Assembly: GCF_024502345.1 (NCBI RefSeq)
Contig: NZ_JALDNN010000001.1
Direction: 5' to 3' (one strand)
Length of the DNA: 64,000 nt
DNA from: Escherichia coli
GTDB taxonomy: Bacteria; Pseudomonadota; Gammaproteobacteria; Enterobacterales; Enterobacteriaceae
Shown here: positions 1 to 64,000 of the stretch, in pieces
How positions within the stretch are numbered: position 1 is the stretch's first letter
How the letters are laid out: each line of letters opens with the position of its first letter
Program-made: the position numbers and the translations under genes
Notes under the pieces: generated by a model
Told to the model about the DNA's origin: nothing
The model's database searches: none
What the model saw: only the letters and a program-made list of their open reading frames with translations

Positions 1-2
1 GT

Positions 3-524
3 TTGCGGACTTCCATTCGCCTCAATGCTGCCAGCGTGACCTGCGCGTATCGTCGTGATGAAGTCAGTATGCCGGGCTCGCGCAAAGAGGTGGTCAATGC
101 GCGCGAGGAAGGTGTCGAGTTTCAGTTCAATGTTCAGCCGCAATATATCGCTTGTGACGAAGATGGGCGTTTAACTGCAGTGGGCCTGATTCGTACCGCC
201 ATGGGGGAGCCGGGGCCGGATGGTCGCCGTCGTCCTCGTCCGGTAGCGGGTTCAGAGTTTGAATTGCCCGCCGATGTTCTCATTATGGCCTTTGGTTTCC
301 AGGCGCATGCCATGCCGTGGTTGCAGGGCAGCGGAATTAAACTCGATAAATGGGGCCTGATTCAAACCGGTGACGTCGGGTATTTACCTACCCAGACGCA
401 TCTGAAAAAAGTCTTTGCTGGTGGGGATGCAGTTCATGGCGCGGATCTGGTTGTCACTGCCATGGCCGCAGGAAGGCAGGCGGCGCGCGATATGTTAACT
501 CTGTTTGATACGAAGGCATCGTGA
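3..524 (+). CDS. ygfT: 3' end of GltD-like NAD(P)H-dependent oxidoreductase (partial, start lies outside window)
   Basis: ORF 3..524 translation has FAD/NAD-binding C-terminal motifs ([25 protein letters not shown]); gene order matches the recalled reference arrangement next to ygfS. Confidence 0.75.
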
Positions 525-1012
525 TGAAATCGTTAATTATCGTTAATCCGGCTGACTGTATTGGCTGCCGTACTTGTGAAGTGGCCTGTGTGGTCGCTCA
601 CCCTTCAGAACAGGAGTTGAATGCCGATGTCTTTTTACCCCGGCTGAAGGTACAGCGACTGGACTGCATCAGTGCGCCGGTGATGTGCCATCAGTGTGAA
701 AACGCCCCTTGTGTTGGCGCTTGCCCCGTGGGGGCGCTGGCGATGGGCGAGCAGGTGGTGCAGACCAATTCTGCCCGTTGTATTGGCTGTCAGAGCTGTG
801 TCAGTGCGTGTCCGTTTGGGATGATCACCATTCAGTCGTTGCCGGGGGATACCCGGCAACAAATCGTGAAATGCGATCTCTGTGAACAGCGGGAAGAGGG
901 GCCAGCCTGCGTTGAATCTTGCCCGACACAGGCGCTGCAGTTGCTTACTGAAAGAGAACTCAGGCGAATCCGCCAGCAGCGTATTGTTGCCAGCGGTGAG
1001 AATCCTCTCTGA
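521..1012 (+). CDS. ygfS: 4Fe-4S ferredoxin-type electron transfer subunit
   Basis: 163 aa ORF with several CxxCxxCxxxCP clusters; start overlaps the ygfT stop. Confidence 0.8.
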
Positions 1013-1047
1013 AAGAAATCTCCGCGCTGAAAGGCGCGGAGAATCTA

Positions 1048-2415
1048 TTAGATTGCCCAACCACCCGCGTAAAATGCGACCAGTGCGGCAGTAATGATCA
1101 CCGTACCAATATTCAGCTTTTGCCATTCGCGTGCAAAGACGCGGCCTACGACCAGTGTCACAAAGCCCAGCATAATACCGGTAACGATATTACAAGTTAG
1201 AACGATGAACACGGCACACACCAGGCCAGCCATAGCGTCAATAAAATCATTGAAATCCAGCTTCGAGACGTTACTTAACATCAGCAAACCTACGTACATC
1301 AGAGCGGGTGCAGTGGCGTAACCAGGGATCAAAAATGACAGCGGTGATAAGAACAGAATCAGCAGGAATAACGCCCCCACTACGGTTGCGGTTAACCCTG
1401 TTTTACCCCCGGCGGCGGTTCCTGCCGCTGATTCGATATAAACCGCTGCGGGCGCTGCGCCCACCAGGCCGGAGAATATTGAACTTACTGAGTCACTGGT
1501 CAGGGCTTTGCCGCCGTTGATGATCTGGTTGTCTTTATCCAACAAATTCGCCTGACCGGCGACGGCACGGATGGTGCCAGTGGCGTCGAACACTGCGGTC
1601 ATCACCAATGCCAGTACACTCGGAAGTACAGTTGGCTGGAGTGCGCCCATAATATCGAGGCTAAAAATCAGAGACTTACCATCTTCGCCAGTCAGGCTTG
1701 GCATCGCCACCAGACCGTGGTATTTCACCGCTGGATCAAAGATTAAGCCGATGATCGAGATGGCAATAATCACCAACAAGATCCCGCCGGGTACGCGGCA
1801 CTTTTCCAGGCCGAAGATGACCGCCAGCCCCAGCAAGCTCATCATCACCGGGAAGGAGGTAAACGCACCGAGCGCCACTGGCAAGCCTTCAATCGGGTTT
1901 TTGATAACCATTCCCACACCGTTAGCAGCAATCAGCAGCAGAAACAGGCCGATACCGATACCTGTACCGTGAGCTATCCCCATCGGTAAATTACGTAAGA
2001 TCCAGGTACGCACCCCGGTTACGGAAATGGCGGTGAAGATGACGCCCATCAGAAAGACCGCGCCCAGTGCGACAGGAACGCTAATTTGTTGCCCGAGTAC
2101 CAGACTGAATGCGGTAAACGCCGTCAAGGAAATCGCGCAACCAATCGCCATTGGCAAATTGGCCCATAATCCCATCAGCAACGAGCCGAAGCCCGCGACC
2201 AGACAGGTGGCAACAAACACAGCTGCGGGAGGAAAACCTGCTTTGCCCAGCATTCCCGGAACGACGATAACGGAATAAACCATGGCCAGAAAGGTCGTTA
2301 AGCCAGCCAGTACTTCCTGACGAACAGTACTGCCACGAGCGGTAATTTTAAAATAATTATCCAGCGCGCCCTGTGGCTTTGGTGCGTCCGGTGTTTGTAG
2401 GATGTCTCCAGACAT
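1048..2415 (-). CDS. ghxQ: guanine/hypoxanthine permease (NCS2 family)
   Basis: 455 aa polytopic membrane ORF, N-terminus [45 protein letters not shown] typical of AzgA-like purine permeases. Confidence 0.85.
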
Positions 2416-2450
2416 AATGATGTCCTCACGAGGATGTAAAAGTTTTATTA

Positions 2451-3770
2451 TTAGTTGCGTTCGTACACCAGACGACCATCAACGTAGGTGCGGTAGATCG
2501 AACGGTCATCGCCCAACGTCATCATCACGAACAATTTGTCGACTAAAGAAACAGAGTTGTCATAGCGCAGCTGCTGTAGCGGAGTGGCGGTGGGTTCCAT
2601 CACCACGAAATCAGCCTCTTTGCCAGGTAAAAAGTTGCCAATCAAATCGTCAAGGCCCAGAGATTTCGCTCCGCCGAGCGTGGCCAGGTAAAACGCTTCA
2701 TATGCCGAGAGGCGATAGCCTTGTAATTGCAACACTTTGTAGGCTTCGTTCAGCGTTTGCAGCATGTTGAAAGTGGTTCCGGCACCGATATCCGTTCCCA
2801 TGCCCACTTTGACTTTCTTCTGCCATGCTTTTTTCAAGTTGAATAAGCCGCTGCCGAGGTAAAGGTTGGAGGTCGGACAGAAAGCAATGCTGGATTTGGT
2901 TTCGCTGAGACGATCCCACTCTTTTTCTTCGAGATGGACGCAGTGAGCAAAGACACAGTTTTTACCGGTCAGGCCGTACTGATGGTAAACATCCAGATAA
3001 CCATCATGGTCAGGATAAAGCGAGTTCACCCAGGCAATTTCATCTTTGTTTTCACAGAGATGGGTATGTACCCACGTATCCGGATATTCCTCTTTCAGGC
3101 GTTGCGCCATCGCCATCTGTTCAGGAGAAGAAGTAGGGGCGAAGCGTGGTGTAATCGCATATAGCAGACGACCATTTTTGTGCCAGCGTTCAATCAGTTC
3201 TTTGCTTTGGTGATAGCTGCTTTCGGCAGTGTCGAGCAGATAATCCGGTGCGTTACGGTCCATCATCACCTTACCGGCAATCATACGCATATTGATATGA
3301 CTGGCGGCTTCAAACAGCGCATCAACGGATTGCGGATGAACAGTGCCAAACACCAGCGCCGTGGTGGTTCCGTTACGTAAAAGCTGCTTGATGAAGAACG
3401 CCGACATTTCGCGGGCGTACTCTAAATCCTCATAACGCCGTTCAGTAGGGAAGGTGTGTTTATTCAACCACTCCAGCAATTGCTCACCATAGGCCCCCAC
3501 CATTTCACTTTGCGGATAATGGATATGTGTATCGACAAAGCCCGGTACTATCAGTTTGCCGCGATAGTCGCGCACGCGAATGGTGTCAGGAATTTGATGC
3601 TTTCCGTTTTCCCATTCGCCAAACCATTCCACTTTTCCCTGTTTAATGAGTAATAAACCATCCTCAATAAACCGCAGCGCAGAGGCAATCTCTTCCGGGT
3701 TATCGACCGTACGGGTGACATCAATAAAACTGCCTCGTACCGCTTTTAACGTGTGTTCTCCTGACATCAT
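2451..3770 (-). CDS. guaD: guanine deaminase
   Basis: ORF 2451..3890 trimmed to the ATGATG at 3770 ([11 protein letters not shown]...); amidohydrolase metal-binding HxH motif ([12 protein letters not shown]); 439 aa. Confidence 0.85.
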
Positions 3771-3784
3771 TGACTCCTTTACTG

Positions 3785-5185
3785 TTAATCCATCTCTTCC
3801 GCTGAGGTAATACCAGGCAGAACGTTTTCCTGTCGGTAGCCACCAGGGAGGATAATATTTAATAAAATCGCAGTTAACCCGCCAGCACAAATAGGGTTTT
3901 CAACTAATACATAAATAGAGGCTGGCAATATTTTAAAAATTTCGGGATCGTAGGAGACGCCAAGCCCTAAACCTAAAGAAGTGGCGACAATAAGTGTTTC
4001 ACGCCGCTTTAATCCGTTGGTGATGATGATGCGAATCCCAGCGATGGCAATCATGGAAAACATCAACGTCATTGCGCCTCCCAGAACTGCCGAGGGAATG
4101 GTCGTGAAGAAGCCGCCAATCATCGGAAATAAGCCGAGGATAACCAGCATTACCGCGATGGTTCGCCCGACATAACGTGAAGCGACGCCAGTCATCTGAA
4201 TAACCCCATTATTTTGCGCAAACGTGGTTAATGGTAATGAACCGACAGCGGAGGCGATAACAGAAACCAGACCATCTGCCAGCACGCCGCCTTTCAGTCG
4301 GGACTGATACTCTTCCCCCTGAATGGGGCGGCGGGAAACCATTGCCGTGGCGGTGATATCGCCGACTGCTTCCAGCACGCTAAGCAGATAAATCGTGCCA
4401 ACCACCAGGAACTGATGGAAGCTAAAACTAAAGCCGTATTTGAACGGATGCGGGATGGTGATTAACGGCAAATTGCGCATACTGCTGAAATCCACCATGC
4501 CCAGGCATAACGATGCGATATAGCCGACACATAGCCCAATGGCGATCCCTCCCATGCGTAGCAACGGACTGCGACAGCAGTTAAAGCCGATCACCACAAT
4601 TAAAACCAATAAACCAACGCCGAGATGTTCGTAATTGCCGAACGTACCGCTGCTTTTGGCTGCAAATCCTCCACCAAAATCGATAATGCCGACTTTAATC
4701 AGGCTTAAGCCGATCATCAGTACCACAATACCGCTGACGGTAGGCGTAATAACCCGACGTAAATAGGGCAAGATAAATGAAGATCCGACAACCAGAAATG
4801 CGCCAACGAAGGAGACGCCGAGAAGCGACGACATGATTAACTCTTCGTGAAAACCGTCGCTTTTCATGCTGCTGCCCAGCGCAATCATGACCGTAACAAA
4901 TGAAAAATTGACTGACTGAATTGAGAGTAGGCCAGAACCGACGATGCCGTAGCGGTTTACTTGTAACCAGGTACCAATACCAGAGGCGATCATCGCCATA
5001 GAAACAAGATAGGCGGTTGTTTCAGCGGAAAGCTGTAAGGCCGCACCCACGATTAACACGGGGGTTACCATCGGAACGAAAATTGCCAACAGATGGGTAA
5101 TGGCACCAACGAGAGCCTGATGAAAGGGAGGGCGATCCTCCAGTTCAAATATAAGGTCAGAACCTGCATGGTTTATATCAGACAT
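3785..5185 (-). CDS. xanQ: xanthine permease (NCS2 family)
   Basis: ORF 3785..5242 trimmed to internal Met (MSDINHAGSDLIFELEDRPPFHQAL...); 466 aa membrane protein. Confidence 0.85.
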   Translation of the reverse strand: MSDINHAGSDLIFELEDRPPFHQALVGAITHLLAIFVPMVTPVLIVGAALQLSAETTAYLVSMAMIASGIGTWLQVNRYGIVGSGLLSIQSVNFSFVTVMIALGSSMKSDGFHEELIMSSLLGVSFVGAFLVVGSSFILPYLRRVITPTVSGIVVLMIGLSLIKVGIIDFGGGFAAKSSGTFGNYEHLGVGLLVLIVVIGFNCCRSPLLRMGGIAIGLCVGYIASLCLGMVDFSSMRNLPLITIPHPFKYGFSFSFHQFLVVGTIYLLSVLEAVGDITATAMVSRRPIQGEEYQSRLKGGVLADGLVSVIASAVGSLPLTTFAQNNGVIQMTGVASRYVGRTIAVMLVILGLFPMIGGFFTTIPSAVLGGAMTLMFSMIAIAGIRIIITNGLKRRETLIVATSLGLGLGVSYDPEIFKILPASIYVLVENPICAGGLTAILLNIILPGGYRQENVLPGITSAEEMD

Positions 5186-5304
5186 CCCTTCACTCCTTTT
5201 AAAGTAAATTTGATCATCTGAATTAGTAAAATAAATTCCCACGAATTTGGGGCGCAGGACGCCTTGAGAACGGCTTATCTCATTTTCGCAGTCACTATTT
5301 AGTC

Positions 5305-5340
5305 ATCGTCCAAACAGAGAAACAGGCCGCCGAAGCGGCC
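5305..5340 (-). terminator. putative intrinsic terminator downstream of xdhD
   Basis: GC stem GGCCGCTTCGGCGGCC (5325..5340) followed on the minus strand by a T-rich tract (TGTTTCTCTGTTTGG). Confidence 0.4.
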
Positions 5341-5349
5341 ATTTATTAT

Positions 5350-8220
5350 TTATATCTTTTCCAGCGCGGTGAGTATTTTCTCCGGTGTGAAATGCCATTC
5401 GCGTAACCAGATGCCGCATGCATCGTGAATTGCGGTAGCAATCGCCGGAGCTGCGCCATTTACACCGATTTCCGAGATCGATTTCGCCCCGAACGGGCCG
5501 ACTTTATCGTCGCTCGGCACCAGCACTGCGCGGAAATCACGCGGAATGTCACCAATTTTCGGTGCGCCGTAGCTGCGTAAATCACGCGTTAACGGGTGAC
5601 CTTCGGCGTCATAAATGATCTCTTCGCTCATACTGTGGCCGATAGCTCGCAGGGTAGCACCGTAGATTTGTCCCAATGCTAATTCCGGGTTGACCGGTGT
5701 ACCGCAGTCCAGCAAGGCGTAGAATTTATCCAGGCGGATTTCACCCGTACGCGTGTTGACGGCAACTTCAGCGAAGTTTGCGCCATACGGGAAGGCGAAA
5801 TCAGGCGTGATATAACTGCCAGTTCCCACCAGTGAACCAAAGCCGGTGCCGGTTTCGCCTTTATGAGCAATATCCCCGAAGCTGACTTCGCCTTTCTTGC
5901 CGCGCACGACGCCCGGCGTTGCCAGTTGAACATCTGCCACTGCCTCACCCAACATTTGCGCGCCGTGGAACAGAATTTTCTCCCGCAGATTTTCCGCTGC
6001 CAAACGCGCCGCGTTACCTGAGAAGCAAGTACCGGACGAGGCATATGCGCCTTTATCAAACAACGCATGATCGGTATCACCGGAGATAACATGCACGTCC
6101 TGCGGTGGGCAGTGCAGCACTTCTGCTGCCAGTTTCGTCACTACAGTATCCAGACCAGTACCAATATCCGCACCGCCAGAATGAACGATAAAGGTGCCGT
6201 CCGATTCCAGTTTGATCATGCAGTTAGCCTGATCGATATCCGGGATACCCGATTTCTGCATGATAATGGCGACGCCGCGACCGATGTGCCAGTCACCATT
6301 TTGCGGTTTCGGTGACGACCATTGGATCATCTCGCGACCCTGACGCAGGATCTCTTCCAGTGCACAGCTGGCGGCGGAAGGAACGGAGGTCGGCGCTTTA
6401 CCTTCACCGATTGCACCGAGAATTTTCAGCTCTTGCCCTTCGTGTACCCGGTTACGTTCGATAATTTCCAGTTGGTCGATCTGTAACTGTTCAGCCAGTT
6501 CCGCTAATGCCATGGTGATAGCGAAGTTACCTTTCGGTGCGCCATAACCCTGATAAGCACCATTTGGGCAAATGTTGCTGTAGTAGGTGGTGACCTGGAA
6601 ATCGACGTTATCGCACGGATATAACGGCAGCGACAGCGCCGGTCCGTTACACGGTACGGTGAGTGAGTGGTTGCCGTAAGGGCCAGTGTTGGCGCGGAAA
6701 TCCATCTTCACTGCCGTCAGGCGACCATCTTTTTTCGCTCCCAGTTTGACGGTGACTTTCGCGACGTGACGAGAGGTGTTAGCAATAAACTCTTCTTCAC
6801 GGGTGTAGCGGAACAGGACCGGACGCCCGGTCACGCAGGTTGCCCAGGCGCACACTTCTTCCAGCAGGATGTCCTGTTTGGAACCAAAACCGCCGCCAAC
6901 TCGTTCTTTAATGACATGAACTTTATGCTGTTTCATGCCCACGAGGCGCGCGACCTGGCGGCGTAAGTGCCATGGTACCTGGGTGGAGGCGTGGATAACC
7001 AGACGATCGCCGTCCATACGAGTAAAGCAGATATGTGTTTCAGTCGGGCACTGCTGCGCTTGCGTTGAGTTATAGGTTCGCTCAATGATCACATCGGCAT
7101 CGGCAAAGCCTTTGTCCATATCGCCAATATGACCATGAATACTGGCGGCGATATTTTTGCGTGGACGAGAACCGATCGGGAAGTTGATGATCATATGCTC
7201 GCCGCGCTGGGCTGCATGGCTGTTATCGTCTTCCAGAGTATCTGGCGCACCAGCAACATACACAACCGGTTCATCGTGCACGACAGGCGCATCTTCCGCC
7301 ATTGCTTCGTCGATCGACATTACCGGTTTAAGCACTTCATATTCAACGTCGATGAGCTTCAATGCTTCAAGCGCAATTTCTTCACTTTCAGCGACGACCG
7401 CAGCAACACGATCGCCGACGTGACGCATTTTCTTGCCGAACATACGGCGGTCAAGCGGTGACGGTTCCGGTGCGCTCTGCCCCCCCGGGGTATAGTAGAT
7501 ATCCGGGCAATTCAGATGAGTAATAACGTGAACGACGCCCGGTAAGGCTTCAGCTTTGCTGACATCCAGATGAGTAATCAGTGCGTGAGCGTGTGGGCTA
7601 CGTAACATTTTAATGACGCAGGCGTCAGCCGTTACGCGGTCTTCAACATAGCAGGGCTTCGCCTGCACCATTTTTGCGGCATCAGTTTTAGGATAATGCT
7701 TACCAATGACTTCAAGGTCGTCACGGAAAGTCGGAGCGATATCAATGGTGGCCTGCGGATTATTTTTACGTGCAACCGCCAGTTCAATGACCTGATAGTA
7801 TTGTTGCCAGCCTGCATCGCGGCTGAACAAACCAGAAAGCGCGTCGTCGATCTCTTCGCGGGTAGGTGCGGCGATGCGATCGAGAAGATCGGTGATAATC
7901 AGAGCCGCAGCTGGATCGTTATAACCAGACTGCACCACGCCAACATCAACCATTGCCTGTTGAACCAGACTTAACTCGTTCCATTTGCCCAGAGATTCTG
8001 CGGTACGAATATCTGCCTTCTCTAACTGTGCGGCAATAAGCAAGGACGCGTTAACGATATTACCGTTAAAGATAATTGCGTCAGAACCGGCAAACCCGAA
8101 GCCATCATCACTGTTGCGTACAGAGTGCATTCCCATGTTAAACAACAGCTTTTGCACGTTTTCGCCTAGATTAACGGTTAGCTCCTGAGGCGCGCCATTT
8201 AAAGTAAAGTGGATGATCAT
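5350..8220 (-). CDS. xdhD: molybdopterin-dependent hydroxylase (xanthine dehydrogenase family) with N-terminal Fe-S domain
   Basis: 956 aa ORF; aldehyde oxidase/xanthine dehydrogenase molybdopterin-binding domain motifs (GGGFGSK, GTGLDTV). Confidence 0.85.
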   Translation of the reverse strand: MIIHFTLNGAPQELTVNLGENVQKLLFNMGMHSVRNSDDGFGFAGSDAIIFNGNIVNASLLIAAQLEKADIRTAESLGKWNELSLVQQAMVDVGVVQSGYNDPAAALIITDLLDRIAAPTREEIDDALSGLFSRDAGWQQYYQVIELAVARKNNPQATIDIAPTFRDDLEVIGKHYPKTDAAKMVQAKPCYVEDRVTADACVIKMLRSPHAHALITHLDVSKAEALPGVVHVITHLNCPDIYYTPGGQSAPEPSPLDRRMFGKKMRHVGDRVAAVVAESEEIALEALKLIDVEYEVLKPVMSIDEAMAEDAPVVHDEPVVYVAGAPDTLEDDNSHAAQRGEHMIINFPIGSRPRKNIAASIHGHIGDMDKGFADADVIIERTYNSTQAQQCPTETHICFTRMDGDRLVIHASTQVPWHLRRQVARLVGMKQHKVHVIKERVGGGFGSKQDILLEEVCAWATCVTGRPVLFRYTREEEFIANTSRHVAKVTVKLGAKKDGRLTAVKMDFRANTGPYGNHSLTVPCNGPALSLPLYPCDNVDFQVTTYYSNICPNGAYQGYGAPKGNFAITMALAELAEQLQIDQLEIIERNRVHEGQELKILGAIGEGKAPTSVPSAASCALEEILRQGREMIQWSSPKPQNGDWHIGRGVAIIMQKSGIPDIDQANCMIKLESDGTFIVHSGGADIGTGLDTVVTKLAAEVLHCPPQDVHVISGDTDHALFDKGAYASSGTCFSGNAARLAAENLREKILFHGAQMLGEAVADVQLATPGVVRGKKGEVSFGDIAHKGETGTGFGSLVGTGSYITPDFAFPYGANFAEVAVNTRTGEIRLDKFYALLDCGTPVNPELALGQIYGATLRAIGHSMSEEIIYDAEGHPLTRDLRSYGAPKIGDIPRDFRAVLVPSDDKVGPFGAKSISEIGVNGAAPAIATAIHDACGIWLREWHFTPEKILTALEKI

Positions 8221-8996
8221 ACGGCTTCCTCCCCAGCCTGTTGGCAGTCGGCATACAGGTCGGCTACCAGAACTCCCGTGATATAGCGTTTATAGGCCAC
8301 GCTGCCCCGCAAATCTTCCTGCGGGAAAATGGCGTTGGCGACAGCCTGTTCAAGTGCATTGCCTTCCAGATTTTGTTTTTCGACATCGTGCAGACGCAGT
8401 GCTTTACTGGCGACGCCATCCAGCGCAATTCGCATACCGTCGTGGTCTGTCATTGCAACGGCTGCCGTCACGACGGTTAAACCTGCCTGAGAACGGCTAA
8501 TTTTGCGGGTCGCACAGGTGCGATACGGATCTTTAATGATAATTTCGGTTAGCAGGCGATCGCATGGGCAGGTCAGGTAGTCCTCGATTGACAGCGTTTC
8601 GCCGTTGCCAAAAACCAGTTCAGCATCCAGTGCCAGCAGGACGGGAAGCAGCACCGACTCTTCCTGCCGGGCGGCGATTTCACCACCAATGGTCGACTGA
8701 TTACGAACATGGCGTGAGTAAACAAAACCGAGGGCTTCACGCAGCGCTGCAGGAATAAATCGCGCATCACGCAGTGGCTGCAAGCGAGACATTGCGCCAA
8801 TCCGCAGTGCACCGTTATCCCAGTCAACCCAGTCCAGTTCCAGATCCTGTAAGGAAATGGCAATCTTTTTATCGGTACGGGTTGGTGTAGCATTGAGTTT
8901 GCTGCCCCCGGCGAACCAGACGGCTTCATCTTGGTAGCGGCGCTTCAGTTCCAGCGCCTGTTCGACAGAGTCGGGCCTGAAAAATTGTTCAATCAT
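8217..8996 (-). CDS. ygfM: FAD-binding subunit of molybdopterin hydroxylase (CoxM/XdhB-like)
   Basis: 259 aa ORF; stop overlaps the xdhD start (translational coupling). Confidence 0.8.
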   Translation of the reverse strand: MIEQFFRPDSVEQALELKRRYQDEAVWFAGGSKLNATPTRTDKKIAISLQDLELDWVDWDNGALRIGAMSRLQPLRDARFIPAALREALGFVYSRHVRNQSTIGGEIAARQEESVLLPVLLALDAELVFGNGETLSIEDYLTCPCDRLLTEIIIKDPYRTCATRKISRSQAGLTVVTAAVAMTDHDGMRIALDGVASKALRLHDVEKQNLEGNALEQAVANAIFPQEDLRGSVAYKRYITGVLVADLYADCQQAGEEAV

Positions 8997-9046
8997 CTTC
9001 TTTCCTTATTTAACCCTCTTCCCTGCGGGAAGAGGGCATCTGTCAT

Positions 9047-10375
9047 TTATGCCAGCGCATCCATCCGACGCCACATACTGGCAGCGGCTTTTCTGGCTTG
9101 TGCATAAATGGAATCGCAATCGAAGTTAAACTGACGGTCTTCATAGACCATCACACCATTGACCATTACGCTGTGAACGCTGCCTGAGCCCATACCGAAA
9201 GCGATATGCCCGGCGATATTGTCTGCCAGCAGCGGCGTCGGCGAGTTGTAATCGCAAATGGTTAAATCAGCTTTGTAACCGGCTTCCAGAAGCCCAAATT
9301 TCGCGCCAAAGTTGCGGCTCATCAGTTCGTTACCGTTAGTCAGGGCTTTGGCAAAACTGTCAGGCCACAGCGGATCACCCGCATCGCGATGTTTAAAGAA
9401 GGCAAATTTCATCTCTTCAAACATGTCCGAACCAATGCCGTCCGTTCCCAACGCCAGATTGCGGATGTCGCTAAGGTGATGGTTGTAGCCGACATGGTTG
9501 TTCATGTTTGAACGGGCGTTATGCACCAGGAACGCATCGCGCTGATTGAGTAGGGCGATGTCATCTTTCGACAAGTACAGCCCATGAGCGACCAGCGTTT
9601 TGCTGTCGATGAGATCGAATTGCGCCAGTCGTGCCAGCAGGTCTTTGCCGTACCAGTGGTGACTGTAGGAAACGTCGTAAAGGTCTTCCGCAGCGTGAAT
9701 ATGCAAACCACGGCCTGTGGCTTTCACGGCTTCACGCAGCATCTCCAGACCGGCATCCGGCACGGTAAACGGCGCGTGAGCACCGATATGTGCTTCCACC
9801 AGATACGGCTCGCTTGTCGCTTTCTTCGCCTCATCAATCAAACGGGCGAAACGGATGTTTTCTTCTACACCTTCCTGCAACTCTTTGATGCCGTTGTTAC
9901 GGTCAGTAGTTTCAAAACAGGTCATTGCGCGCAGGCCAACTTTTAAAAATGCGTCGCGCAATGTGGAGAGCGACCCGCCGATATACGCCGGAGAGGCATG
10001 GTGATCGATAACCGATGTACATCCGCTCTTAATCGCTTCCAGGGAACAAATCAGTCCGCTGTAATAGAGCGACTCTTCATCAAGGGCGCGATCGAGCCGC
10101 CACCAGAGATTTTTCAGCGTTGAGATGAAATCCGGGCAGGGGGCGATGTTTGCCATAATTCCGCGGGAAAGCCCCGAGTAAAAATGGTTGTGCGAGCAGA
10201 CAATTCCCGGCATCACAATCCGACCATGCATCTCTTTGTAGCTGGCATCGGGGTCGCGTTGCGTCAGGGCATCGCCGATAGCGACAATCACGTCATTTTC
10301 GATAGCGATATCAACGCCTTCCTGTACTTTCGCCGGGTGTAACTGCACTGCGGTGACATTCTTCAGAATCAACAT
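9047..10375 (-). CDS. ssnA: amidohydrolase-family protein (putative aminohydrolase)
   Basis: ORF 9047..10441 trimmed to MLILKNVTAVQLHP...; 442 aa; amidohydrolase HxH motif (VCSHNHFY). Confidence 0.8.
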   Translation of the reverse strand: MLILKNVTAVQLHPAKVQEGVDIAIENDVIVAIGDALTQRDPDASYKEMHGRIVMPGIVCSHNHFYSGLSRGIMANIAPCPDFISTLKNLWWRLDRALDEESLYYSGLICSLEAIKSGCTSVIDHHASPAYIGGSLSTLRDAFLKVGLRAMTCFETTDRNNGIKELQEGVEENIRFARLIDEAKKATSEPYLVEAHIGAHAPFTVPDAGLEMLREAVKATGRGLHIHAAEDLYDVSYSHHWYGKDLLARLAQFDLIDSKTLVAHGLYLSKDDIALLNQRDAFLVHNARSNMNNHVGYNHHLSDIRNLALGTDGIGSDMFEEMKFAFFKHRDAGDPLWPDSFAKALTNGNELMSRNFGAKFGLLEAGYKADLTICDYNSPTPLLADNIAGHIAFGMGSGSVHSVMVNGVMVYEDRQFNFDCDSIYAQARKAAASMWRRMDALA

Positions 10376-10377
10376 GA

Positions 10378-13300
10378 TTACACCTCCACGCGGCCCAGCA
10401 GATAATGATGATGCTGGTGGACATGGCTGATGATGCGGCACATATCGTTCAGCTCCGGTGGTACGTTGTTAAACTGACCTTCGCTGTCGATGTTTAACAC
10501 CCAGCTTTGGTTATTCAGACGTACTCGTACCCGGCAATCTTCCACAAGGAAGCCTGGGTTGCTGCTGTTATCAAAGTCTTGCGCCAGGCTGAAGACGGTG
10601 ATTTTGTCTTTGTATGGTTTACCGTTCCACGGACAGAACTGAGCGCAGTTGCCGCATTCGTTACAGTAAGCGTCGAGGTGCAGCGTCTGGAATCTATTCT
10701 GGAAGCCAGGGACTGCAATGGAGACGTTGGCGCGGTTCGGGCAGACATCCACGCACTTGCTGCAAACGTAGTTACATTCAAGGCAGCGAGCAGCTTCCTG
10801 CGCGACAAACGCATCACGATCGTCACTGTTCACCAGCGTGATAGAGATATCGCCTTTACGTTGATAGATTTCCGCCGGATTGACGTTGTTCCAGTATTTA
10901 TTGTTCTGGTGGGAACGGATATTTTCCCGACTAAGGATGGCATCGGTCGCCCGACGCGCGGTTCCGACAGCAGCGACAATGGAGGATGGTCCGCGCTGTA
11001 CGTCGCCGATCATAAAGACGTCAGTCAGACGAGTTTCGCCATTATGGTCGACGTCTGGCCAGCCGTTTTTGTCCAGCGGTACGCCCATCGCATTCAGGGC
11101 TTCAGTATCCTGCTGTTCACCGATGGCGGTGATCAGACTGTCTACATGCAGTGTTACTGTTTCGTTGGTTTCAACCGGACGGCGACGACCTTTCTCATCG
11201 GGTTCGCCAAGCGACATAACGCGCAAGGTTAAGGTGCCATCAGCATCGAAACATTCCGGATTATTCAGGAAACGGAACTCCACGCCGTCGTGCAACGCTT
11301 CTTCATACTCTTCGCGCCATGCGGGCATCTCTTGCAGTGAACGACGGTAAACGATCGTTGCTTTTTCTACGCCTGGAACGCGTAACGCCGCACGAGCGCA
11401 GTCCATTGCGGTGTTACCCGCCCCGACAACGACCACATGTTTGCCCAGCTTGAGCGCTGTACCCTTGTTGTATTCACGCAGGAAGGGGAGTGATTTCCAG
11501 ACATTTTGGTTGTCGCCCGCCAGTTTCACACCGCTATTTTTATCAGTGCCGGTGGCAATCAGAACATAGTGGAAGCCCTGATTTTTTAACTGTTCAACGG
11601 TCAAATCGGGTGAGCAGCCATACTCAAATTTCACGCCGTGAGCGGCAACAAAATCGATATCGTGCTGAATTAACTCTGCAGGAATACGGAACTGAGGGAT
11701 GATATTTTTCACCACGCCGCCCGCATTGGCTTCGCGTTCAAACAGCGTAACCGGATGGCCCGCTCTGGCAAGGAAGTAACCTGCAGCCAGACCCGCCGGA
11801 CCTGCACCAATCACTGCAACCGGATGGCGTGAACCAGAACCGGCTGGTTTGTGCCAGCGTTGCTTATATTCATCCCAACCTTTTTCCAGCGCGACTTTTT
11901 TCAGTTCGCGGATATTCAGTGCACTGTCGTAATCCAGGCGGGTACAGTTGTATTGGCACTGGTGATCGCAAATATGACCGGTAATGGCGGGCAGGGCGTT
12001 GCGTTGGTAGATAAGTTCCAGCGCGTCGGCATAGCGGTGTTCGCCAAGCAGACGGATGTATTCCGGAATATCTTGCTTGATCGCGCAGGCAGTAACACAG
12101 GGGGCAACGTAGCAGTCGGTCAGCGGCAGGTCTTCTGCCACTTCAATACGCTCTTCTGGCTTCCAGTGTTTCTGGGTGTATTCCATGGTTAGCGCGTCTG
12201 CTGCCAGTCTGTTCAGTCGTTCGACGTCAACATGGTCAAGTCCCCAGGCGTCGGAGCCTTCCAGCTCGCGCATGCAGGCACTTAAACGCAGATAGCCACC
12301 AGGTTTCAGCAGGTCGGTTGCCATAGTAATAGGGCGAATACCTGTATCAAAAATATCGCGGATAGTCAGCTGACTGGCACCACCGGAATAAGAAATGGGC
12401 AGTTTGCCGTCAAAGGCGCGAGAGAGAACTGCTGCAACATTGATGGAGAGCGGGAACAGCGCACGGCCTGACATATACATCTCTTCACCAGGCAGTGCGC
12501 CTTTATTGTTGATGGTGCCGAGAGTGTTAGTCAGTTTTACGCCAAAGCCGAGTGATTTTTCTTTTGCCAGTGCCATCAGGCGTTCCAGCATTTCCAGTGC
12601 TTGCGTCAGCTTGAGGTCGTGATCAAATGACTCTTCTTTTAAGCCTATGTAACCGAAACCGCAGACATCGAGGATCTCACGAACACGCGCGTACCCCAGT
12701 AAGGTCGGGTTGAGTTTCACAAAGGTGTTGAGCCCTTTTTCTTCCAGCATGTAGCGGCAAATGGCTTCGATTTCATGCGGAGGACAGCCGTGCATGGTGG
12801 AGAGGGTGACGCCCTGCACCATACTGGTGGGGATGCGAGCGGGTAAGGCTTGCAAGCTTTCGCGTTTTTCCTGCAATCCGTGGCGGGCTAAAAATGCGTC
12901 ATCCTGGAGTAATTTATTCAGCGTATCGCGATATTGCGCGAATTTCGGATGGTCAGATGCGTCCATCATATTGTCGATGAACTGTTGCATCGGCGGTTGC
13001 TTAATACCTTCAAGGTTGTAACCGACGCTCATATTAAAGATGAACGATTTACCGGAATCAGAAGGCTGGAACATCGCTTCGAGAAGGTGCAGGGCAAACC
13101 AGGCTTTGAGGTATTCATCCCAGGCTTTAAGCAGGGTAAATTCGGTAGACCATTCGGTGTTAAAGCACTCGTCTTCGGCATCGATACAGGGCTTTTCCAG
13201 CTCCAGGCGGTCAAGAATTTGGACGGTTTTTAGTTCGATGAAGCGTCCGCCAGTCAGCCAGGAAGTGACAATATTTTGCGCGAGCTGCGTGTGCGGGCCA

Positions 13301-13476
13301 GCGGCAGGGCCGACGGGAGTGGCACAGGTTTCACCGAAGACGCTAACAGTTTTACCTTTTACAGGTGAGTAAAACTGTTGCTCGGGAATACCAAAGATTG
13401 AGCGTTGTTGTTGGTATTCATCAAATATGCGCGTCAAAAGTTCCTCAAACGGAATGGGACGCATAATATCCCCCAT
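10378..13476 (-). CDS. ygfK: large Fe-S/FAD oxidoreductase (GltD-like domain fused to a dihydropyrimidine dehydrogenase-like domain)
   Basis: 1032 aa ORF; nucleotide-binding GAGPAG motif and C-terminal cysteine clusters; stop immediately precedes ssnA. Confidence 0.85.
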   Translation of the reverse strand: MGDIMRPIPFEELLTRIFDEYQQQRSIFGIPEQQFYSPVKGKTVSVFGETCATPVGPAAGPHTQLAQNIVTSWLTGGRFIELKTVQILDRLELEKPCIDAEDECFNTEWSTEFTLLKAWDEYLKAWFALHLLEAMFQPSDSGKSFIFNMSVGYNLEGIKQPPMQQFIDNMMDASDHPKFAQYRDTLNKLLQDDAFLARHGLQEKRESLQALPARIPTSMVQGVTLSTMHGCPPHEIEAICRYMLEEKGLNTFVKLNPTLLGYARVREILDVCGFGYIGLKEESFDHDLKLTQALEMLERLMALAKEKSLGFGVKLTNTLGTINNKGALPGEEMYMSGRALFPLSINVAAVLSRAFDGKLPISYSGGASQLTIRDIFDTGIRPITMATDLLKPGGYLRLSACMRELEGSDAWGLDHVDVERLNRLAADALTMEYTQKHWKPEERIEVAEDLPLTDCYVAPCVTACAIKQDIPEYIRLLGEHRYADALELIYQRNALPAITGHICDHQCQYNCTRLDYDSALNIRELKKVALEKGWDEYKQRWHKPAGSGSRHPVAVIGAGPAGLAAGYFLARAGHPVTLFEREANAGGVVKNIIPQFRIPAELIQHDIDFVAAHGVKFEYGCSPDLTVEQLKNQGFHYVLIATGTDKNSGVKLAGDNQNVWKSLPFLREYNKGTALKLGKHVVVVGAGNTAMDCARAALRVPGVEKATIVYRRSLQEMPAWREEYEEALHDGVEFRFLNNPECFDADGTLTLRVMSLGEPDEKGRRRPVETNETVTLHVDSLITAIGEQQDTEALNAMGVPLDKNGWPDVDHNGETRLTDVFMIGDVQRGPSSIVAAVGTARRATDAILSRENIRSHQNNKYWNNVNPAEIYQRKGDISITLVNSDDRDAFVAQEAARCLECNYVCSKCVDVCPNRANVSIAVPGFQNRFQTLHLDAYCNECGNCAQFCPWNGKPYKDKITVFSLAQDFDNSSNPGFLVEDCRVRVRLNNQSWVLNIDSEGQFNNVPPELNDMCRIISHVHQHHHYLLGRVEV

Positions 13477-13558
13477 AACCCTCTCCTTAGCTTATACAGA
13501 TATCATTGAGTGACCGGTGTTGAGAAATCCGGTGGTTTAGGGGGATAGAGCAACAATC

Positions 13559-13574
13559 GCACCACTCTTGCCAG
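13559..13574 (-). promoter_or_regulatory. candidate sigma-54 (-24/-12) promoter upstream of ygfK
   Basis: minus-strand sequence CTGGCAAGAGTGGTGC: GG and GC dinucleotides at the canonical 10-nt spacing; about 85 bp upstream of the ygfK start. Confidence 0.3.
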
Positions 13575-13797
13575 GTTTGGCGGGAAATATAAAAAAATGT
13601 GAGGCGGCTCGAAACTTAAGGGCTTTTTGTGAATGAACTCACAGGTGCTAAATGAGAATTAAAATCACTCCTGAAAATTATTATTGCCAGCCCATTTATC
13701 ACTTTTTCTCTTTTCTCAAAATCAGTGATTCCTTATCATTATGATAAAGAGTGCCGGAAGGATTAAATATTTGAACGCAATCGTTTAACTACGTTTT

Positions 13798-14376
13798 CTA
13801 AATTTCTGTATACCTTTTCTTCGCTGTAATAAAGTCGTCCGGAGTATCAATATCTAAAATTATTTCTGCATTTTCTATTTCGACGGAATAATGATCTCCC
13901 ATAAGGAGTGCCTGACGCATATTGGTGACATTGGGTCGCTGGATTGCCTGCATCAGGCATGGTTTTGACACTAAAATCGGATGGCCGGGGATGCCATTAT
14001 GGAGTGGCAGTATTGCGCCATCATTTCGTAACGACCAGATTTTTCTAAAAATATCGATGGTGAGGGTTGGCATGTCACCGTGGGTGAGAAAACAATGTTC
14101 TGTTTGCACCGCGGGTACTGCGGCCTTTACTGATGTTAGTAAACCCTGCGCATAATCTGGGTTGTGGATAATAGTGATATTGCTCTGGTTCGCATAACGT
14201 TCGTGCAGTTCATTACCACGATAGCCGGTGACTAAAATAATTCGGCTACAAAACTGCAACGCATTTTTGATACTTGTATCAAGAATTGTTCCCTGTTGCC
14301 AGGGTAACATCATTTTCCATTGCCCCATTCTTGATGATAATCCGGCAGCGGTAATTATACAGTCGATGGCTGACAT
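13798..14376 (-). CDS. mocA: molybdenum cofactor cytidylyltransferase
   Basis: 192 aa ORF; MobA-like nucleotidyltransferase N-terminus (IITAAGLSSRMG). Confidence 0.8.
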   Translation of the reverse strand: MSAIDCIITAAGLSSRMGQWKMMLPWQQGTILDTSIKNALQFCSRIILVTGYRGNELHERYANQSNITIIHNPDYAQGLLTSVKAAVPAVQTEHCFLTHGDMPTLTIDIFRKIWSLRNDGAILPLHNGIPGHPILVSKPCLMQAIQRPNVTNMRQALLMGDHYSVEIENAEIILDIDTPDDFITAKKRYTEI

Positions 14377-14478
14377 AGTGGTTCCATTATTTATAGGGGC
14401 TAATAACGCCTGATAATTGCGTTACTTCCTGATGCATTAAGTTGGGGATAATTTATCCCAGAGAGGTCATAAAGACTC

Positions 14479-15249
14479 GTGAAAAGTATAGTTGACCCAT
14501 CGGCATTAGTCATTGATTTAGGCGCGCAGAAACGTCCCACTGTGATTTCTGTTGTTGGTGCTGGGGGGAAAACCAGCTTGCTTTTTTGGCTGGCAGAACT
14601 GCTCCAGGCTAGCGGCAGGCGTGTGTTAATCACGACGACAACACATATGTTTATGCCAACGTCTCACTGGCCCGTGGTTTTCTGTCGTGATCCCGCCATG
14701 CTTCCTCATGCGTCTCTTACATCCCCCATTTCATTTTGTTTTCACAGCTGGAAAGCGAACCAGGGAAAAGTGCAGGGATTTACGCCAGAAGCGATTGATG
14801 CACTGGTGCAACGACCAGAGTGTGACGTAATTCTCATTGAAGCAGATGGCTCGCGTGGAATGCCGTTAAAAGCGCCTGATGAGCACGAACCTTGCATACC
14901 CAAAAGCAGTTGCTGCGTGATTGCTGTGATGGGAGGACATACTTTGGGCGCGAAAGTGAGCACAGAAAATGTCCATCGCTGGTCGCAGTTTGCTGATATT
15001 ACCGTGTTAACACCTGATGCAACCTTGCAACTGAGCGATCTCGTTGCGCTGGTTCGCCACCCTCAGGGGGCGTTTAAAAACGTACCGCAAGGTTGTCGGC
15101 GAGTCTGGTTCATTAACCGTTTTTCTCAATGTGAGAATGCGATTGCACAAAGCGAGCTCCTTCAACCGCTGCAACAACACGACGTAGAGGCAATCTGGCT
15201 GGGCGATATACAAGAACATCCTGCAATCGCGCGCAGATTTGTGAATTAG
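14479..15249 (+). CDS. yqeC: uncharacterized protein with P-loop-like N-terminus, possible selenium/molybdenum cofactor accessory factor
   Basis: 256 aa ORF with Walker-A-like motif (VVGAGGKTSL); divergent from mocA. Confidence 0.7.
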   Translation: MKSIVDPSALVIDLGAQKRPTVISVVGAGGKTSLLFWLAELLQASGRRVLITTTTHMFMPTSHWPVVFCRDPAMLPHASLTSPISFCFHSWKANQGKVQGFTPEAIDALVQRPECDVILIEADGSRGMPLKAPDEHEPCIPKSSCCVIAVMGGHTLGAKVSTENVHRWSQFADITVLTPDATLQLSDLVALVRHPQGAFKNVPQGCRRVWFINRFSQCENAIAQSELLQPLQQHDVEAIWLGDIQEHPAIARRFVN

Positions 15250-15296
15250 CGGCCCGGGTATTCCGGGTTACTGAAAGGATATCCATTGAGGTTGGT

Positions 15297-16922
15297 ATGA
15301 ATATTTTCACAGAGGCTGCAAAACTCGAAGAGCAAAATTGTCCGTTTGCGATGGCGCAAATTGTTGATAGCCGAGGCTCGACTCCCCGCCATTCTGCACA
15401 AATGTTAGTGCGCGCCGATGGTTCTATCGTCGGTACAATTGGTGGCGGAATGGTTGAGCGGAAGGTGATTGAAGAGTCACTTCAGGCATTGCAGGAACGT
15501 AAGCCGCGATTATTCCATGGACGTATGGCTCGTAACGGTGCGGATGCTGTCGGGTCAGATTGTGGAGGTGCAATGTCAGTATTTATCAGCGTCCATGGTA
15601 TGCGTCCACGTCTGGTGTTGATTGGCGCGGGGCATGTCAACCGGGCGATAGCCCAGAGTGCGGCGCTATTAGGATTTGATATTGCCGTTGCCGATATTTA
15701 TCGCGAAAGCCTCAATCCTGAACTATTCCCTCCATCAACCACGCTTCTCCATGCTGAGTCGTTTGGTGCAGCAGTGGAAGCACTGGATATTCGCCCTGAT
15801 AATTTTGTCCTGATTGCCACGAATAATCAGGATCGTGAAGCCCTCGACAAACTCATTGAACAGCCCATTGCATGGTTGGGGTTGCTGGCAAGTCGCCGCA
15901 AGGTTCAGCTTTTCCTGCGTCAATTGCGTGAGAAAGGCGTGGCTGAAGAACATATTGCCCGTTTACATGCGCCCGTTGGTTACAACATAGGTGCGGAAAC
16001 GCCGCAGGAGATCGCCATCAGCGTGCTGGCAGAAATATTACAGGTGAAAAATAACGCGCCGGGTGGGCTGATGATGAAACCTTCTCATCCTTCCGGACAC
16101 CAGCTGGTGGTGATTCGCGGTGCGGGAGATATCGCCAGTGGTGTGGCGCTACGTCTGTATCATGCGGGTTTTAAAGTGATCATGCTGGAAGTGGAAAAAC
16201 CGACAGTGATTCGTTGTACCGTGGCGTTTGCCCAGGCCGTGTTCGATGGCGAAATGACGGTCGAAGGCGTCACTGCTCGCCTGGCAACCAGCTCTGCGGA
16301 AGCGATGAAACTTACCGAACGCGGATTCATCCCTGTGATGGTAGATCCCGCCTGTTCATTGCTTGATGAACTGAAACCGCTTTGCGTGGTGGACGCTATT
16401 CTGGCGAAACAGAATTTGGGAACGCGGGCAGATATGGCACCAGTAACAATCGCGCTTGGGCCGGGCTTTACTGCAGGGAAGGATTGTCATGCGGTAATTG
16501 AAACAAATCGCGGGCACTGGCTCGGTCAGGTGATTTACTCTGGTTGTGCGCAGGAGAATACCGGTGTTCCTGGCAATATTATGGGGCATACCACCCGACG
16601 GGTGATCCGTGCTCCTGCTGCAGGCATTATGCGATCCAACGTGAAATTAGGCGATCTGGTGAAAGAGGGCGATGTGATTGCCTGGATTGGTGAGCATGAA
16701 ATTAAAGCACCGTTGACGGGGATGGTGCGTGGCTTGTTGAACGACGGCCTGGCAGTGGTCGGTGGTTTTAAAATTGGTGATATCGATCCTCGTGGTGAAA
16801 CGGCTGATTTCACCAGTGTTTCTGATAAAGCCCGGGCGATTGGCGGCGGCGTACTTGAGGCGTTAATGATGTTGATGCATCAGGGCGTGAAAGCGACAAA
16901 AGAAGTGCTGGAAGTGGCTTAA
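15297..16922 (+). CDS. yqeB: XdhC/CoxI-family molybdenum hydroxylase accessory protein
   Basis: 541 aa ORF; XdhC-CoxI family-like N-terminus and Rossmann-like region. Confidence 0.8.
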   Translation: MNIFTEAAKLEEQNCPFAMAQIVDSRGSTPRHSAQMLVRADGSIVGTIGGGMVERKVIEESLQALQERKPRLFHGRMARNGADAVGSDCGGAMSVFISVHGMRPRLVLIGAGHVNRAIAQSAALLGFDIAVADIYRESLNPELFPPSTTLLHAESFGAAVEALDIRPDNFVLIATNNQDREALDKLIEQPIAWLGLLASRRKVQLFLRQLREKGVAEEHIARLHAPVGYNIGAETPQEIAISVLAEILQVKNNAPGGLMMKPSHPSGHQLVVIRGAGDIASGVALRLYHAGFKVIMLEVEKPTVIRCTVAFAQAVFDGEMTVEGVTARLATSSAEAMKLTERGFIPVMVDPACSLLDELKPLCVVDAILAKQNLGTRADMAPVTIALGPGFTAGKDCHAVIETNRGHWLGQVIYSGCAQENTGVPGNIMGHTTRRVIRAPAAGIMRSNVKLGDLVKEGDVIAWIGEHEIKAPLTGMVRGLLNDGLAVVGGFKIGDIDPRGETADFTSVSDKARAIGGGVLEALMMLMHQGVKATKEVLEVA

Positions 16923-16962
16923 ATGAAAATGGCCGGATGGTATTACCCCCCCGGCCTTAAAA

Positions 16963-17895
16963 TTACTGACAAATCACCGTTCCGGTTTTGCCTTCAATCC
17001 CTTCTTTCGCTTTGCTCAATACGGTAATCAGTGCTTCACGACCTGCGCGAGAGCGAGCAAACGAGGCGGCAGCTTCCACTTTAGGCAGCATAGAACCTTT
17101 CGCAAAATGACCTTCTTCGATAAAGCGTTCAGCATCACTTAATGACAGGCGATCGAGCCACTGTTCATTCTCTTTACCGAAGTTAATGGCCACTTTTTCT
17201 ACCGCAGTCAGAATGATCAGCATATCGGCATCAATCATTTCTGCTAAACGGGCGCTGGCCCAGTCTTTATCGATAACCGCGCTGGCACCACGCAGATGGT
17301 TACCTTCACGAATAACAGGAATACCACCACCGCCAACGGTGATCACCACCTGGCCTGCATCTACCAGAGCTTTAACCGTTTCTTTTTCAATAATATCAAC
17401 CGGTTTTGGCGAGGCAACAACACGGCGATAGCCGCGACCAGCATCTTCTTTCAGAGTGTAACCCTGTTTTGTCAGTTGCTCTGCTTCTTGCTCGGTAAAG
17501 AACGAACCGATCGGCTTGGTCGGGTTGAGGAATGCCGGATCGTTAGCGTCGACTTCGACCTGAGTAACCAGCGTTGCTACCGGTTTATTAATGCCCCGAG
17601 AAAGCAGTTCTTCTCTTAAGGCGTTTTGTAGATCGTAACCAATATAACCCTGGCTTAAGGCAACGCAGACAGACATCGGCAGCATTGGCGAGTGCGCTTC
17701 AGTTTTTGCAGCAGCTTCAAAGGCCTGGTTAATCATGCCCACCTGCGGCCCGTTACCATGAGTGACGATAACTTCATGTCCTTGGGCAATTAAATCAACA
17801 ATTGCCTGAGAAGTAATTTTTACCGCTTTCATTTGTCCGGCCAGGTCATCGCCCAGCGCATTCCCGCCCAGGGCGAGAACAATTTTCTTACTCAT
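16963..17895 (-). CDS. yqeA: carbamate kinase-like protein
   Basis: 310 aa ORF with the amino-acid kinase fold N-terminus (KIVLALGGNALG). Confidence 0.8.
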   Translation of the reverse strand: MSKKIVLALGGNALGDDLAGQMKAVKITSQAIVDLIAQGHEVIVTHGNGPQVGMINQAFEAAAKTEAHSPMLPMSVCVALSQGYIGYDLQNALREELLSRGINKPVATLVTQVEVDANDPAFLNPTKPIGSFFTEQEAEQLTKQGYTLKEDAGRGYRRVVASPKPVDIIEKETVKALVDAGQVVITVGGGGIPVIREGNHLRGASAVIDKDWASARLAEMIDADMLIILTAVEKVAINFGKENEQWLDRLSLSDAERFIEEGHFAKGSMLPKVEAAASFARSRAGREALITVLSKAKEGIEGKTGTVICQ

Positions 17896-17942
17896 TTTTC
17901 CTCACTCATCATTCTTGATTGTGTATAGATCCCTGACAGTGG

Positions 17943-19328
17943 TTAGAGCACGGGAGGGACAAACGGTTTGCGTCGCAGGAAACGACCTCGCCCGGCTTTG
18001 CCTGTAAAGGTGCCGTCACAGAAAATCGTTTCACCACGGGATAAGGTTCTGACAATCGCGCCCTGACAGGTAAAACCCTCCCATGGCGAGTAGTCGGCGT
18101 TGTCGTGGAGATGGCGATGCTGAATTTGTTGGCTCTGACGTGGGTCGATAATCACCACGTCGCCATCGGAACCGGGCGCTAATAATCCTTTTTGCGGCCA
18201 CAGGCCAAACAGCCTGGCGGGCATTGCGCTGGTTAATTCAACAAAGCGTTCCGGTGTTATACGTCCCGTCATCACGCCACTGGAAAACAGTAACTGCATG
18301 CGGTTTTCCACACCGGGTAAGCCATTTGGGCAGCGACTGAAATCGCCTTTAGAAATTTGCAGGCGTTGAGCCATCGAGAAGGTGCAGTGATCGGTCGCCA
18401 CCACGTCAATCGCACCATCGCTGATGCCACACCACAGTTTGTCCTGCTCGCGTACGTTACGCAGCGGTGGGCTAAGAATGAACTTCATGCCATCTTCTGT
18501 ATCGTAACTGCGTTCGTCCAACAGGAGATATTGTGGGCAGGTTTCAACCCAGACTGGCTGGTGATTCGCACGGGCAAGACGCAGATAATCCAGACCTAAG
18601 CCGTTAGACAGGTGCACGATATAGAGCGGGGCGTTACCGGCAATTTGTGCCAGGTTAATCATGCGGGCGATGGCTTCCGCTTCGCATTCCAGAGGGCGAC
18701 TCAAGGCATGATAGCGCGGCGCGGTTAACCCTGCGGCGATAAATTCCGCCCGCTTGCTGGCGATAGCCGCATCATTTTCCGGGTGCACGGTGGTCAGCGC
18801 GCCGGATTCATGCAGACGGCGTAATGCCTGCAAAACCTCGTCATCGTTGAGTTTGTATTGATAGGTTAAATAGAGTTTAAAACTGCTCAGTCCTTCCTCG
18901 ACCATCATCGGGATTTCGTCGAGGATTGCGTGATTAATGTGCTGGATCACACCGTGAAAGCTGTAATCGATGACCGCTTTATGGGCGGCATAACCACGAT
19001 AAACCTCCAGTTGATGGCGTAACCGACAGCCGTTTGGGCCAAATCCCATATGGTCAATAATGGTTGTTGTACCGCCACACGCAGCTGCGCGGGTACCGGT
19101 AAAAAAATCATCACAACTGCGCGCGATGCCGACATCAATATTGAAATGCGTATGGACATCCACGCCGCCAGGGAAAACGTAACAGCCAGTGGCATCAATT
19201 TCTTCATACGGGAGCTGCGGCGAAATATTGTTGCCCAACTGGCGAACAATCCCGCTTTCAATCAGCAAATCCTGTTTGGCTTGTCCATCTGCGTTAACGA
19301 CAGTGCCGTTTTTGATCAATACGCGCAT
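17943..19328 (-). CDS. hyuA: D-phenylhydantoinase / dihydropyrimidinase-like cyclic amidohydrolase
   Basis: ORF 17943..19340 trimmed to MRVLIKNGTVVNADG...; 461 aa; metal-binding HxH (VDVHTHF). Confidence 0.85.
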   Translation of the reverse strand: MRVLIKNGTVVNADGQAKQDLLIESGIVRQLGNNISPQLPYEEIDATGCYVFPGGVDVHTHFNIDVGIARSCDDFFTGTRAAACGGTTTIIDHMGFGPNGCRLRHQLEVYRGYAAHKAVIDYSFHGVIQHINHAILDEIPMMVEEGLSSFKLYLTYQYKLNDDEVLQALRRLHESGALTTVHPENDAAIASKRAEFIAAGLTAPRYHALSRPLECEAEAIARMINLAQIAGNAPLYIVHLSNGLGLDYLRLARANHQPVWVETCPQYLLLDERSYDTEDGMKFILSPPLRNVREQDKLWCGISDGAIDVVATDHCTFSMAQRLQISKGDFSRCPNGLPGVENRMQLLFSSGVMTGRITPERFVELTSAMPARLFGLWPQKGLLAPGSDGDVVIIDPRQSQQIQHRHLHDNADYSPWEGFTCQGAIVRTLSRGETIFCDGTFTGKAGRGRFLRRKPFVPPVL

Positions 19329-19380
19329 AGCAAACTCCAAAAACCCTCCGGCGAACCGGAGGGGAATAAGTGAAGAGTAA

Positions 19381-20592
19381 TTACTCTGTTGCCAGCCAGC
19401 TTAACGGGATTGCAGCGTACATCGCGGCACAGGTCACCAGGTGAGATTTCCAGGTTTTTTCGTTAGGTGCATGCGCTTCAGGTTCTTTACCCGGGCCAAA
19501 GCCGATCACCGGAATGCCGTGACGGCCCATGATAGATACGCCGTTAGTTGAGAAGGTCCACTTATCAACAACCGGCGCTTTGCCAAACAGCCCTTCGTAG
19601 GCATTCACCAGTGCTTTAACGGTGAAGTGATCTTCTTCCACTTTCCAGGTCGGGAAGTAGCATTCGGTTGGGTAAACCAGGCCAGTCCAGGACGGACGGT
19701 CGTAGTTGTACATAGAAACAACCGCGTTAGCTTTCTGTACTGCAGGCAGGGCGCGGATTTCGTCCAGCGCGCCTTCCCAGGTTTCGCCCCAGGTCAGACG
19801 GCGGTCAATAGAGACGGCGCAGCTATCTGCTACAGCGCAACGGCTTGGGGATGTGAAGAAGATTTCAGAAACGGTGAGGGTGCCTTTGCCGAGGAATTCG
19901 TCATAACCCAGACGTTGGGAGAGTTCTTGTAATTCGCCAAGAATCGGACCCATTTTGAAAATGGCGTTGTCACCGCGTTCTGGCGCAGAACCGTGGCAGC
20001 TAACACCCTGAACATCAATACGAATTTCCATACGACCGCGCTGACCACGGTATACCTGGCAGTCGGTTGGTTCGGTACTGACCACAAATTCCGGGCGAAT
20101 GCCGGATTGTTCAATAATGTACTGCCAGCACAGACCGTCGCAGTCTTCTTCCTGCACAGTACCGGTAACCAGCAGGGTATATTCATCTTCCAGACCGAGG
20201 TCTTTAATGATTTTACCGGCATAAACCATAGATGCCATGCCGCCTTCCTGGTCGGAAGTACCGCGACCACCGATCAGCTCATCAGTTTCCATGCCTTCGT
20301 ACGGATCGAAGTCCCAGTTTTTGATGTTGCCAATGCCGACGGTATCGATATGAGCGTCCATTGCCACCAGACGCGGGCCGTGGCCGATATAACCGAGAAC
20401 GTTACCCATCGGGTCGATTTCAACTTTATCGAAGCCGACTTTTTCCATCTCTTCTTTAATACGATGTACTACGCGTTTCTCGTCGCAGCTTTCACTGGGA
20501 ATAGCAACCATGTCGCGCAGGAAGCGAGTCATATCCGCCTGGTAATCTTTTGCTTTTTCAAGAATCAGTTTGAATGGAATATTCTTAGCCAT
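19381..20592 (-). CDS. ygeY: M20-family peptidase / amidohydrolase
   Basis: 403 aa ORF; ArgE/DapE-like metallopeptidase motifs. Confidence 0.8.
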
Positions 20593-20649
20593 TATTTTTC
20601 TCCAGATTTTTTACTCCCCGTTTTGCAGGGAGCAGTTCCAATAGGGTGA

Positions 20650-21846
20650 TTAAGGTGCTACAGCGTGTTTGCCTTCCCAGACAACTTCGCGGTAGTGCTT
20701 CACGTCGGTGTCGCCTTCAGTGCTGATAACCAGCACTACGGCATCTTTGTTCAGCGCCAGTTTTTCCATCAGGCTTTGACGTTGCGGGTGATAATGAACC
20801 GCCGCGAGAACGCCCAAACCGACAGCGCCGGATTCACCGGAGATGATGCGCGGGTCGTTGCCGTACGGATTACCCAGCACGCGCATACCTAATGCGGCAA
20901 CGCTGTCCTGGCAGGAGATGAATTGGGTGGCGCAGTTACGTAGGATTTCCCAGCCCAGCGGGTTAGGTTCGCCACAGGCCAGGCCCGCCATGATGGTGGC
21001 CATATCACCGCCAACGTTGACGATGTCGCCTTTGACGCCGGAGCGATAAATACAGTCAGCTTTGTCAGGTTCAACAATAATGCTATGCAGATTTTGCGGG
21101 CTGTAGACGTCGACCAGATAACCCAGCACACCACCGGCCATTGCACCGACACCAGCTTGCAGCAGAACGTGCGTCGGGGTTACGCCCATTTCACGCATTT
21201 GCTCGACGGCTTCATCTGCCAGGGTTGCGTAGCCTTGCATGATCCAGGATGGGATTTTGGTGTAACCTTCCCATGCCGTGTCCTGTACTACTTCCCAGCC
21301 GTGCTGCTGCGCGTGTTGCATGGTCAGGCGAACGGTATCGTCATAGTTCATATCCGTGACGATGCACTCGGCACCGAGGTTCAGAATGGCGTCAACGCGT
21401 TCCTGAGCAGAACCTTTCGGCATGTAAATCACCGCATTCTGTCCGAGTTGCTGCGCTGCCCACGCCACACCGCGCCCGTGGTTGCCGTCGGTGGTGGTGG
21501 CGAAAGTCATTTTTTCGCCGATGGCATTTTTCAGGTGCTCAAATGACAGCGTTTCGATATCAAGATGATATTTTTCACACAATAATTGAGCGATAGCGTA
21601 CGCACCGCCGAGCATTTTGAAGGCGTTCAGACCGAATCGTTTTGATTCGTCTTTGACAAGAATTTTCTTCACACCAAAAAGGTTTGCGAGATCGTCCAGC
21701 GCACAAAGCGGTGTTGGGCGATAACCAGCTATTTTCTGGTGGAACTGGCGCGCCAGTTTGGCCTGGCTTTGCGAAAAGAGCGGTGATGTTTCGCCGTTGA
21801 AAAATTTGTTATCGGCGATATCAATCTTCAATGAGAAAACGGACAT
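20650..21846 (-). CDS. dpaL: 2,3-diaminopropionate ammonia-lyase (PLP-dependent)
   Basis: 398 aa ORF; PLP fold-type II features; synonym ygeX. Confidence 0.85.
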   Translation of the reverse strand: MSVFSLKIDIADNKFFNGETSPLFSQSQAKLARQFHQKIAGYRPTPLCALDDLANLFGVKKILVKDESKRFGLNAFKMLGGAYAIAQLLCEKYHLDIETLSFEHLKNAIGEKMTFATTTDGNHGRGVAWAAQQLGQNAVIYMPKGSAQERVDAILNLGAECIVTDMNYDDTVRLTMQHAQQHGWEVVQDTAWEGYTKIPSWIMQGYATLADEAVEQMREMGVTPTHVLLQAGVGAMAGGVLGYLVDVYSPQNLHSIIVEPDKADCIYRSGVKGDIVNVGGDMATIMAGLACGEPNPLGWEILRNCATQFISCQDSVAALGMRVLGNPYGNDPRIISGESGAVGLGVLAAVHYHPQRQSLMEKLALNKDAVVLVISTEGDTDVKHYREVVWEGKHAVAP

Positions 21847-21903
21847 ATCCTATCCTTTTGGCCTCTGGAAATAGAGGGCCGACCAGCTGATCGGCCCGAG
21901 GGG

Positions 21904-23094
21904 TTATTTCACGCGTTCTTGCGCTTCTTTCAGCAGTTGCTCGAGCAGTGCACCTGGTTTGGCGTATTTACGGGACAGGATCATCGCGGCGATGATATAA
22001 GGCTTCCAGCTGGCTTCTTTGTAGGTAGCGATACGGTATTTTTCGAATACGCCTTCAGTCACTTCACCTTCTTTGCAGGATACGCCGCTGATATCAGCTG
22101 GCAGGCAGTGCATGTACAGGGCTTCGCCATCACGGGTCAGTTCCATCATCTCTTCAGTACAATGCCAGTCTTTGTGTTGCGCGTTCTGTGCCAGACACTG
22201 TTTTTCCAGTGCTTTTAAGCCTTCGTGGTCGTTCGCACGCAGCAATTCAGTACGCTCTTCCATCACTTTGTAAGGTGCCCATGACTTCGGATAAACGATG
22301 TCTGCATCTTTGAACGCTTCTTCCATGCTGGTGACCTGACGGAAGCTACCGCCAGATGCTTTAGCATTGTTTTTCGCCACTTCAACCACATCCGGGATCA
22401 GGTCGTAGCCTTCCGGATGGGCCAGGGTGACATCCATACCGAAGCGAGTCATCAGACCGATGATGCCTTGTGGTACAGAGAGCGGTTTGCCATAGCTTGG
22501 AGAGTAGGCCCAGGTCATGGCGATTTTTTTACCTTTCAGGTTTTCCAGTGAACCAAAGTGTTCACGTAACCACGCGAGGTCAGCCATTGACTGAGTCGGG
22601 TGGTCAATATCGCATTGCAGGTTCACTAAAGCCGGACGCTGTGGCAGTACACCCTGCTTGTAACCGTCATCAAGTGCAGCGCCAACTTCACGCATATAGG
22701 CGTTGCCTGCGCCCAGATACATATCGTCGCGAATACCAATAGCGTCGGCGCAGAAGGAGATCATATTGGCGGTTTCACGCACGGTTTCGCCGTGAGCGAT
22801 TTGTGATTTGCCTTCGTCGAGATCTTGTTGTGCAAGGCCGAGCAGGTTAAGCGCGGAAGCATAAGAGAAGCGGGTACGGGTGGAGTTGTCGCGGAATACG
22901 GAAATACCTAATCCACTATTAAAGACTTTGGTTGAGATGTTTTCAGCACGCAGTGCTTTTAATGCTGCGGCAACGTCCAGTACTTGTTTCAGTTCATCTG
23001 GCGTCTGTTCCCACGTTAACAAAAAATCTTTCTCGTGAAGGTGAGAGGTCAGCGAATTGATATCCTTAATCAGCTCATTAACAGTTTTCATCAT
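21904..23094 (-). CDS. ygeW: transcarbamylase-family protein (ornithine/aspartate carbamoyltransferase-like)
   Basis: 396 aa ORF; carbamoyl-phosphate-binding STRTR motif. Confidence 0.8.
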   Translation of the reverse strand: MMKTVNELIKDINSLTSHLHEKDFLLTWEQTPDELKQVLDVAAALKALRAENISTKVFNSGLGISVFRDNSTRTRFSYASALNLLGLAQQDLDEGKSQIAHGETVRETANMISFCADAIGIRDDMYLGAGNAYMREVGAALDDGYKQGVLPQRPALVNLQCDIDHPTQSMADLAWLREHFGSLENLKGKKIAMTWAYSPSYGKPLSVPQGIIGLMTRFGMDVTLAHPEGYDLIPDVVEVAKNNAKASGGSFRQVTSMEEAFKDADIVYPKSWAPYKVMEERTELLRANDHEGLKALEKQCLAQNAQHKDWHCTEEMMELTRDGEALYMHCLPADISGVSCKEGEVTEGVFEKYRIATYKEASWKPYIIAAMILSRKYAKPGALLEQLLKEAQERVK

Positions 23095-23184
23095 AAAGTC
23101 CCGGTAGTGGAATGACAGGCAAAGTGGTTTATTTCACTGTGACTTGCCAAAGTGATTGGTGTTTTCACAGCTATACCTGGGACT

Positions 23185-23200
23185 AACAATAAGTGTGCCA
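23185..23200 (-). promoter_or_regulatory. weak candidate sigma-54 promoter upstream of ygeW
   Basis: minus-strand sequence TGGCACACTTATTGTT: perfect -24 TGGCAC, but the -12 element is TTGT rather than TTGC; about 100 bp upstream of the ygeW start. Confidence 0.2.
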
Positions 23201-23569
23201 GAATTATCCGCGCGGCTGCAAAAGACTAATTTGACGGATAATGTGTGGGGTTGATCACAAATTGATGCCAGCTTCTGGTTGTTTGTAAAATACGAAAACG
23301 TTTGGCTTTTTTTATCGCGTTATTTATTTGCTGCTAAGTATCAGAAATAAGATAAAGGGGCAGGCTATCTCTCTTCAGTTTGATAAACTCACCGCCGTAA
23401 TTCTCATATTGATATAGAAATGTGATATCTCTTCCATAATTTCATTAGAAAATGATAAAAATCTTATGTTTTTATCAAAGCCAATTTCGCCTGAGTTAAT
23501 ATCATCATGATCTGTGAACCATCAACGTCTTCAATGATCGACTTTTAAGTAAGTCTGGAAGGTAAAGCT

Positions 23570-25348
23570 ATGGAGCTTGCTACTACGCAGTCAGTATTGA
23601 TGCAAATTCAACCGACAATTCAGCGTTTTGCCAGAATGCTTGCCAGCGTTTTGCAGCTTGAGGTTGAGATCGTTGATGAAAACTTGTGTCGCGTCGCCGG
23701 AACGGGCGCGTATGGGAAGTTTCTTGGTCGCCAGTTGAGCGGCAACTCACGCCTGCTCCGCCACGTCCTGGAAACGAAAACTGAAAAAGTTGTGACACAG
23801 TCTCGCTTCGATCCCCTTTGCGAAGGTTGCGATAGTAAAGAAAATTGCCGCGAAAAAGCATTTCTGGGTACGCCTGTCATTTTACAGGATCGTTGTGTTG
23901 GGGTGATAAGTTTGATTGCCGTTACCCACGAGCAACAAGAGCATATCAGTGATAATTTACGCGAATTTTCTGATTATGTTCGCCATATATCCACCATTTT
24001 TGTTTCGAAACTTCTGGAGGATCAGGGGCCAGGAGATAACATCAGTAAAATATTCGCGACCATGATCGATAATATGGATCAGGGCGTATTAGTTGTTGAT
24101 GATGAAAGTCGGGTTCAGTTTGTTAATCAGACTGCCTTAAAAACACTTGGTGTTGTACAAAATAATATTATTGGGAAACCTATCCGTTTCAGACCATTAA
24201 CATTTGAGAGTAATTTTACTCATGGACATATGCAGCATATTGTTTCGTGGGACGATAAAAGTGAATTAATCATTGGTCAATTGCATAACATTCAGGGCCG
24301 ACAATTATTTTTAATGGCATTTCACCAATCGCATACCAGTTTTTCTGTAGCAAATGCACCTGATGAACCACATATTGAACAATTGGTTGGCGAGTGCCGT
24401 GTTATGCGGCAATTAAAACGACTCATTAGCCGTATTGCACCCAGCCCATCCAGCGTTATGGTGGTTGGTGAAAGTGGCACGGGTAAAGAAGTCGTCGCCC
24501 GAGCAATCCATAAGTTGAGCGGAAGACGGAATAAACCCTTTATTGCTATCAACTGTGCCGCGATTCCGGAGCAGCTTCTGGAAAGCGAACTGTTCGGTTA
24601 TGTTAAAGGCGCATTTACTGGCGCTTCTGCCAACGGTAAAACAGGGTTGATTCAGGCGGCGAATACGGGCACGCTGTTTCTCGATGAAATAGGTGATATG
24701 CCATTAATGTTGCAGGCTAAATTACTGCGCGCTATTGAGGCGCGTGAAATTCTGCCGATTGGTGCCAGTAGCCCAATACAAGTCGACATTCGCATCATTT
24801 CTGCAACTAATCAGAATTTGGCCCAGTTCATTGCCGAAGGTAAATTCCGCGAAGATCTCTTCTACCGACTTAATGTTATCCCGATAACTCTGCCACCGCT
24901 GCGTGAACGTCAGGAAGATATTGAACTATTGGTGCATTACTTTTTACATCTGCATACCCGTCGTCTGGGATCGGTTTATCCTGGCATTGCTCCCGATGTC
25001 GTCGAAATATTGCGTAAGCATCGTTGGCCCGGAAACCTGCGCGAGTTAAGCAATTTGATGGAATATCTGGTTAACGTAGTTCCTTCAGGTGAAGTTATCG
25101 ACAGCACGCTATTGCCGCCAAATCTGCTGAATAATGGCACAACGGAGCAAAGTGATGTAACAGAGGTCAGTGAGGCGCACCTGTCACTCGATGATGCGGG
25201 CGGCACGGCGCTGGAGGAGATGGAAAAGCAAATGATCCGCGAGGCGCTTTCACGTCATAACAGCAAGAAGCAAGTTGCTGATGAACTGGGCATCGGCATT
25301 GCTACGCTCTATCGCAAGATTAAGAAATATGAGTTGTTAAACACATAA
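23570..25348 (+). CDS. ygeV: sigma-54-dependent transcriptional activator (bacterial enhancer-binding protein)
   Basis: 592 aa ORF; AAA+ sigma-54 interaction domain with Walker A (GESGTGKE) and GAFTGA motif; C-terminal Fis-type HTH. Confidence 0.85.
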   Translation: MELATTQSVLMQIQPTIQRFARMLASVLQLEVEIVDENLCRVAGTGAYGKFLGRQLSGNSRLLRHVLETKTEKVVTQSRFDPLCEGCDSKENCREKAFLGTPVILQDRCVGVISLIAVTHEQQEHISDNLREFSDYVRHISTIFVSKLLEDQGPGDNISKIFATMIDNMDQGVLVVDDESRVQFVNQTALKTLGVVQNNIIGKPIRFRPLTFESNFTHGHMQHIVSWDDKSELIIGQLHNIQGRQLFLMAFHQSHTSFSVANAPDEPHIEQLVGECRVMRQLKRLISRIAPSPSSVMVVGESGTGKEVVARAIHKLSGRRNKPFIAINCAAIPEQLLESELFGYVKGAFTGASANGKTGLIQAANTGTLFLDEIGDMPLMLQAKLLRAIEAREILPIGASSPIQVDIRIISATNQNLAQFIAEGKFREDLFYRLNVIPITLPPLRERQEDIELLVHYFLHLHTRRLGSVYPGIAPDVVEILRKHRWPGNLRELSNLMEYLVNVVPSGEVIDSTLLPPNLLNNGTTEQSDVTEVSEAHLSLDDAGGTALEEMEKQMIREALSRHNSKKQVADELGIGIATLYRKIKKYELLNT

Positions 25349-25357
25349 CCTCAGTGA

Positions 25358-25381
25358 ATCCGGCCTGAATTCAGGCCGGAT
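25358..25381. terminator. bidirectional stem-loop between convergent ygeV and xdhC
   Basis: perfect inverted repeat ATCCGGCCTGAATTCAGGCCGGAT in the 39-bp gap between the two stop codons. Confidence 0.5.
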
Positions 25382-25387
25382 ATCCTT

Positions 25388-25867
25388 TTACTTCGTTTTC
25401 TCGCAATCCAGAACTGTATTTACAATCATCTGATACCCCGTGCAGCGACAAAGATTTCCCGCCAGTCCGCGACGAATTTCCGTAATGGTTAATGGCTTCT
25501 CGCGTGGTTTCGCCAGCATTGCCGTGGTAGCCATAATCAGGCCAGGCGTACAAAACCCGCACTGCACTGCGCCGGATTTCGCATAAGCCTGCTGAACATG
25601 AGAAAGTTTTCCGCCTTTCGCTTCACCTTCCAGCGTGCGGATCTCTTTTCCTTCAGCCCAGGCGGCAAGGTATAAGCAACTGTCTATTGCTGTGCCGTCG
25701 ACCAACACCGTACAGGCACCACATTCACCCACGCAGCACCCTTGTTTGACACTTAGCAGTCCTTGTTCGCGGAGTAATTCCGAGAGCGGCGTGCCTGGTG
25801 CGGCGTGAAGCTGAAAAGGCATCCCGTTAATGGTGCATTCGATGGTAATTGTTTCGCTGTGATTCAT
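25388..25867 (-). CDS. xdhC: xanthine dehydrogenase 2Fe-2S subunit
   Basis: 159 aa ORF; ferredoxin-like cysteine clusters ([16 protein letters not shown]). Confidence 0.85.
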
Positions 25868-26742
25868 TGCAATTTTCCCCCCGCCGCGGCGACGGCTTCG
25901 CTAATCACTTTTTTGGTCATCGTCTGGATGAGATGCAGACGAAACTCTTTACTGGCCCGCCATGAAGAACGCGGGGCGACATCTTGCAGGACAGATTCGC
26001 TGATAGCTTCCAGCGTTTGCAGGTTTAATGGCGCATTTTGTGCAGTCTGTTCGGCATGTTGGCAGCGAATCGGCGTTGGCGCGGCAACACCAAATGCCAG
26101 GCGTAATTCGCTGAAATTGTCGTTATCCAGTCGGCAATGTGCGGCGCAGCCAATCGTTGAAATATCCATTGCGTCGCGCATGGCATATTTAAAATGCGCG
26201 CTGCCCGCGTGTTCTTTCGGCTGTGGCGGAAAATGAAAGGCGACGAGGATTTCGTCATGCTCAAGAGACACTTTGCCCGGCCCGGTGTGAAAGCCATTAA
26301 TCGGGACGAAACGAACACCGCGCGGGGAGTGGATCTCCAGTTTCGCGTCATAAATTAGCGTTGGCGTGGCAGAATCTGCGCTGGTGGCACCGTTGCAAAT
26401 ATTTCCACCGTAGGTAGCGACGTTACGGATCTGCGGTCCAGCAATGGACGTGGCCGCAGCACATAACGCCGGGAGATGACGTTGAGTTATAGGATCTTCT
26501 ATTAGCTGGGTAAATGTCGTTGCAGAGCCGATACGTAGCGAGCCATCTTCCGCCAGCGTAATTCCCCGCAGCTCCGCCAGATTATGAATATCAACAATAT
26601 GGCGATAACGGTCATTGTGATGGTGGAGCTGAATCAGTACGTCAGTGCCACCGGCGAGCAGTTTGGCCTGCGGGTTGTCAGCCAGCAGGTTGATGGCATC
26701 GGCAAGGGTTGCTGCGCGATGGTAAGAAGCAAAATCAAACAT
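25864..26742 (-). CDS. xdhB: xanthine dehydrogenase FAD-binding subunit
   Basis: 292 aa ORF; stop overlaps the xdhC start. Confidence 0.85.
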
Positions 26743-26752
26743 GATGTTATCC

Positions 26753-29011
26753 TCAAATCAATCCTGCCAGATGGAACTCTTCATATAACCGTTTTGGCGT
26801 CAGCGGCAGTGTATTGATTGCAACACCGGTAGCCATCTTCACCGCGTTACGAATAGCAGCGGCAACAGGAATTATTGGTGGCTCACCCAGTGACTTATGT
26901 CCGTATGCGGATTGCGGCTCATTGATTTCGACGAACGCGCTTTCCAGTTGTGGCAGATCCGGCATGGTCGGCATTTTGTAATCCAGCAGATTGGGGTTAC
27001 GGACCACGCCGCTTTTAGCATCGATGATCATCTCTTCAAATAGCGCCCAGCCAATGCCCATTCCCATTCCGCCGTGTACCTGACCTTCTGCCAGCAGTGG
27101 ATTAAGAATATGCCCTGAATCATGAACGTTGAGGATGCGGTTGATGGTGACTTTGCACAGCGCAATATCGACCGTCAGATCAACAAAGGTACAGCCAAAC
27201 GCCGGTGGGTTAGTGGTGGTTTTGATGGAGCTTTCAGCAGAGAGCTGCCCGCCGCGTTCAGGGTGGTAGAAAGCGTCCATCGCCAAATCTTTTAACGACA
27301 TTAACGGCTCTTCCGGTCGTTCAACCAGCACGATATGGCCTTTTATCAGGGTCAGATTCATCGCTGACTGATGTAGCATGACTGCGGCGTGAGCGATGAT
27401 TTTCTCTTTTAATAATAGTGCCGCACTGCGCAGCGCAGGCGCGGCAACATAGCTCTGGCGTGAGGCAAATGCGCCGGGATCGAACGGCGTAACGTCGGTA
27501 TCTTGAGTTGAAATAACGCGAACGTCGCTGACCGGAACCCCCACGGTTTCTGCCACCATTTGCGAGAAGACGGTGTCGGCACCCTGACCGATTTCCGTCG
27601 CGCCGCTTTGCACGTTGATGGTTCCATCCTGATTCATCAGAAGGCGCGCGCCTGCTATTTCTACGCCGACAGGCCAGGTGTTAGAGGTGTAGCTAAAACA
27701 GGCGACGCCAACGCCGCGGCGCAAATTGCCTTGCTGGTTCTGGCATTCTGCACGGCGTTTTTCCCATTCAAAGATTTTCCGGCCTTTTTCAAGACACTCC
27801 GGCAACCCTGCGCTGTAAATACGTTTGCCCGTGAGCGGATTAGCATCTCCTTCGCGGGCGGCGTTGCGTAAACGAATTTCAACAGGATCAATACCTAACG
27901 CTGTCGCGGCGTCATCAAGCATAGACTCAACGGCAAATACGACTTGTGGCGCGCCATAACCACGCATCGCACCAGCCGAGGGGAGGTTGGTATAGCAGGT
28001 CTTTGAACTGTAAGCGTAGGCACAACGAGGATAAAGGTAAGCGACTTTATTCCCCCCCGCAGAAGCGATGGAGTGCCCGTGAGATGCATAAGCGCCGGTG
28101 TTAGACAGAACATCCAGACTATAACCTTTCAATGTTCCGTCGCGGTTCACGCCCATTTGCCCGTCAATGGTAAAAGCGTGGCGGGTACGGGTTGCGAGGA
28201 AACACTCTTCACGGCTAAGGGAAACTTTCACCGGAATGCCGCCAAGCTTGCTGGTCAGGAATGCCGCCATTGGCTCTTCCAGTACATCCTGTTTATTACC
28301 AAAACCGCCACCGACAAATGGTTTGATGACTCGTACGCATGACCAGGGAATATCCAGCGCCTGACCAACCACGCGGCGAACAATGTGCGGGATCTGGGTG
28401 CTGGAAACGATGGTAATTCGCGAGTCATCCTCCATCCACGCCAGCGATGTTACGCTTTCCATGTGACAATGTTGAATAACGGGGGTCTGATAGTGCCCCT
28501 GTACCTGGTAGTCGGCGGCATCGATTGTTTGTTGGACATTACCCGTCGACATCGTGCTTTGTTTCAGTAAATTGCCACCGTTATGGATTGGTGCAGCGTC
28601 TTCTGCCAGCGCCGCTTCTGGCGTGGTGATAACGGGTAATTCTTGCCACTCAATGCTGACCAATTGCGCCGCTTTTTCTGCCGTGAGTTCATCGCGGGCC
28701 ACGACGATGGCAACGGCGTCACCATGATGACGAACATGGCGAGTTAGCAGTGCGCGATCGGCGGTATCGCGCTTGTTTTCGTCAAGTGTCCAGGCATGCC
28801 CAGCTGTAGCGAATGGAATATCAGGCACATCTTCCCAGGTAAAAATCGCCAGTACGCCCGGCAAACTTCTGGCTTGTTCATCATTAATACTTACGGCATA
28901 ACCATGTGCGATAGGGCTACGTACATATTTCGCATAACACATGCCCGCCATAACATAATCGTCAGTATATCGTGCCCGCCCGGTGACCTTAGCAATGGCA
29001 TCGACGCGCAT
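26753..29011 (-). CDS. xdhA: xanthine dehydrogenase molybdopterin-binding subunit
   Basis: ORF 26753..29050 trimmed to MRVDAIAKVTGRARY...; 752 aa; molybdopterin hydroxylase motifs (GGGFGNK). Confidence 0.85.
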   Translation of the reverse strand: MRVDAIAKVTGRARYTDDYVMAGMCYAKYVRSPIAHGYAVSINDEQARSLPGVLAIFTWEDVPDIPFATAGHAWTLDENKRDTADRALLTRHVRHHGDAVAIVVARDELTAEKAAQLVSIEWQELPVITTPEAALAEDAAPIHNGGNLLKQSTMSTGNVQQTIDAADYQVQGHYQTPVIQHCHMESVTSLAWMEDDSRITIVSSTQIPHIVRRVVGQALDIPWSCVRVIKPFVGGGFGNKQDVLEEPMAAFLTSKLGGIPVKVSLSREECFLATRTRHAFTIDGQMGVNRDGTLKGYSLDVLSNTGAYASHGHSIASAGGNKVAYLYPRCAYAYSSKTCYTNLPSAGAMRGYGAPQVVFAVESMLDDAATALGIDPVEIRLRNAAREGDANPLTGKRIYSAGLPECLEKGRKIFEWEKRRAECQNQQGNLRRGVGVACFSYTSNTWPVGVEIAGARLLMNQDGTINVQSGATEIGQGADTVFSQMVAETVGVPVSDVRVISTQDTDVTPFDPGAFASRQSYVAAPALRSAALLLKEKIIAHAAVMLHQSAMNLTLIKGHIVLVERPEEPLMSLKDLAMDAFYHPERGGQLSAESSIKTTTNPPAFGCTFVDLTVDIALCKVTINRILNVHDSGHILNPLLAEGQVHGGMGMGIGWALFEEMIIDAKSGVVRNPNLLDYKMPTMPDLPQLESAFVEINEPQSAYGHKSLGEPPIIPVAAAIRNAVKMATGVAINTLPLTPKRLYEEFHLAGLI

Positions 29012-29105
29012 GCATGATTCACCCGTAGCGGTTGCTTCCCGCGCTTCCATAGAAATCCCCTCGATTTGAACATTTGGTTCTTATGGCAAAGATTTAGTCT
29101 AAGCA

Positions 29106-29122
29106 GGCAAGATTTACGCCAG
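29106..29122 (-). promoter_or_regulatory. candidate sigma-54 (-24/-12) promoter upstream of xdhABC
   Basis: minus-strand sequence CTGGCGTAAATCTTGCC: matches YTGGCACG-N4-TTGCW at the GG and TTGC core positions; about 95 bp upstream of the xdhA start. Confidence 0.35.
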
Positions 29123-29464
29123 AAACGACGATAAGCGTTAGGGGAGGTAGGAAGTGTGATGACGTTAAAAAAACACAGATATGATACGAAACAGGACTCT
29201 GAATAGGGGCAGTGATACGTATCAATATGAGTGGCGATAAAATCAATGTGATAAATTGGGATTATTACGCATCAGGATGGGAAATAGGGTAAAAAGTCAG
29301 GAACTTCGATACCTCTACAGCGAATATTTTGCTGATGATACTTCCCTTTGCCAAATGAAATTAACCTCTTTCTCTATTACCACGTTTTTCCAGAAGCAAG
29401 AGATTGGGTATCAAGAGGCTGGCTGCTATGATAAGGCGTCTTGTTTTTTAAGCGAGGAAAGATT

Positions 29465-30220
29465 TTGAGTGCGGGACGCCTGAATAAAAAATCTCTGGGT
29501 ATCGTGATGTTGTTATCGGTTGGACTGCTTTTGGCGGGCTGTTCGGGTAGCAAATCATCCGATACAGGAACGTATTCCGGCTCCGTTTACACCGTGAAAC
29601 GGGGGGATACGCTATATCGTATTTCGCGCACCACGGGAACCAGCGTAAAAGAACTGGCGCGACTGAACGGCATTTCCCCCCCTTACACCATTGAAGTTGG
29701 TCAGAAACTAAAACTGGGTGGGGCGAAAAGTAGCAGTAGTACACGTAAATCAACCGCCAAATCAACGACCAAAACCGCATCGGTTACACCGTCATCAGCG
29801 GTACCGAAATCTTCCTGGCCGCCAGTAGGGCAACGTTGTTGGTTATGGCCAACGACAGGGAAAGTTATCATGCCGTATTCGACAGCAGATGGCGGCAATA
29901 AAGGGATTGATATCTCAGCTCCACGGGGTACACCTATTTACGCCGCGGGTGCAGGAAAGGTGGTGTATGTGGGCAACCAGCTGCGTGGCTACGGTAATCT
30001 CATCATGATTAAACACAGTGAAGATTACATTACGGCTTACGCCCATAATGACACGATGCTGGTAAATAATGGGCAAAGCGTGAAGGCTGGGCAAAAAATC
30101 GCCACTATGGGGAGCACGGATGCGGCATCTGTTCGCCTGCATTTCCAGATTCGTTACCGTGCAACGGCAATTGATCCGCTACGTTACTTGCCGCCGCAGG
30201 GCAGCAAGCCAAAATGCTGA
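29465..30220 (+). CDS. ygeR: LysM-domain / M23-peptidase-family lipoprotein
   Basis: lipobox LLAGCSG after a signal peptide, LysM motif (YTVKRGDTLYRISRTTG) and C-terminal M23 domain; the ORF track starts at TTG 29441, a TTG at 29465 is the more likely start. Confidence 0.8.
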   Translation: MSAGRLNKKSLGIVMLLSVGLLLAGCSGSKSSDTGTYSGSVYTVKRGDTLYRISRTTGTSVKELARLNGISPPYTIEVGQKLKLGGAKSSSSTRKSTAKSTTKTASVTPSSAVPKSSWPPVGQRCWLWPTTGKVIMPYSTADGGNKGIDISAPRGTPIYAAGAGKVVYVGNQLRGYGNLIMIKHSEDYITAYAHNDTMLVNNGQSVKAGQKIATMGSTDAASVRLHFQIRYRATAIDPLRYLPPQGSKPKC

Positions 30221-30298
30221 TGGCGAATTAATCAGCAGTCAGCAGCGCGGCACTTGCTAAGGAGAGCGTAAGGTTTATAATGCCTTACGCATCTCGAA

Positions 30299-30372
30299 GC
30301 GGGCGTAGTTCAATGGTAGAACGAGAGCTTCCCAAGCTCTATACGAGGGTTCGATTCCCTTCGCCCGCTCCA
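30299..30372 (+). tRNA. glyU: tRNA-Gly (anticodon CCC)
   Basis: 74-nt sequence GCGGGCGTAGTTCAATGGTAGAACGAGAGCTTCCCAAGCTCTATACGAGGGTTCGATTCCCTTCGCCCGCTCCA with cloverleaf and CCC anticodon. Confidence 0.95.
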
Positions 30373-30563
30373 ATTTATCTTCACCTGATCAATCTGCCAT
30401 TTTTGCTGTATCTGATTTTCTATATTATCTTAATTCAATCGCTTCAGGCTTTTCGCAATCGCTGTAACACTTCCCCATTTTTTTGTAAATAAAAAGCGTT
30501 TACGCAATGCAATCCTTTTGTAACAACCCAGGTAAAACACCTTATTTTCAAGTTGTTAAATAA

Positions 30564-31139
30564 GTGGTTATCTACGCTTTTAACAAACGATTGATGGAAT
30601 ATTTTATGAAAGGGAAATCTGCATTAACTCTTCTGCTCGCTGGTATATTTTCGTGCGGCACATGCCAGGCGACAGGGGCAGAAGTGACGAGTGAATCTGT
30701 ATTTAACATTCTTAATTCCACGGGGCAGCAACAGATAAAAGTTATTTATCGTTAAATCCAGATAAGTACCCTAATTATCGTCTTCTGATTCACTCAGCCA
30801 AATTAAAAAATGAAATAAAGAGCCACTATACCAAAGACGAAATTCAAGGGTTGTTAACATTAACAGAAAACACACGAAAGTTAACGTTGACGGAGAAACC
30901 CTGGGGAACATTTATTCTTGCTTCTACTTTCGAAGATGACAAAACAGCGGCAGAAACCCACTATGATGGTGTCTGGCTGAGGGATAGTTTATGGGGCTAT
31001 ATGGCATTAGTATCAGATCAGGGAAATAGTGTAGCCGCAAAAAAGGTTCTGCTCACCCTGTGGGATTATATGTCTACGCCCGACCAGATTAAGCGGATGC
31101 AGGACGTCATTAGCAACCCCAAACGACTGGATGGAGTTC
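30564..31139 (+). pseudogene. frameshifted, 3'-truncated island gene remnant (signal-peptide protein, possibly ygeP/ygeQ-like), cut by the IS3 end
   Basis: two ORFs in different frames (30564..30755 with a signal peptide; 30851..31156) in AT-rich DNA next to glyU; the second ORF runs into the IS3 terminal repeat at 31140. Confidence 0.4.
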
Positions 31140-31169
31140 TGATCCTACCCACGTAATATGGACACAGGC

Positions 31170-32036
31170 CTAAGCGAGGTTCTGGTTTTCAAATTGTTCC
31201 GGACTGAGGCCGCCACACCAACTGTGCCGCCGCCACCGATTGTAATCACATTCGATATAATTAAACACCGTTGCCCGCATTATTTCCCGGCTGATAAAGT
31301 GTTCTCCATGGATACATTCCACTTTCAGCGAATGAAAGAAGCTTTCCACGCAGGCATTATCGTAGCAGCAACCTTTTGCGCTCATACTTCCACGCAGATT
31401 ATGCCGCTTCAGTTGCGCCTGATAATCTGCTGAACAGTACTGGCCTCCACGGTCCGTGTGAACGATAACGTTCCGGGGCCTCTTACGCCGCCACAGCGCC
31501 ATCTGCAGGGCATCGCAGGCCAGTTGCGCCGTCATGCGTGGCGACATTGACCAGCCAATAACGGCACGTGACCACAGGTCAATGACCACTGCCAGATACA
31601 GCCAGCCTTCATCTGTACGTAAGTACGTGATGTCTCCTGCCCACTTCTGGTTCGGGCCACTGGCGTAAAAATCCTGCTCCAACAGATTTTCTGACACAGG
31701 CAGGCCGTGTGCGCGGTAGCTGACCGGGCTGAACTTCCGGGAGGCCTTTGCCCTCAGTCCCTGACGGCGCAGGCTTGCCGCCACGGTTTTTACGTTAAAG
31801 GGGTAACCCTGAGCACGCAGTTCATCCGTCAGGCGTGGGGCACCGTAACGCTGTTTTGACCGGGTAAAAGCCGCGAGGACAACGCTGTCGCAGTGTTGGC
31901 GGAACTGCTGACGCGTGCTTATCCTTGTCCGCCGCTGACACCACGTATACCAGCCGCTGCGGGCCACCCGGAGCACGCGGCACATTGCTTTGATGCTGAA
32001 CTCAGCCTGATGTTTTTCAATAAAGACATACTTCAT
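31170..32036 (-). CDS. insF: IS3 transposase OrfB (DDE integrase domain)
   Basis: 288 aa ORF matching IS3 InsF ([32 protein letters not shown]...). Confidence 0.9.
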
Positions 32037-32062
32037 TTCAGGCGCTTCGCGAAGTATGTCGC

Positions 32063-33283
32063 TGTAGATTCAATTGGTCAACGCAACAGTTATGTGAAAA
32101 CATGGGGTTGCGGAGGTTTTTTGAATGAGACGAACATTTACAGCAGAGGAAAAAGCCTCTGTTTTTGAACTATGGAAGAACGGAACAGGCTTCAGTGAAA
32201 TAGCGAATATCCTGGGTTCAAAACCCGGAACGATCTTCACTATGTTAAGGGATACTGGCGGCATAAAACCCCATGAGCGTAAGCGGGCTGTAGCTCACCT
32301 GACACTGTCTGAGCGCGAGGAGATACGAGCTGGTTTGTCAGCCAAAATGAGCATTCGTGCGATAGCTACTGCGCTGAATCGCAGTCCTTCGACGATCTCA
32401 CGTGAAGTTCAGCGTAATCGGGGCAGACGCTATTACAAAGCTGTTGATGCTAATAACCGAGCCAACAGAATGGCGAAAAGGCCAAAACCGTGCTTACTGG
32501 ATCAAAATTTACCATTGCGAAAGCTTGTTCTGGAAAAGCTGGAGATGAAATGGTCTCCAGAGCAAATATCAGGATGGTTAAGGCGAACAAAACCACGTCA
32601 AAAAACGCTGCGAATATCACCTGAGACAATTTATAAAACGCTGTACTTTCGTAGCCGTGAAGCGCTACACCACCTGAATATACAGCATCTGCGACGGTCG
32701 CATAGCCTTCGCCATGGCAGGCGTCATACCCGCAAAGGCGAAAGAGGTACGATTAACATAGTGAACGGAACACCAATTCACGAACGTTCCCGAAATATCG
32801 ATAACAGACGCTCTCTGGGGCATTGGGAGGGCGATTTAGTCTCAGGTACAAAAAACTCTCATATAGCCACACTTGTAGACCGAAAATCACGTTATACGAT
32901 CATCCTTAGACTCAGGGGCAAAGATTCTGTCTCAGTAAATCAGGCTCTTACCGACAAATTCCTGAGTTTACCGTCAGAACTCAGAAAATCACTGACATGG
33001 GACAGAGGAATGGAACTGGCCAGACATCTAGAATTTACTGTCAGCACCGGCGTTAAAGTTTACTTCTGCGATCCTCAGAGTCCTTGGCAGCGGGGAACAA
33101 ATGAGAACACAAATGGGCTAATTCGGCAGTACTTTCCTAAAAAGACATGTCTTGCCCAATATACTCAACATGAACTAGATCTGGTTGCTGCTCAGCTAAA
33201 CAACAGACCGAGAAAGACACTGAAGTTCAAAACACCGAAAGAGATAATTGAAAGGGGTGTTGCATTGACAGATTGAATCTACA
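32063..33283 (+). mobile_element. IS30 insertion sequence (1221 bp) with 2-bp GC target-site duplication
   Basis: terminal repeats TGTAGATTCAATTGGTCAACGC (32063) and its complement ending ...GATTGAATCTACA (33283); flanking GC at 32061..32062 and 33284..33285. Confidence 0.9.
32125..33276 (+). CDS. insI: IS30 transposase
   Basis: 383 aa ORF (MRRTFTAEEKASVFELWKNGTGFSEIANILG...), DDE transposase. Confidence 0.9.
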   Translation: MRRTFTAEEKASVFELWKNGTGFSEIANILGSKPGTIFTMLRDTGGIKPHERKRAVAHLTLSEREEIRAGLSAKMSIRAIATALNRSPSTISREVQRNRGRRYYKAVDANNRANRMAKRPKPCLLDQNLPLRKLVLEKLEMKWSPEQISGWLRRTKPRQKTLRISPETIYKTLYFRSREALHHLNIQHLRRSHSLRHGRRHTRKGERGTINIVNGTPIHERSRNIDNRRSLGHWEGDLVSGTKNSHIATLVDRKSRYTIILRLRGKDSVSVNQALTDKFLSLPSELRKSLTWDRGMELARHLEFTVSTGVKVYFCDPQSPWQRGTNENTNGLIRQYFPKKTCLAQYTQHELDLVAAQLNNRPRKTLKFKTPKEIIERGVALTD

Positions 33284-33555
33284 GCGGCCTTTTGGAGGAT
33301 AGCCAGCTCTTCATCCCGTTCTGCCAGCTGGCGTTTGAGACGTGCAATCTCGGTAGACATCTCCAGTTCACGTTCAGAAGACGTCTGCTGATTTTGCTGT
33401 TTACTGCGCCAGTTGTAGAGCTGTGATTCATACAGGCTGAGTTCACGGGCTGCGGCAGTAACACCGATGCGTTCAGCAAGCTTCAGGGCTTCACTGCGAA
33501 ATTCAGGCGAATGCTGTTTACGGGGTTTTTTACTGGTTGATACTGTTTTTGTCAT
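33284..33555 (-). pseudogene. insE: IS3 OrfA (InsE), 3'-disrupted by the IS30 insertion
   Basis: translation MTKTVSTSKKPRKQHSPEFRSEALKLAERIGV...AILQKAA, then reading continues into the IS30 end. Confidence 0.7.
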
Positions 33556-33620
33556 GTGAGTCACCTCTGACTGAGAGTTTACTCACTTAGCCGCGTGTCC
33601 ACTATTGCTGGGTAAGATCA

Positions 33621-34231
33621 TAGATGCTACGGATATCCATATCCAGAACTTCAGCAATCTGATATGGATTATAACCAGAAACCATATACCCCATTATGGT
33701 GAATTCCATCTGAGTTAATGTGTTACCTCTGGTAAATGATAAATAACGACCAATAAATAGTTGTCTGATCTTTTCATTGGCAACATCAAGACCATCATCA
33801 TTATATATGACAGCAGATATTGCTGAGTTGTGTTTTCGCCAGTAATTAGCTAACGATTGCATATTGCGGTCGCTGACTAAAACAATCCCCATGTCAGTAC
33901 TTGCAAGATAGTCAATCCAGTCTTTTTCAAGGAATAGACGTAAAAAACTTACTGAAAAATCGACAAAAATATATCCGCTTAATCTCGCATTGTGGTTTTT
34001 AGTTAAGATACCTTCTACCACACCACGATTAAAATATGAACTTTCTTCGGGCCACATACAAAAACACGAGTTTGCGCAGTACTGCAAACGCGGTGACTCT
34101 TCTGGCATTATTTGGCAATGCATTGAGCAACTATTGCATGTAAGACTTTTATAACGACTACAAAGCCCCATGTTAAGAACCTCCCTATCCGTATATAATT
34201 GCATAATTTCATTGGTGATTGATGATGTCAA
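33621..34231 (-). pseudogene. LuxR-type HTH regulator (yqeH-like), C-terminally truncated by the IS3 insertion
   Basis: ORF 33602..34231 has a GerE/LuxR-like HTH at its C-terminus (LTQMEFTIMGYMVSGYNPYQIAEVLDMDIRSI); its last 6 codons and stop are supplied by IS3 sequence. Confidence 0.5.
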
Positions 34232-34630
34232 TACACCATGATTTTGTAATTTTGCTGGGAAAAATTGCGATTAATCTGTATTTGCTATAATTCTGATTAA
34301 GACATTTTAAAATGCATTTCTCGTTATTAAATATGATTATGTTTCACTGATTTAATCTTACCTGGTTGAGGGTGGTTCAGATAACTATCTCATGGTATGA
34401 GAATATCTATATCGCAAATTGTTTTTGAATGACCAGAAGATATCTTGCGAATCTAAGTTATGCATCTTAAATGGTCTTATTTAAGATGTTCAGATCTCTT
34501 TGTGTGTTTAACTAACTGATAATACTAGGATATGATGAGAGAAGTGATAGGGCGGAATAATAACGAATGAACATTATGAAAACTGGAATGGTTCAAAATT
34601 GTAGCAATTTTGAACCATTCACAATGGATA

Positions 34631-34864
34631 TCAGCTAAAGAACATTACCGATACGCACAGGATACCCACGATCAGCGTAATCAGATTTCCGATGGAACGC
34701 CAGGGTTTAAGCGCCGGGATCAGATACGTTGACAACGTAGGCATGATGAAAAGTATCATGGCAATGAGCGGGCCGCTGATCGCGTAAATCATCGAAATCG
34801 CGTTCGGGTTAATGCAACAAACAATGAAGGTGATCAGCGATACCAACATAATTGATAGTGCGCG
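34631..34864 (-). pseudogene. 3' fragment of a membrane transporter gene (yqeG-like), 5' part replaced by the IS903-family element
   Basis: 78 codons of hydrophobic C-terminal sequence ending at a stop codon; the reading frame upstream runs straight into the IS terminal repeat. Confidence 0.5.
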
Positions 34865-35922
34865 GGGCTTTGTTGAATAAATCGAACTTTTGCTGAGTTG
34901 AAGGATCAGATCACGTATCTTCCCGACAACGCAGACCGTTCCGTGGCAAAGCAAAAGTTCAAAATCACCAACTGGCCCACCTACAATAAAGCCCTCATCA
35001 ACCGTGGCTCCATAACTTTCTGGCTGGATGATGAAGCTATTCAGGCCTGGTATGAGTCAGCAACACCTTCTTCACGAGGCAGACCTCAGCGCTATTCTGA
35101 CCTTGCCATCACGACTGTGCTGGTCATTAAACGCGTATTCAGGCTGACCCTGCGCGCTGCGCAGGGCTTTATTGATTCCATTTTTTCTCTGATGAACGTT
35201 CCGCTACGCTGCCCGGATTACAGCTGTGTCAGCAGGCGGGCAAAGTCGGTTAATGTCAGTTTCAAAACGCCCACCCGGGGTGAAATCGCACACCTGGTAA
35301 TTGATTCCACCGGGCTGAAGGTCTTCGGTGAAGGCGAGTGGAAAGTCAAAAAGCATGGCCAGGAACGCCGCCGTATCTGGCGTAAGCTGCATCTCGCCGT
35401 TGACAGTAAAACACATGAAATCATCTGCGCTGACCTGTCGCTGAACAACGTTACGGACTCAGAGGCCTTCCCCGGGTTAATCCGGCAAACCCACCGGAAA
35501 ATCAGGTCAGCCGCCGCCGATGGCGCTTACGATACCCGGCTATGTCACGATGAACTGCGGCGTAAGAAAATCAGCGCGCTTATCCCTCCCCGAAAAGGTG
35601 CGGGTTACTGGCCCGGTGAATATGCAGACCGTAACCGTGCAGTGGCTAATCAGCGAATGACCGGGAGTAATGCGCGGTGGAAATGGACAACAGATTACAA
35701 CCGTCGCTCGATAGCGGAAACGGCGATGTACCGGGTAAAACAGCTGTTCGGGGGTTCACTGACACTGCGTGACTACGATGGTCAGGTTGCAGAGGCTATG
35801 GCCCTGGTACGAGCGCTGAACAAAATGACGAAAGCAGGTATGCCTGAAAGCGTGCGTATTGCCTGAAAACACAACCCGCTACGGGGGAGACTTACCCGAA
35901 ATCTGATTTATTCAACAAAGCC
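34865..35922 (+). mobile_element. IS903-group (IS5 family) insertion sequence, 1058 bp, no target-site duplication
   Basis: 18-bp terminal inverted repeats GGCTTTGTTGAATAAATC at both ends (34865 and, as complement, ending 35922); flanking 9-mers differ (TAGTGGCGG vs CATTCTTCT). Confidence 0.9.
34898..35866 (+). CDS. IS903-family DDE transposase
   Basis: 322 aa ORF containing ...AADGAYDTRLCHDELRRKKISALIPPRKGAGYWPGEY...; the true start may be an internal Met. Confidence 0.85.
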   Translation: MKDQITYLPDNADRSVAKQKFKITNWPTYNKALINRGSITFWLDDEAIQAWYESATPSSRGRPQRYSDLAITTVLVIKRVFRLTLRAAQGFIDSIFSLMNVPLRCPDYSCVSRRAKSVNVSFKTPTRGEIAHLVIDSTGLKVFGEGEWKVKKHGQERRRIWRKLHLAVDSKTHEIICADLSLNNVTDSEAFPGLIRQTHRKIRSAAADGAYDTRLCHDELRRKKISALIPPRKGAGYWPGEYADRNRAVANQRMTGSNARWKWTTDYNRRSIAETAMYRVKQLFGGSLTLRDYDGQVAEAMALVRALNKMTKAGMPESVRIA

Positions 35923-35942
35923 CATTCTTCTTACTTTTATGA

Positions 35943-35966
35943 CCCTGCCGCATGGCAGGGTTTTTT
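35943..35966 (+). terminator. intrinsic terminator, presumably the remnant 3' end of the deleted upstream gene (kduD in the reference arrangement)
   Basis: stem CCCTGCCGCATGGCAGGG followed by TTTTTT, 20 bp after the IS right end. Confidence 0.5.
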
Positions 35967-36133
35967 ATATCTGTAGATCATCATAATCCATATCATGGTT
36001 ATGAAATAATCCATATCAATTATCAATTAATGAACTTTATGAATTTTATCTGCTGTAAAATTAGGTGATTAATAATAATATCAATAATTCAACTTAATTT
36101 GAAAATTGGAATATCCATCACATAACGACATGT

Positions 36134-36194
36134 CGTAGCAATTTAATCCATATTTATGCTGTTTCCGACCTGACACCTGTGTGAGTTGTTCACG
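36134..36194 (+). promoter_or_regulatory. araE promoter region with AraC-type and CRP-type binding sites
   Basis: TAGCAATTTAATCCATA resembles the araI1 half-site TAGCATTTTTATCCATA; TGTGAGTTGTTCACG matches the CRP consensus TGTGA-N6-TCACA; 40 to 100 bp upstream of araE. Confidence 0.45.
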
Positions 36195-36231
36195 TATTTT
36201 TTCACTATGTCTTACTCTCTGCTGGCAGGAA

Positions 36232-37653
36232 AAAATGGTTACTATCAATACGGAATCTGCTTTAACGCCACGTTCTTTGCGGGATACGCGGCGTATGAAT
36301 ATGTTTGTTTCGGTAGCTGCTGCGGTCGCAGGATTGTTATTTGGTCTTGATATCGGCGTAATCGCCGGAGCGTTGCCGTTCATTACCGATCACTTTGTGC
36401 TGACCAGTCGTTTGCAGGAATGGGTGGTTAGTAGCATGATGCTCGGTGCAGCAATTGGTGCGCTGTTTAATGGTTGGCTGTCGTTCCGCCTGGGGCGTAA
36501 ATACAGCCTGATGGCGGGGGCCATCCTGTTTGTACTCGGTTCTATAGGGTCCGCTTTTGCGACCAGCGTAGAGATGTTAATCGCCGCTCGTGTGGTGCTG
36601 GGCATTGCTGTCGGGATCGCGTCTTACACCGCTCCTCTGTATCTTTCTGAAATGGCAAGTGAAAACGTTCGCGGTAAGATGATCAGTATGTACCAGTTGA
36701 TGGTCACACTCGGCATCGTGCTGGCGTTTTTATCCGATACAGCGTTCAGTTATAGCGGTAACTGGCGCGCAATGTTGGGGGTTCTTGCTTTACCAGCAGT
36801 TCTGCTGATTATTCTGGTGGTCTTCCTGCCAAATAGCCCGCGCTGGCTGGCGGAAAAGGGGCGTCATATTGAGGCGGAAGAAGTATTGCGTATGCTGCGC
36901 GATACGTCGGAAAAAGCGCGAGAAGAACTCAACGAAATTCGTGAAAGCCTGAAGTTAAAACAGGGCGGTTGGGCACTGTTTAAGATCAACCGTAACGTCC
37001 GTCGTGCTGTGTTTCTCGGTATGTTGTTGCAGGCGATGCAGCAGTTTACCGGTATGAACATCATCATGTACTACGCGCCGCGTATCTTCAAAATGGCGGG
37101 CTTTACGACCACAGAACAACAGATGATTGCGACTCTGGTCGTAGGGCTGACCTTTATGTTCGCCACCTTTATTGCGGTGTTTACGGTAGATAAAGCAGGG
37201 CGTAAACCGGCTCTGAAAATTGGTTTCAGCGTGATGGCGTTAGGCACTCTGGTGCTGGGCTATTGCCTGATGCAGTTTGATAACGGTACGGCTTCCAGTG
37301 GCTTGTCCTGGCTCTCTGTTGGCATGACGATGATGTGTATTGCCGGTTATGCGATGAGCGCCGCGCCAGTGGTGTGGATCCTGTGCTCTGAAATTCAGCC
37401 GCTGAAATGCCGCGATTTCGGTATTACCTGTTCGACCACCACGAACTGGGTGTCGAATATGATTATCGGCGCGACCTTCCTGACGCTGCTCGACAGCATT
37501 GGCGCTGCCGGTACGTTCTGGCTCTACACTGCGCTGAACATTGCGTTTGTGGGCATCACTTTCTGGCTCATTCCGGAAACCAAAAATGTCACGCTGGAAC
37601 ATATCGAACGCAAACTGATGGCAGGCGAGAAGTTGAGAAATATCGGCATCTGA
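36232..37653 (+). CDS. araE: arabinose:H+ symporter (MFS sugar porter)
   Basis: 472 aa; [50 protein letters not shown]...; the ORF track's extended start 36181 is rejected. Confidence 0.9.
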
Positions 37654-37659
37654 TTTCAC

Positions 37660-37691
37660 GGGCCGGATGTGCTGTACATCCGGCCCTTTTT
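37660..37691 (+). terminator. intrinsic terminator of araE
   Basis: GGGCCGGATGT-loop-ACATCCGGCCC followed by TTTTTT immediately after the araE stop. Confidence 0.6.
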
Positions 37692-37781
37692 TCGTTAATA
37701 GAGATCGGGCACTTGGCCGTTGAGGCGTTTGTCTCGTTCCTTATTCAGCCTTGTTGCGGTAACACACATCAGGAGAGAGGA

Positions 37782-38474
37782 ATGAAAACAATTGGTTTGC
37801 TGGGAGGAATGAGCTGGGAATCCACCATTCCTTACTATCGTTTGATAAATGAAGGCATTAAACAGCGGCTTGGTGGGCTTCACTCTGCGCAAGTGCTGCT
37901 ACATAGCGTCGATTTTCATGAAATAGAAGAGTGCCAGCGTCGCGGGGAATGGGATAAAACCGGGGACATTCTGGCTGAGGCGGCGCTTGGCTTACAGCGG
38001 GCGGGCGCAGAAGGTATTGTGTTATGTACCAATACGATGCATAAAGTGGCGGATGCCATTGAGTCACGTTGCACTCTGCCTTTCTTACACATTGCGGATG
38101 CCACCGGACGTGCAATTACCGGGGCCGGAATGACTCGTGTGGCGCTGCTGGGTACGCGTTACACCATGGAACAGGATTTTTATCGCGGGCGGCTGACGGA
38201 ACAATTTTCCATCAATTGTCTTATTCCTGAAGCGGATGAACGGGCGAAGATTAATCAGATTATTTTTGAAGAACTGTGTCTGGGGCAATTCACCGAAGCG
38301 TCACGCACTTATTATGCGCAAGTGATTGCTCGCCTGGCAGAACAGGGGGCGCAGGGTGTCATTTTTGGCTGCACAGAGATTGGTTTACTGGTGCCAGAAG
38401 AGCGCAGTGTTCTGCCTGTGTTTGATACTGCGGCGATCCATGCCGAGGATGCTGTCGCTTTTATGCTGTCGTAG
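37782..38474 (+). CDS. ygeA: Asp/Glu/hydantoin racemase-family protein
   Basis: 230 aa from the ATG at 37782 ([23 protein letters not shown]...), preceded by a GGAGAGAGG ribosome-binding site; the longer ORF from 37407 is a frame run-through. Confidence 0.85.
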
Positions 38475-39396
38475 CTGACGACAGAATAGCGTCAAGAGAA
38501 GTGACCAGTTTCGGTAATCCCGCTTGTAAATGCTCACTAAACGCCTGCACCAGCGCTGATGACGGGCGATGCAGAGGGCGGATCAGGCTGACGGTAAACG
38601 GAACCGCAATACTGAACCGCCGCACCACTAAACCGCTTGCCGCATAATCCAGTGCGGTGAGCGGGTTAACCACCGAAACACCTACCCCCGTCCGTACCAT
38701 TGCGCACACTGACGCGGCGCTGTGGGTTTCTACGATCATGCGTCGTTTAACCTGATGTTCAGTAAATAGCTGATCCAGCAACTGGCGATAGCTGTCAGTA
38801 CGGGAAAGGCTGATGTAGTTCTCACCCTGAAAATCATCCGGCGTTAATACCTTTTTTACCGCCAGCGGATGACCCGGAGGTAACACACACACTTCATCTA
38901 AAGAGAGTAATTCAGTACGTTCTGTTCCCGCAGGCGTATGGAGTGTCTCAGTGAGTCCTAAATCATGACGCTGTGCCGAGAGCCACTCTTCAAGTAGCGG
39001 TGATTCCTGGGGCACAATATTTAAGCTGACATCGGGATAACGTGCCAGAAAGGGTTGCAGGAGCTGCGGTAAAAAAGATTGCGAAAAGACCGGCAGGCAG
39101 GCAATAGACAGTTCTCCCTGGCGAAACTCGCGCAGACTTTCTGCGGCGCTGACAATGCGATCCAGTCCGTACCAGGATCGTTGCACTTCTTCAAACAGAC
39201 GCAGTCCTTGCACGGTAGGATGTAATCGTCCACGTACGCGCTCAAACAATTTCAGCCCGATCACCTTCTCAAAGCGCGCCAGTTCGCGGCTGACGGTTGG
39301 CTGTGAGGTGTGTAGCAGGTGTGCTGCCTCAGTCAGGCTTCCGGCGGTCATTACCGCATGAAAAATTTCAATATGACGTAAGTTAACGGCGGCCAT
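38461..39396 (-). CDS. lysR: LysR-family transcriptional activator of lysA
   Basis: 311 aa; N-terminal HTH ([43 protein letters not shown]); divergent from lysA. Confidence 0.9.
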
Positions 39397-39517
39397 TAGC
39401 GCTCTCTCGCAATCCGGTAATCCATATCATTTTTGCATAGACTCGACATAAATCGATATTTTTTATTCTTTTTATGATGTGGCGTAATCATAAAAAAGCA
39501 CTCATCTGGAGTTTGTT

Positions 39518-40780
39518 ATGCCACATTCACTGTTCAGCACCGATACCGATCTCACCGCCGAAAATCTGCTGCGTTTGCCCGCTGAATTTGGCTGCCCGGT
39601 GTGGGTCTACGATGCGCAAATTATTCGTCGGCAGATTGCAGCGCTGAAACAGTTTGATGTGGTGCGCTTTGCACAGAAAGCCTGTTCCAATATTCATATT
39701 TTGCGATTAATGCGTGAGCAGGGCGTGAAAGTGGATTCCGTCTCGTTAGGCGAAATAGAGCGTGCGTTGGCGGCGGGTTACAATCCGCAAACGCACCCCG
39801 ATGATATTGTTTTTACGGCAGATGTTATCGATCAGGCGACGCTTGAACGCGTCAGTGAATTGCAAATTCCGGTGAATGCGGGTTCTGTTGATATGCTCGA
39901 CCAACTGGGCCAGGTTTCGCCAGGGCATCGGGTATGGCTGCGCGTTAACCCGGGGTTTGGTCACGGACATAGCCAAAAAACCAATACCGGTGGCGAAAAC
40001 AGCAAGCACGGTATCTGGTACACCGATCTGCCCGCCGCACTGGACGTGATACAACGTCATCATCTGCAGCTGGTCGGCATTCACATGCACATTGGTTCTG
40101 GCGTTGATTATGCCCATCTGGAACAGGTGTGTGGTGCTATGGTACGTCAGGTCATCGAATTCGGTCAGGATTTACAGGCTATTTCTGCAGGCGGTGGGCT
40201 TTCTATTCCTTATCAACAGGGTGAAGAGGCGGTTGATACCGAGCATTATTATGGTCTGTGGAATGCCGCGCGTCAGCAAATCGCCCGCCATTTGGGCCAC
40301 CCTGTGAAACTGGAAATTGAACCGGGTCGCTTTCTGGTAGCGCAGTCTGGCGTGTTAATTACTCAGGTGCGGAGCGTCAAACAAATGGGTAGCCGCCACT
40401 TTGTGCTGGTTGATGCCGGGTTCAACGATCTGATGCGCCCGGCAATGTACGGTAGTTACCACCATATCAGTGCCCTGGCAGCTGATGGTCGTTCTCTGGA
40501 ACACGCGCCAACGGTGGAAACCGTCGTCGCCGGGCCATTATGTGAATCGGGCGATGTCTTTACCCAGCAGGAAGGGGGAAATGTTGAAACCCGCGCCTTG
40601 CCGGAAGTGAAGGCGGGTGATTATCTGGTACTGCATGATACAGGGGCATATGGCGCATCAATGTCATCCAACTACAACAGCCGTCCGCTGTTACCAGAAG
40701 TTCTGTTTGATAATGGTCAGGCGCGGTTGATTCGCCGTCGCCAGACCATCGAAGAATTACTGGCGCTGGAATTGCTTTAA
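39518..40780 (+). CDS. lysA: diaminopimelate decarboxylase
   Basis: 420 aa PLP-dependent decarboxylase (fold-type III). Confidence 0.9.
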   Translation: MPHSLFSTDTDLTAENLLRLPAEFGCPVWVYDAQIIRRQIAALKQFDVVRFAQKACSNIHILRLMREQGVKVDSVSLGEIERALAAGYNPQTHPDDIVFTADVIDQATLERVSELQIPVNAGSVDMLDQLGQVSPGHRVWLRVNPGFGHGHSQKTNTGGENSKHGIWYTDLPAALDVIQRHHLQLVGIHMHIGSGVDYAHLEQVCGAMVRQVIEFGQDLQAISAGGGLSIPYQQGEEAVDTEHYYGLWNAARQQIARHLGHPVKLEIEPGRFLVAQSGVLITQVRSVKQMGSRHFVLVDAGFNDLMRPAMYGSYHHISALAADGRSLEHAPTVETVVAGPLCESGDVFTQQEGGNVETRALPEVKAGDYLVLHDTGAYGASMSSNYNSRPLLPEVLFDNGQARLIRRRQTIEELLALELL

Positions 40781-40786
40781 CTGCGG

Positions 40787-41818
40787 TTAGTCGCTGGTTG
40801 CATGATGACTGGCCTCCAGCGACGGAGTTGACACTGAATGGCGACGTACCAGCGTCGGACTAAAGACATTAGTGATTTCCGGGAGAGGGCGATTATCCGC
40901 CAGCGCCAAAGCCAGTTCGGCAGCCTGGGTCGCCATCGTCACGATTGGGTAACGCACGGTGGTCAGGCGCGGGCGCACATAGCGTGACACCAGCACATCA
41001 TCAAAGCCAATTAACGAAATTTCGCCCGGTACATCAATACCATTATCATTGAGAACGCCCATCGCACCCGCCGCCATTGAATCGTTATAACAGGCTACCG
41101 CAGTGAAATTTCTTCCTCGTCCCAAAAGCTCGGTCATTGCCTGTTCGCCGCCGCTTTCGTCTGGTTCGCCAAATGTCACCAGCCGATCATTGGCCGGAAT
41201 ACCACTTTCAGCAAGGGCATCGTAATACCCTTGCAGACGATCTTCGGCGTCAGAAATAGAGTGGTTAGAGCACAGATAACCAATGCGGGTATGACCTTGC
41301 TGAATTAAATGACGCGTTGCCAGCCAGGCACCGTAACGATCGTCAAGAGCAATACAACGGTTTTCAAAGCCAGGCAGGATACGGTTGATCAGCACCATAC
41401 CGGGCATTTGTTTCATTAATGAGGCTAAATCGGCATCCGGGATCATTTTGGCATGGACGACCAACGCAGCACAGCGATGGCGGATCAGTTGCTCAATAGC
41501 CTGACGCTCTTTTTGTTCGTTGTGGTAACCGTTGCCAATCAATAAGAAATTACCGGTGTGATAAGCCACCTGTTCGACCGCTTTCACCATTGCACCGAAA
41601 AACGGATCGGAAACATCACCAACGACCAGACCGACCGTTTCAGTGGTCTGCTGCGCCAGCGCACGGGCGTTGGCGTTCGGGTGATAGCTAAGAGACTCCA
41701 TTGCACTATGCACAGCCAGCCGGGACGCTTCGCTGGCTTTGGGTGAATTATTAATGACGCGGGAAACGGTGGCGACTGAAACGCCTGCCAGTCGGGCTAC
41801 ATCCTTTATGGTCGCCAT
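40787..41818 (-). CDS. galR: galactose repressor (LacI family)
   Basis: 343 aa; N-terminal HTH MATIKDVARLAGVSVATVSRVINN. Confidence 0.9.
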   Translation of the reverse strand: MATIKDVARLAGVSVATVSRVINNSPKASEASRLAVHSAMESLSYHPNANARALAQQTTETVGLVVGDVSDPFFGAMVKAVEQVAYHTGNFLLIGNGYHNEQKERQAIEQLIRHRCAALVVHAKMIPDADLASLMKQMPGMVLINRILPGFENRCIALDDRYGAWLATRHLIQQGHTRIGYLCSNHSISDAEDRLQGYYDALAESGIPANDRLVTFGEPDESGGEQAMTELLGRGRNFTAVACYNDSMAAGAMGVLNDNGIDVPGEISLIGFDDVLVSRYVRPRLTTVRYPIVTMATQAAELALALADNRPLPEITNVFSPTLVRRHSVSTPSLEASHHATSD

Positions 41819-42031
41819 GAAAATACCTTAGTGGGTAAACGCTTACATTCTTTCAGTGTTACGGAAAACGCCCGTTGGTTCAAGGGGCGGCGTGTTTTCA
41901 TCGTGGGAATGTGAGCCAAACGCAAATAAGTAAGACAAAAAAAGAGATTGCAAACCTTTGGTTACACTTTGCGAAACGCTGTTGCGATTGACCGCTGGTG
42001 GCGTTTGGCTTCAGGTTGCTAAAGTGGTGAT

Positions 42032-42114
42032 CCCAGAGGTATTGATAGGTGAAGTCAACTTCGGGTTGAGCACATGAATTACACCAGCCTGCGCAGATGC
42101 GCAGGTTTTTTTTT
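42032..42114 (+). ncRNA. omrB: small regulatory RNA OmrB
   Basis: CCCAGAGGTATTGATAGGTGAAGTCAACTTCGGG...CCTGCGCAGATGCGCAGG followed by a T-run; shares conserved 5' and 3' ends with the adjacent OmrA copy. Confidence 0.85.
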
Positions 42115-42228
42115 GCCGGTCATCAAACTGTAACAGTAACCGACAATTTACACACCTCGTTGCATTTCCCTTCATTCCTTTGCGTTTTCTCGCTGGCGAA
42201 GAGTCGTCGTGCAGACCACAATCAAGAT

Positions 42229-42316
42229 CCCAGAGGTATTGATTGGTGAGATTATTCGGTACGCTCTTCGTACCCTGTCTCTTGCACCAACCTGCGCGGA
42301 TGCGCAGGTTTTTTTT
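42229..42316 (+). ncRNA. omrA: small regulatory RNA OmrA
   Basis: CCCAGAGGTATTGATTGGTGAGATTATTCGGTACGC...CCTGCGCGGATGCGCAGG followed by a T-run; terminator hairpin plus poly-U. Confidence 0.85.
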
Positions 42317-42382
42317 CGCACCTAATTTACTGTCGCTCGCGTTCTTTATCTCGTGTAATCTCCCTCCATTCGCTTTTACTGA

Positions 42383-45749
<3,367 letters not shown>

Positions 45750-45755
45750 TATTTA

Positions 45756-45777
45756 ACGCCGGTTTTAACCGGCGTTA
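45756..45777. terminator. bidirectional stem-loop between convergent lplT and tas
   Basis: inverted repeat AACGCCGGTTTTAACCGGCGTT. Confidence 0.5.
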
Positions 45778-45780
45778 ATC

Positions 45781-46821
45781 TTATGGTGCCGGATAAGTAT
45801 AAACCTGATGCACCGCTTCAATTTCAGCTAATACGTCTTCGCTTAACTCCAGATGCAAACTTTCGATGTTAGTTTTCAGCTGATCCATCGTGGTTGCGCC
45901 CAGCAGAGTGCTGGCAACAAACGGTTGACGGCGTACAAACGCGAGCGCCATCTGAGCAGGGTCCAGGCCATGACGTCTGGCGATATCAACATACGCCGCG
46001 ACGGCTTTTTGCGTTTGCTCACCGCTATAGCGGGTGAACCGACTAAAGAGCGTATTACGTGCGCCAGCGGGTTTTGCACCATTGAGATATTTCCCGGTCA
46101 GCGTGCCGAAACCCAGGCACGAATAGGCCAGCAGTTCGACCCCTTCATACTGGCTGACTTCTGCCAGACCTACTTCAAAACTGCGGTTTAACAGACTGTA
46201 AGGGTTCTGAATGGTGACAATACGCGGCAGATCGTGTTTGTCCGCCAGATGCAGGTAGCGCATTACGCCAAATGCAGTTTCGTTCGACACGCCGATATAA
46301 CGAATTTTTCCCGCGCGTTGGTACTCTGCCAGTGCGTCCAGCGTATCCAGCAGCGAAACCGCAGGCGCAGAATCCGTCCAGCTATAACCGAGTTTGCCGA
46401 AGCAGTTGGTCGGGCGCTGCGGCCAGTGCACCTGATAAAGATCGAGGTAATCAGTCTGTAGGCGCTTGAGGCTGTCATGCAGCGCTTCGCGGATATTCTT
46501 CCGATCCAGCGCCTGATCCGGGCGGATGCCCTTGTCATTATTGCGCGACGGTCCGCTCACTTTGGAGGCGATAATTAACTTTTCGCGGCTGCCATGTTTC
46601 GCCAGCCAGTTGCCGACGTAGGTTTCGGTTAACCCTTGCGTTTCGGGGCGCGGAGGTACTGGGTACATTTCGGCAACGTCGATAAGGTTAATGCCCTGAG
46701 CGACGGCATAGTCGAGTTGTGCGTGGGCGTCGGCTTCGCTGTTCTGTTCACCAAACGTCATCGTGCCAAGCCCCAGCGTGCTGACTTCCAGCGAACTGTG
46801 GGGTATACGGTGATATTGCAT
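45781..46821 (-). CDS. tas: aldo-keto reductase
   Basis: 346 aa; AKR family. Confidence 0.9.
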   Translation of the reverse strand: MQYHRIPHSSLEVSTLGLGTMTFGEQNSEADAHAQLDYAVAQGINLIDVAEMYPVPPRPETQGLTETYVGNWLAKHGSREKLIIASKVSGPSRNNDKGIRPDQALDRKNIREALHDSLKRLQTDYLDLYQVHWPQRPTNCFGKLGYSWTDSAPAVSLLDTLDALAEYQRAGKIRYIGVSNETAFGVMRYLHLADKHDLPRIVTIQNPYSLLNRSFEVGLAEVSQYEGVELLAYSCLGFGTLTGKYLNGAKPAGARNTLFSRFTRYSGEQTQKAVAAYVDIARRHGLDPAQMALAFVRRQPFVASTLLGATTMDQLKTNIESLHLELSEDVLAEIEAVHQVYTYPAP

Positions 46822-46928
46822 AGCCGTTTCCTTTTTATAATCACGACATAAGGAATATAAAAATGGCAGAGGGAAGGGAAAAGGGAAAGAGAAAAATCTT
46901 AAGGCCAGCCGGATGCTGACCTTATTTG

Positions 46929-47147
46929 TTAACGTTCAATAATTTGCGAAACATCATCACGGTTAATTTGCATCGCGTTACCTTGCTGATCGTGATAACT
47001 CACCAGCCCGGTATCATCATCAATTTCAGGTTTTCCATCGGTCAAAATCATACGGCCATCTTTGGTCGCCATGACGTAATCACTGGAACACCCGGAAACA
47101 GCAAACGCCAGTCCGACTGCAGAAATTATTACTGCCCATTTTTTCAT
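46929..47147 (-). CDS. ygdR: small lipoprotein
   Basis: 72 aa; signal peptide with lipobox (AVSGCSS). Confidence 0.85.
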
Positions 47148-47284
47148 CCGGTTATCCTCATTTGGCCTACCTATGATAATAGTCTGTTTATAAACCGACG
47201 TTATATATCTTGAAAGCAGGAAAATCTTAAACTGTGAGGGTAAAAGGAGTGAGTACGCCCTCCCGCAGGAGAGCGTACGGAGTA

Positions 47285-47998
47285 TCAGAGCGGATTCTTT
47301 TTGTTGCGAATCAAGTTGAGGCTTTCAACCGCAATAGAGAAGAACATCGCGAAGTAGATGTAACCTTTCGGTACGTGGATGTCGAAACTTTCCAGAATCA
47401 GGGTAAAGCCCACCAGAATCAGGAAAGAGAGCGCCAGCATTTTTACCGAAGGATGGCGTTCGACAAAATCACCAATCGAGCGCGCGGCGAACATCATCAC
47501 GCCTACGGCAATCACCACGGCTGCCATCATAATAAACAGGTGATCTGACAGACCCACAGCCGTAATCACCGAGTCGAGGCTAAAGATAATATCCAGCAGC
47601 ATAATCTGCACGATAGCGCCGAGGAATGATGAAACGCGTGTTTTCAGCCCTTCTTCTTCACCTTCAATGGATTCGTGGATTTCCTTGCTGGCTTTCCAGA
47701 TAAGGAACAAGCCACCCAGAAGCAGAATCAAATCACGGGCAGAAATTTCCTGACTGAATATTGTAAAAAGCGGATTTGTCAGGCGCGTAACCCAGGCGAT
47801 TGATGCCAGCAGCGCCAGACGCATAACCATGGCTCCCGCCAACCCCAGACGGCGCGCATGAGCACGTTGTGCTGTGGGAAGCTTTGCCACCACCAGAGAA
47901 AGGAAAATAATATTGTCGATCCCAAGAACGATCTCCAGCAGCGTCAGCGTACCGAGCGCAAGCCAGGCGTTAGGATCGGTTATCCATGCAAATAACAT
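47285..47998 (-). CDS. ygdQ: TerC-family inner membrane protein
   Basis: 237 aa polytopic membrane ORF. Confidence 0.85.
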
Positions 47999-48066
47999 CT
48001 AAAAAGCCCTGCCAAAAAAATGAAGCGGTAATTATATGCCCGGAAAGCGGCAGGTCAAAGCGATGG

Positions 48067-48756
48067 CTACTGGATCAGAAAATGACGGGCCAGTAGTGCA
48101 CTGGTGAAATTCTTCTTCAAATAAAAGCCGCGTGGCAGCGTCAGAATCCGTTCGCCCCGGGCACCAATGGCTTCGGTAAGCGCTTTCGCATTCGCTGCTT
48201 TCGGTCTTATCTGTAAATATTCCCCGTGACGAGCGGTGATCCGCTCAACCTGACCGAGAACAATCATATCCATTAATTCTTCCCAGTCTTCGCGTAGCTG
48301 TCGGTCTTCCTCTTCATTCGGGCTCCACAGCAACGGGGATCCTACGCGACGCTGCGCCAGCGGGATGCTGCGCTCGCCTTCAACCGGTATCCACAGTACG
48401 CGTTTGAGCTTGTGGCGCACGTGGCTGGTTTCCCAGGTCACCCCGCTATTACCCGTTAACGGGGCAACACAAACGAATGTTGTTTCCAGCGGACGACCAA
48501 GACTATCCACAGGGATAGTTTTAAGTTCCACGCCCAGAGCGGCAAAATCTTGCTCAGGTTTACTCCCTGCGCTGGCACCTAGCCAGATCTCCAGTAACAC
48601 GCCAATCCAGCCCTTATCGCGTTTTAAATTCTCTGGCGTAACCAGCCCGGCAAGTGCCGCCAGTTCTCCCAATGTATAACCAGAAAGTTGCTGTGCTTGC
48701 GCTAACAACTGTTCTTCAGTTTCGGGAGGAGAGAGCAGTGGGCGAGGTTGGGACAT
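48067..48756 (-). CDS. mutH: methyl-directed mismatch repair endonuclease
   Basis: 229 aa; [33 protein letters not shown]... Confidence 0.9.
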
Positions 48757-48944
48757 GTCATGATACCTTGATTAAAAAACAAACAGCAATTATGTGCCGA
48801 ATATTCGCAGTGTAACTTTTTCCACATGTGTTGTTCAATTCTCTGATTTATATTGCTTTTTAGGCTGCCGGTAATCGAGTTGCGCAACACTGCAATAGGT
48901 TTTCCAAATCTGGTCACTGAAAATAAACAGGATCTTACACCATG

Positions 48945-49269
48945 TTATCCACAGAAAGCTGGGATAACTGTGAAAAACCTCCACTACTGTTTCCATTTAC
49001 AGCCTTGACGTGCGATGAAACTCCAGTTTTTAGTGGTTCAGTGCTTAACTTAGTGGCACATTCTGTGGATAAATACGGCATTGGTTGATCTTTCGCCAAC
49101 CCGTAAATGAGAGGTGTGACCTGGGTCACGAATTACTCTTTTTCATTACTCAAATTACATGTAATGCATTGACTAATAATGAATATTTTAAAATGTCTAT
49201 ATCGGGTTTATTCAGAATGCTCCGGGTTTTCCCGTAGTAATTCCGTAGTTCTTCACAACTCTATCCACA
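48945..49269. promoter_or_regulatory. DnaA-box cluster consistent with the DARS2 DnaA-reactivating sequence
   Basis: perfect TTATCCACA on the plus strand (48945..48953), perfect TTATCCACA on the minus strand (49064..49072) and CTATCCACA (49261..49269) within an AT-rich 684-bp non-coding gap between mutH and rppH. Confidence 0.45.
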
Positions 49270-49440
49270 GAAAAGGTGAATAAAAACGGCTATTCACCCC
49301 TTCCTCTGTTTATAACTCTGCACATAACTGTGAGTTATTCAATTGTTATTAGTGTGTAATGCCCTGCAGAGAGTGGTTTACCGTCTTCCTGGAGTATGAA
49401 ACAATCATTCGTATATAAAGCTTTATTTTGAGGTAGTCCG

Positions 49441-49971
49441 GTGATTGATGACGATGGCTACCGCCCAAACGTAGGTATCGTGATTTGTAATCGCCAGGGG
49501 CAGGTAATGTGGGCCCGGCGATTTGGTCAGCACTCCTGGCAATTTCCGCAAGGCGGAATCAACCCCGGAGAATCCGCAGAGCAGGCGATGTACCGTGAAT
49601 TGTTTGAAGAAGTAGGATTAAGCCGCAAAGACGTTCGAATCCTTGCTTCAACGCGTAACTGGTTGCGCTACAAATTACCGAAACGTTTGGTGCGTTGGGA
49701 CACGAAGCCGGTTTGTATCGGCCAAAAACAAAAATGGTTTCTCTTGCAGCTGGTAAGCGGCGATGCAGAAATCAATATGCAAACCAGCAGTACACCAGAG
49801 TTTGACGGCTGGCGATGGGTAAGTTACTGGTATCCGGTCAGACAGGTGGTGTCATTTAAACGTGATGTCTACCGTAGGGTAATGAAAGAGTTCGCGAGTG
49901 TGGTGATGTCACTGCAGGAAAATACGCCAAAACCACAAAACGCATCTGCTTATCGACGTAAAAGAGGTTAA
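49441..49971 (+). CDS. rppH: RNA pyrophosphohydrolase (Nudix)
   Basis: 176 aa, GTG start ([14 protein letters not shown]...); Nudix box [22 protein letters not shown]. Confidence 0.9.
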
Positions 49972-49983
49972 GTCACGCCAATT

Positions 49984-52230
49984 ATGCTCACTCGCCTGCG
50001 CGAAATAGTCGAAAAGGTAGCCAGCGCACCACGCCTGAATGAGGCGTTAAATATTCTGGTTACCGACATCTGTCTTGCGATGGATACCGAGGTCTGTTCG
50101 GTCTACCTGGCCGATCATGATCGACGTTGTTACTACCTGATGGCGACCCGGGGGCTGAAAAAACCACGCGGTCGCACTGTAACGCTCGCGTTTGATGAAG
50201 GGATCGTCGGCCTGGTTGGCAGGCTGGCGGAACCGATAAACCTTGCAGATGCGCAAAAGCACCCCAGCTTCAAATACATCCCCTCCGTAAAAGAAGAACG
50301 TTTCCGCGCGTTTTTAGGCGTACCAATTATTCAACGTCGCCAGTTGCTTGGTGTACTGGTGGTACAGCAACGAGAGTTGCGCCAGTATGACGAAAGTGAA
50401 GAATCCTTCCTGGTGACGCTTGCCACCCAGATGGCAGCTATTCTTTCTCAGTCGCAGTTGACTGCCTTGTTTGGGCAATATCGCCAGACGCGAATCCGCG
50501 CATTACCGGCAGCACCTGGTGTGGCGATTGCCGAAGGCTGGCAGGATGCCACGTTACCTTTAATGGAACAGGTGTATCAGGCATCAACGCTGGATCCGGC
50601 TCTGGAACGCGAACGACTGACCGGGGCGCTGGAAGAAGCGGCAAACGAGTTTCGCCGCTACAGCAAACGCTTTGCCGCCGGAGCACAAAAAGAAACGGCG
50701 GCTATTTTCGATCTTTACTCGCACCTACTTTCGGACACCCGGCTGCGTCGCGAATTGTTTGCCGAGGTTGATAAAGGCTCGGTGGCAGAGTGGGCGGTAA
50801 AAACGGTCATTGAAAAATTTGCCGAACAGTTTGCCGCGCTAAGCGATAACTATCTCAAAGAGCGGGCTGGCGATTTACGTGCGCTGGGTCAGCGATTGCT
50901 GTTTCATCTTGATGACGCTAATCAAGGGCCGAACGCCTGGCCGGAACGTTTCATTCTGGTGGCAGATGAACTGTCAGCGACAACTCTTGCTGAGCTGCCC
51001 CAGGATCGCTTAGTCGGTGTTGTCGTGCGAGATGGCGCAGCCAACTCCCATGCTGCGATCATGGTACGTGCGCTGGGGATCCCTACCGTGATGGGCGCGG
51101 ATATTCAGCCTTCGGTGCTGCATCGTAGGACGCTGATCGTTGATGGCTATCGCGGTGAATTGCTGGTCGATCCGGAGCCGGTACTGCTGCAAGAATATCA
51201 GCGGCTAATTAGTGAAGAGATTGAGCTTAGCCGTCTGGCGGAAGATGACGTCAATTTACCCGCGCAGTTAAAAAGCGGTGAGCGTATAAAAGTCATGCTC
51301 AATGCTGGTTTAAGCCCGGAACATGAAGAAAAACTGGGCAGCCGTATTGATGGCATCGGTCTTTATCGCACTGAAATCCCATTCATGCTGCAAAGTGGTT
51401 TCCCGTCGGAAGAAGAACAGGTGGCGCAGTATCAGGGGATGCTGCAAATGTTCAATGATAAACCCGTCACCTTGCGTACGCTGGATGTCGGAGCAGATAA
51501 GCAGCTGCCTTACATGCCGATCAGCGAAGAGAATCCATGCCTGGGTTGGCGTGGGATTCGCATTACGCTCGATCAGCCGGAGATCTTCTTGATCCAGGTG
51601 CGGGCGATGCTGCGTGCTAATGCCGCTACGGGCAACCTGAATATTCTGTTGCCGATGGTCACAAGCCTCGATGAAGTTGATGAAGCACGCCGCCTGATTG
51701 AACGTGCCGGACGTGAAGTCGAGGAGATGATCGGTTACGAAATTCCCAAACCACGTATCGGCATCATGCTGGAAGTGCCGTCAATGGTATTTATGCTGCC
51801 GCATCTGGCAAAGCGGGTCGATTTCATCTCTGTTGGCACCAACGATCTGACTCAATACATTCTGGCCGTTGATCGCAACAATACCCGGGTGGCGAACATT
51901 TATGACAGTCTTCATCCTGCAATGTTACGAGCTCTGGCGATGATCGCCCGGGAAGCGGAAATACATGGTATCGATCTCCGTTTGTGCGGTGAAATGGCGG
52001 GCGATCCCATGTGCGTGGCAATCCTCATTGGGCTTGGGTATCGCCATCTGTCTATGAACGGACGTTCTGTAGCGCGGGTAAAATACCTGCTGCGGCGCAT
52101 TGATTTTGCCGAAGCAGAAAATCTTGCGCAGCGTAGTCTGGAAGCGCAACTGGCGACCGAAGTTCGCCATCAGGTTGCAGCCTTTATGGAGCGTCGCGGC
52201 ATGGGCGGGCTGATTCGCGGAGGGTTATAG
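49984..52230 (+). CDS. ptsP: nitrogen-PTS enzyme I (GAF domain-containing)
   Basis: 748 aa; N-terminal GAF domain, C-terminal PEP-utilizing enzyme domain. Confidence 0.9.
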   Translation: MLTRLREIVEKVASAPRLNEALNILVTDICLAMDTEVCSVYLADHDRRCYYLMATRGLKKPRGRTVTLAFDEGIVGLVGRLAEPINLADAQKHPSFKYIPSVKEERFRAFLGVPIIQRRQLLGVLVVQQRELRQYDESEESFLVTLATQMAAILSQSQLTALFGQYRQTRIRALPAAPGVAIAEGWQDATLPLMEQVYQASTLDPALERERLTGALEEAANEFRRYSKRFAAGAQKETAAIFDLYSHLLSDTRLRRELFAEVDKGSVAEWAVKTVIEKFAEQFAALSDNYLKERAGDLRALGQRLLFHLDDANQGPNAWPERFILVADELSATTLAELPQDRLVGVVVRDGAANSHAAIMVRALGIPTVMGADIQPSVLHRRTLIVDGYRGELLVDPEPVLLQEYQRLISEEIELSRLAEDDVNLPAQLKSGERIKVMLNAGLSPEHEEKLGSRIDGIGLYRTEIPFMLQSGFPSEEEQVAQYQGMLQMFNDKPVTLRTLDVGADKQLPYMPISEENPCLGWRGIRITLDQPEIFLIQVRAMLRANAATGNLNILLPMVTSLDEVDEARRLIERAGREVEEMIGYEIPKPRIGIMLEVPSMVFMLPHLAKRVDFISVGTNDLTQYILAVDRNNTRVANIYDSLHPAMLRALAMIAREAEIHGIDLRLCGEMAGDPMCVAILIGLGYRHLSMNGRSVARVKYLLRRIDFAEAENLAQRSLEAQLATEVRHQVAAFMERRGMGGLIRGGL

Positions 52231-52380
52231 CGCGGATCATATACATATCTTTTAACGGTATTCGGCAACTAGCCAGGTCCCCTTGTGCTATTATTCGCAC
52301 CTTTGGAGCGCCTGAAACCTGCGGCGCGCATTTCAATCGCTGTTCTCTTTCAGCGAAATAACAAGAACTTGTGGTGACAG

Positions 52381-53256
52381 ATGACCAGTAGCTATCTGCA
52401 TTTTCCGGAGTTTGATCCGGTCATTTTCTCAATAGGACCCGTGGCGCTTCACTGGTACGGCCTGATGTATCTGGTGGGTTTCATTTTTGCAATGTGGCTG
52501 GCAACACGACGGGCGAATCGTCCGGGCAGCGGCTGGACCAAAAATGAAGTTGAAAACTTACTCTATGCGGGCTTCCTCGGCGTCTTCCTCGGGGGACGTA
52601 TTGGTTATGTTCTGTTCTACAATTTCCCGCAGTTTATGGCCGATCCGCTGTATCTGTTCCGTGTCTGGGACGGCGGCATGTCTTTCCACGGCGGCCTGAT
52701 TGGCGTTATCGTGGTGATGATTATCTTTGCCCGCCGTACTAAACGTTCCTTCTTCCAGGTTTCTGATTTTATCGCACCACTCATTCCGTTTGGTCTTGGT
52801 GCCGGGCGTCTGGGCAACTTTATTAACGGTGAATTGTGGGGCCGCGTTGACCCGAACTTCCCGTTTGCCATGCTGTTCCCAGGCTCCCGTACAGAAGATA
52901 TTTTGCTGCTGCAAACCAACCCGCAGTGGCAATCCATTTTCGACACTTACGGTGTGCTGCCGCGCCACCCATCACAGCTTTACGAGCTGCTGCTGGAAGG
53001 TGTGGTGCTGTTTATTATTCTCAACCTGTATATTCGTAAACCGCGCCCAATGGGAGCTGTCTCTGGCTTGTTCCTGATTGGCTACGGCGCGTTTCGCATC
53101 ATTGTTGAGTTTTTCCGCCAGCCCGACGCGCAGTTTACCGGTGCCTGGGTGCAGTACATCAGCATGGGGCAAATTCTTTCCATCCCGATGATTGTCGCGG
53201 GTGTGATCATGATGGTCTGGGCATATCGTCGCAGCCCACAGCAACACGTTTCCTGA
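52381..53256 (+). CDS. lgt: prolipoprotein diacylglyceryl transferase
   Basis: 291 aa membrane protein. Confidence 0.9.
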
Positions 53257-53262
53257 GGAACC

Positions 53263-54057
53263 ATGAAACAGTATTTAGAACTGATGCAAAAAGTGCTCGA
53301 CGAAGGCACACAGAAAAACGACCGTACCGGAACCGGAACGCTTTCCATTTTTGGTCATCAGATGCGTTTTAACCTGCAGGATGGATTCCCGCTGGTGACA
53401 ACTAAACGTTGCCACCTGCGTTCCATCATCCATGAACTGCTGTGGTTTCTGCAGGGCGACACTAACATTGCTTATCTACACGAAAACAATGTCACCATCT
53501 GGGACGAATGGGCCGATGAAAACGGCGACCTCGGGCCAGTGTATGGTAAACAGTGGCGCGCCTGGCCAACGCCGGATGGTCGTCATATTGACCAGATCAC
53601 TACGGTACTGAACCAGCTGAAAAACGACCCGGATTCGCGCCGCATTATTGTTTCAGCGTGGAACGTAGGCGAACTGGATAAAATGGCGCTGGCACCGTGC
53701 CATGCGTTCTTCCAGTTCTATGTGGCAGACGGCAAACTCTCTTGCCAGCTTTATCAGCGCTCCTGTGACGTTTTCCTCGGCCTGCCGTTTAACATTGCCA
53801 GCTACGCGTTACTGGTGCATATGATGGCGCAGCAGTGTGATCTGGAAGTGGGCGATTTTGTCTGGACGGGGGGCGACACGCACCTGTACAGCAATCATAT
53901 GGATCAAACTCATCTGCAATTAAGCCGCGAACCGCGTCCGCTGCCGAAGTTGATTATCAAACGTAAACCCGAATCCATCTTCGACTACCGTTTCGAAGAC
54001 TTTGAGATTGAAGGCTACGATCCACATCCGGGCATTAAAGCGCCGGTGGCTATCTAA
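53263..54057 (+). CDS. thyA: thymidylate synthase
   Basis: 264 aa; [38 protein letters not shown]...; active-site region [10 protein letters not shown]. Confidence 0.95.
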
Positions 54058-54078
54058 TTACGAAACATCCTGCCAGAG

Positions 54079-54106
54079 CCGACGCCAGTGTGCGTCGGTT
54101 TTTTTT
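54079..54106 (+). terminator. intrinsic terminator after thyA
   Basis: stem CCGACGCCAGTGTGCGTCGG followed by TTTTTTTT. Confidence 0.6.
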
Positions 54107-54241
54107 ACCCTCCGTTAAATTCTTCGAGACGCCTTCCCGAAATTTTGCAACGTCCTGCAACGGCGTAAATAGTCCGGAAGATGCGCCGAAGAAATAGAAA
54201 CTGGCCCTCGTCTTTTTTTCTCCTCGCTCCATACTGCCGGC

Positions 54242-54712
54242 ATGAAAACACAACGTGGTTATACGCTGATTGAAACGCTGGTCGCGATGCTGATTTTGGT
54301 CATGCTAAGCGCAAGTGGACTCTATGGCTGGCAATACTGGCAGCAGTCGCAACGGCTATGGCAAACCGCCAGCCAGGCGCGGGACTATTTGCTCTATTTA
54401 CGTGAAGATGCCAACTGGCATAACCGCGACCACAGTATCAGCGTTATCAGGGAGGGGACGTTATGGTGCCTTGTGAGTTCCGCTGCTGGGGCCAATACCT
54501 GTCATGGCAGTTCACCATTGGTCTTTGTGCCACGCTGGCCCGAAGTCGAAATGAGCGACCTGACACCTTCGCTTGCTTTCTTTGGCCTGCGCAATACCGC
54601 ATGGGCCGGGCATATTCGCTTCAAAAACTCAACGGGCGAGTGGTGGCTGGTGGTTTCGCCGTGGGGAAGACTCCGGCTTTGTCAGCAAGGAGAAACAGAA
54701 GGATGCCTGTAA
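54242..54712 (+). CDS. ppdA: prepilin-type N-terminal cleavage/methylation domain protein
   Basis: 156 aa; N-terminal [13 protein letters not shown] pseudopilin leader motif. Confidence 0.85.
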
Positions 54713-55266
54713 AAGAGCAAGGTTTTTCTCTGCTGGAAGTGTTGATTGCTATGGCGATCAGTAGCGTATTGTTGCTGGGGGCTGCACGCTTTCTGCCTGC
54801 GTTACAGCGTGAAAGTTTAACGAGCACCCGTAAGCTGGCGCTGGAAGATGAAATCTGGCTGCGGGTATTTACCGTCGCGAAGCATCTCCAGAGGGCGGGT
54901 TATTGTCATGGCAGCTGTACCGGCGAAGGGCTGGAAATTGTCGGACAGGGTGACTGTATCATTGTGCAGTGGGATGCGAACAGTAACGGTATCTGGGATC
55001 GCGAACCGGTAAAAGAGTCTGACCAGATTGGATTTCGTCTGAAGGAGCATGTGCTGGAAACGCTACGCGGTGCGACATCCTGTGAAGGTAAGGGCTGGGA
55101 TAAAGTCACTAATCCGGATGCCATCATTATCGACACTTTTCAGGTCGTACGTCAGGATGTCAGCGGCTTCTCGCCGGTGTTGACGGTTAATATGCGTGCT
55201 GCCAGTAAGTCTGAACCGCAAACCGTGGTGGATGCCAGCTATAGCGTGACAGGATTCAACCTGTGA
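54703..55266 (+). CDS. ppdB: prepilin-type N-terminal cleavage/methylation domain protein
   Basis: 187 aa from the internal ATG at 54703 ([21 protein letters not shown]...); the ORF track start 54463 is rejected. Confidence 0.85.
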
Positions 55267-55670
55267 ACCGCGAAAAAGGTGTTTCGTCACTGGCTCTGGT
55301 CCTGATGCTGCTGGTTTTGGGTAGCTTGCTATTGCAAGGAATGAGTCAGCAGGATCGCAGTTTTGCCTCTCGCGTGAGCATGGAAAGTCAGTCATTGCGC
55401 CGCCAGGCCATCGTTCAGTCGGCGCTGGCGTGGGGAAAAATGCACTCCTGGCAGACGCAGCCAGCAGTTCAGTGCTCGCAGTACGCTGGAACCGATGCCC
55501 AGGTTTGTTTGCGTTTACTGGCAGATAATGAAGCCTTATTGATTGCCGGTTATGAAGGCGTTTCGTTGTGGCGAACAGGCGAAGTCATTGATGGAAAAAT
55601 TGTTTTTTCGCCACGCGGCTGGAGCGATTTTTGTCCGCTGAAAGAGGGGGCATTATGTCAGCTTCCCTGA
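55263..55670 (+). CDS. ygdB: small exported protein co-located with the ppd genes
   Basis: 135 aa, GTG start; hydrophobic N-terminal segment. Confidence 0.8.
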
Positions 55671-55978
55671 AGAATCAACAAGGCTTTAGCCTGCCGGAGG
55701 TAATGGTTGCGATGGTGCTGATGGTGATGATTGTCACTGCGTTATCGGGTATCCAGCGAACATTAATGAACAGTCTCGCCAGCAGAAACCAGTACCAACA
55801 GCTCTGGCGGCATGGTTGGCAGCAAACGCAACTGCGCGCGATTTCGCCACCTGCCAACTGGCAGGTCAACCGAATGCAGACATCGCAGGCGGGATGTGTC
55901 AGCATCAGCGTTACGCTAGTTTCACCCGGGGGCAGAGAAGGCGAGATGACCCGCCTGCATTGCCCGAATCGTCAGTAG
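55655..55978 (+). CDS. ppdC: prepilin-type N-terminal cleavage/methylation domain protein
   Basis: 107 aa from the ATG at 55655 ([21 protein letters not shown]...). Confidence 0.8.
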
Positions 55979-55990
55979 TCAGGAGCCGCT

Positions 55991-58900
55991 ATGTTAAGGG
56001 TCTACCATTCCAATCGTCTGGACGTGCTGGAAGCGTTGATGGAGTTTATTGTCGAACGCGAACGGCTGGACGATCCTTTCGAACCAGAGATGATTCTGGT
56101 GCAAAGTACCGGTATGGCGCAGTGGCTGCAAATGACCCTGTCGCAAAAGTTTGGTATTGCGGCAAACATTGATTTTCCGCTGCCAGCGAGCTTTATCTGG
56201 GATATGTTCGTCCGGGTGTTACCGGAAATCCCCAAAGAGAGCGCCTTTAACAAACAGAGCATGAGCTGGAAACTGATGACTCTGCTGCCGCAATTGCTGG
56301 AGCGCGAAGACTTTACCCTGTTGCGGCATTATCTGACTGACGATAGCGACAAGCGAAAACTGTTCCAGCTTTCCTCAAAAGCGGCGGACCTGTTTGACCA
56401 GTATCTGGTCTATCGTCCGGACTGGCTGGCACAGTGGGAAACAGGACATTTGGTTGAAGGGCTGGGAGAAGCACAGGCCTGGCAAGCCCCGTTGTGGAAG
56501 GCGCTGGTGGAATATACCCATCAACTCGGGCAACCGCGCTGGCACCGCGCCAATCTCTATCAGCGCTTTATCGAAACGCTGGAGTCCGCGACGACCTGCC
56601 CGCCGGGGTTACCTTCGCGCGTCTTTATATGCGGTATTTCCGCGTTACCGCCTGTTTATCTCCAGGCGCTACAGGCGCTGGGTAAACATATTGAAATCCA
56701 TCTCCTGTTTACCAACCCCTGCCGTTATTACTGGGGCGATATTAAAGATCCTGCTTATCTGGCGAAACTGCTGACTCGTCAGCGTCGACACAGTTTTGAA
56801 GATCGCGAATTGCCGCTATTTCGCGATAGCGAAAATGCCGGACAGCTCTTTAACAGCGATGGTGAACAGGATGTCGGCAACCCGCTGCTGGCCTCATGGG
56901 GGAAGCTTGGGCGCGACTACATTTATCTCCTTTCTGACCTGGAGAGCAGCCAGGAGCTGGACGCTTTTGTCGATGTGACGCCAGATAACCTGCTGCATAA
57001 CATTCAGTCTGACATTCTGGAACTGGAAAACCGCGCCGTTGCGGGTGTGAACATCGAAGAGTTTTCCCGTAGCGATAACAAACGCCCGCTTGATCCACTG
57101 GATAGCAGTATCACATTCCACGTTTGCCATAGCCCGCAGCGTGAAGTTGAAGTTTTACACGATCGCTTGCTGGCGATGCTGGAGGAAGACCCGACACTTA
57201 CTCCGCGCGACATCATCGTGATGGTGGCTGATATCGACAGCTACAGTCCGTTTATTCAGGCAGTGTTTGGTAGCGCACCTGCGGATCGTTACCTGCCTTA
57301 CGCCATTTCCGACCGTCGTGCGCGGCAGTCACATCCGGTACTGGAAGCGTTTATCAGCCTGTTATCACTGCCTGACAGTCGCTTTGTGTCAGAGGATGTG
57401 CTGGCGCTGCTGGATGTGCCGGTGCTGGCGGCGCGGTTTGACATCACCGAAGAAGGGCTGCGTTATTTACGCCAGTGGGTCAACGAGTCCGGCATTCGTT
57501 GGGGGATAGATGACGACAACGTTCGCGAGCTGGAACTCCCCGCTACCGGTCAACACACCTGGCGGTTTGGCCTGACGCGCATGTTGCTGGGTTACGCGAT
57601 GGAGAGCGCGCAGGGCGAGTGGCAATCGGTTCTACCTTATGATGAATCGAGCGGCTTAATTGCAGAACTGGTGGGGCATCTGGCTTCCCTGCTAATGCAG
57701 CTAAACATCTGGCGTCGCGGGCTGGCACAGGAGCGTCCGCTAGAAGAGTGGTTGCCGGTTTGTCGCGATATGCTCAACGCCTTCTTCCTGCCGGATGCGG
57801 AAACCGAAGCGGCGATGACGCTGATCGAACAACAATGGCAGGCGATTATCGCCGAAGGTTTAGGTGCGCAGTATGGCGACGCGGTGCCGCTGTCACTATT
57901 GCGTGATGAACTGGCACAGCGTCTGGATCAAGAACGTATCAGCCAGCGTTTTCTCGCCGGACCGGTTAACATTTGTACTCTGATGCCAATGCGTTCAATT
58001 CCGTTCAAAGTGGTTTGCCTGCTGGGAATGAACGACGGCGTTTATCCACGTCAGCTTGCGCCATTGGGCTTTGACCTGATGAGCCAGAAACCGAAGCGTG
58101 GCGACCGTAGCCGTCGCGATGACGACCGCTACCTGTTCCTGGAAGCGTTAATTTCCGCGCAGCAAAAACTCTATATCAGCTATATCGGGCGTTCCATTCA
58201 GGATAACAGTGAACGTTTCCCGTCGGTACTGGTGCAGGAACTGATCGACTACATCGGGCAAAGTCATTATCTACCGGGCGATGAAGCGCTCAACTGTGAT
58301 GAAAGCGAGGCAAGGGTAAAAGCGCATCTTACTTGCCTCCATACCCGGATGCCGTTTGATCCGCAAAACTACCAGCCAGGCGAACGACAAAGCTATGCTC
58401 GTGAATGGCTACCTGCGGCCAGCCAGGCTGGTAAAGCACATTCTGAATTTGTTCAGCCGCTGCCGTTTACCTTACCGGAAACCGTGCCGCTGGAAACGCT
58501 ACAACGATTCTGGGCACATCCGGTGCGGGCGTTCTTCCAGATGCGTTTGCAGGTGAACTTCCGTACTGAAGACAGCGAAATCCCAGACACCGAGCCATTT
58601 ATTCTGGAAGGGCTTAGCCGTTATCAAATCAATCAGCAGTTATTGAATGCACTGGTTGAGCAGGATGATGCCGAACGCTTGTTCCGCCGCTTCCGGGCGG
58701 CAGGGGATTTACCGTATGGCGCTTTTGGTGAAATTTTCTGGGAAACACAGTGCCAGGAGATGCAGCAGCTTGCCGACAGAGTCATTGCCTGTCGCCAGCC
58801 TGGGCAGAGTATGGAAATTGATCTCGCCTGCAACGGTGTGCAGATAACTGGCTGGTTGCCGCAGGTGCAGCCGGATGGCCTGTTGCGCTGGCGTCCCTCT

Positions 58901-59359
58901 TTATTAAGTGTGGCGCAGGGAATGCAACTTTGGCTGGAACACCTTGTCTACTGTGCCAGCGGTGGTAATGGTGAAAGTCGCCTTTTTCTACGCAAAGACG
59001 GCGAGTGGCGTTTTCCGCCGCTTGCAGCCGAACAGGCTTTGCATTACCTCTCACAACTGATTGAGGGGTATCGTGAAGGGATGTCCGCGCCATTGCTGGT
59101 GTTACCTGAAAGTGGCGGCGCGTGGCTAAAAACCTGTTATGACGCGCAAAACGATGCCATGCTGGATGACGATTCCACGTTGCAAAAAGCCCGTACGAAA
59201 TTCCTTCAGGCTTACGAAGGCAACATGATGGTGCGTGGCGAAGGTGATGATATCTGGTATCAAAGGCTCTGGCGGCAATTAACACCAGAGACAATGGAGG
59301 CCATCGTTGAACAGTCGCAACGTTTCCTGTTACCGCTGTTTCGCTTTAATCAGTCATGA
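55991..59359 (+). CDS. recC: exodeoxyribonuclease V gamma subunit
   Basis: 1122 aa; MLRVYHSNRLDVLEALMEFIVERERLDDPFEPEMILVQSTGMAQWLQ... Confidence 0.95.
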   Translation: MLRVYHSNRLDVLEALMEFIVERERLDDPFEPEMILVQSTGMAQWLQMTLSQKFGIAANIDFPLPASFIWDMFVRVLPEIPKESAFNKQSMSWKLMTLLPQLLEREDFTLLRHYLTDDSDKRKLFQLSSKAADLFDQYLVYRPDWLAQWETGHLVEGLGEAQAWQAPLWKALVEYTHQLGQPRWHRANLYQRFIETLESATTCPPGLPSRVFICGISALPPVYLQALQALGKHIEIHLLFTNPCRYYWGDIKDPAYLAKLLTRQRRHSFEDRELPLFRDSENAGQLFNSDGEQDVGNPLLASWGKLGRDYIYLLSDLESSQELDAFVDVTPDNLLHNIQSDILELENRAVAGVNIEEFSRSDNKRPLDPLDSSITFHVCHSPQREVEVLHDRLLAMLEEDPTLTPRDIIVMVADIDSYSPFIQAVFGSAPADRYLPYAISDRRARQSHPVLEAFISLLSLPDSRFVSEDVLALLDVPVLAARFDITEEGLRYLRQWVNESGIRWGIDDDNVRELELPATGQHTWRFGLTRMLLGYAMESAQGEWQSVLPYDESSGLIAELVGHLASLLMQLNIWRRGLAQERPLEEWLPVCRDMLNAFFLPDAETEAAMTLIEQQWQAIIAEGLGAQYGDAVPLSLLRDELAQRLDQERISQRFLAGPVNICTLMPMRSIPFKVVCLLGMNDGVYPRQLAPLGFDLMSQKPKRGDRSRRDDDRYLFLEALISAQQKLYISYIGRSIQDNSERFPSVLVQELIDYIGQSHYLPGDEALNCDESEARVKAHLTCLHTRMPFDPQNYQPGERQSYAREWLPAASQAGKAHSEFVQPLPFTLPETVPLETLQRFWAHPVRAFFQMRLQVNFRTEDSEIPDTEPFILEGLSRYQINQQLLNALVEQDDAERLFRRFRAAGDLPYGAFGEIFWETQCQEMQQLADRVIACRQPGQSMEIDLACNGVQITGWLPQVQPDGLLRWRPSLLSVAQGMQLWLEHLVYCASGGNGESRLFLRKDGEWRFPPLAAEQALHYLSQLIEGYREGMSAPLLVLPESGGAWLKTCYDAQNDAMLDDDSTLQKARTKFLQAYEGNMMVRGEGDDIWYQRLWRQLTPETMEAIVEQSQRFLLPLFRFNQS

Positions 59360-59534
59360 GTGCTGTATAAAAATTGCGCAATCTATCCGCTTACTTTATG
59401 ATGCGCACCAGTCACGGACTGATGGTTATATAAACATAGGCTGACTCGTGCAGCACAAGATTAAATTCTGGCAGATGATTTGCGTTAACGTGTTGAATCT
59501 GGACAGAAAATTAAGTTGATTATGAGGTCCGTGA

Positions 59535-62423
59535 ATGCCCCGCAGCACCTGGTTCAAAGCATTATTGTTGTTAGTTGCCCTTTGGGCACCCTTAAGTCAG
59601 GCAGAAACGGGATGGCAGCCGATTCAGGAAACCATCCGTAAAAGTGATAAAGATAACCGCCAGTATCAGGCTATACGTCTGGATAACGGTATGGTGGTCT
59701 TGCTGGTTTCTGATCCGCAGGCAGTTAAATCGCTCTCGGCGCTGGTGGTGCCCGTTGGGTCGCTGGAAGATCCCGAGGCGTACCAGGGGCTGGCACATTA
59801 CCTTGAACATATGAGTCTGATGGGGTCGAAAAAGTACCCGCAGGCTGACAGTCTGGCCGAATATCTCAAAATGCACGGCGGTAGTCACAATGCCAGCACT
59901 GCGCCGTATCGCACGGCTTTCTATCTGGAAGTTGAGAACGACGCCTTGCCTGGTGCGGTAGACCGCCTGGCTGATGCTATTGCAGAACCCTTGCTCGACA
60001 AGAAATACGCCGAACGTGAGCGTAATGCAGTGAACGCTGAATTAACCATGGCGCGTACGCGTGACGGGATGCGCATGGCACAGGTCAGCGCAGAAACCAT
60101 TAACCCGGCACACCCCGGTTCAAAGTTTTCTGGTGGTAACCTCGAAACTTTAAGCGACAAACCTGGTAATCCGGTGCAGCAGGCGCTGAAAGATTTCCAC
60201 GAGAAGTACTATTCCGCCAATCTGATGAAGGCGGTTATTTACAGCAATAAACCGCTGCCGGAGTTGGCAAAAATGGCGGCGGACACCTTTGGTCGCGTGC
60301 CGAACAAAGAGAGCAAAAAACCGGAAATCACCGTGCCGGTAGTCACCGACGCGCAAAAGGGCATTATCATTCATTACGTCCCGGCGCTGCCGCGTAAAGT
60401 GTTGCGCGTAGAGTTTCGTATTGATAACAACTCGGCGAAATTCCGTAGCAAAACCGATGAATTGATTACCTATCTGATTGGTAATCGCAGCCCAGGTACA
60501 CTTTCCGACTGGCTGCAAAAGCAGGGATTAGTTGAGGGCATTAGCGCCAACTCCGATCCTATCGTCAACGGCAACAGCGGCGTATTAGCGATCTCTGCGT
60601 CTTTAACCGATAAAGGTCTGGCGAATCGCGATCAGGTTGTGGCGGCTATTTTTAGCTACCTCAATTTGTTACGTGAAAAAGGGATCGATAAACAATACTT
60701 CGATGAACTGGCGAATGTGCTGGATATCGACTTCCGTTATCCGTCAATCACCCGTGATATGGATTACGTCGAATGGCTGGCAGATACCATGATTCGCGTT
60801 CCTGTTGAGCATACGCTGGATGCAGTCAATATTGCCGATCGGTACGATGCTAAAGCAGTAAAGGAACGTCTGGCGATGATGACGCCGCAGAATGCGCGTA
60901 TCTGGTATATCAGCCCGAAAGAGCCGCACAACAAAACGGCTTACTTTGTCGATGCGCCGTATCAGGTCGATAAAATCAGCGCACAAACTTTCGCCGACTG
61001 GCAGAAAAAAGCCGCCGACATTGCGCTCTCTTTGCCAGAGCTTAACCCTTATATTCCTGACGATTTCTCGCTGATTAAGTCAGAGAAGAAATACGACCAT
61101 CCAGAGCTGATTGTTGATGAGTCGAATCTGCGCGTGGTGTATGCGCCAAGCCGTTATTTTTCCAGCGAACCCAAAGCTGATGTCAGCCTGATTTTGCGTA
61201 ATCCGAAAGCCATGGACAGCGCCAGCAATCAGGTGATGTTTGCGCTCAATGATTATCTCGCAGGGCTGGCGCTTGATCAGTTAAGCAACCAGGCGTCGGT
61301 TGGTGGCATAAGTTTTTCCACCAACGCTAACAACGGCCTTATGGTTAATGCTAATGGTTACACCCAGCGTCTGCCGCAGCTGTTCCAGGCATTGCTCGAG
61401 GGCTACTTTAACTATACCGCTACGGAAGATCAGCTTGAGCAGGCGAAGTCCTGGTATAACCAGATGATGGATTCCGCAGAAAAGGGTAAAGCGTTTGAGC
61501 AGGCGATTATGCCCGCGCAGATGCTCTCGCAAGTGCCGTACTTCTCGCGAGATGAACGGCGTAAAATTTTGCCCTCCATTACGTTGAAAGAGGTGCTGGC
61601 TTATCGCGACGCCTTAAAATCAGGGGCTCGACCAGAGTTTATGGTTATCGGCAACATGACCGAGGCCCAGGCAACAACGCTGGCACGCGATGTGCAAAAA
61701 CAGTTGGGCGCTGATGGTTCAGAGTGGTGTCGAAACAAAGATGTAGTGGTCGATAAAAAACAATCCGTCATCTTTGAAAAAGCTGGTAACAGCACCGACT
61801 CCGCACTGGCAGCGGTATTTGTACCGACTGGCTACGATGAATACACCAGCTCAGCCTATAGCTCTCTGTTGGGGCAGATCGTACAGCCGTGGTTCTACAA
61901 TCAGTTGCGTACTGAAGAACAATTGGGCTATGCCGTGTTTGCATTTCCAATGAGCGTGGGGCGTCAGTGGGGCATGGGCTTCCTTTTGCAAAGCAATGAT
62001 AAACAGCCTTCCTTCTTGTGGGAGCGTTACAAGGCGTTTTTCCCAACCGCAGAGGCAAAATTGCGGGCGATGAAGCCAGAAGAGTTTGCGCAAATCCAGC
62101 AGGCGGTAATTACCCAGATGCTGCAGGCACCGCAAACGCTCGGCGAAGAAGCATCGAAGTTAAGTAAAGATTTCGATCGCGGCAATATGCGCTTCGATTC
62201 GCGTGATAAAATCGTGGCCCAGATAAAACTGCTGACGCCGCAAAAACTTGCTGATTTCTTCCATCAGGCGGTGGTCGAGCCGCAAGGCATGGCTATTCTG
62301 TCGCAGATTTCCGGCAGCCAGAACGGGAAAGCCGAATATGTGCATCCTGAAGGCTGGAAAGTGTGGGAGAACGTCAGCGCGTTGCAGCAAACAATGCCCC
62401 TGATGAGTGAAAAGAATGAGTGA
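59535..62423 (+). CDS. ptrA: protease III (pitrilysin, M16 family)
   Basis: 962 aa; signal peptide and inverted zinc-binding HxxEH motif (HYLEHM). Confidence 0.95.
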   Translation: MPRSTWFKALLLLVALWAPLSQAETGWQPIQETIRKSDKDNRQYQAIRLDNGMVVLLVSDPQAVKSLSALVVPVGSLEDPEAYQGLAHYLEHMSLMGSKKYPQADSLAEYLKMHGGSHNASTAPYRTAFYLEVENDALPGAVDRLADAIAEPLLDKKYAERERNAVNAELTMARTRDGMRMAQVSAETINPAHPGSKFSGGNLETLSDKPGNPVQQALKDFHEKYYSANLMKAVIYSNKPLPELAKMAADTFGRVPNKESKKPEITVPVVTDAQKGIIIHYVPALPRKVLRVEFRIDNNSAKFRSKTDELITYLIGNRSPGTLSDWLQKQGLVEGISANSDPIVNGNSGVLAISASLTDKGLANRDQVVAAIFSYLNLLREKGIDKQYFDELANVLDIDFRYPSITRDMDYVEWLADTMIRVPVEHTLDAVNIADRYDAKAVKERLAMMTPQNARIWYISPKEPHNKTAYFVDAPYQVDKISAQTFADWQKKAADIALSLPELNPYIPDDFSLIKSEKKYDHPELIVDESNLRVVYAPSRYFSSEPKADVSLILRNPKAMDSASNQVMFALNDYLAGLALDQLSNQASVGGISFSTNANNGLMVNANGYTQRLPQLFQALLEGYFNYTATEDQLEQAKSWYNQMMDSAEKGKAFEQAIMPAQMLSQVPYFSRDERRKILPSITLKEVLAYRDALKSGARPEFMVIGNMTEAQATTLARDVQKQLGADGSEWCRNKDVVVDKKQSVIFEKAGNSTDSALAAVFVPTGYDEYTSSAYSSLLGQIVQPWFYNQLRTEEQLGYAVFAFPMSVGRQWGMGFLLQSNDKQPSFLWERYKAFFPTAEAKLRAMKPEEFAQIQQAVITQMLQAPQTLGEEASKLSKDFDRGNMRFDSRDKIVAQIKLLTPQKLADFFHQAVVEPQGMAILSQISGSQNGKAEYVHPEGWKVWENVSALQQTMPLMSEKNE

Positions 62424-64000
62424 TGTCGCCGAGACACTAGATCCTTTGCGCTTGCCCTTACAGGGCGAGCGCCTGATTGAAGCCTCTGCCGGCACAGGCA
62501 AAACCTTTACGATTGCAGCGCTCTATTTGCGCCTGTTACTTGGACTAGGCGGTTCCGCCGCCTTTCCCCGCCCGCTGACCGTTGAAGAACTGCTGGTGGT
62601 CACCTTTACCGAGGCTGCCACGGCAGAATTGCGCGGTCGTATCCGTAGCAATATCCACGAGTTGCGCATCGCCTGTCTGCGTGAAACCACCGACAATCCA
62701 CTGTACGAACGCCTGCTGGAAGAGATCGACGATAAAGCGCAAGCCGCGCAGTGGTTGTTGTTAGCCGAACGGCAGATGGACGAAGCGGCAGTCTTTACTA
62801 TTCACGGCTTTTGCCAGCGCATGCTCAACCTGAATGCCTTTGAATCCGGCATGCTGTTTGAGCAGCAGCTGATTGAAGATGAGTCTCTGCTACGCTACCA
62901 GGCCTGCGCCGATTTCTGGCGTCGCCACTGCTACCCGCTGCCGCGTGAAATAGCCCAGGTCGTCTTTGAAACCTGGGAAGGGCCGCAGGCGTTGCTGCGC
63001 GATATTAATCGTTATCTGCAAGGCGAAGCGCCGGTTATCAAAGCACCGCCGCCCGATGATGAAACGCTGGCTTCCCGCCACGCGCAAATTGTGGCGCGTA
63101 TTGATACGGTAAAACAGCAGTGGCGCGACGCAGTGGGTGAACTGGATGCGCTGATCGAATCTTCTGGTATTGATCGACGCAAGTTTAACCGTAGCAATCA
63201 GGCTAAATGGATCGACAAGATCAGCGCCTGGGCAGAAGAAGAGACCAACAGTTATCAGTTGCCAGAGTCGCTGGAAAAATTCTCCCAGCGTTTCTTAGAA
63301 GATCGCACGAAAGCCGGGGGGGAAACCCCGCGACATCCACTGTTTGAGGCGATCGATCAACTGCTTGCAGAACCATTGTCGATCCGCGATCTGGTGATCA
63401 CCCGCGCATTGGCTGAGATCCGCGAAACAGTAGCGCGTGAAAAACGCCGCCGTGGCGAATTGGGTTTTGATGACATGTTAAGTCGGCTCGATTCCGCGCT
63501 GCGTAGCGAAAGCGGTGAGGTGTTGGCAGCGGCGATCCGTACGCGATTCCCGGTGGCAATGATCGATGAATTTCAGGATACCGACCCCCAGCAGTACCGA
63601 ATTTTTCGCCGTATCTGGCACCATCAGCCGGAAACCGCATTGTTGCTGATTGGCGACCCGAAGCAGGCCATATATGCATTCCGGGGTGCGGATATCTTCA
63701 CTTATATGAAGGCGCGTAGCGAAGTTCACGCCCACTACACTTTAGACACCAACTGGCGTTCCGCACCAGGAATGGTGAACAGCGTGAATAAGCTTTTCAG
63801 CCAGACTGATGACGCGTTCATGTTTCGCGAAATACCGTTTATTCCAGTGAAATCAGCCGGGAAAAATCAGGCGTTACGTTTTGTATTTAAAGGTGAAACG
63901 CAGCCTGCGATGAAAATGTGGCTGATGGAAGGCGAAAGCTGCGGCGTTGGCGATTATCAAAGTACCATGGCGCAGGTATGTGCTGCGCAAATCCGCGACT
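62416..64000 (+). CDS. recB: exodeoxyribonuclease V beta subunit (5' part; continues beyond the window)
   Basis: ATG at 62416 overlapping the ptrA stop; translation MSDVAETLDPLRLPLQGERLIEASAGTGKTFTIAALYLRLLLG... with helicase Walker A motif. Confidence 0.95.
   Translation, partial: MSDVAETLDPLRLPLQGERLIEASAGTGKTFTIAALYLRLLLGLGGSAAFPRPLTVEELLVVTFTEAATAELRGRIRSNIHELRIACLRETTDNPLYERLLEEIDDKAQAAQWLLLAERQMDEAAVFTIHGFCQRMLNLNAFESGMLFEQQLIEDESLLRYQACADFWRRHCYPLPREIAQVVFETWEGPQALLRDINRYLQGEAPVIKAPPPDDETLASRHAQIVARIDTVKQQWRDAVGELDALIESSGIDRRKFNRSNQAKWIDKISAWAEEETNSYQLPESLEKFSQRFLEDRTKAGGETPRHPLFEAIDQLLAEPLSIRDLVITRALAEIRETVAREKRRRGELGFDDMLSRLDSALRSESGEVLAAAIRTRFPVAMIDEFQDTDPQQYRIFRRIWHHQPETALLLIGDPKQAIYAFRGADIFTYMKARSEVHAHYTLDTNWRSAPGMVNSVNKLFSQTDDAFMFREIPFIPVKSAGKNQALRFVFKGETQPAMKMWLMEGESCGVGDYQSTMAQVCAAQIRD

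Follow-up and report, generated by a model that had tools for sequence, protein, structure and literature searches.

Reports of mutational attrition of ETT2 date back to 2004. The published site of the island is between glyU and yqeG (PMC3977695, PMC11068852), and its GC content has been given as 36.9%, compared with 50.8% for the chromosome (PMC3977695). Attrition is widespread, and remnants are present in all laboratory strains (PMC3032704, PMC7058095, PMC11068852). The reference island of approximately 30 kb is that of Escherichia coli O157:H7 Sakai (ECs3703 to ECs3737). In K-12 MG1655, the island between glyU and yqeG is degraded, extending from yqeH to ygeQ and including IS2H. An ETT2 stump at glyU is also already known: E. 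coli B (BL21(DE3), NC_012971.2, and REL606) and E. coli C show the order ygeQ'-IS3-'yqeH-yqeG, and the exact deletion allele described below is contained in these finished, annotated genomes. At the far end, the site is empty, without any ETT2 DNA, in 1,218 (22%) of the 5,426 complete E. coli genomes; in such alleles (e.g., LR778152.1), yqeG and glyU are separated by a spacer of about 310 bp without ygeQ or yqeH DNA and without any IS.

The ETT2 locus between glyU and yqeG

We analyzed a 64-kb window of an E. coli chromosome, which is collinear with K-12 from 3.03 to 2.95 Mb in reverse orientation except for the ETT2 locus and one intergenic indel of approximately 181 bp near positions 16930 to 16973. 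The locus almost certainly represents a non-functional ETT2 stump at the normal glyU-yqeG site, in the form of the IS3-bounded deletion allele that E. coli B and C share with nearly 200 further complete genomes. Both breakpoints are the same as in E. coli B and C, and the DNA is 99.3 to 99.7% identical; compared with these strains, the window adds an IS30 copy in IS3, a frameshift in ygeQ', and a loss of DNA bounded by IS903B. Whereas Sakai keeps about 27.5 kb with the eiv, epa, and epr apparatus genes, the island DNA left in the window amounts to about 1.47 kb, roughly 5% of the Sakai island, with none of these genes. K-12 holds about 10.2 kb more than the window (yqeI through ygeP), and its yqeH and ygeQ, which are present in both, are full length; its internal deletion is a different, IS2-associated one. 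Like the window, the empty-site allele has glyU and yqeG as neighbors and no secretion system, but the window retains both island ends.

On the glyU side, the island is flanked by the intact core gene actS (ygeR; positions 29465 to 30220, plus strand), whose product is identical to Sakai ECs3738 in 251 of 251 residues by tblastn and which is named actS in the BL21 and K-12 annotation. ETT2 adjoins glyU, a tRNA-Gly(CCC) gene (30299 to 30372, plus strand) that was identified by ARAGORN and by the Rfam tRNA model (71.6 bits) and is glyU in the K-12 annotation. The core spacer 3' of glyU (30373 to 30514) is kept also in ETT2-free genomes. Alignment with such genomes (L011 to L013) reaches approximately 30514 to 30522 and then diverges, placing the left island boundary at about 30514/30515. 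The right boundary, at about 34460/34461, was likewise obtained by empty-site alignment and lies in the yqeG-yqeH intergenic region (34172 to 34630, minus strand), where a consensus scan also pointed to a promoter-like site and where a terminator-like hairpin of yqeG is located (34620 to 34586). From glyU onward, the order is a ygeQ/ECs3737 fragment, IS3 split by IS30, yqeH', and the end of yqeG; the K-12 and Sakai annotation places ETT2 between yqeG and glyU, as in the window.

The ygeQ' fragment (30606 to 31139, plus strand) derives from a lipoprotein-like gene, of which it comprises the N-terminal part, cut off by IS3 at 31139. It starts with an ATG at 30606, its product begins with MKGKSALTLLLAGIFSCGTCQA, and it matches ECs3737 in two frames by tblastn (residues 1 to 40 and 40 to 178, i.e., 1 to 178 of 187). 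A 1-bp frameshift near 30722 to 30725 is common to the window and strain A30, in whose annotation the fragment appears as "ygeQ, frameshifted; incomplete," but not to BL21. Intact ygeQ homologues are assigned to glycoside hydrolase family 15 (GH15) in the RefSeq annotation.

Each element listed in the initial annotation of the segment from 30373 to 34864 was recovered to within 1 bp. The frameshifted signal-peptide gene corresponds to ygeQ', the nested IS3::IS30 to an IS3 copy at 31140 to 33620 with IS30 at 32063 to 33283, the C-terminally truncated LuxR-type regulator to yqeH' with its GerE domain cut, and the transporter stump to residues 333 to 409 of yqeG. Its proposal of an ETT2 origin was borne out by homology, the fragments being 98 to 99% DNA identical to the Sakai terminal genes ECs3737 and ECs3703/yqeH (98.5 to 98.7% in the homology test), and the island lies at the published ETT2 position next to glyU. 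The non-IS DNA of the segment (2,012 bp) has a GC content of 37.9%, against 49.8% and 51.5% (50–51%) in the flanks, and low GC is found in both the window and Sakai. The description of the segment as AT rich therefore applies to its non-IS DNA; it applies weakly to the whole segment (44.4% GC), because 55% of the latter is IS DNA with 45 to 55% GC. Site, Sakai homology, and low GC together identify the locus as an ETT2 remnant. It is not, however, a minimal one as had been suggested, given the 1,218 genomes with no ETT2 DNA at all.

No match to the type III secretion system (T3SS) apparatus genes (eivA/C/G, epaO-S, eprH-K, orgA/B) was obtained anywhere in the 64-kb window when Sakai ECs3704 to ECs3736 were used as tblastn queries (E ≤ 1e-3), in agreement with the reported lack of T3SS structural genes. 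The remaining island DNA encodes no secretion function and does not have the features of a functional SPI-1-like T3SS. The open reading frame list contained no integrase between glyU and yqeG, and no repeat of at least 9 bp was common to both island boundaries; the integrase gene and the flanking direct repeats of the tRNA 3' end that mark an integrase-type island were not found.

A single deletion bounded by IS3

IS3 is defined by a length of 1258 bp, terminal inverted repeats starting from TGATC, the genes orfA and orfB, and, in the case of a simple insertion, a 3-bp target duplication. The element at 31140 to 33620 is complete, consisting of 1258 bp of IS3 plus the IS30 insert. Its right-hand part (31140 to 32062, minus strand; IRR end TGATCCTACCC...) is collinear with the BL21 IS3 and contains an intact orfB (InsF, 288 amino acids, 31170 to 32036). 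Its left-hand part (33284 to 33620, minus strand; IRL end ...GGGTAAGATCA) contains orfA, the 3' end of which is broken by IS30. While length, ends, and orfB fit IS3, the flanking triplets differ (TTC and TAG), and a 3-bp target duplication is thus absent. This is as expected for an element that bounds a deletion rather than for a simple insertion.

Relative to O157 Sakai, about 26.06 kb (ECs3704 to ECs3736) is gone. The deletion ends, 31139/33621 in the window, correspond to positions 46673/20614 of the Sakai locus (L007) and 22295/12087 of the K-12 locus (L006). One deletion brought the N-terminal part of ygeQ/ECs3737 and residue 184 of yqeH/ECs3703 together, with a single IS3 between them, and eliminated all apparatus genes (eiv, epa, and epr) as well as the regulators ygeH, etrA, and eivF. 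The absence of a 3-bp duplication points either to homologous recombination between an IS3 copy in ygeQ and a second, similarly oriented copy in yqeH or to an IS3-promoted adjacent deletion. No precursor genome with IS3 at either exact junction and ETT2 still present was found, and we therefore infer the route. Other independent same-orientation IS3 events have occurred in ETT2, in yqeI (PM4-5), at the 5' end of yqeH (MB7671), and as ygeQ'-IS3-'epaS (VG12A2). The initial annotation had ascribed the reduction of the island to successive IS-mediated deletions. IS mediation is supported, but not the succession, since one IS3-bounded deletion explains the loss of ETT2, IS30 is a simple insertion, and the IS903B deletion lies outside 30373 to 34864 and affected core genes.

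The same junction also occurs without IS3. In the draft genome GCA_000194395.2 and 13 complete genomes, including Shiga-toxigenic E. coli (STEC) O121:H19, ygeQ' adjoins 'yqeH directly; this allele has the left breakpoint of the window, a right breakpoint no more than 4 bp away from that of the window, and flanks with 99.9% identity. The existence of this allele could suggest that illegitimate recombination independent of any IS made the deletion first and that IS3 entered the junction later as a passenger. However, four native yqeH bases (TAGA, 33621 to 33624) are kept in the IS3-bearing allele and missing from the IS3-free one. An insertion of IS3 cannot restore the native TAGA and would create a 3-bp duplication, but none is present; arrival of IS3 as a passenger is therefore very improbable. 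A simple account of the IS3-free form is loss of IS3 between TG...TG microhomology, and this allele would then be derived from the IS3-bearing one.

IS30, IS903B, and the truncated yqeH

IS30 (32063 to 33283, plus strand; 1221 bp; ends TGTAGATTCAATTGG...CAGATTGAATCTACA) interrupts IS3 near the orfA/orfB junction and encodes an intact transposase of 383 amino acids (32125 to 33276). A 2-bp duplication, GC, is present at 32061 to 32062 and at 33284 to 33285, in line with the 2-bp staggered integration of IS30 (PMC9333248), and the element has all the characteristics of IS30. BL21 and A30 have no IS30 at exactly the same point, where the alignments overlap by 2 bp. IS30 entered IS3 with its duplication intact and without removing any DNA, an event that would have come later and only in the lineage of the window. 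The split IS3 copy is probably unable to make the OrfAB transposase.

IS elements are classic misassembly sites, and the full arrangement is reproduced in no complete genome; the nested order could on these grounds be suspected to be an assembly artefact produced by repeat-induced chimeric joins. We consider this extremely improbable. The lengths of IS3, IS30, and IS903B are exactly canonical (1258, 1221, and 1057 bp) and their terminal repeats complete, the 2-bp duplication of IS30 is perfect within an otherwise unbroken IS3, each of the two IS3 junctions is seen again in nearly 200 finished genomes, and the IS3::IS30 junction is identical in 33 finished genomes.

On the other side of the locus, the yqeG stump (34631 to 34865, minus strand) comprises the last 77 codons and the stop of an amino-acid permease gene of 409 codons; residues 333 to 409 (34864 to 34634) are 100% identical to Sakai by tblastn, and alignment to BL21, K-12, and Sakai stops at 34865. 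The segment described initially ends at 34864, next to IS903B, which that description did not include. IS903B (34866 to 35922, plus strand; ends GGCTTTGTTGAATAAATCG...CGATTTATTCAACAAAGCC) encodes an intact transposase of 322 amino acids (34898 to 35866) and is 100% identical to annotated IS903B copies. This IS5 family element is characterized by a length of 1057 bp, inverted repeats of about 18 bp (GGCTTTGTTGAATAAATC), and a 9-bp target duplication if simply inserted. Length and ends fit, but the flanks (AGTGCGCGG and CATTCTTCT) show no 9-bp duplication, which fits a deletion that arose at one end of the element. Core DNA resumes 2 bp past the kduD stop (35923 to 36234, plus strand), as determined by alignment to K-12, Sakai, and A30; a terminator scan located the kduD terminator-like hairpin at 35941 to 35962, and the upstream region of araE is followed by araE itself (36235 to 37653). 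In K-12 coordinates, 4,347 bp is missing, comprising the 5' part of yqeG, yqeF, kduI, and kduD. This IS903B-bounded deletion of 4.35 kb removed neighboring core genes rather than ETT2 DNA.

The yqeH' gene (33602 to 34171, minus strand; native part 34171 to 33621) encodes a truncated EcpR_N/LuxR-type regulator, in which native residues 1 to 184 of 210 are followed by DLTQQ and a stop, five residues read from the IS3 end. BLASTP against K-12 YqeH gave 184 of 189 identical residues, with one substitution within aligned residues 1 to 184. Pfam places the GerE match of full-length YqeH at residues 151 to 195 (model positions 2 to 46 of 57), and an EcpR_N match is seen on YqeH homologues. The protein in the window, native only to residue 184, lacks a complete C-terminal GerE helix-turn-helix. 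Without the recognition helix and the remainder of its LuxR-type helix-turn-helix, YqeH' is most likely unable to bind DNA.

YqeH' might nonetheless be expressed and retained for a function; it could act, for example, by way of the EcpR_N domain, which is intact at its N terminus, or as a dominant-negative partner. The locus would then be a one-gene remnant that has been domesticated, and not a case of decay alone. Its open reading frame is intact, the product is identical in the window, A30, and BL21(DE3) (189 amino acids, RefSeq WP_001389254.1), and the gene keeps its native upstream region of 459 bp, with the promoter-like TTGACA-17-AATTAT at 34231 to 34203 and insulation by the yqeG terminator hairpin. 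Regulatory phenotypes of full-length YqeH in avian pathogenic E. coli are reported in PMC9014576, as cited in PMC11068852. Against such a role, the cut after residue 184 removes the recognition helix, the IS3-free derivative allele alters the C terminus again (185-amino-acid product), yqeH is absent altogether from 22% of genomes, and the promoter scan as a whole was at chance level. Identity among carriers is no evidence of selection, because a recent shared allele would show the same. Retention for function is distinctly improbable, and decay of the stump is the reading that we follow.

Distribution and significance of the allele

Of the 5,426 complete genomes, at most 189 contained the ygeQ'::IS3 junction and at most 198 the IS3::'yqeH junction, both counts being upper bounds because the search joined pieces up to 600 bp apart. 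BL21, REL606, E. coli C, A30, and others align over both IS3 junctions and lack only IS30. The scar is thus not specific to this genome; the strain-specific parts are the IS30 insertion and the IS903B-bounded 4.35-kb deletion. No complete genome covered at least 80% of positions 29400 to 36300, identity of the left flank to any complete genome never exceeded 99.6%, and no contiguous match to the yqeG::IS903B junction was found. We infer how old the IS30 and IS903B events are, and which came first, from their absence elsewhere.

With the same scar in nearly 200 complete genomes, the finding is correct but ordinary and has little significance beyond bookkeeping. Its value is modest and lies in the precise definition of the scar, with its breakpoints, the approximately 26.06 kb lost, and the small part of the island left. 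The O121:H19-type allele, which probably derives from the IS3-bearing one, adds a small, clean example of an IS-mediated deletion that has lost its IS. The only change with a plausible phenotype is the loss of kduI, kduD, yqeF, and most of yqeG, which may affect hexuronate catabolism. The locus could also be read as documenting how IS elements erode an island, in four stages visible across strains, a reading that we regard as rather unlikely. Independent IS3 insertions inside ETT2 in other strains would represent the first stage and the IS3-bounded 26-kb deletion the second; IS30, entering at a recurrent hot spot, would then have inactivated that IS3, and a sister lineage (O121:H19) would have lost IS3, leaving an IS-free scar. 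If this step were general, many island deletions that appear to be IS independent would be IS mediated, with the agent erased.

ETT2 remnant beside glyU

The window aligned end to end with K-12 MG1655 (3,029,535 to 2,954,419, in reverse orientation) at 98 to 99.4% identity, except for the segment carrying the ETT2 stump and one small intergenic indel. Between yqeA and yqeB (16930 to 16973), K-12 contains approximately 181 bp of extra sequence flanked by a 44-bp repeat, which is probably a variable repetitive intergenic element. The sole tRNA gene, glyU for tRNA-Gly(CCC), was located at 30299 to 30372, in agreement with Rfam. The neighboring genes are xdhA and actS/ygeR upstream and araE and ygeA downstream of the stump. 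Core spacer, also found in genomes lacking ETT2, follows the 3' end of glyU (30373 to 30514); 73 bp of it (30386 to 30458) are missing from K-12 and present in the window, Sakai, and ETT2-free genomes. Comparison with the latter (L011 to L013) placed the island boundaries at approximately 30515 and 34460. When these boundaries were searched for att-like direct repeats and for a second copy of the glyU 3' end, no repeat of at least 9 bp was common to both. The Rfam scan for structured RNAs in the remnant returned the tRNA alone; the other matches in the window were the small RNAs OmrB and OmrA (42032 to 42113 and 42229 to 42316), outside the remnant at their expected site between galR and aas. 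In several other genomes and metagenome contigs (L022, L023, and L025), the place of actS in the window, approximately 350 to 1,570 bp upstream of ygeQ, is occupied by a phage-type integrase and by phage-like genes, and prophages may therefore also integrate on the glyU side of the locus in other strains.

The layout was established by alignment to BL21(DE3), A30, K-12, and O157 Sakai, with the junctions read directly, and confirmed the initial observation of gene fragments and IS elements next to glyU. Their attribution to ETT2 was likewise supported, as both end genes of the island are present. The ygeQ fragment (ECs3737; 30606 to 31139, cut at 31139) encodes a product starting with MKGKSALTLLLAGIFSCGTCQA. 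It contains a 1-bp frameshift near 30722 to 30725, with residues 1 to 40 and 40 to 178 of 187 matched by tblastn in two frames. Intact homologues carry the database annotation glycoside hydrolase family 15. The frameshift sits in a G run, and the same 49-amino-acid product occurs in strains with a much larger ETT2 (L019, L021, L024, and L026); it therefore either predates the IS3 deletion or is recurrent. At the other end, yqeH' (34171 to 33621, minus strand) retains residues 1 to 184 of K-12 YqeH with one substitution, followed by DLTQQ and a stop codon supplied by the IS3 end. It is preceded by the native yqeG-yqeH intergenic region (34172 to 34630) and the last 78 codons of yqeG (34631 to 34865; residues 333 to 409, 100% identical). 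Exact-protein look-ups with the open reading frames of the yqeG stump and the 49-amino-acid YgeQ fragment matched other alleles, not those of the window.

The IS3 element joins positions 46673 and 20614 of the Sakai locus, so approximately 26.06 kb of the Sakai island, from the yqeH 3' end through most of ECs3736, is absent. Compared with the K-12 island, itself already degraded, the equivalent loss is 10,207 bp. The surviving island DNA amounts to 625 plus 840 bp, or approximately 1,465 bp, which is about 5% of the roughly 27.5 kb that Sakai has between the corresponding boundaries. When the full set of Sakai proteins ECs3704 to ECs3736 was compared with the whole window by tblastn, no match was found, bearing out the initial annotation on the loss of type III secretion genes. 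Genes for the secretion apparatus, chaperones, and other ETT2 regulators are all missing from the window. The description of the segment as AT-rich held for the non-IS DNA (2,012 bp, 37.9% GC, versus 49.8% and 51.5% in the left and right flanks) but less so for the whole of 30373 to 34864 (44.4%), which includes IS3 parts of 55.1% and 50.1% and IS30 of 45.5%. ETT2 has a published GC content of 36.9% (PMC3977695, PMC11068852), and the GC comparison with the core proposed in the initial annotation therefore came out in favor of an island origin for the non-IS DNA.

With these genes gone, no secretion function is possible for the remnant. The best estimate from its sequence is that yqeH' would be an inert, pseudogene-like remnant. 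The GerE/LuxR helix-turn-helix (Pfam) occupies residues 151 to 195 of the full 210-amino-acid YqeH; truncation after residue 184 therefore removes the recognition helix. The truncated protein is residue-for-residue identical to BL21 WP_001389254.1, annotated as "hypothetical protein." A residual role exercised through its EcpR_N domain is very unlikely: the native sequence upstream of yqeH' is retained and includes one good promoter-like match (TTGACA-17-AATTAT, 34231 to 34203), and the yqeG terminator hairpin precedes the gene, but the promoter scan overall was at chance level and the DNA-binding domain is truncated.

IS903B and a second deletion

Just beyond the ETT2 segment, a 1,057-bp IS903B (34866 to 35922), 100% identical to annotated copies and with canonical ends, is not flanked by a 9-bp duplication. 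Core DNA restarts at 35923, 2 bp beyond the kduD stop codon, with the kduD terminator hairpin kept. IS903B bounds another deletion, distinct from the first and 4,347 bp long (K-12 coordinates), in which yqeF, kduI, and kduD were lost along with 995 bp from the 5' end of yqeG. It affects flanking genes and not ETT2, which as published comprises ECs3703 to ECs3737 (PMC3977695). This deletion was found in no complete E. coli genome, a search with the yqeG::IS903B junction gave only noncontiguous matches, and no complete RefSeq E. coli genome covered at least 80% of 29400 to 36300. Elsewhere, IS903-type elements were seen in yqeG (strain 4114 [L005], DDG206, and others) and in ygeQ (L025).

The 25-kb core flank (5000 to 29999) reached a best identity of 99.5 to 99.6% among complete RefSeq E. 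coli genomes, the best matches being O103 and O121 strains. The island stump, in contrast, is 99.8 to 99.9% identical to other strains (UID2309220033 and A30). This difference points to a mosaic background or to a lineage that has been poorly sampled.

The IS3 scar and its distribution

The complete IS3 (1,258 bp; 31140 to 33620, including IS30) has the ends TGATCCTACCC and GGGTAAGATCA. Its flanking triplets, TTC and TAG, differ, and there is therefore no target duplication. An IS30 of 1,221 bp (32063 to 33283), with an intact 383-amino-acid transposase and a perfect GC duplication, is a simple insertion into IS3. Its site is the 3' end of IS3 orfA, which is thus parted from an intact orfB, and this IS3 copy is presumably no longer able to make the fused transposase. 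IS30 within IS3 at the ETT2 locus was absent from every complete genome searched. The identical IS3::IS30 junction was nevertheless present in 33 complete E. coli genomes, for example, near ypjA in LD22-1 and in the ynfE/Qin region of CX21, giving at least three chromosomal contexts when the ETT2 locus is counted. The shared junction points either to a hot spot for IS30 within IS3 or to the spread of a composite element; its recurrence is consistent with the hot-spot targeting known for IS30, which has a 2-bp stagger (PMC9333248), and would also be consistent with the spread of a composite.

Both IS3 junctions aligned in BL21(DE3), REL606, other B derivatives, E. coli C, A30, NCTC9064, and many others, which differ from the window across these junctions only in lacking IS30. 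Among 5,426 complete genomes, the ygeQ'::IS3 junction occurred in up to 189 and the IS3::'yqeH junction in up to 198, both upper bounds because the search tool joins nearby pieces. ETT2 DNA was wholly absent from 1,218 of these genomes (22%). The IS3-bounded deletion allele is therefore already known and annotated; it is clade-wide rather than confined to this genome, and does not represent the "minimal" state that the initial annotation had proposed. Ren et al. (2004) reportedly provide the primary survey of deletion types in ETT2. Attrition of ETT2 is widespread, with remnants in all four safe laboratory strains (PMC3032704, PMC7058095, PMC11068852).

Deletion route and the IS3-free allele

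In the observed arrangement, a single IS3 without target duplication bounds the ETT2 deletion. "Successive" IS-mediated deletions, as first proposed, were rejected as the cause of ETT2 loss, since one deletion suffices. It presumably arose either by recombination of two IS3 copies in the same orientation or by an IS3-promoted adjacent deletion. Independent IS3 events in the ETT2 of other strains, always in the same orientation, support the two-copy route: simple insertions in yqeI of strain PM4-5 (L016) and in the yqeH 5' end of strain MB7671 (L018), and a different deletion, ygeQ'-IS3-'epaS, in strain VG12A2 (L017). Chimeric queries of K-12 sequence and IS3 ends, representing a precursor that still has ETT2 and carries IS3 exactly at one or the other junction, gave no contiguous match, only independent IS3 events.

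A junction lacking IS3, …GGAGTTC-TG-CTACGG…, was found in draft GCA_000194395.2 (L020:7436-7635) and in 13 complete genomes, including STEC O121:H19. The draft is the closest sequence found, with 99.9% identity over the flanks, and differs in having neither IS3, IS30, nor the IS903B deletion. The IS3-free junction shares the left breakpoint but is missing four native bases of yqeH, TAGA, which are present in the IS3-bearing allele. It is therefore derived from the IS3-bearing allele and not the reverse, and the TAGA bases rule out a deletion that came first with IS3 arriving later. Judged from these junction sequences, the IS3-free allele appears to have arisen by IS3 loss between TG...TG microhomology. 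The scar of an IS-mediated deletion can thus itself lose the IS.

Follow-up and report, generated by a model that had tools for sequence, protein, structure and literature searches.

IS30 nested in the IS3 of a widespread ETT2 deletion allele of Escherichia coli

The ETT2 type III secretion island of Escherichia coli adjoins glyU, its chromosomal landmark, and has ygeQ and yqeH as its two edge genes. Mutational attrition of ETT2 was reportedly described by Ren and colleagues in 2004. In E. coli the island next to glyU has commonly been lost, either for the most part or entirely, and only remnants are left in all four 'safe' laboratory strains (PMC3032704). The locus analysed here shares this general history of loss beside glyU, whereas the K-12 remnant is different and smaller, with an IS2. 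The closest known relative is the deletion allele of REL606 (ECB_RS14260/14255/14245), BL21 and E. coli C, in which an uninterrupted IS3 stands between truncated ygeQ and yqeH. A second precedent is the presence of IS30 in the 3' part of orfA of IS3-family elements in K-12, as in IS911A::IS30A (insN interrupted by insI1) and IS911B/IS600::IS30D; that IS30A interrupts IS911 has been stated in the literature (PMC9333248).

We analysed a 64,000-nucleotide stretch of E. coli DNA (contig NZ_JALDNN010000001.1; 'the window'), which has the REL606/BL21/E. coli C allele. Its junctions are base-identical to those of the laboratory strains, its IS3 is 100% identical, including a G that marks the resident copy (see below), and the gene order on the actS/glyU side is unchanged. 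It differs from them in that an IS30 interrupts the IS3 and in an IS903B-bounded loss of yqeG–kduD next door. That neighbouring IS903B junction had no match in our collection of 5,426 complete E. coli genomes, and an IS903B found near yqeH in AHM9C68I is an unrelated insertion.

The composite element and its flanks

The IS3 lies on the minus strand, spans 31140–33620 and, read directly from the sequence, is split by IS30 into two segments. The distal segment (IS3 nt 336–1258; 31140–32062) contains IRR, orfB and the left GC copy, and the proximal segment (IS3 nt 1–335; 33286–33620) contains IRL and the 5' 90% of orfA. Their 923 and 335 bp give an IS3 of 1258 bp which, with the 1221 bp of IS30 and a 2-bp duplication, makes 2481 bp; the nested insertion and the lengths first read from the sequence alone are thus exact to the base. 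Taking out IS30 and a single GC leaves 1258 bp that align gap-free and at 100% identity with the IS3 annotated in REL606, which occupies the same two junctions. The terminal repeats (TGATCCTACC... and ...GGGTAAGATCA) therefore cannot be placed otherwise, and alternative placement of the ends was rejected. Both the length and the inverted repeats, which begin TG and end CA, are those of the IS3 family. Within the distal segment orfB (31170–32036, minus strand; 288 aa in the open reading frame list) is intact and uncoupled from orfA, whose frame now continues into IS30 to form a 122-aa ORF (33196–33564).

IS30 occupies 32063–33283 on the plus strand, as located by repeat search and by a copy on plasmid pPEC422_4 that matches it at every nucleotide and bears the RefSeq annotation IS30. 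The window's 383-aa transposase frame (32125–33276, plus strand) is uninterrupted, and identical DNA in L008 is annotated WP_001254932.1. The GC duplication that had been noticed at both IS30 ends is present at 32061–32062 and 33284–33285, where the uninterrupted IS3 has a single GC. The length of 1221 bp, inverted repeats of ∼26 bp, a single 383-aa frame and a 2-bp duplication are all as expected of IS30, which is itself still intact.

On the left, glyU (tRNA-Gly(CCC), 30299–30372, plus strand; ARAGORN, the Rfam tRNA model and the annotation of the syntenic locus) is followed by ygeQ' (30594–31139, plus strand), the 5' fragment of a GH15-family island gene. This fragment maps to the REL606 ygeQ pseudogene and to the GH15 gene of O157:H7 strain 8368, is truncated at ...GGAGTTC and has an internal frameshift near 30750. 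On the right, alignment with K-12 yqeH (b2846) identifies a LuxR-type regulator, 'yqeH (33621–34171, minus strand), that keeps codons 1–183 of 210 and has lost its 3' 82 nt. The sequence-only reading was right that both flanking genes are truncated, but not about where they start: ygeQ' begins at 30594 or, alternatively, 30606 rather than 30851, and yqeH at 34171 rather than 34231.

The element is flanked as GAGTTC/IS3/TAGATG, so that TTC faces TAG (or GTTC faces TAGA); a search for a 3- or 4-bp direct repeat around the window IS3 found none, in agreement with what had been noted at first. Control insertions of IS3 in other genomes do have target repeats (GTA, TAT, TTAT). The identity of the element as IS3 is unaffected by the absent duplication.

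The position 31184 (composite position 45) distinguishes this IS3 from others. The G found there is shared only by the same-locus IS3 of REL606 and USMARC-49610, and eight other IS3 copies that we compared have T. As far as these copies go, G at 31184 appears to be a private marker of the resident IS3.

The ETT2 deletion allele and its IS-free derivatives

The missing target duplication is accounted for by the spacing of the flanks in reference genomes, where ygeQ and yqeH are 26 kb apart: 26,058 bp separate them in O157:H7 strain 8368, whose ETT2 is intact, and 10,207 bp in K-12. This supports the suggestion, made from the sequence alone, of an IS3-associated deletion of island DNA; an element left by adjacent deletion or recombination lacks direct repeats (review, PMC9330008). 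The left junction (...GGATGGAGTTC/TGATCC) occurs in 190 of the 5,426 genomes and the right junction (GATCA/TAGATGCTACGG) in 201. The two are combined with an uninterrupted IS3 in ∼190–200 of the 5,426, including E. coli B (REL606, BL21) and E. coli C, and the window thus has the junctions of the E. coli B-type ETT2 deletion allele on both sides. That the allele is widespread and present in sequenced laboratory strains had been missed by the sequence-only reading.

We propose that an event dependent on IS3, in an ancestor that the window has in common with E. coli B and C, would have deleted ∼26 kb, almost the whole of ETT2, with one breakpoint within ygeQ and the other 82 nt short of the 3' end of yqeH, leaving one IS3 and no target duplication. 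The route would have been either intramolecular attack by an IS3 at one breakpoint or recombination between two directly oriented IS3 copies, which the sequence cannot distinguish. Chimeric queries joining an IS3 end to the intact ygeQ continuation, or the intact yqeH 3' end to an IS3 end, gave no exact-site match in the collection; no genome there combines an IS3 at TTC with a ygeQ that is otherwise intact, or an IS3 at TAG with an intact yqeH. Because no such intermediate was found, the mechanism is one that we infer. The IS3 insertions in yqeI, yqeH and ygeH that this search returned are unrelated. From its ancestor the deletion allele would have spread to its present ∼3.5% of complete E. 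coli genomes.

In 13 genomes of the collection ygeQ' is joined to 'yqeH without any IS3. Contiguity of the two fragments in IS-free relatives had been named in advance as an observation that would speak against an IS3-associated deletion, and on its face it favours a different history, in which ETT2 was deleted without any IS and IS3 inserted later into the existing junction. The details of the joins make that history very improbable. The joins take three forms, from which 4, 6 or 8 bp of genuine ygeQ/yqeH sequence are missing, and each of these scars sits on 2–4 bp of microhomology, as would be predicted if an element without flanking repeats had been lost. Since the IS3 allele retains the authentic flank bases that the scars miss, the scars derive from it. 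To judge from these sequences, then, the IS-free junctions are secondary losses of IS3 and not the ancestral state, and although contiguous fragments were literally found, they do not overturn the deletion. A later insertion of IS3 should also have left a 3–4 bp duplication, as simple insertions do.

The strains concerned point in the same direction. Shiga toxin-producing E. coli of serogroup O121 seem to account for ten of the 13 IS-free genomes: six bear the label O121 or O121:H19, and four unlabelled ones match at 100%. Nakamura and colleagues are said to have described, in 2022, an active IS-excision enhancer in this O121 group. On the basis of serotype, we therefore consider that IEE may have been involved in forming the scars. 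They resemble the products of nearly precise IS excision in that all three remove IS3 with 4–8 bp between 2–4-bp microhomologies, although they lie in other genomes and not in the window. The scars match the deletions at microhomologies of 2–4 bp that a preprint describes for the loss of copy-out-paste-in elements (bioRxiv 10.1101/2023.06.07.543989).

IS30 position and the IS3 frameshift window

The −1 frameshift heptamer of IS3, C_CAA_AAG, was read from the sequence at 33289–33295 (minus strand), its identity being taken from published work (PMC5009743). IS30 lies 5 nt downstream of it, the duplicated dinucleotide being nt 4–5 after the heptamer. Folding of the RNA of the intact REL606 IS3 predicts a stem-loop, GACAUACUUC...GAAGUAUGUC (32025–32060, minus strand in the window), that starts 6 nt past the slippery heptamer; IS30 directly precedes its 10-bp stem and now parts it from the heptamer. 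By analogy with published work on IS3, this stem-loop may be a stimulator of frameshifting. The overall fold of the region is no better than that of shuffled sequences (z = −0.97), the local stem alone being clear, and Rfam scans of the intact IS3 and of the window matched no frameshift-element family. The heptamer and the intact orfB give the two-frame organization of IS3, and RefSeq labels the identical uninterrupted copy 'programmed frameshift'.

With orfA and orfB physically separated, the OrfAB fusion transposase should no longer be makeable. The arrangement of heptamer, stem and reading frames supports by inference the view, reached at first from the position of IS30 in the 3' part of orfA, that its insertion abolished OrfAB. 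The further description of this IS3 as immobile is apt in that no fusion transposase is expected, but the element is better termed non-autonomous: both IS3 ends are intact, and mobilization in trans is therefore possible in principle. IS3-family transposases have a strong cis preference (PMC5009743).

The IS30 position is recurrent. The exact IS3::IS30 junction occurs in 33 of the 5,426 genomes, at no fewer than four other loci among those inspected and also on plasmids, and strain 1368KP has IS30 at the same IS3 dinucleotide in the opposite orientation. The same register is found in IS911A::IS30A of K-12, in the IS600 and IS911B flanks of IS30D and in an IS600-like element of E. coli C. In the K-12 IS911 case IS30 is likewise 5 nt past the heptamer with a 2-bp duplication (AAAAAAGGCT(AC) in IS911, CCAAAAGGCC(GC) in IS3); the host element and the relative orientation differ, however, and the K-12 host IS911 copies are also truncated. 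IS3::IS30 copies differ in the left duplicate, which reads GC, AC or GT. IS30 strand transfer leaves mismatched junction bases that are processed by host repair (PMC9333248), which would allow these variants to be separate insertion events; point mutation would also explain them.

That the position is probably not random had escaped the sequence-only reading. No IS30 end adjoining the insertion site was found by inverted-repeat search, which excludes an insertion targeted to an IS30 inverted repeat. IS30 has a known preference for hot-spot sequences, with a near-palindromic 24-bp consensus and insertion at the central 2 bp, and it is most likely this preference that dictated the insertion point. 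The IS3 site has a half-site, A-run-G-N4–5, in common with the lambda LHS, ydbA and IS911/IS600 sites. Scored with a weight matrix derived from the other five half-sites, the actual IS3 site comes first among 2,492 positions by a small margin (7.98 vs 7.41 bits), whereas with a matrix limited to the two sites outside IS elements (ydbA and lambda LHS) it comes only 159th of 2,492, and that matrix is uninformative. The argument is partly circular, since most sites used for comparison are frameshift windows, homologous to this one, in related elements. We offer only tentatively, as something rather less probable than its opposite, the idea that the sequence of the programmed-frameshift window in IS3-family elements (slippery A-run-G plus 3 nt, then a 2-bp staggered cut) makes it a preferred target of IS30.

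Order of events and significance

Our preferred overall account, with a probability of about 0.88, is that mobile elements acted on the glyU/ETT2 locus in three successive steps. IS3 preceded IS30, since these IS3 junctions occur with no IS30 in ∼200 genomes, and IS30 stands at the ygeQ'–IS3–'yqeH locus in none of the 5,426. In the lineage of the window, IS30 would then have inserted into the resident IS3, between the heptamer and the stem, with its GC duplication.

How IS30 reached the resident IS3 admits another answer, which we regard as unlikely: it may have been copied by recombination or gene conversion from an IS3::IS30 elsewhere in the genome. Identical composites do exist at several other loci and on plasmids in the 33 genomes mentioned. 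No IS3::IS30 copy examined has a target duplication of its own, so that IS3 copies clearly recombine, and the hybrid IS30 flanks in LD22-1 and CFT073 reflect recombination between IS30 copies in different IS3-family elements. The window nevertheless keeps G at 31184, and all three other full-length composites inspected have T; a gene-conversion tract would consequently have had to stop within ∼880 bp on that side. Independent insertion at the same dinucleotide does occur, moreover, as 1368KP and the shared register in other IS3-family elements show. Transposition of the whole 2481-bp composite as a unit, by IS3 transposase from another copy, is in keeping with the intact IS3 ends and the several loci, but is effectively refuted by the uninterrupted IS3 at the same junctions in ∼200 genomes, by the G common to the window and the uninterrupted same-locus copies and by the absence of a target duplication from every composite copy examined.

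On its own the finding carries little weight. It concerns IS history at ETT2, a locus already known for decay, and seems to be ordinary mobile-element history that is largely known, with the recurrent IS30 spot in IS3-type elements as the exception. The deletion allele is nevertheless the one present in the most used laboratory and production strains, BL21, REL606 and E. coli C, and its exact junctions, combined with the private G and the three scars of excision, provide a lineage marker for the ETT2-null allele. The scars also illustrate the outcome when an IS3 without flanking repeats is excised.

The recurrence of IS30 at one position within the frameshift windows of the IS3 family yields a hypothesis that is cheap to test. 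If the hot spot is real, it would aid the annotation of nested elements and explain the frequency of IS30 in IS911 and IS3 remnants. The fusion transposases of one IS family (IS3, IS911, IS600 and relatives) would then be disabled systematically by another, and IS3-family copies inactivated by IS30 would build up, serving as fixed landmarks and recombination substrates. If it is also undescribed, it would offer a simple and testable example of targeted interference between insertion sequences.

Anatomy of the nested element and its effect on IS3

The window is a stretch of E. coli chromosome surrounding the tRNA-Gly(CCC) gene glyU (30299-30372). Its IS3 occupies 31140 (TGATCCTACC...) to 33620 (...GGGTAAGATCA) of the minus strand. 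IS30 lies inside it on the plus strand (32063-33283; 1221 bp), its terminal inverted repeats having been located twice independently, and is bounded on both sides by a GC duplication (32061-62 and 33284-85). The IS30 transposase frame (32125-33276; 383 aa) and IS3 orfB (31170-32036; 288 aa) are intact, while the orfA frame runs on into IS30 among the window ORFs. Once IS30 and one GC are taken out, the remaining 1258 bp align ungapped and at 100% identity to the IS3 that RefSeq annotates in E. coli B REL606. No further copy of IS3 or IS30 was found within the 64-kb window. Sequence reading and slicing of 30700-34400 show that the nested anatomy proposed in the sequence-only reading was exact.

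In the IS3 orientation, the insertion site reads CTC CAA AAG GCC [GC] GAC ATA CTT CGC GAA G, where C_CAA_AAG is the published −1 frameshift heptamer of IS3 (PMC5009743). IS30 is located 5 nt past this heptamer, the duplicated GC being nt 4-5 after it, and RNA folding places the start of a 10-bp stem (GACAUACUUC...GAAGUAUGUC) directly after the insertion point. The insertion thus disrupts the fusion frame and parts the slippery site from its downstream structure, so that OrfAB should no longer be makeable, which supports the proposed loss of the fusion transposase. The same reading described this IS3 as immobile; because both of its ends are intact, ‘non-autonomous’ is more accurate, although trans-complementation of IS3-family elements is inefficient (about 200-fold lower for IS911; PMC5009743).

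An old IS3-bounded deletion of ETT2

The sequence runs ...GGATGGAGTTC up to the left end of IS3 and resumes with TAGATGCTACGG... past its right end, with no 3- or 4-bp repeat shared by the two flanks, whereas control simple IS3 insertions in other genomes have repeats (GTA, TAT and TTAT); the lack of a matching target duplication is thus borne out. To the left is ygeQ′, a GH15-family gene fragment (30594-31139) that keeps the 5′ 546 nt and has an internal frameshift, and to the right ′yqeH, a LuxR-type regulator (33621-34171, minus strand) that keeps codons 1-183 of 210. The two genes form the outer edges of the ETT2 type III secretion island. In the complete island of O157:H7 strain 8368, 26,058 bp separate the two breakpoints, against 10,207 bp in K-12, which has a different ETT2 remnant, with IS2; the proposal of an IS3-associated deletion of island DNA was therefore correct. 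The frame of ygeQ′ shifts between ORFs 30564-30755 and 30851-31156 (window 30740-30860), and the gene was therefore decaying before its truncation or decayed afterwards. The homologous ygeQ fragment has a RefSeq frameshift flag in O121 and ETEC6, and none in REL606.

Among 5,426 complete genomes of E. coli, 190 carry the left junction (ygeQ′-IS3) and 201 the right (IS3-′yqeH); REL606, E. coli C, and BL21 with its derivatives are among the carriers. Every junction-bearing genome inspected has an unbroken IS3 whose annotation includes the programmed frameshift. The deletion is old and widespread.

We give roughly equal weight to two routes by which it may have arisen. An IS3 already at one breakpoint could have made an intramolecular attack; or an IS3 in ygeQ could have undergone RecA-dependent recombination with a second, directly oriented copy in yqeH. 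The product is in both cases a single IS3 with unmatched flanks, and a review describes both routes as leaving no direct repeats around the element (PMC9330008). A chimeric query of the 5,426 genomes found no intermediates of either route, and did show ETT2 to be an island into which IS3 has inserted repeatedly. In strain PM4-5, yqeI carries an independent IS3 insertion with a GTA duplication (L010 4893-6150). In MB7671, the 5′ part of yqeH carries an IS3 with a TTAT duplication and a further IS3 truncates ygeH (L011 1-864 and 6642-7899).

Contiguous flanks in IS-free relatives, which the sequence-only reading had set against such a deletion, do literally exist: ygeQ′ is joined directly to ′yqeH without IS3 in 13 genomes, but as scars of three forms that derive from the IS3 allele. 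Ten genomes, apparently of O121 Shiga toxin-producing E. coli (STEC; the records label six of them O121 or O121:H19), have GTTC joined to TGCTACGG, having lost IS3 and 4 bp at a TG microhomology; 20AR0300 has GGATGGA joined to GATGC (IS3 and 6 bp; AG); and ETEC6 and YJ6 have ACTGGATG joined to GATGC (IS3 and 8 bp; GATG). The scars lie at 4290-4310 of L004 (O121 RM8352) and around 590-600 of L020, L021 and L022. The bases absent from them are present in the IS3-bearing allele, where they match authentic ygeQ and yqeH, and the scars can therefore be derived only from that allele. The three are independent of one another. They are of the same type as the deletions at 2-4 bp microhomologies reported for copy-out-paste-in elements and for the IS-excision enhancer (bioRxiv 10.1101/2023.06.07.543989). 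Such scars are the expected mode of loss for an element without a flanking repeat. The IS-excision enhancer is reportedly active in O121:H19 (a 2022 paper listed in that preprint's bibliography), and it may have been involved in these IS3 losses.

A second IS-bounded deletion lies 1.2 kb from the IS3-bounded one. IS903B (34866-35922; 1057 bp, ends GGCTTTGTTGAATAAATCG; flanks 34631-34865 and 35923-36180) lacks a 9-bp target duplication (AGTGCGCGG versus CATTCTTCT) and, relative to REL606 and PM4-5, stands in place of 4,347 bp comprising the 5′ 995 nt of yqeG together with yqeF, kduI and kduD, and so brings the yqeG 3′ end up to the region upstream of araE, a junction that was present in none of the 5,426 genomes.

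Arrival of IS30 in the resident IS3

A G at 31184 is common to the window, REL606 and USMARC-49610, the base being T in eight IS3 copies at other loci; the window thus carries the same resident IS3 copy. IS30 was not found at the ygeQ′-IS3-′yqeH locus in any of the 5,426 complete genomes, which makes its insertion the latest event and one confined to the lineage of this strain. What the window shows is a nested insertion of an ordinary kind upon a known, widespread IS3-bounded ETT2 deletion allele that annotated E. coli B and E. coli C genomes already contain; the sole novelty is that IS30 has struck this copy.

Alternatively, this IS3 might have received IS30 by gene conversion, with a further IS3::IS30 copy of the genome as donor. 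Such copies do recombine, as the hybrid IS30 flanks in LD22-1 (L017) and CFT073 (L016) indicate, and recombination between IS30 copies is implied by several that have flanks from two different IS3-family elements. Conversion is nevertheless unlikely here, because the window IS3 retains the resident G and because independent insertion at this IS3 dinucleotide is demonstrably possible. All three other full-length composites examined (3001-5481 in each of L006, L007 and L008) are likewise without a target duplication of IS3 and border on truncated genes (AbiH/rspA, dgcT/ACP S-malonyltransferase and plasmid genes); IS30 seems to be borne preferentially by old IS3 copies that lie at rearrangement junctions.

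Recurrent IS30 position in IS3-family frameshift windows

Exactly this IS3::IS30 junction is present in 33 genomes; those inspected place it at four or more other loci (Qin/rspA, dgcT/ycdU and two plasmids). The duplication differs in its left copy (GC, AC or GT). Since IS30 strand transfer yields mismatched junction bases that are processed by host repair (PMC9333248), these variants could be separate events, the alternative being point mutation.

In 1368KP (L018), an oppositely oriented IS30 occupies the same IS3 dinucleotide and has duplicated GC perfectly. Among the K-12 copies compared (L013 1542-2762 and L015 1960-3180), IS30A interrupts IS911A at AAAAAAGGCT[AC], and IS30D is flanked by IS600 (AAAAAAAGCA[AC]) and IS911B; an IS600-like element of E. 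coli C (L019) bears IS30 at AAAAAAAGCC[GC]. All these IS911, IS600, IS600-like and IS3 cases have the slippery heptamer, 3 nt and then the 2-bp duplication, with both orientations seen. The non-IS sites in ydbA (TAATAAAGGTA[CT]) and lambda LHS (AATAAAAGTGGCGA) have an A-run followed by G at a similar distance. A weight matrix from five other sites, most of them homologous to the test site, put the true site in IS3 at the top of 2,492 positions by a small margin; a matrix from the two non-IS sites alone ranked it 159 and was uninformative.

On plasmid pOkiPb01697_1 (L009 5323 onward), the IRL end of an IS3::IS30 composite adjoins the interior of another IS3. This join (...GATCA to AAGTATGTCGCGGCC) is 9 nt from an uninterrupted IS30 target site, placing an IS3-in-IS3 beside the same hot spot.

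A preference of IS30 for hot spots is established (PMC9333248), and its position in IS3 is probably non-random. We read these data as a coincidence of one such hot spot with the frameshift windows of IS3-family elements, and it is this apparent targeting of those windows by IS30 that we consider worth carrying forward.

Follow-up and report, generated by a model that had tools for sequence, protein, structure and literature searches.

Why does a short AT-rich spacer of Escherichia coli carry two perfect inverted repeats, and do the two have anything to do with each other? The repeats, called IR1 and IR2 here, lie in a 64,000-nt stretch of E. coli DNA (hereafter the window), in a region that comparison with annotated E. 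coli records places at the yqeG-proximal end of the ETT2 island. Our reading, with a probability of about 0.6, is that they are unrelated, single-copy and vertically inherited; IR2 would act at the level of RNA as a 3' hairpin of yqeG, and IR1 would be a dyad at the level of DNA that is likely bound by a protein.

Genomic context of the repeats

On the minus strand the order is yqeG, which encodes an amino-acid permease, a spacer of about 460 bp at 31% G+C, and yqeH, which encodes a LuxR-family regulator. Both genes are broken in the window. Of yqeG the final 77 codons or so and the stop are left (34631-34865, minus strand), the gene being truncated by an IS903-like element of the IS5 family (34866-35922, plus strand) with 18/19-bp terminal inverted repeats at both ends. 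This element stands in place of about 4.4 kb, namely the 5' part of yqeG, yqeF, kduI and kduD, up to the upstream region of araE. The remnant of yqeH (33621-34171, minus strand) has lost its 3' end to an IS3 copy (31170-33620), whose end at 33620 cuts the gene and within which an IS30 is inserted (transposase 32125-33276). ETT2 between ygeQ' and yqeH' is mostly missing from the window, and the tRNA-Gly(CCC) gene glyU is found at 30299-30372. Several complete E. coli genomes show this ygeQ'-IS3-yqeH' deletion too, though not the events that involve IS30 and IS903. The exact architecture of the window was found in 0 of 5426 complete E. coli genomes, and the 551 bp around the repeats are 100% identical to strain YJ6.

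The first-pass annotation of this DNA had not noticed that the regulator, too, is truncated; no intact gene is left here for either repeat to serve. Since an IS903-like element breaks yqeG and IS3 breaks yqeH, the repeats are functionless relics in the window genome. The two genes are pseudogenes in this genome, the repeats have no current role in it, and their importance is small. In the yqeH remnant there is a weak Rfam match to the enterobacterial sRNA STnc180 (33616-33840, minus strand; score 20.6 bits, gathering score 50, E = 0.34), which is probably due to chance. Two small ORFs of the spacer, one of 23 codons on the plus strand across IR2 (34567-34638) and one of 26 codons on the minus strand starting in IR1 (34385-34465), are probably not genes, since neither is kept in ST131.

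Two repeats beyond chance

Both perfect inverted repeats claimed by the first-pass annotation are present in the sequence, with some change in their dimensions. IR1 reads CATCTTAAAT-GGTCTT-ATTTAAGATG and is a perfect 10+6+10 dyad at 34463-34488; the coordinates given for it (34462-34487) were off by one. IR2 reads GAATGGTTCAAAATTG-TAG-CAATTTTGAACCATTC and spans 34586-34620, its 16-bp stem being perfect and its loop 3 nt long. The 11-bp arms with a 5-nt loop that had been described at 34590-34616 exist as its inner part. The spacer has a third perfect palindrome, AAGATATCTT, at 34437-34446, which the first-pass annotation had overlooked.

Could such repeats arise by chance? To this end, 5000 dinucleotide-preserving shuffles were made of the 399-bp, 31% G+C spacer, and perfect repeats with arms of at least 10 and a loop of 3-10 were counted. 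At least one such repeat appeared with P = 0.0064, while two of them, or arms of at least 16, appeared in 0/5000 shuffles. In total the 64-kb window has seven perfect repeats of this kind, two of which are in this spacer. Absence of the repeats from other strains had been thought of as evidence against them; some 99% of complete E. coli genomes have them both. IR1 and IR2 go far beyond chance and are genuine, conserved parts of the yqeG-yqeH spacer in Escherichia.

A hairpin at the 3' end of yqeG

What is the longer of the two repeats? On the yqeG-sense (minus) strand IR2 begins 11 nt past the yqeG stop, and it folds on that strand with -22.5 kcal/mol (z -5.8). G-C pairs make up 5 of the 16 pairs, short of the G+C-rich stem of an intrinsic terminator, and since the stem is AT-rich its stability comes from its length. 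The tail on the 3' side, CAGUUUUCAU, has 5 U in an 8-nt window. Its interrupted U-tract, CAGTTTTCAT (34576-34585, minus strand), is separated from the stem by CAG, and it is shorter and more offset than a canonical one. In K-12 the tail after IR2 is CATTTTTCAT and the U-tract takes the form CAUUUUUCAU. A simple terminator scan found IR2 terminator-like on the minus strand only, and no T-run was found after the hairpin on the plus strand.

Is the hairpin maintained as an RNA structure? In eleven Escherichia sequences 95.8% of the IR2 cells are paired, and two pairs show compensatory change. At pair 2 the window, O157 and others have A-U and K-12 has G-U, while B2 strains as well as E. albertii have G-C; the G-U intermediate can pair in the yqeG-sense RNA only, as the other strand would give A.C. 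At pair 15 one cryptic-clade genome has A-U in place of U-A. The observed covariation score was reached by 0/500 shuffles. The comparison was then widened to 80 loci of yqeG orthologues across Enterobacteriaceae, including Citrobacter, Salmonella, Enterobacter, Kluyvera, Klebsiella and other genera. A hairpin starts at most 25 nt from the yqeG stop in 79 of the 80, with a median z of -3.4. The sequences of these hairpins are unrelated between genera, and some of them, for example in Kluyvera, are textbook GC-rich terminators.

IR2 thus resembles the intrinsic (Rho-independent) terminators of Enterobacteriaceae in two ways. It is a stable stem-loop shortly past the stop on the sense strand, with an interrupted T-run after it, and the structure at this position is kept while its sequence turns over between genera, with compensatory changes within the genus. 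It differs from them in having a perfect 16-bp stem with five G-C pairs and a short U-tract set apart by CAG. Its AT-rich stem together with the short, offset U-tract makes it atypical for a strong intrinsic terminator.

It is highly improbable that IR2 is instead a dispersed palindromic element of the REP, BIME or MITE kind, or a palindrome for protein binding. The unusually long perfect palindrome and the AT-rich stem would suit such an element, but IR2 occupies one locus per genome (a count of two places comes from matching a palindrome on both strands), has no Rfam family match, shows a G-U intermediate and a U-tract that are strand-specific, and has hairpins of unrelated sequence as its counterparts in other genera. 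The many copies typical of REP/BIME, ERIC and MITE elements were found for neither IR1 nor IR2. A search of 33500-35500 against Rfam 15 at permissive thresholds gave sub-threshold chance matches only (E at least 0.3), those over IR2 being look-alikes of miRNA-type hairpins. The Term-seq supplements of PMC7815308 have no yqeG or yqeH entry; yqeG lies within an H-NS-silenced region in K-12.

The case for IR2 as the intrinsic terminator or 3'-end hairpin of yqeG is convincing, with termination itself as the probable outcome. The suggestion of the first-pass annotation that this repeat is the terminator of the transporter gene is borne out by the position near the stop, the strand-specific U-tract, the compensatory changes and the orthologues. 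IR2 is an unannotated probable terminator for yqeG, and the locus is an ordinary one. When yqeG is transcribed, the RNA would form the 16-bp hairpin 11 nt past the stop, followed by the short U-tract, and this hairpin might end the yqeG transcript or stabilise its 3' end. In either event IR2 may insulate yqeH against read-through from yqeG, and yqeH would then use its own promoter, for which we propose TTGACA-17-AATTAT at 34231-34203.

A conserved palindrome upstream of yqeH

Does IR1 belong to the same class? It has no strand of its own, and it is found in exactly one place per genome in 5347/5426 complete E. coli genomes. When the window and a full O157 ETT2 island were searched for further IR1-like dyads, tolerating up to 3 mismatches or a spacer of variable length, IR1 alone came up. 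Divergence within E. coli is low, and much of the conservation there is uninformative. The spacer was aligned with two cryptic-clade Escherichia and three E. albertii sequences in addition to E. coli. In this alignment 23/26 columns of IR1 are invariant, compared with about 40% for the whole spacer, which makes it a tied top block. Across Escherichia, both arms keep their inner 7 bp unchanged.

The variation of IR1 is of a different kind from that of a paired RNA. A compensatory change was found in 0/10 pairs; 8/10 pairs never vary, and the three changes observed are all single-sided, at the outermost or the innermost pair, where they break the pair or make it wobble. The bases of the loop are largely conserved too. 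The stem has two G-C pairs only, and no U-tract was found beside it on either strand. As there is no covariation and no U-tract and the sequence itself is conserved, IR1 fits recognition of DNA by a dimeric protein better than an RNA hairpin, and most likely it is a protein-binding palindrome, judging from its sequence. IR1 also resembles operators of dimeric factors, such as the 16-bp HusR/YnfL box of this spacer (PMC12844172), in being perfectly symmetric about a 6-bp centre and in keeping its sequence without covariation. Both the dyad symmetry and the conserved half-sites expected of an operator are found in IR1. Its dyad would bind, as DNA, a dimeric protein that could be a transcription factor, a nucleoid protein or a counter-silencing protein.

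One alternative explanation is that IR1 has no specific function, being a chance palindrome in AT-rich H-NS-coated DNA that was kept by descent and by the generic constraints on curved DNA. How easily does such a sequence arise? When metagenomes were scanned for the IR1 arms, 57 Escherichia yqeG loci came up and no shared regulon emerged; the scan also gave unrelated palindromes in 63 AT-rich contigs, with the 9-nt arms around other loops and in other flanks, and such a sequence therefore does arise easily. In addition, the entire spacer is 95-100% identical within E. coli, and H-NS binds the region as a whole. Against this stand the low P value for even one such repeat in the spacer and two features of the alignment. 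IR1 keeps 24/26 identity in E. albertii although the interval between IR2 and IR1 cannot be aligned there, and its right arm has an invariant run of 12 bp that ties for the longest in the spacer. On balance we consider the absence of a specific function rather unlikely.

Another alternative is that IR1 does work as an RNA hairpin, either as a back-up terminator or stabiliser for read-through from yqeG, or as a terminator for transcripts from the glyU side in genomes without ETT2. IR1 folds on both strands, with -10.9 and -11.2 kcal/mol (z -4.4 on the minus strand; z -2.6 on the plus strand, where 2/200 shuffles folded equally well). Transcription along the yqeG strand would reach it 97 nt after IR2, and B2 strains, in which glyU and yqeG point towards each other, have retained it. 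The pattern of substitution described above speaks against this role, as do the missing U-tract, the scarcity of G-C pairs and the conserved loop, and we hold it to be improbable.

The protein-binding reading of IR1 meets a difficulty of position. The first-pass annotation had put the repeat about 230 bp upstream of the regulator start. In the annotation yqeH starts with the ATG of 34171 and not with the TTG of 34231, and the distance from IR1 to the start codon is thus about 292 bp. The predicted -35 box of yqeH is about 255 bp downstream of IR1, and the centre of IR1 is about 280 bp upstream of the predicted transcription start, unusually distal in comparison with typical operators, which overlap a promoter or lie close to one; no promoter-like site adjoins IR1 on the yqeH strand. 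At this distance IR1 is far away for a simple operator.

Conserved blocks and bound proteins in the spacer

What else in the spacer is under constraint? Three blocks of 26 bp stand out in the alignment. One is IR1. Another, at 34400-34425, reads AAAACAATTTGCGATATAGATATTCT on the minus strand and has 23/26 invariant columns, equal to IR1, without dyad symmetry. The third (20-22/26) contains the -35 element TTGACA of the promoter-like site proposed for yqeH (TTGACA-17-AATTAT, 34203-34231, minus strand). In lying in a promoter-upstream region together with other conserved blocks, IR1 is again similar to palindromic operators, and as a putative binding site it would form part of a far-upstream control region of the H-NS-silenced yqeH promoter.

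Which proteins are known to bind here? HusR (YnfL) has a gSELEX peak in the spacer, and gel shifts are stated for its intergenic targets (PMC12844172). The box proposed for the K-12 yqeG-yqeH spacer in that work is CGCAAGATATCTTCTG, and a palindrome identical to it is present in the window at 34434-34449 (PMC12844172, Table 1), with the palindrome AAGATATCTT as its core, 13 bp away from IR1. IR1 itself does not match the pattern of the listed HusR boxes, C[AG]G-N10-C[CT]G, and the published list of HusR-activated genes excludes yqeH (PMC12844172). For the RpoS holoenzyme a gSELEX peak is listed where the spacer meets yqeH, and the spacer also has weak RpoH and RpoE peaks (PMC5493296); the gSELEX coordinate 2,985,164 is in an older K-12 numbering and was used at the level of the region against NC_000913.3. 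The published binding in the spacer consists of region-level gSELEX peaks, with the HusR box assigned to the palindrome that adjoins IR1 (PMC12844172, PMC5493296). Four papers on ETT2 or YqeH (PMC11068852, PMC9014576, PMC8259166, PMC10463865) describe no yqeH promoter, operator or EMSA. As a side observation, the pentamer AAGAT/ATCTT occurs four times in 55 bp near the HusR box, the arms of IR1 included.

Silencing by H-NS is another function that may be considered for this DNA. The yqeG-ygeI fragment of K-12 forms H-NS-dependent chromosomal hairpins both in vivo and in vitro (PMC12460168). With its 31% G+C, and as part of this K-12 H-NS-binding template, the spacer is similar to other acquired DNA silenced by H-NS/StpA in CHIN-forming regions (PMC12460168). 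The arms of IR1 contain TTAAAT, which is similar to the AT core of H-NS sites. In contrast to IR1, however, H-NS binding requires neither dyad symmetry nor a conserved block of 26 bp, and what is documented for K-12 yqeG-ygeI is silencing across the region, not at IR1 specifically. The proposal of the first-pass annotation that IR1 is an operator or a silencer site is thus compatible with a constrained sequence that is one of the three conserved blocks; it is weakened by the distance of about 280 bp and by the assignment of the published HusR binding to the neighbouring palindrome.

Why might these blocks matter? In avian pathogenic E. coli the ETT2 regulator YqeH is reported to affect motility and biofilm formation as well as virulence (PMC9014576). 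Its control region now has three marked conserved blocks, IR1, 34400-34425 and the -35 region, which can be used as targets of mutagenesis in studies of yqeH regulation or of H-NS silencing of ETT2.

ETT2 deletions next to IR1

There is a further question of concern, whether IR1 has to do with the loss of the island. Homology between the window and ETT2-less B2 E. coli (ST131 and others) breaks off at 34450-34457, with the homologous part of strains such as ST131 beginning at about 34454-34457; their ETT2 deletion ends here, roughly 9 bp outside IR1. All sampled B2-type E. coli have this one common endpoint (3990-4005 in the B2 sequence L001). They have lost the HusR box, and on the other side of the island they retain the first 140 bp after glyU; IR1 persists in them, altered by one G-to-A substitution in the outer pair. 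That these strains without yqeH keep IR1 with one change favours neither side on a role linked to yqeH. Other lineages have lost the island differently. In an ETT2-less Escherichia sp. (L004, 4400-4520) glyU is joined to the spacer near window position 34408, so that about 55 bp more are kept. In the type-strain contig of E. albertii NBRC 107761 (L083, 1218-1954) an IS1 fragment joins ygeQ' to the -35 region of yqeH. E. albertii contigs with an intact yqeH have the same spacer, which implies that ETT2 predates the split of E. coli and E. albertii and that the empty sites are independent deletions.

One scenario that would link IR1 to the island boundary is that it is an operator for a dimeric protein which limits the H-NS/StpA filament between the core gene yqeG and ETT2, or which triggers yqeH expression by counter-silencing. 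If true, it could explain why the ancient B2 deletion halts 9 bp away and why IR1 has outlasted its flanks in E. albertii. The scenario is speculative, and we give it little credence.

A role of IR1 in recombination at the boundary of ETT2, as a recombinase core or as a hairpin-prone hot spot of deletion, is largely refuted. Its 10-6-10 layout does resemble that of recombinase core sites, and the B2 deletion ends close by, but the homology between B2 and ETT2-bearing strains runs past the outer edge of IR1, and the junction is thus not in the IR1 spacer. The endpoints in the ETT2-less Escherichia sp. and in E. albertii lie elsewhere. No exact match of at least 8 nt, direct or inverted, was found between the glyU end (30299-30560) and the repeat region (34380-34640), compared with a mean longest match of 8.65 nt in 200 shuffles, and the full island is without a second copy of IR1. 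Since the junction is outside IR1, the endpoints vary among lineages and no repeat links the two ends of the island, IR1 is not an attachment site. An arm of IR1 has what we take to be a resemblance to the XerD arm of dif (ATGTTAAAT compared with ATCTTAAAT). As a site of the dif/XerD type IR1 was rejected: its arms are oppositely oriented to the central spacer, and the deletion junction falls outside the site.

Follow-up and report, generated by a model that had tools for sequence, protein, structure and literature searches.

Deletions bordered by insertion sequences (IS) are a well-described outcome of the activity of IS903 and its relatives. Adjacent deletions produced by IS903 are common and have been tied to the replicative (cointegrate) pathway, at least as this is summarised in PMC11708052 with reference to Weinert et al. 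1983, and the deletions of Weinert, Schaus and Grindley (1983), as summarised there, left the IS intact, removed the DNA at one of its ends and were not accompanied by a duplication. Insertion followed by an adjacent deletion has also been the explanation given for all 14 of the 14 IS-plus-deletion events without duplications that were recovered in a long-term evolution experiment (PMC11708052). The same paper documents a new IS903-subgroup copy in E. coli C, which was found centred in a 62-kb deletion, had no duplication and arose within one overnight culture (PMC11708052).

The case presented here comes from a 64,000-nucleotide stretch of an Escherichia coli genome (referred to as the window throughout, with positions counted from its first letter), in which a lone IS903B copy occupies the place of 4.3 kb of sequence upstream of araE, and events of this sort, IS-associated deletions, form a well-known class. 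As in the deletions of 1983, in the summary of PMC11708052, the IS is intact, the DNA at one end is gone and no duplication is seen, but in that laboratory work, done on plasmids, the structure at the outset was known, whereas the mechanism at the present locus has to be deduced from the end product. As in E. coli C, the target duplication is missing from an IS903-subgroup copy that lies at a deletion, although the E. coli C element is an IS5 of 1,051 bp with 14-bp repeats that was newly copied overnight, and what is at hand here is a 4.3-kb deletion in a natural genome. With the IS903B copies known from plasmids, the window copy has in common the 1,057-bp sequence, the 18-bp repeats and the 307-aa DDE transposase; simple IS903B insertions, however, leave a 9-bp duplication, which the window copy does not have.

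An IS903B copy without a target-site duplication

The element and its immediate flanks comprise the following features:

34857..34865, no strand: left flanking 9-mer AGTGCGCGG, which differs from the right 9-mer
34866..35922, + strand: IS903B (IS5 family, IS903 group), complete, 1,057 bp, identified by whole-length identity to plasmid copies
34866..34883, + strand: left 18-bp terminal inverted repeat GGCTTTGTTGAATAAATC, its end matching those of six sibling copies
34943..35866, + strand: transposase gene, intact, GTG start, 307 aa, recognised by NF033579, by identity to WP_001118619.1 and by its DDE residues
35905..35922, - strand: right 18-bp terminal inverted repeat, its end likewise matching those of six sibling copies
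35923..35931, no strand: right flanking 9-mer CATTCTTCT, which starts 2 bp past the kduD stop codon in references

All of the features that mark membership of the IS903 group (length, 18-bp repeats, a 307-aa DDE open reading frame (ORF) and near-identity to IS903B) are present, and the element is, judging by its sequence, IS903B: its 1,057 bp match, with 100% identity throughout, copies annotated as IS903B on plasmids of Citrobacter, Salmonella and E. coli. This identity to plasmid copies being complete along the whole length, the element shows no mosaic structure and its arrival was probably recent. It is the only IS903 copy within the 64-kb window. The transposase shows 0 differences from WP_001118619.1, an “IS903B family transposase” (locus L007, strain DDG206), and its match to the IS5-family model NF033579 of NCBIfam reaches 357 bits, where the cutoff is 140 bits. 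Residues D121, D193 and E259, found in the expected contexts VIDSTG, AADGAYD and SIAETAM, are what we take to be the DDE triad, in the numbering of the IS903 literature. A start at TTG 34898, which is the one given for this gene in the program-made ORF list, would yield an alternative product of 322 aa.

A preliminary description of this DNA had already pointed to a complete IS903-group element with 18-bp repeats and an intact transposase ORF, and the ends, the NF033579 score and the DDE residues agree with it in all but the length, which was put at 1058 bp and is 1,057 bp when measured. That description had also stated that the flanking 9-mers differ and that a duplication is absent, both of which hold, the left 9-mer having, however, been given as “TAGTGGCGG”, a misreading of AGTGCGCGG.

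The 9-bp target-site duplication expected around 34866..35922 is absent (AGTGCGCGG on the left versus CATTCTTCT on the right). An error in placing the element boundaries is not the reason, since perfect 9-bp direct repeats were found at six out of six control IS903-group copies that other E. coli carry around yqeI, yqeH and yqeG, each of them scored with an end definition identical to that used for the window copy. The duplication is a property of the insertion event, not of the IS903B element per se.

Elements of this group have entered the same area more than once, as no fewer than six insertions of the IS903 group, independent of one another and bordered by different, perfect 9-bp duplications, were seen within ~2.5 kb among 5,426 complete genomes (loci L001, L002, L004, L005, L006 and L007, with the joining of hits in the search favouring one orientation). 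Their sites are distributed over the yqeI-yqeH spacer, yqeH, the yqeH-yqeG spacer and yqeG (two inside the latter), which corresponds to ~33600..34865 in the window. The yqeI-yqeG stretch, going by these positions, looks like an insertion hot spot for the IS903 group, and such a hot spot would fit the finding that AT-rich, H-NS-bound DNA captures IS903 (PMC11335895).

Breakpoints and the missing 4,347 bp

The order of genes in reference E. coli is yqeH(-), yqeG(-), yqeF(+), kduI(+), kduD(+) and araE(+), in agreement with the K-12 arrangement that the preliminary description had given for this place (yqeG, yqeF, kduI and kduD). What is left on the yqeG side of the element is the following:

34586..34620, - strand: terminator-like hairpin just 3' of the yqeG stop, native and kept, with a 16-pair stem and a T-rich tail
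34631..34865, - strand: yqeG 3' stump (amino acid permease), last 77 codons and stop, delimited by TIGR00814, TdcC-type models and reference alignments

The flanks of the window and those of strain YJ6 share 99.9% identity; when 33620..34865 is aligned to this strain, the left breakpoint falls at window position 34865, which is yqeG nucleotide 235 from the 3' end; the right breakpoint, at window position 35923, is the third base past the kduD stop codon of the same strain. Both are unchanged across 17 reference loci (YJ6 and 16 others), and the loss of kduI, kduD and yqeF from the locus, as it had been proposed, is evident from the alignment to these 17 loci. The missing sequence amounts to 4,347 bp and consists of the 5' 995 bp of yqeG, the whole of yqeF, kduI and kduD, and the first 2 bp that follow the kduD stop, which means that the flanks of IS903B are collinear, same-orientation reference sequences that are normally 4.3 kb apart. 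The yqeG stump matches the C-terminal end of the TIGR00814 and TdcC-type transporter models and reads as a pseudogene remnant.

Both junctions are clean to the base and hold no filler DNA. A comparison of the two breakpoints in the reference sequence gave no microhomology of note, as would be expected if a transposase or an IS, and not slippage, had brought about the event. Neither does the 4,347-bp segment occur elsewhere in the 64-kb window. One could still argue that the deletion was made by the assembler, in that two IS903B copies surrounding an intact yqeG'-yqeF-kduI-kduD segment were collapsed into one, or that the segment sits elsewhere in the genome, and repeats of ~1 kb can indeed be collapsed by assemblers; yet the cleanness of both junctions speaks against such an artefact, as does the fact that the window runs through an IS3 and an IS30 unbroken, suggesting a repeat-resolved assembly, and that short-read assemblers normally break contigs at IS and seldom bridge them. 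This reading is, in our opinion, highly improbable.

Distribution among sequenced genomes and predicted consequences

Counting a genome as positive at a coverage of at least 80%, 5,412 of the 5,426 complete RefSeq E. coli genomes carry the 4,347-bp segment, and kduD is next to araE in 10 of the 10 contexts among the exact-AraE matches listed. A query of the two flanks joined without an IS showed that they never come within 1.7 kb of each other in the 5,426 genomes, and neither IS903B junction was found in these genomes; exact junction 34-/40-mers were likewise not found in a 100,044-species genome collection and a metagenome collection. No relative with a 9-bp repeat at both IS ends and no genome with naturally adjacent flanks was thus encountered, these being the two observations that the preliminary description had named as speaking against its own reading. 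The allele is new in the sense of being absent from all the genomes searched, and is a strain-private variant of otherwise ordinary biology.

The flanks of the window are 99.6-100% identical to E. coli strains, with the 1.2 kb left of IS903B being 100% identical to four strains, and the best identity for 35923..60000 (a 24 kb core) among the 5,426 complete E. coli genomes being 99.6%. A Shigella origin of the window was considered as well; the reading of the locus would be the same in either case. Since the closest complete genomes reach only this 99.6% over the right 24 kb, the source lineage appears to be poorly represented among complete genomes. Local similarity is patchy, and recombination may be the cause.

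Given the absence of the segment within the 64-kb window, the strain is predicted to be without the KduI/KduD hexuronate route, the YqeF thiolase and the YqeG permease, i.e., without the products of four genes that are nearly universal in E. coli (5,412/5,426 complete genomes). On galacturonate or glucuronate, osmotically stressed E. coli have been reported to grow more poorly when deficient in kduID (PMC3578941), and the phenotype to be expected here would be the same as for that kduID mutant, namely, weaker growth on galacturonate/glucuronate when osmotically stressed (PMC3578941). As far as annotation is concerned, the IS903B deletion accounts for both a yqeG fragment and an “orphan” terminator upstream of araE.

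How the deletion may have arisen

The structure, with its intact IS, missing duplication and collinear flanks 4.3 kb apart, is directly visible, and from it we infer the route. The two mechanisms brought forward in the preliminary description, a transposase-mediated adjacent deletion and recombination between two IS copies, were the right candidates, with both leading to the same end product. We consider the insertion of IS903B, followed by a transposase-mediated adjacent deletion, to be the likeliest origin, because a single insertion is all that it needs. A plasmid-type IS903B would have entered this E. coli chromosome by a simple insertion into either site, where 9 bp of the target were duplicated; an intramolecular replicative transposition, driven by the IS903B transposase, would then have led into a second site 4.3 kb away (the “adjacent deletion”), as a result of which the IS would have been kept and joined to a new 9-bp target, while the intervening DNA would have been freed as a non-replicating circle and lost. 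The intermediate, in which the IS and its duplication are present at either site and the 4.3 kb are kept, was not found in the 5,426 genomes or in the two collections. The published IS903 target motif WTTYA-N9-TRAAW, when scored at both breakpoints, gives 6/10 and 5/10, with the six real insertions scoring 2-7/10 and the background having its mode at 3-4.

Recombination, on the other hand, would start from two IS903B copies of like orientation that had inserted independently and were each bordered by a 9-bp duplication, the first at AGTGCGCGG within yqeG, the second at CATTCTTCT, 2 bp past kduD, between which a RecA-dependent exchange would have removed one copy together with the 4.3 kb. The product predicted in this way (left flank A, one IS, right flank B) is exactly the one observed, such recombination is a recognised cause of missing duplications, and this AT-rich area does attract IS903-group elements (the at least six independent insertions above, two inside yqeG). 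It would require, however, that two same-orientation insertions had taken place within 4.3 kb, which is less parsimonious than one insertion and one transposase step, and neither of the two sites, the kduD-proximal one and the one in yqeG, is occupied by an IS903 in any of the 5,426 genomes; the window, moreover, has but a single IS903 copy. Such a history is rather unlikely.

The E. coli C case suggests yet another route, in which the IS would have been captured into a chromosomal break in one step as the 4.3 kb were being lost, with no staggered cut ever having been made and no duplication ever having existed. The 62-kb deletion of that strain, with its new IS copy, has the same type of end structure (PMC11708052), but one-step capture is a hypothesis even there, as two successive events are allowed for as well, and nothing in the sequence of the present locus separates capture from the two classical routes; besides, its junctions show neither the microhomology nor the filler DNA that would speak for it. 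We hold such a capture to be improbable, although, if true, it would provide, in a wild genome, a counterpart to what has been observed once in the laboratory in E. coli C. The adjacent deletion stays our preferred account, as the one-insertion route.

The retained upstream region of araE

Downstream of the element, the following features have been kept:

35941..35968, + strand: kduD intrinsic terminator, left after the loss of kduD, with a 9-bp G+C-rich stem, a 4-nt loop and a T-run
36136..36152, + strand: motif TAGCAATTTAATCCATA, AraC half-site-like, part of the native promoter region of araE, kept, found by motif match
36235..37653, + strand: araE (arabinose-proton symporter), intact, 472 aa, the exact protein occurring in thousands of E. 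coli assemblies

The hairpin of the kduD terminator (35941..35962) has a predicted folding energy of -16.9 kcal/mol (z = -4.63), and none of 200 shuffled sequences folds as well (0/200). Its existence past the right IS end had been noted correctly, albeit at a distance of 20 bp, which turned out to be 19 bp. The exact AraE protein is listed in 20,903 blocks of the protein collection, and the araE ATG at 36235 is 312 bp past the end of IS903B, the intervening DNA being native. The AraC half-site-like motif at 36136..36152 is the only match in the window, and we presume it to be an AraC site by analogy with the half-site consensus TAGC-N7-TCCATA.

The transposase does read toward araE, as had been pointed out, but the polar or outward-transcription effect on araE that was thought possible on these grounds seems unlikely, with a strong terminator and ~270 bp of native upstream DNA lying in between. 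A consensus scan for an outward promoter facing araE between IS903B and the terminator found none. One candidate at the right IS end was considered and rejected, as its best -10 (picked by eye) is without an A at position 2, and also since its transcript would meet the terminator at once. With the kduD terminator in place and the araE upstream region kept in full, the regulation of araE is probably unchanged and need not be suspected when this allele is met with.

Just past the kduD terminator, ATAATCCATATCA occurs twice, 23 bp apart (35983..35995 and 36006..36018), and its core, TAATCCATAT, recurs in the AraC half-site-like motif (36144..36153). Both copies of ATAATCCATATCA are native sequence, being present in the references too, and could be extra TCCATA-type AraC half-sites.

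Other IS-associated losses around the ETT2 island

Further to the left in the window, at a ygeQ'/'yqeH junction where nearly the whole of ETT2 is missing, there is an IS3 (31140..33620, - strand; 1,258 bp without its insert), within which an IS30 of 1,221 bp is nested (32063..33283, flanked by a 2-bp GC repeat). No 3-bp target duplication accompanies this IS3 (its left neighbour is TTC, its right neighbour TAG), for which reason the loss of ETT2 in the window would appear to be IS-associated as well. YJ6 (locus L003), the closest genome at the locus, has the same ygeQ'/'yqeH junction without the IS3 and with 4 + 2 flanking bases missing, a state that is consistent with a later loss of the IS3 through GA microhomology.

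Strain FDAARGOS_944 (locus L018, 4288..5180) has an IS1A between glyU (tRNA-Gly) and a 3' yqeF stump, with ETT2, yqeH, yqeG and most of yqeF gone, and this is an independent IS-associated deletion that enters these core genes from the opposite direction. The IS1A of FDAARGOS_944 and the IS3 of the window differ from the IS903B case in that other IS families and other breakpoints are involved, and in that kduI and kduD have been kept there. The IS903B deletion is in keeping with these neighbouring losses, by which IS have eroded the surroundings of the ETT2 island, and adds a further documented case in which such erosion has spread from the island into neighbouring core genes.

YJ6 itself also carries an IS1A (12292..13430 of its locus), which lies between uacT and actS, and it lacks a block that starts with the gene following uacT and ends with xdhA, which in the window is present at ~3,900..29,050; this absence is another large IS-associated difference in the neighbourhood.

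Follow-up and report, generated by a model that had tools for sequence, protein, structure and literature searches.

The closest known counterparts of the locus analyzed here are the Escherichia coli K-12 araBAD promoter, PBAD, and the K-12 araE promoter, PE. PBAD carries the AraC half-sites araI1 and araI2, a CRP site at −93.5, and the distal half-site araO2 (O2), which lies 211 bp from I1 in the I1 orientation. The consensus for I1 is xAGCxxxxxxxTCCATA, the pattern xAxxxxxxxxxTCCATA is common to I1 and O2, and the CRP consensus is TGTGA-6 bp-TCACA (PMC11983282). For PE, a passage of PMC2893085, which cites Stoner and Schleif (1983), puts CRP on the upstream side of AraC, the arrangement found in PBAD.

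We analyzed a 64-kb stretch of E. coli DNA (the window), in which a known regulatory system, the control region of araE, lies at a strain-specific insertion sequence (IS) junction. The element is a 1,057-bp IS903B of the IS5 family (34866-35922, + strand) whose terminal inverted repeats, GGCTTTGTTGAATAAATC, are 18 bp long and perfect. Its sole transposase ORF encodes a DDE transposase and points to araE (34898-35866, + strand). In complete E. coli genomes, elements that carry the annotation "IS5-like element IS903B family transposase" share 99.2 to 99.5% identity with this copy, which agrees with IS903/IS903B in length, inverted repeats, single transposase ORF, and 99% identity. On the left, IS903B truncates yqeG, of which a 235-bp 3′ remnant that includes the stop codon is left (34631-34865, − strand; identified by BLAST against E. 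coli O121 RM8352). On the right, the first non-IS base, 35923, directly follows the end of the element, which falls 2 bp past the former kduD stop codon.

To define the lost DNA, we used the BLAST alignment with O121 RM8352 (L001). Window positions 33625-34865 correspond to L001 1412-2652, and the window from 35923 onward corresponds to L001 from 7000 onward. Thus, 4,347 bp (L001 2653-6999) are missing, and IS903B stands in their place. The loss takes 995 bp from the 5′ part of yqeG (annotated at L001 2418-3647), yqeF, kduI, and kduD in full, and the two bases that follow the kduD stop codon. We found no 9-bp target duplication around IS903B (left flank, agtgcgcgg; right flank, cattcttct). In the reference genomes, 4,347 bp lie between the two flanks, so this is not a simple insertion and no duplication is expected. 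Flanking DNA is expected to be lost without a target duplication when an IS mediates an adjacent deletion or when two IS copies recombine. We infer that the IS903B junction arose by one of these two routes. A second IS903 copy that could have served as the recombination partner was absent elsewhere in the 64-kb window, and we therefore dropped an in-window copy as the source.

The yqeG′-IS903B-araE junction was present in 0 of 5,426 complete E. coli genomes, and the right IS903B-araE junction was absent among the metagenome contigs searched. In other strains, IS903B occupies other positions nearby: it lies inside yqeH in strain AHM9C68I (L085 6001-7060) and between yqeH and yqeG in strain PM4 (L002 6001-7060), in both cases in the same orientation and without the deletion seen here. 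The presence of IS903B within 1 to 2 kb of the site in these strains suggests recurrent insertion in this neighborhood. Across window positions 9900 to 61000 (~50 kb), the top identity to any of the 5,426 complete genomes was 99.5%, and the 25 kb flanking the junction likewise reached 99.5% at best. The DNA therefore belongs to a lineage with no near relative among these complete genomes or to a Shigella-type genome, a group outside the collection.

We found that positions 35923-36234 are the native kduD-araE intergenic region. Because the IS and deletion endpoint lies so close to the kduD stop codon, 312 of the 314 bp were kept. The region is 314 bp long in both K-12 and O121, and the 312 bp in the window align to it without gaps. 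Compared to K-12, 306 of 312 bases are identical, with substitutions at 35970, 36017, 36068, 36080, 36136, and 36180; compared to O121 RM8352, the single substitution is at 36068, in an unconserved spacer. Among the 5,426 complete genomes, 5,414 carry the region at 95% identity or higher, in each case ahead of araE. In E. coli FELIX_MS78 (L087 3498-3898), only the first 156 bp match, up to about 36079; the kduD-araE gap in this strain is 401 bp rather than 314 bp, with the AT-rich spacer or promoter altered, possibly by engineering.

The araE coding sequence (36235-37653, + strand) is intact, starts with ATG, encodes 472 amino acids, and is annotated as araE in all matching genomes. The protein is exactly WP_000256437.1 of O121 RM8352 and differs from that of K-12 by V472I. 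PE therefore precedes an intact gene for the arabinose:H+ symporter at the orthologous locus, and ygeA-lysR-lysA follow araE as in the reference genomes. A Shine-Dalgarno sequence, AGGA (36227-36230, + strand), lies in GGCAGGAAAAAATG, which is conserved in the alignment described below. The window shares with K-12 PE (Stoner and Schleif, 1983, as cited in PMC2893085) the locus, the order CRP-AraC-RNA polymerase, the upstream terminator, and araE-ygeA-lysR-lysA. The window differs from K-12 in having IS903B upstream instead of kduD and in the 2 bp lost from the intergenic region. Neither araC nor the remaining ara regulon is in the 64-kb window. An Rfam scan of 34500-36600 matched no family and gave one subthreshold chance match inside the IS, and we dropped a known structured RNA at this region.

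To determine which positions of the control region are constrained, we scanned species-representative genomes for AraE and obtained 80 loci (78 to 100% protein identity). We aligned the upstream regions of 23 of the 80 loci with those of the window and K-12, giving 25 sequences from ~18 genera of Enterobacteriaceae. Only five blocks of at least 5 nucleotides were invariant: TCCATA at 35987-35992, TCCAT at 36010-36014, TCCATCACA at 36114-36122, TCCAT at 36147-36151, and CTGAC at 36170-36174. Shorter invariant blocks fell in the AGC of I1 (36137-36139), in the −10 element (TA..TT), and in the Shine-Dalgarno region. We found that none of the substitutions that separate the window from K-12 or O121 lies in an invariant column.

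We then assigned these blocks to promoter elements, all on the + strand, by aligning PE with the K-12 araBAD promoter. The two promoters are collinear from the CRP site to the −10 element and share the order TCACA, 13 bp, TAGC-N7-TCCATA, 4 bp, a half-site ending in CCTGA, CTGAC(A/G), and TA(T/C)T(T/G)T. The CRP site, TGGAATATCCATCACA (36107-36122), reads TGGAA-TATCCA-TCACA, so that its two halves are separated by 6 bp. Its right half is perfect and belongs to the invariant block TCCATCACA. The site lies 13 bp upstream of I1, a spacing identical to that in PBAD, and is centered near −93 when counted from the inferred transcription start.

The half-site I1, TAGCAATTTAATCCATA (36136-36152), fits the xAGCxxxxxxxTCCATA consensus and aligns with PBAD araI1; its AGC and TCCAT are invariant in the 25 sequences. 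The AraC half-site-like motif pointed out in the first-pass annotation is therefore real. AGC-N7-TCCATA matched once in the 64 kb, and 31 of 100 shuffled sequences had at least one match, so the motif is not rare on its own; the match in the window occupies the orthologous I1 position. The half-site I2, TGCTGTTTCCGACCTGA (36157-36173), begins 21 bp after I1, directly downstream of it. It aligns with PBAD araI2 (TAGCGGATCCTACCTGA), its CCTGAC is conserved in the alignment, and it overlaps the −35 hexamer, CTGACA (36170-36175), whose CTGAC is invariant and whose PBAD counterpart is CTGACG. The −10 hexamer is probably TATTTT (36195-36200), judging from its alignment with the PBAD −10 element TACTGT and the invariance of TA..TT. 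Escherichia has a −35/−10 spacer of 19 bp in PE; several other genera have one of 18 bp, the length also found in PBAD. By analogy with PBAD, transcription would start at about 36207. The window and O121 have TAGC at the start of I1 (position 1, 36136) and TGTGA in the spacer (36180), whereas K-12 has CAGC and, with C in place of T at 36180, CGTGA. Either form of I1 is common among the genera, so the TAGC/CAGC difference is probably neutral.

Taken together, these data suggest that 35923-36234 is an unaltered kduD-araE control region beside IS903B and that araE is very probably regulated as in IS-free strains. This reading of the sequence agrees with the proposal in the first-pass annotation that the deletion spared araE control: the terminator, CRP site, I1-I2, −35 and −10 elements, and Shine-Dalgarno sequence are all kept. 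Downstream of IS903B, the order is the kduD terminator, two TCCATA boxes, an AT-rich spacer, PE, a predicted leader of ~28 nucleotides, the Shine-Dalgarno sequence, and araE. As established for PE and PBAD, arabinose-bound AraC on I1-I2 together with upstream cAMP-CRP would recruit σ70 RNA polymerase. Upstream transcription, which would now come from the IS903B transposase gene instead of kduID, would stop at the same terminator. Since no conserved element carries a mutation and the terminator remains in place between IS903B and PE, araE should behave as in IS-free strains. The deletion of yqeF, kduI, kduD, and most of yqeG spared the control region; thus, low-affinity arabinose uptake should remain inducible. 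If an element that influences PE existed inside kduD, it would have been lost with the deletion.

Two of the five invariant blocks lie well upstream of the promoter. The direct repeats that had been noticed there are genuine: AATCCATATCA occurs at 35985-35995 and 36008-36018, and the full repeat, ATAATCCATATCA, occurs at 35983-35995 and 36006-36018, 23 bp apart. Each repeat overlaps a 17-bp candidate araO2-like half-site on the + strand. Distal box 1, GATCATCATAATCCATA, is at 35976-35992 (core TCCATAT, 35987-35993), and distal box 2, TTATGAAATAATCCATA, is at 35999-36015 (invariant core TCCAT, 36010-36014). We found three copies of the 10-mer TAATCCATAT within 170 bp, all in one orientation (35984, 36007, and, within I1, 36144), and the cores of all three are invariant across genera. 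Measured to the I1 B-box, box 2 is 137 bp and box 1 is 160 bp upstream. In logos anchored on the distal boxes, there was no AGC box, and half-site position 2 was A, a feature common to araI1 and araO2. Each box therefore has what characterizes an araO2-type sequence, namely, a TCCATA B-box, A at position 2, and the I1 orientation, at a distance from I1.

We also compared the spacing of the boxes among loci. In 56 of the 65 loci with a recognizable I1 and −35, the two boxes are 23 bp apart; in one Raoultella genome, they are 33 bp apart. Buttiauxella and Mangrovibacter have a single box, 152 to 154 bp from I1. Box 2 and the I1 B-box are separated by 137 to 139 bp in 45 loci and by 127 to 129 bp in 12; intermediate values occurred neither for this distance nor for the spacing between the boxes. 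The distance classes thus differ by ~10 bp, although few independent indel events underlie them.

The distal boxes are most likely additional AraC half-sites of the araO2 type, a reading that we draw from their conservation. An alternative is that the ATAATCCATATCA repeats are not AraC sites but a neutral duplication, part of a signal that follows the kduD terminator, or the target of another protein. Several observations are in line with this: the boxes lack the AGC A-box, they are 23 bp apart rather than 21 bp as for I1-I2, and the few indels behind the distance classes weaken the argument from spacing. In addition, our literature search, which covered secondary statements, returned no paper describing AraC binding at the distal boxes, and a search with the site sequences was also empty. 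In contrast, whereas the flanks of the boxes are randomized, their TCCAT(A) cores show no variation in ~18 genera, which rules out neutrality. The boxes also share their orientation and the 10-mer TAATCCATAT with the I1 B-box, have the A at half-site position 2 found in araI1 and araO2, and shift relative to I1 by steps of ~10 bp. Furthermore, in an AraC ChIP/qPCR study, araE was one of the known targets tested during growth without arabinose, and ydeN alone was marked as arabinose dependent (PMC3738151); the listing of araE under this condition would fit binding to I1 plus a distal partner half-site. On balance, we regard an origin unrelated to AraC as possible but doubtful, and we favor AraC half-sites.

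If the boxes are AraC half-sites, they may constitute an unrecognized operator, similar to araO2, that loops to I1 and keeps PE off in the absence of arabinose. We put this forward tentatively and consider it unlikely. Like araO2, the distal TCCATA half-sites of PE share the I1 orientation and have no AGC. PE differs from PBAD in having two distal boxes, 137 and 160 bp from I1, where PBAD has one O2; PE also has neither a divergent araC gene nor O1, and looping at PE is a proposal. If it is true, PE would be loop-repressed like PBAD, in all E. coli and most Enterobacteriaceae and thus beyond this strain. Proof of a distal operator would make looping a general property of AraC-controlled promoters, not one confined to araBAD. 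The conserved distal boxes merit a study of their own, independent of this strain.

We noted a further TCCAT, the fourth in this orientation, at 36114-36118. It lies in the 6-bp center of the CRP site, which is normally unconstrained, 33 bp before the TCCAT of I1, and it is invariant in the 25 sequences. Judging from its sequence, this TCCAT may be an AraC-like half-site that overlaps the CRP site, perhaps as part of the distal-box system.

We next considered whether IS903B alters araE expression, by read-through past the terminator, from a hybrid promoter at the IS end, or through the changed upstream context, with the IS end now 61 bp from the distal boxes. The transposase ORF does face araE, the IS end contains TTCAAC, which weakly resembles a −35 element and is followed 18 bp downstream by TTTTAT, and the distal boxes, although intact, begin only about 55 to 65 bp from the IS end. 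Against this, a complete and strong terminator stands between IS903B and PE. The kduD intrinsic terminator (35941-35968, + strand) consists of a 9-bp stem and a 4-nucleotide loop (hairpin, 35941-35962) followed by a T-run, with the hairpin and T-run, GACCCTGCCGCATGGCAGGGTTTTTT, at 35941-35966. It was the sole terminator-like site found by a terminator scan of 35700-36300, and its predicted RNA fold has an energy of −18 kcal/mol (z, −4.1 versus shuffled sequences). The GC-rich hairpin and U-run are complete relative to the reference, base for base identical to those of K-12 and O121, and 17 genera retain the hairpin, 3 of its 8 pairs showing compensatory changes. The first-pass annotation had recognized this hairpin (as 35943..35966) but called it a terminator remnant; because of its identity to K-12 and O121 and the conservation of the hairpin, we call it complete.

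The same terminator separates araE from kduID in every other E. coli strain, and the doubt raised earlier about the insulation of araE from the IS therefore has no basis in the sequence. We also scanned the + strand from the IS interior to PE for outward promoters. In this crude scan, which misses PE itself, no site reached 9 of 12 consensus matches, and we set aside a consensus-level promoter, outward or hybrid, at the end of the IS, although a weak one may be present. Promoter-like sites on the minus strand (36103 to 36075 and 36019 to 35992) were no commoner than in shuffled sequences and lay in unconserved columns or merely overlapped box 2; we set them aside as well. The IS903 transposase promoter is weak. 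With the conserved elements of PE all untouched, we think it improbable that IS903B changes araE expression, and we retain normal regulation of araE as our reading.

Finally, we examined the string TGTGAGTTGTTCACG (36180-36194, + strand), which the first-pass annotation had taken for a CRP site and which would place CRP downstream of the AraC site. This string lies in the promoter spacer between the −35 and −10 hexamers, and we rejected it as a binding site. Among the 80 upstream regions scanned, TGTGA-N5-TCAC matched only in the window and O121; the string is absent in the loci L005 and L006. That it is a functional CRP site can be dismissed almost entirely, because, although TGTGA and TCAC are present in inverted orientation, they are 5 bp apart instead of the 6 bp of the consensus (PMC11983282), K-12, the strain in which PE was characterized, reads CGTGA and the sister Escherichia L005 reads TATGCG at this position, the columns are the least conserved of the core promoter, CRP bound between −35 and −10 would block RNA polymerase rather than activate it, the published position of CRP, as given in a passage of PMC2893085, is upstream of AraC as in PBAD, and a correctly spaced, invariant CRP site is available at 36107-36122. 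For annotators, the corrected map of PE has CRP upstream of AraC, not downstream.

Elsewhere in the window, we observed further rearrangements. A 1,221-bp IS30 (32063-33283; 383-amino-acid transposase ORF, 32125-33276) is nested in an IS3 (~31150-33620), with a 2-bp overlap at its junctions. This IS3 stands between a truncated ygeQ and yqeH, where the ETT2 cluster is mostly missing; strain 1919D3 has the IS3 without IS30. In the yqeB-arcC intergenic region, the window has 137 bp fewer than strain 1919D3 at ~16930-16973, where the two BLAST segments overlap by 44 bp, which suggests the loss of a repeat unit.

Follow-up and report, generated by a model that had tools for sequence, protein, structure and literature searches.

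Tandem omrB and omrA small RNA genes in the galR–aas spacer of an Escherichia coli contig

The spacer between galR and aas in a 64,000-nt stretch of an Escherichia coli contig (NZ_JALDNN010000001.1; this whole stretch is hereafter termed the window) contains two similar units overlapped by several short open reading frames (ORFs). This raises the question of whether the spacer encodes small RNAs (sRNAs), a small protein or only the remnants of a duplication. A first-pass annotation, made from the letters of the DNA, had read the two units as the sRNAs OmrB and OmrA. Our analysis leaves hardly any room for doubt that the spacer holds two independent sRNA genes, omrB and omrA, which lie in tandem on the same strand and are paralogues from an old duplication within Enterobacterales. 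Nothing substantial counts against this identity. The omrB–omrA locus is a textbook one; every respect in which it was tested here is already known, and no new biology is involved. The region is laid out as follows, with lysA and lplT lying beyond galR and aas.

40787–41818, minus strand: galR, the upstream flank, divergent from omrB
41918–42031, plus strand: omrB promoter (PomrB, −114 to −1), with −10 element TAAAGT at 42020–42025 and −12T at 42020; identical to K-12
42032–42113, plus strand: omrB (formerly rygB), 82-nt Hfq-dependent sRNA; RF00079 match of 86.1 bits; identical to K-12 b4445
42032–42052, plus strand: OmrB 5′ seed region, CCCAGAGGUAUUGAUAGGUGA; nucleotides 1–9/10 are the published pairing site for ompT, cirA and ompR
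42086–42114, plus strand: OmrB intrinsic terminator, 9-bp stem, AGAU loop and a 9-T run at 42106–42114 (8 T in K-12)
42115–42228, plus strand: omrA promoter (PomrA, −114 to −1), with −10 element CACAAT at 42217–42222 (−12 to −7) and −12C at 42217
42229–42316, plus strand: omrA (formerly rygA), 88-nt Hfq-dependent sRNA; RF00079 match of 96.6 bits; identical to K-12 b4444
42229–42249, plus strand: OmrA 5′ seed region, CCCAGAGGUAUUGAUUGGUGA (PMC2588501)
42289–42316, plus strand: OmrA intrinsic terminator, 9-bp stem, GGAU loop and an 8-T run at 42309–42316
42404–44563, plus strand: aas, the downstream flank, on the same strand as the sRNAs

The identity of the two units was assessed with the Rfam covariance model of the OmrA-B family (RF00079), the check that the first-pass annotation had proposed. 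The model matched the plus strand at 42229–42316 with 96.6 bits (E = 6e-18) and at 42032–42113 with 86.1 bits (E = 2e-15), against a gathering score of 40 bits. Both matches are full length, covering model positions 1–87 of 87 without truncation. When the whole window was scanned with Rfam 15 at gathering thresholds, only three matches were obtained, namely these two and a tRNA at 30299–30369. The order proposed earlier, with OmrB followed by OmrA on the plus strand between galR (minus) and aas (plus), was correct, and the predicted unit length of about 85 nt compares with measured lengths of 82 and 88 nt.

The K-12 MG1655 annotation places the ncRNA genes omrA (b4444, 88 nt) and omrB (b4445, 82 nt) in the same spacer. 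The bodies of both RNAs are 100% identical to those of K-12 and show the same aas–galR synteny, bearing out the names given to them. Across the spacer, 3 of 585 positions differ from K-12, none of them within the annotated RNAs: a C for T at 41888 (−144 of omrB), a T-run longer by one base in the OmrB terminator (9 versus 8 T; 42106–42114) and an A for T at 42127 (−102 of omrA), just upstream of a conserved TGTAACA. RNA sequence, gene order, strand relation, the −12C/−12T bases and the box B2 positions are all shared with K-12; PomrB is identical over −114 to −1, and PomrA has a single SNP at −102. These three differences are trivial, and no functional consequence is expected from them. By their identity to the K-12 RNAs, omrB and omrA would be expressed in the present strain and act there as they do in K-12; control by OmpR, sigma-S and RstA, dependence on Hfq and RNase E, and pairing in vivo are all drawn from published work on RNAs and promoters of identical sequence.

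The 1-kb galR–omrBA–aas region is present in 5423 of 5426 complete E. coli genomes, and the surrounding kilobase is 100% identical to that of several complete E. coli chromosomes. The kilobase is missing from the other 3 of the 5426 genomes, and two places matching it lie on plasmids. One candidate for a collinear chromosome, strain 14EC033, is 100% identical in the 1-kb region; it was rejected since the two sequences differ around 31–36 kb and are ~98.8% identical overall.

The two RNAs are similar at both ends and differ in the middle. Their 5′ ends, CCCAGAGGTATTGATAGGTGA in OmrB (42032–42052) and CCCAGAGGTATTGATTGGTGA in OmrA (42229–42249), agree at 20 of 21 nucleotides, as expected from the near-identity described in the first-pass annotation. 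The RF00079 5′ pattern, CCCAGAGGUAUUGAU(N)GGUGA, occurs exactly at 42032 and 42229, where the predicted minimum-free-energy folds leave it unpaired. A search for the 5′ motif that tolerated three mismatches found only these two matches in the 64-kb window, and none is expected from 100 shuffles. A repeat search returned direct repeats of 24 nt at 96% identity and 38 nt at 89% identity, with spacings of 197 and 203 nt. The 38-nt repeat is the 3′ module, comprising CACC, the terminator hairpin and the U-run. Its 32-nt pattern, CACCA(N)CCTGCGC(N)GATGCGCAGG followed by T8, was also found twice in the window, with none expected, at 42082–42113 in OmrB (CACCAGCCTGCGCAGATGCGCAGG plus T8) and at 42285–42316 in OmrA (CACCAACCTGCGCGGATGCGCAGG plus T8). 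The two spacings are unequal because the central parts differ in length, with 26 nt in OmrB (42053–42078) and 32 nt in OmrA (42250–42281). These central parts diverge in both sequence and length, in agreement with the earlier description. Both terminator hairpins score as intrinsic terminators, with nine pairs, six of them G–C, and a 4-nt loop. The hairpins had been called identical and followed by a T-run; their stems are indeed the same, and the loops are one base apart (AGAT in OmrB versus GGAT in OmrA), a difference already covered by the open position ('.') in the motif given.

Both RNAs are predicted to fold stably. The fold energy is −26.6 kcal/mol for OmrB (z = −2.9) and −29.5 kcal/mol for OmrA (z = −2.7), each relative to dinucleotide shuffles. 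The predicted unpaired 5′ end spans ~15 nt in OmrA and fewer in the OmrB model. According to the proposed architecture, each RNA would begin with ~15 free nucleotides, continue into a central hairpin that GGUG/CACC closes, and end in a terminator hairpin and its U-tail, which together would serve as the Hfq-binding module. In both RNAs the 3′ module is of the class I sRNA type, in which CACC, closing the central domain, precedes a G+C-rich terminator hairpin with its U-run.

Aligning 146 homologous units from Enterobacterales showed 99.9% pairing in the terminator helix, where 4 of 9 pairs carry compensatory double changes (54 cells). This level of covariation was reached by 0 of 500 shuffles, and structures slid by 1–3 columns were only 24–52% paired. 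The GGUG/CACC helix is invariant in the same alignment. The central hairpin of OmrA, GGUACG...CGUACC, is unlike that of OmrB, and its pairing survives in relatives through changes on both sides of the stem, for example GUACG/CGUAC to GUGUG/CACAC. RNAalifold on MAFFT alignments yielded no consensus for the OmrB central hairpin, because the variable part aligns poorly. That the 5′ end is invariant among the homologues gathered here is partly a circular result, as the loci were retrieved with that very pattern.

Two properties put forward in the first-pass annotation, Hfq dependence and base-pairing between the 5′ end and outer-membrane-protein mRNAs, are established experimentally for identical sequences, and so is control by OmpR (PMC2588501, PMC5175337, PMC12692685). 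Pairing with ompT, cirA and ompR was proven in vivo by compensatory mutations that place the site at nucleotides 1–9/10, and Hfq and RNase E dependence as well as feedback on ompR-envZ were shown for the K-12 RNAs (PMC2588501). We compared the first 30 nt of OmrA and OmrB with the translation initiation regions of K-12 ompT, cirA and ompR. Nucleotides 1–9 of both RNAs pair in silico with ompT +12 to +20 (ACUUCUGGG) and with ompR −19 to −11 (ACCUUUGGG). These ompT and ompR duplexes reach −20 to −22 kcal/mol, values equalled or exceeded by only 10–18 of 500 shuffled seeds. The cirA duplex, by this crude energy measure, was not distinguishable from shuffles (179–180 of 500 equal). Within the window, 9-mers complementary to the seed are not enriched (8 versus 8.5 expected, two of the eight being the sRNA genes themselves), so no local target is suggested.

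Further published targets comprise fecA, fepA, csgD, flhDC, dgcM, flgM and btuB, and paralogue-specific roles, such as the sponging of RydC by OmrB, have also been reported (PMC12692685, PMC6443205, PMC7549644, PMC11162775). As a working model, the shared 5′ end, assisted by Hfq, would base-pair with many mRNAs in or close to their translation initiation regions. Such pairing would block translation and lead to RNase E-dependent decay, and by repressing ompR-envZ the sRNAs would feed back negatively on the activator of their own genes.

Each gene would be driven by its own activator-dependent promoter and ended by its own intrinsic terminator. An alignment from 41–43 related tandem loci revealed conserved blocks upstream of both RNAs. 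In PomrB these are AACCTTTGGTTACACTTTGCG at about −77 to −58 and GCTGTTGCGATTG at −54 to −42; in PomrA, three to four blocks comprise TGTAACA at −99 to −93, ACACCTCGTTGCATTTCC at about −77 to −60 and ATTCCTTTGCGTTTTCTC..CTGG at −55 to −33. The blocks thus differ between PomrA and PomrB, matching the published picture (PMC13425233). The published box B2 positions of PomrB are present within the first of its two blocks, with T−75 at 41957 and A−68 at 41964; the mutations T−75C and A−68G in box B2 abolish multicopy RstAB activation and strongly reduce OmpR activation (PMC13425233). The −12C is reported to make omrA sigma-S-dependent, and omrB has −12T (PMC12692685).

In vitro, OmpR-P activates both promoters in −114 constructs, and truncation of the omrA promoter to −60 leads to loss of OmpR activation (PMC5175337). 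OmpR ChIP signal has been observed at omrA and omrB, and OmpR has no sharp, usable binding consensus (PMC3945435). Judged by sequence, the promoter DNA examined here corresponds, save for −102 of PomrA, to the K-12 DNA that OmpR-P activates in vitro, and from its −12C and −12T bases omrA would depend on sigma-S and omrB would be of the sigma-70 type. A sigma-70 consensus scan of 41700–42500 found no promoter upstream of either RNA. This is expected where activator-dependent promoters have poor −35 hexamers; with the published −10 elements in place, we do not hold it against transcription. In the same spacer, an imperfect palindrome, GTGGGTAAACGCTTACAT, occupies 41831–41848, which on the strand of galR is ~13–30 nt ahead of its start codon. 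The palindrome looks like an operator of the GalR/GalS (LacI-family) type, and we presume that it might be an autoregulatory site.

The divergent centres and promoters may provide some paralogue-specific targets and inputs. By analogy only, the pair can be likened to RyhB-1/RyhB-2 of Salmonella, another paralogous pair with conserved seed and terminator, divergent remainder and different transcriptional inputs. RyhB-1 and RyhB-2 are sibling Hfq-dependent enterobacterial sRNAs whose regulons overlap but are not identical. The RyhB pair and the RNAs described here, which are OmrA-B members, come from separate sequence families, with regulators and targets of their own.

Two other readings of the spacer and one of its strain-specific bases have to be weighed against this identification. 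The OmrB terminator with its 9 T abuts the omrA promoter. Either the longer T-run or the A at −102 could alter OmrA or OmrB levels, as strain-specific regulatory drift in an IS-rich E. coli/Shigella lineage; we consider this very unlikely. Translation of an overlapping short ORF is less likely still. Six ORFs of 38–78 aa, found on both strands, overlap the RNAs or their promoters, and one or more of them (for example 42097–42249 plus, 42011–42175 minus or 42243–42479 plus) might encode a real small protein, which would make this a dual-function locus. Across 35 related tandem loci, the ORF at 42097–42249 is intact in 6 and that at 41958–42077 in 4, but the other four are intact in none. Pfam searches gave no match for any of the six, and all are unannotated in K-12 and in one PGAP record. 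Moreover, substitutions within the ORFs show no bias toward any codon position (for example, 436/430/433), unlike the third-position excess in the first 87 nt of aas, which served as a control (297/173/562). Coverage in tblastn told nothing about coding, as it also reflects nucleotide conservation that stems from the RNAs and promoters; intactness and the codon-position test were used instead. With that conservation explained by the RNAs and promoters, a coding function appears extremely improbable, in keeping with the initial view that these ORFs are spurious.

The repeats might instead be non-functional duplication remnants, either pseudo-sRNAs or mere terminator or REP-like elements. The two units are intergenic repeats, RefSeq PGAP records carry no annotation of either, and OmrB is reported to be lost in some Shigella boydii (PMC12692685). 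Such remnants, however, are hard to reconcile with two full-length covariance-model matches at more than twice the gathering score, with promoters conserved across genera and terminator stems that covary, or with retention of the locus in 5423 of 5426 E. coli genomes. Furthermore, both units are identical to RNAs of demonstrated expression and function (PMC2588501). We therefore regard decay to remnants as scarcely credible and retain the reading of omrB and omrA as two functional sRNA genes.

The distribution of the locus was surveyed with a motif scan in which each bacterial and archaeal species was represented by a single genome. At least 120 loci carry the 5′ motif, and all of them are from Enterobacterales among the matches listed. 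Among these listed matches, 50 loci have a tandem pair 188–307 nt apart, 43 have a single copy with room on both sides, 8 have two copies ~2 kb apart, and 19 lie too near the locus edge to call. Homologues of galR and/or aas commonly adjoin the Omr loci in many genera, again among the matches listed. These counts agree with the published description of a conserved tandem arrangement across Enterobacteriaceae, with just one copy retained in some species (PMC13425233).

In Pantoea and Erwinia, the Omr copies are ~2 kb apart rather than ~200 nt (loci L016, L029, L043, L061, L065, L074, L089 and L117). The first copy in these genera is short (72–81 nt), and the second often has the variant seed end GGTGT. 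In Pantoea stewartii (L016:130-7154), a gene for a 579-aa class-B penicillin-binding protein, FtsI-like with PBP_dimer and Transpeptidase domains, lies between the two copies, and a molybdopterin oxidoreductase gene lies between galR and the first copy.

The main value of these results lies in annotation quality. In the PGAP RefSeq record NZ_CP024147.1, the interval from galR to aas is empty of features; the curated K-12 record NC_000913.3 lists both omrA and omrB there. Standard E. coli RefSeq annotation appears to miss the two sRNAs, and mechanical ORF calling lays six spurious ORFs over them. The correct labels are omrB for 42032–42113 and omrA for 42229–42316, with the overlapping ORFs suppressed. 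The genes so omitted have roles in outer-membrane remodelling, iron-siderophore receptors, motility, biofilm and EnvZ–OmpR feedback.

Elsewhere in the window, the best 25-kb identity to any of the 5426 E. coli genomes is 99.5%, and the interval 29000–37000 was not found in one place in any of these complete genomes. A nested insertion-sequence cluster occupies 30500–35950, between tRNA-Gly(CCC) (30299–30369) and the yqeF/kduI side. It includes an IS3-family element, with orfB at 31170–32036 (minus) and an orfA-like HTH_Tnp_1 ORF at 33196–33564 (minus), and this element is interrupted by an IS30-like one (inverted repeats at 32060–32088 and 33258–33286; 383-aa transposase). The cluster also contains an IS903-like element, whose inverted repeats lie at 34865–34898 and 35890–35923 and which carries a 322-aa DDE transposase.
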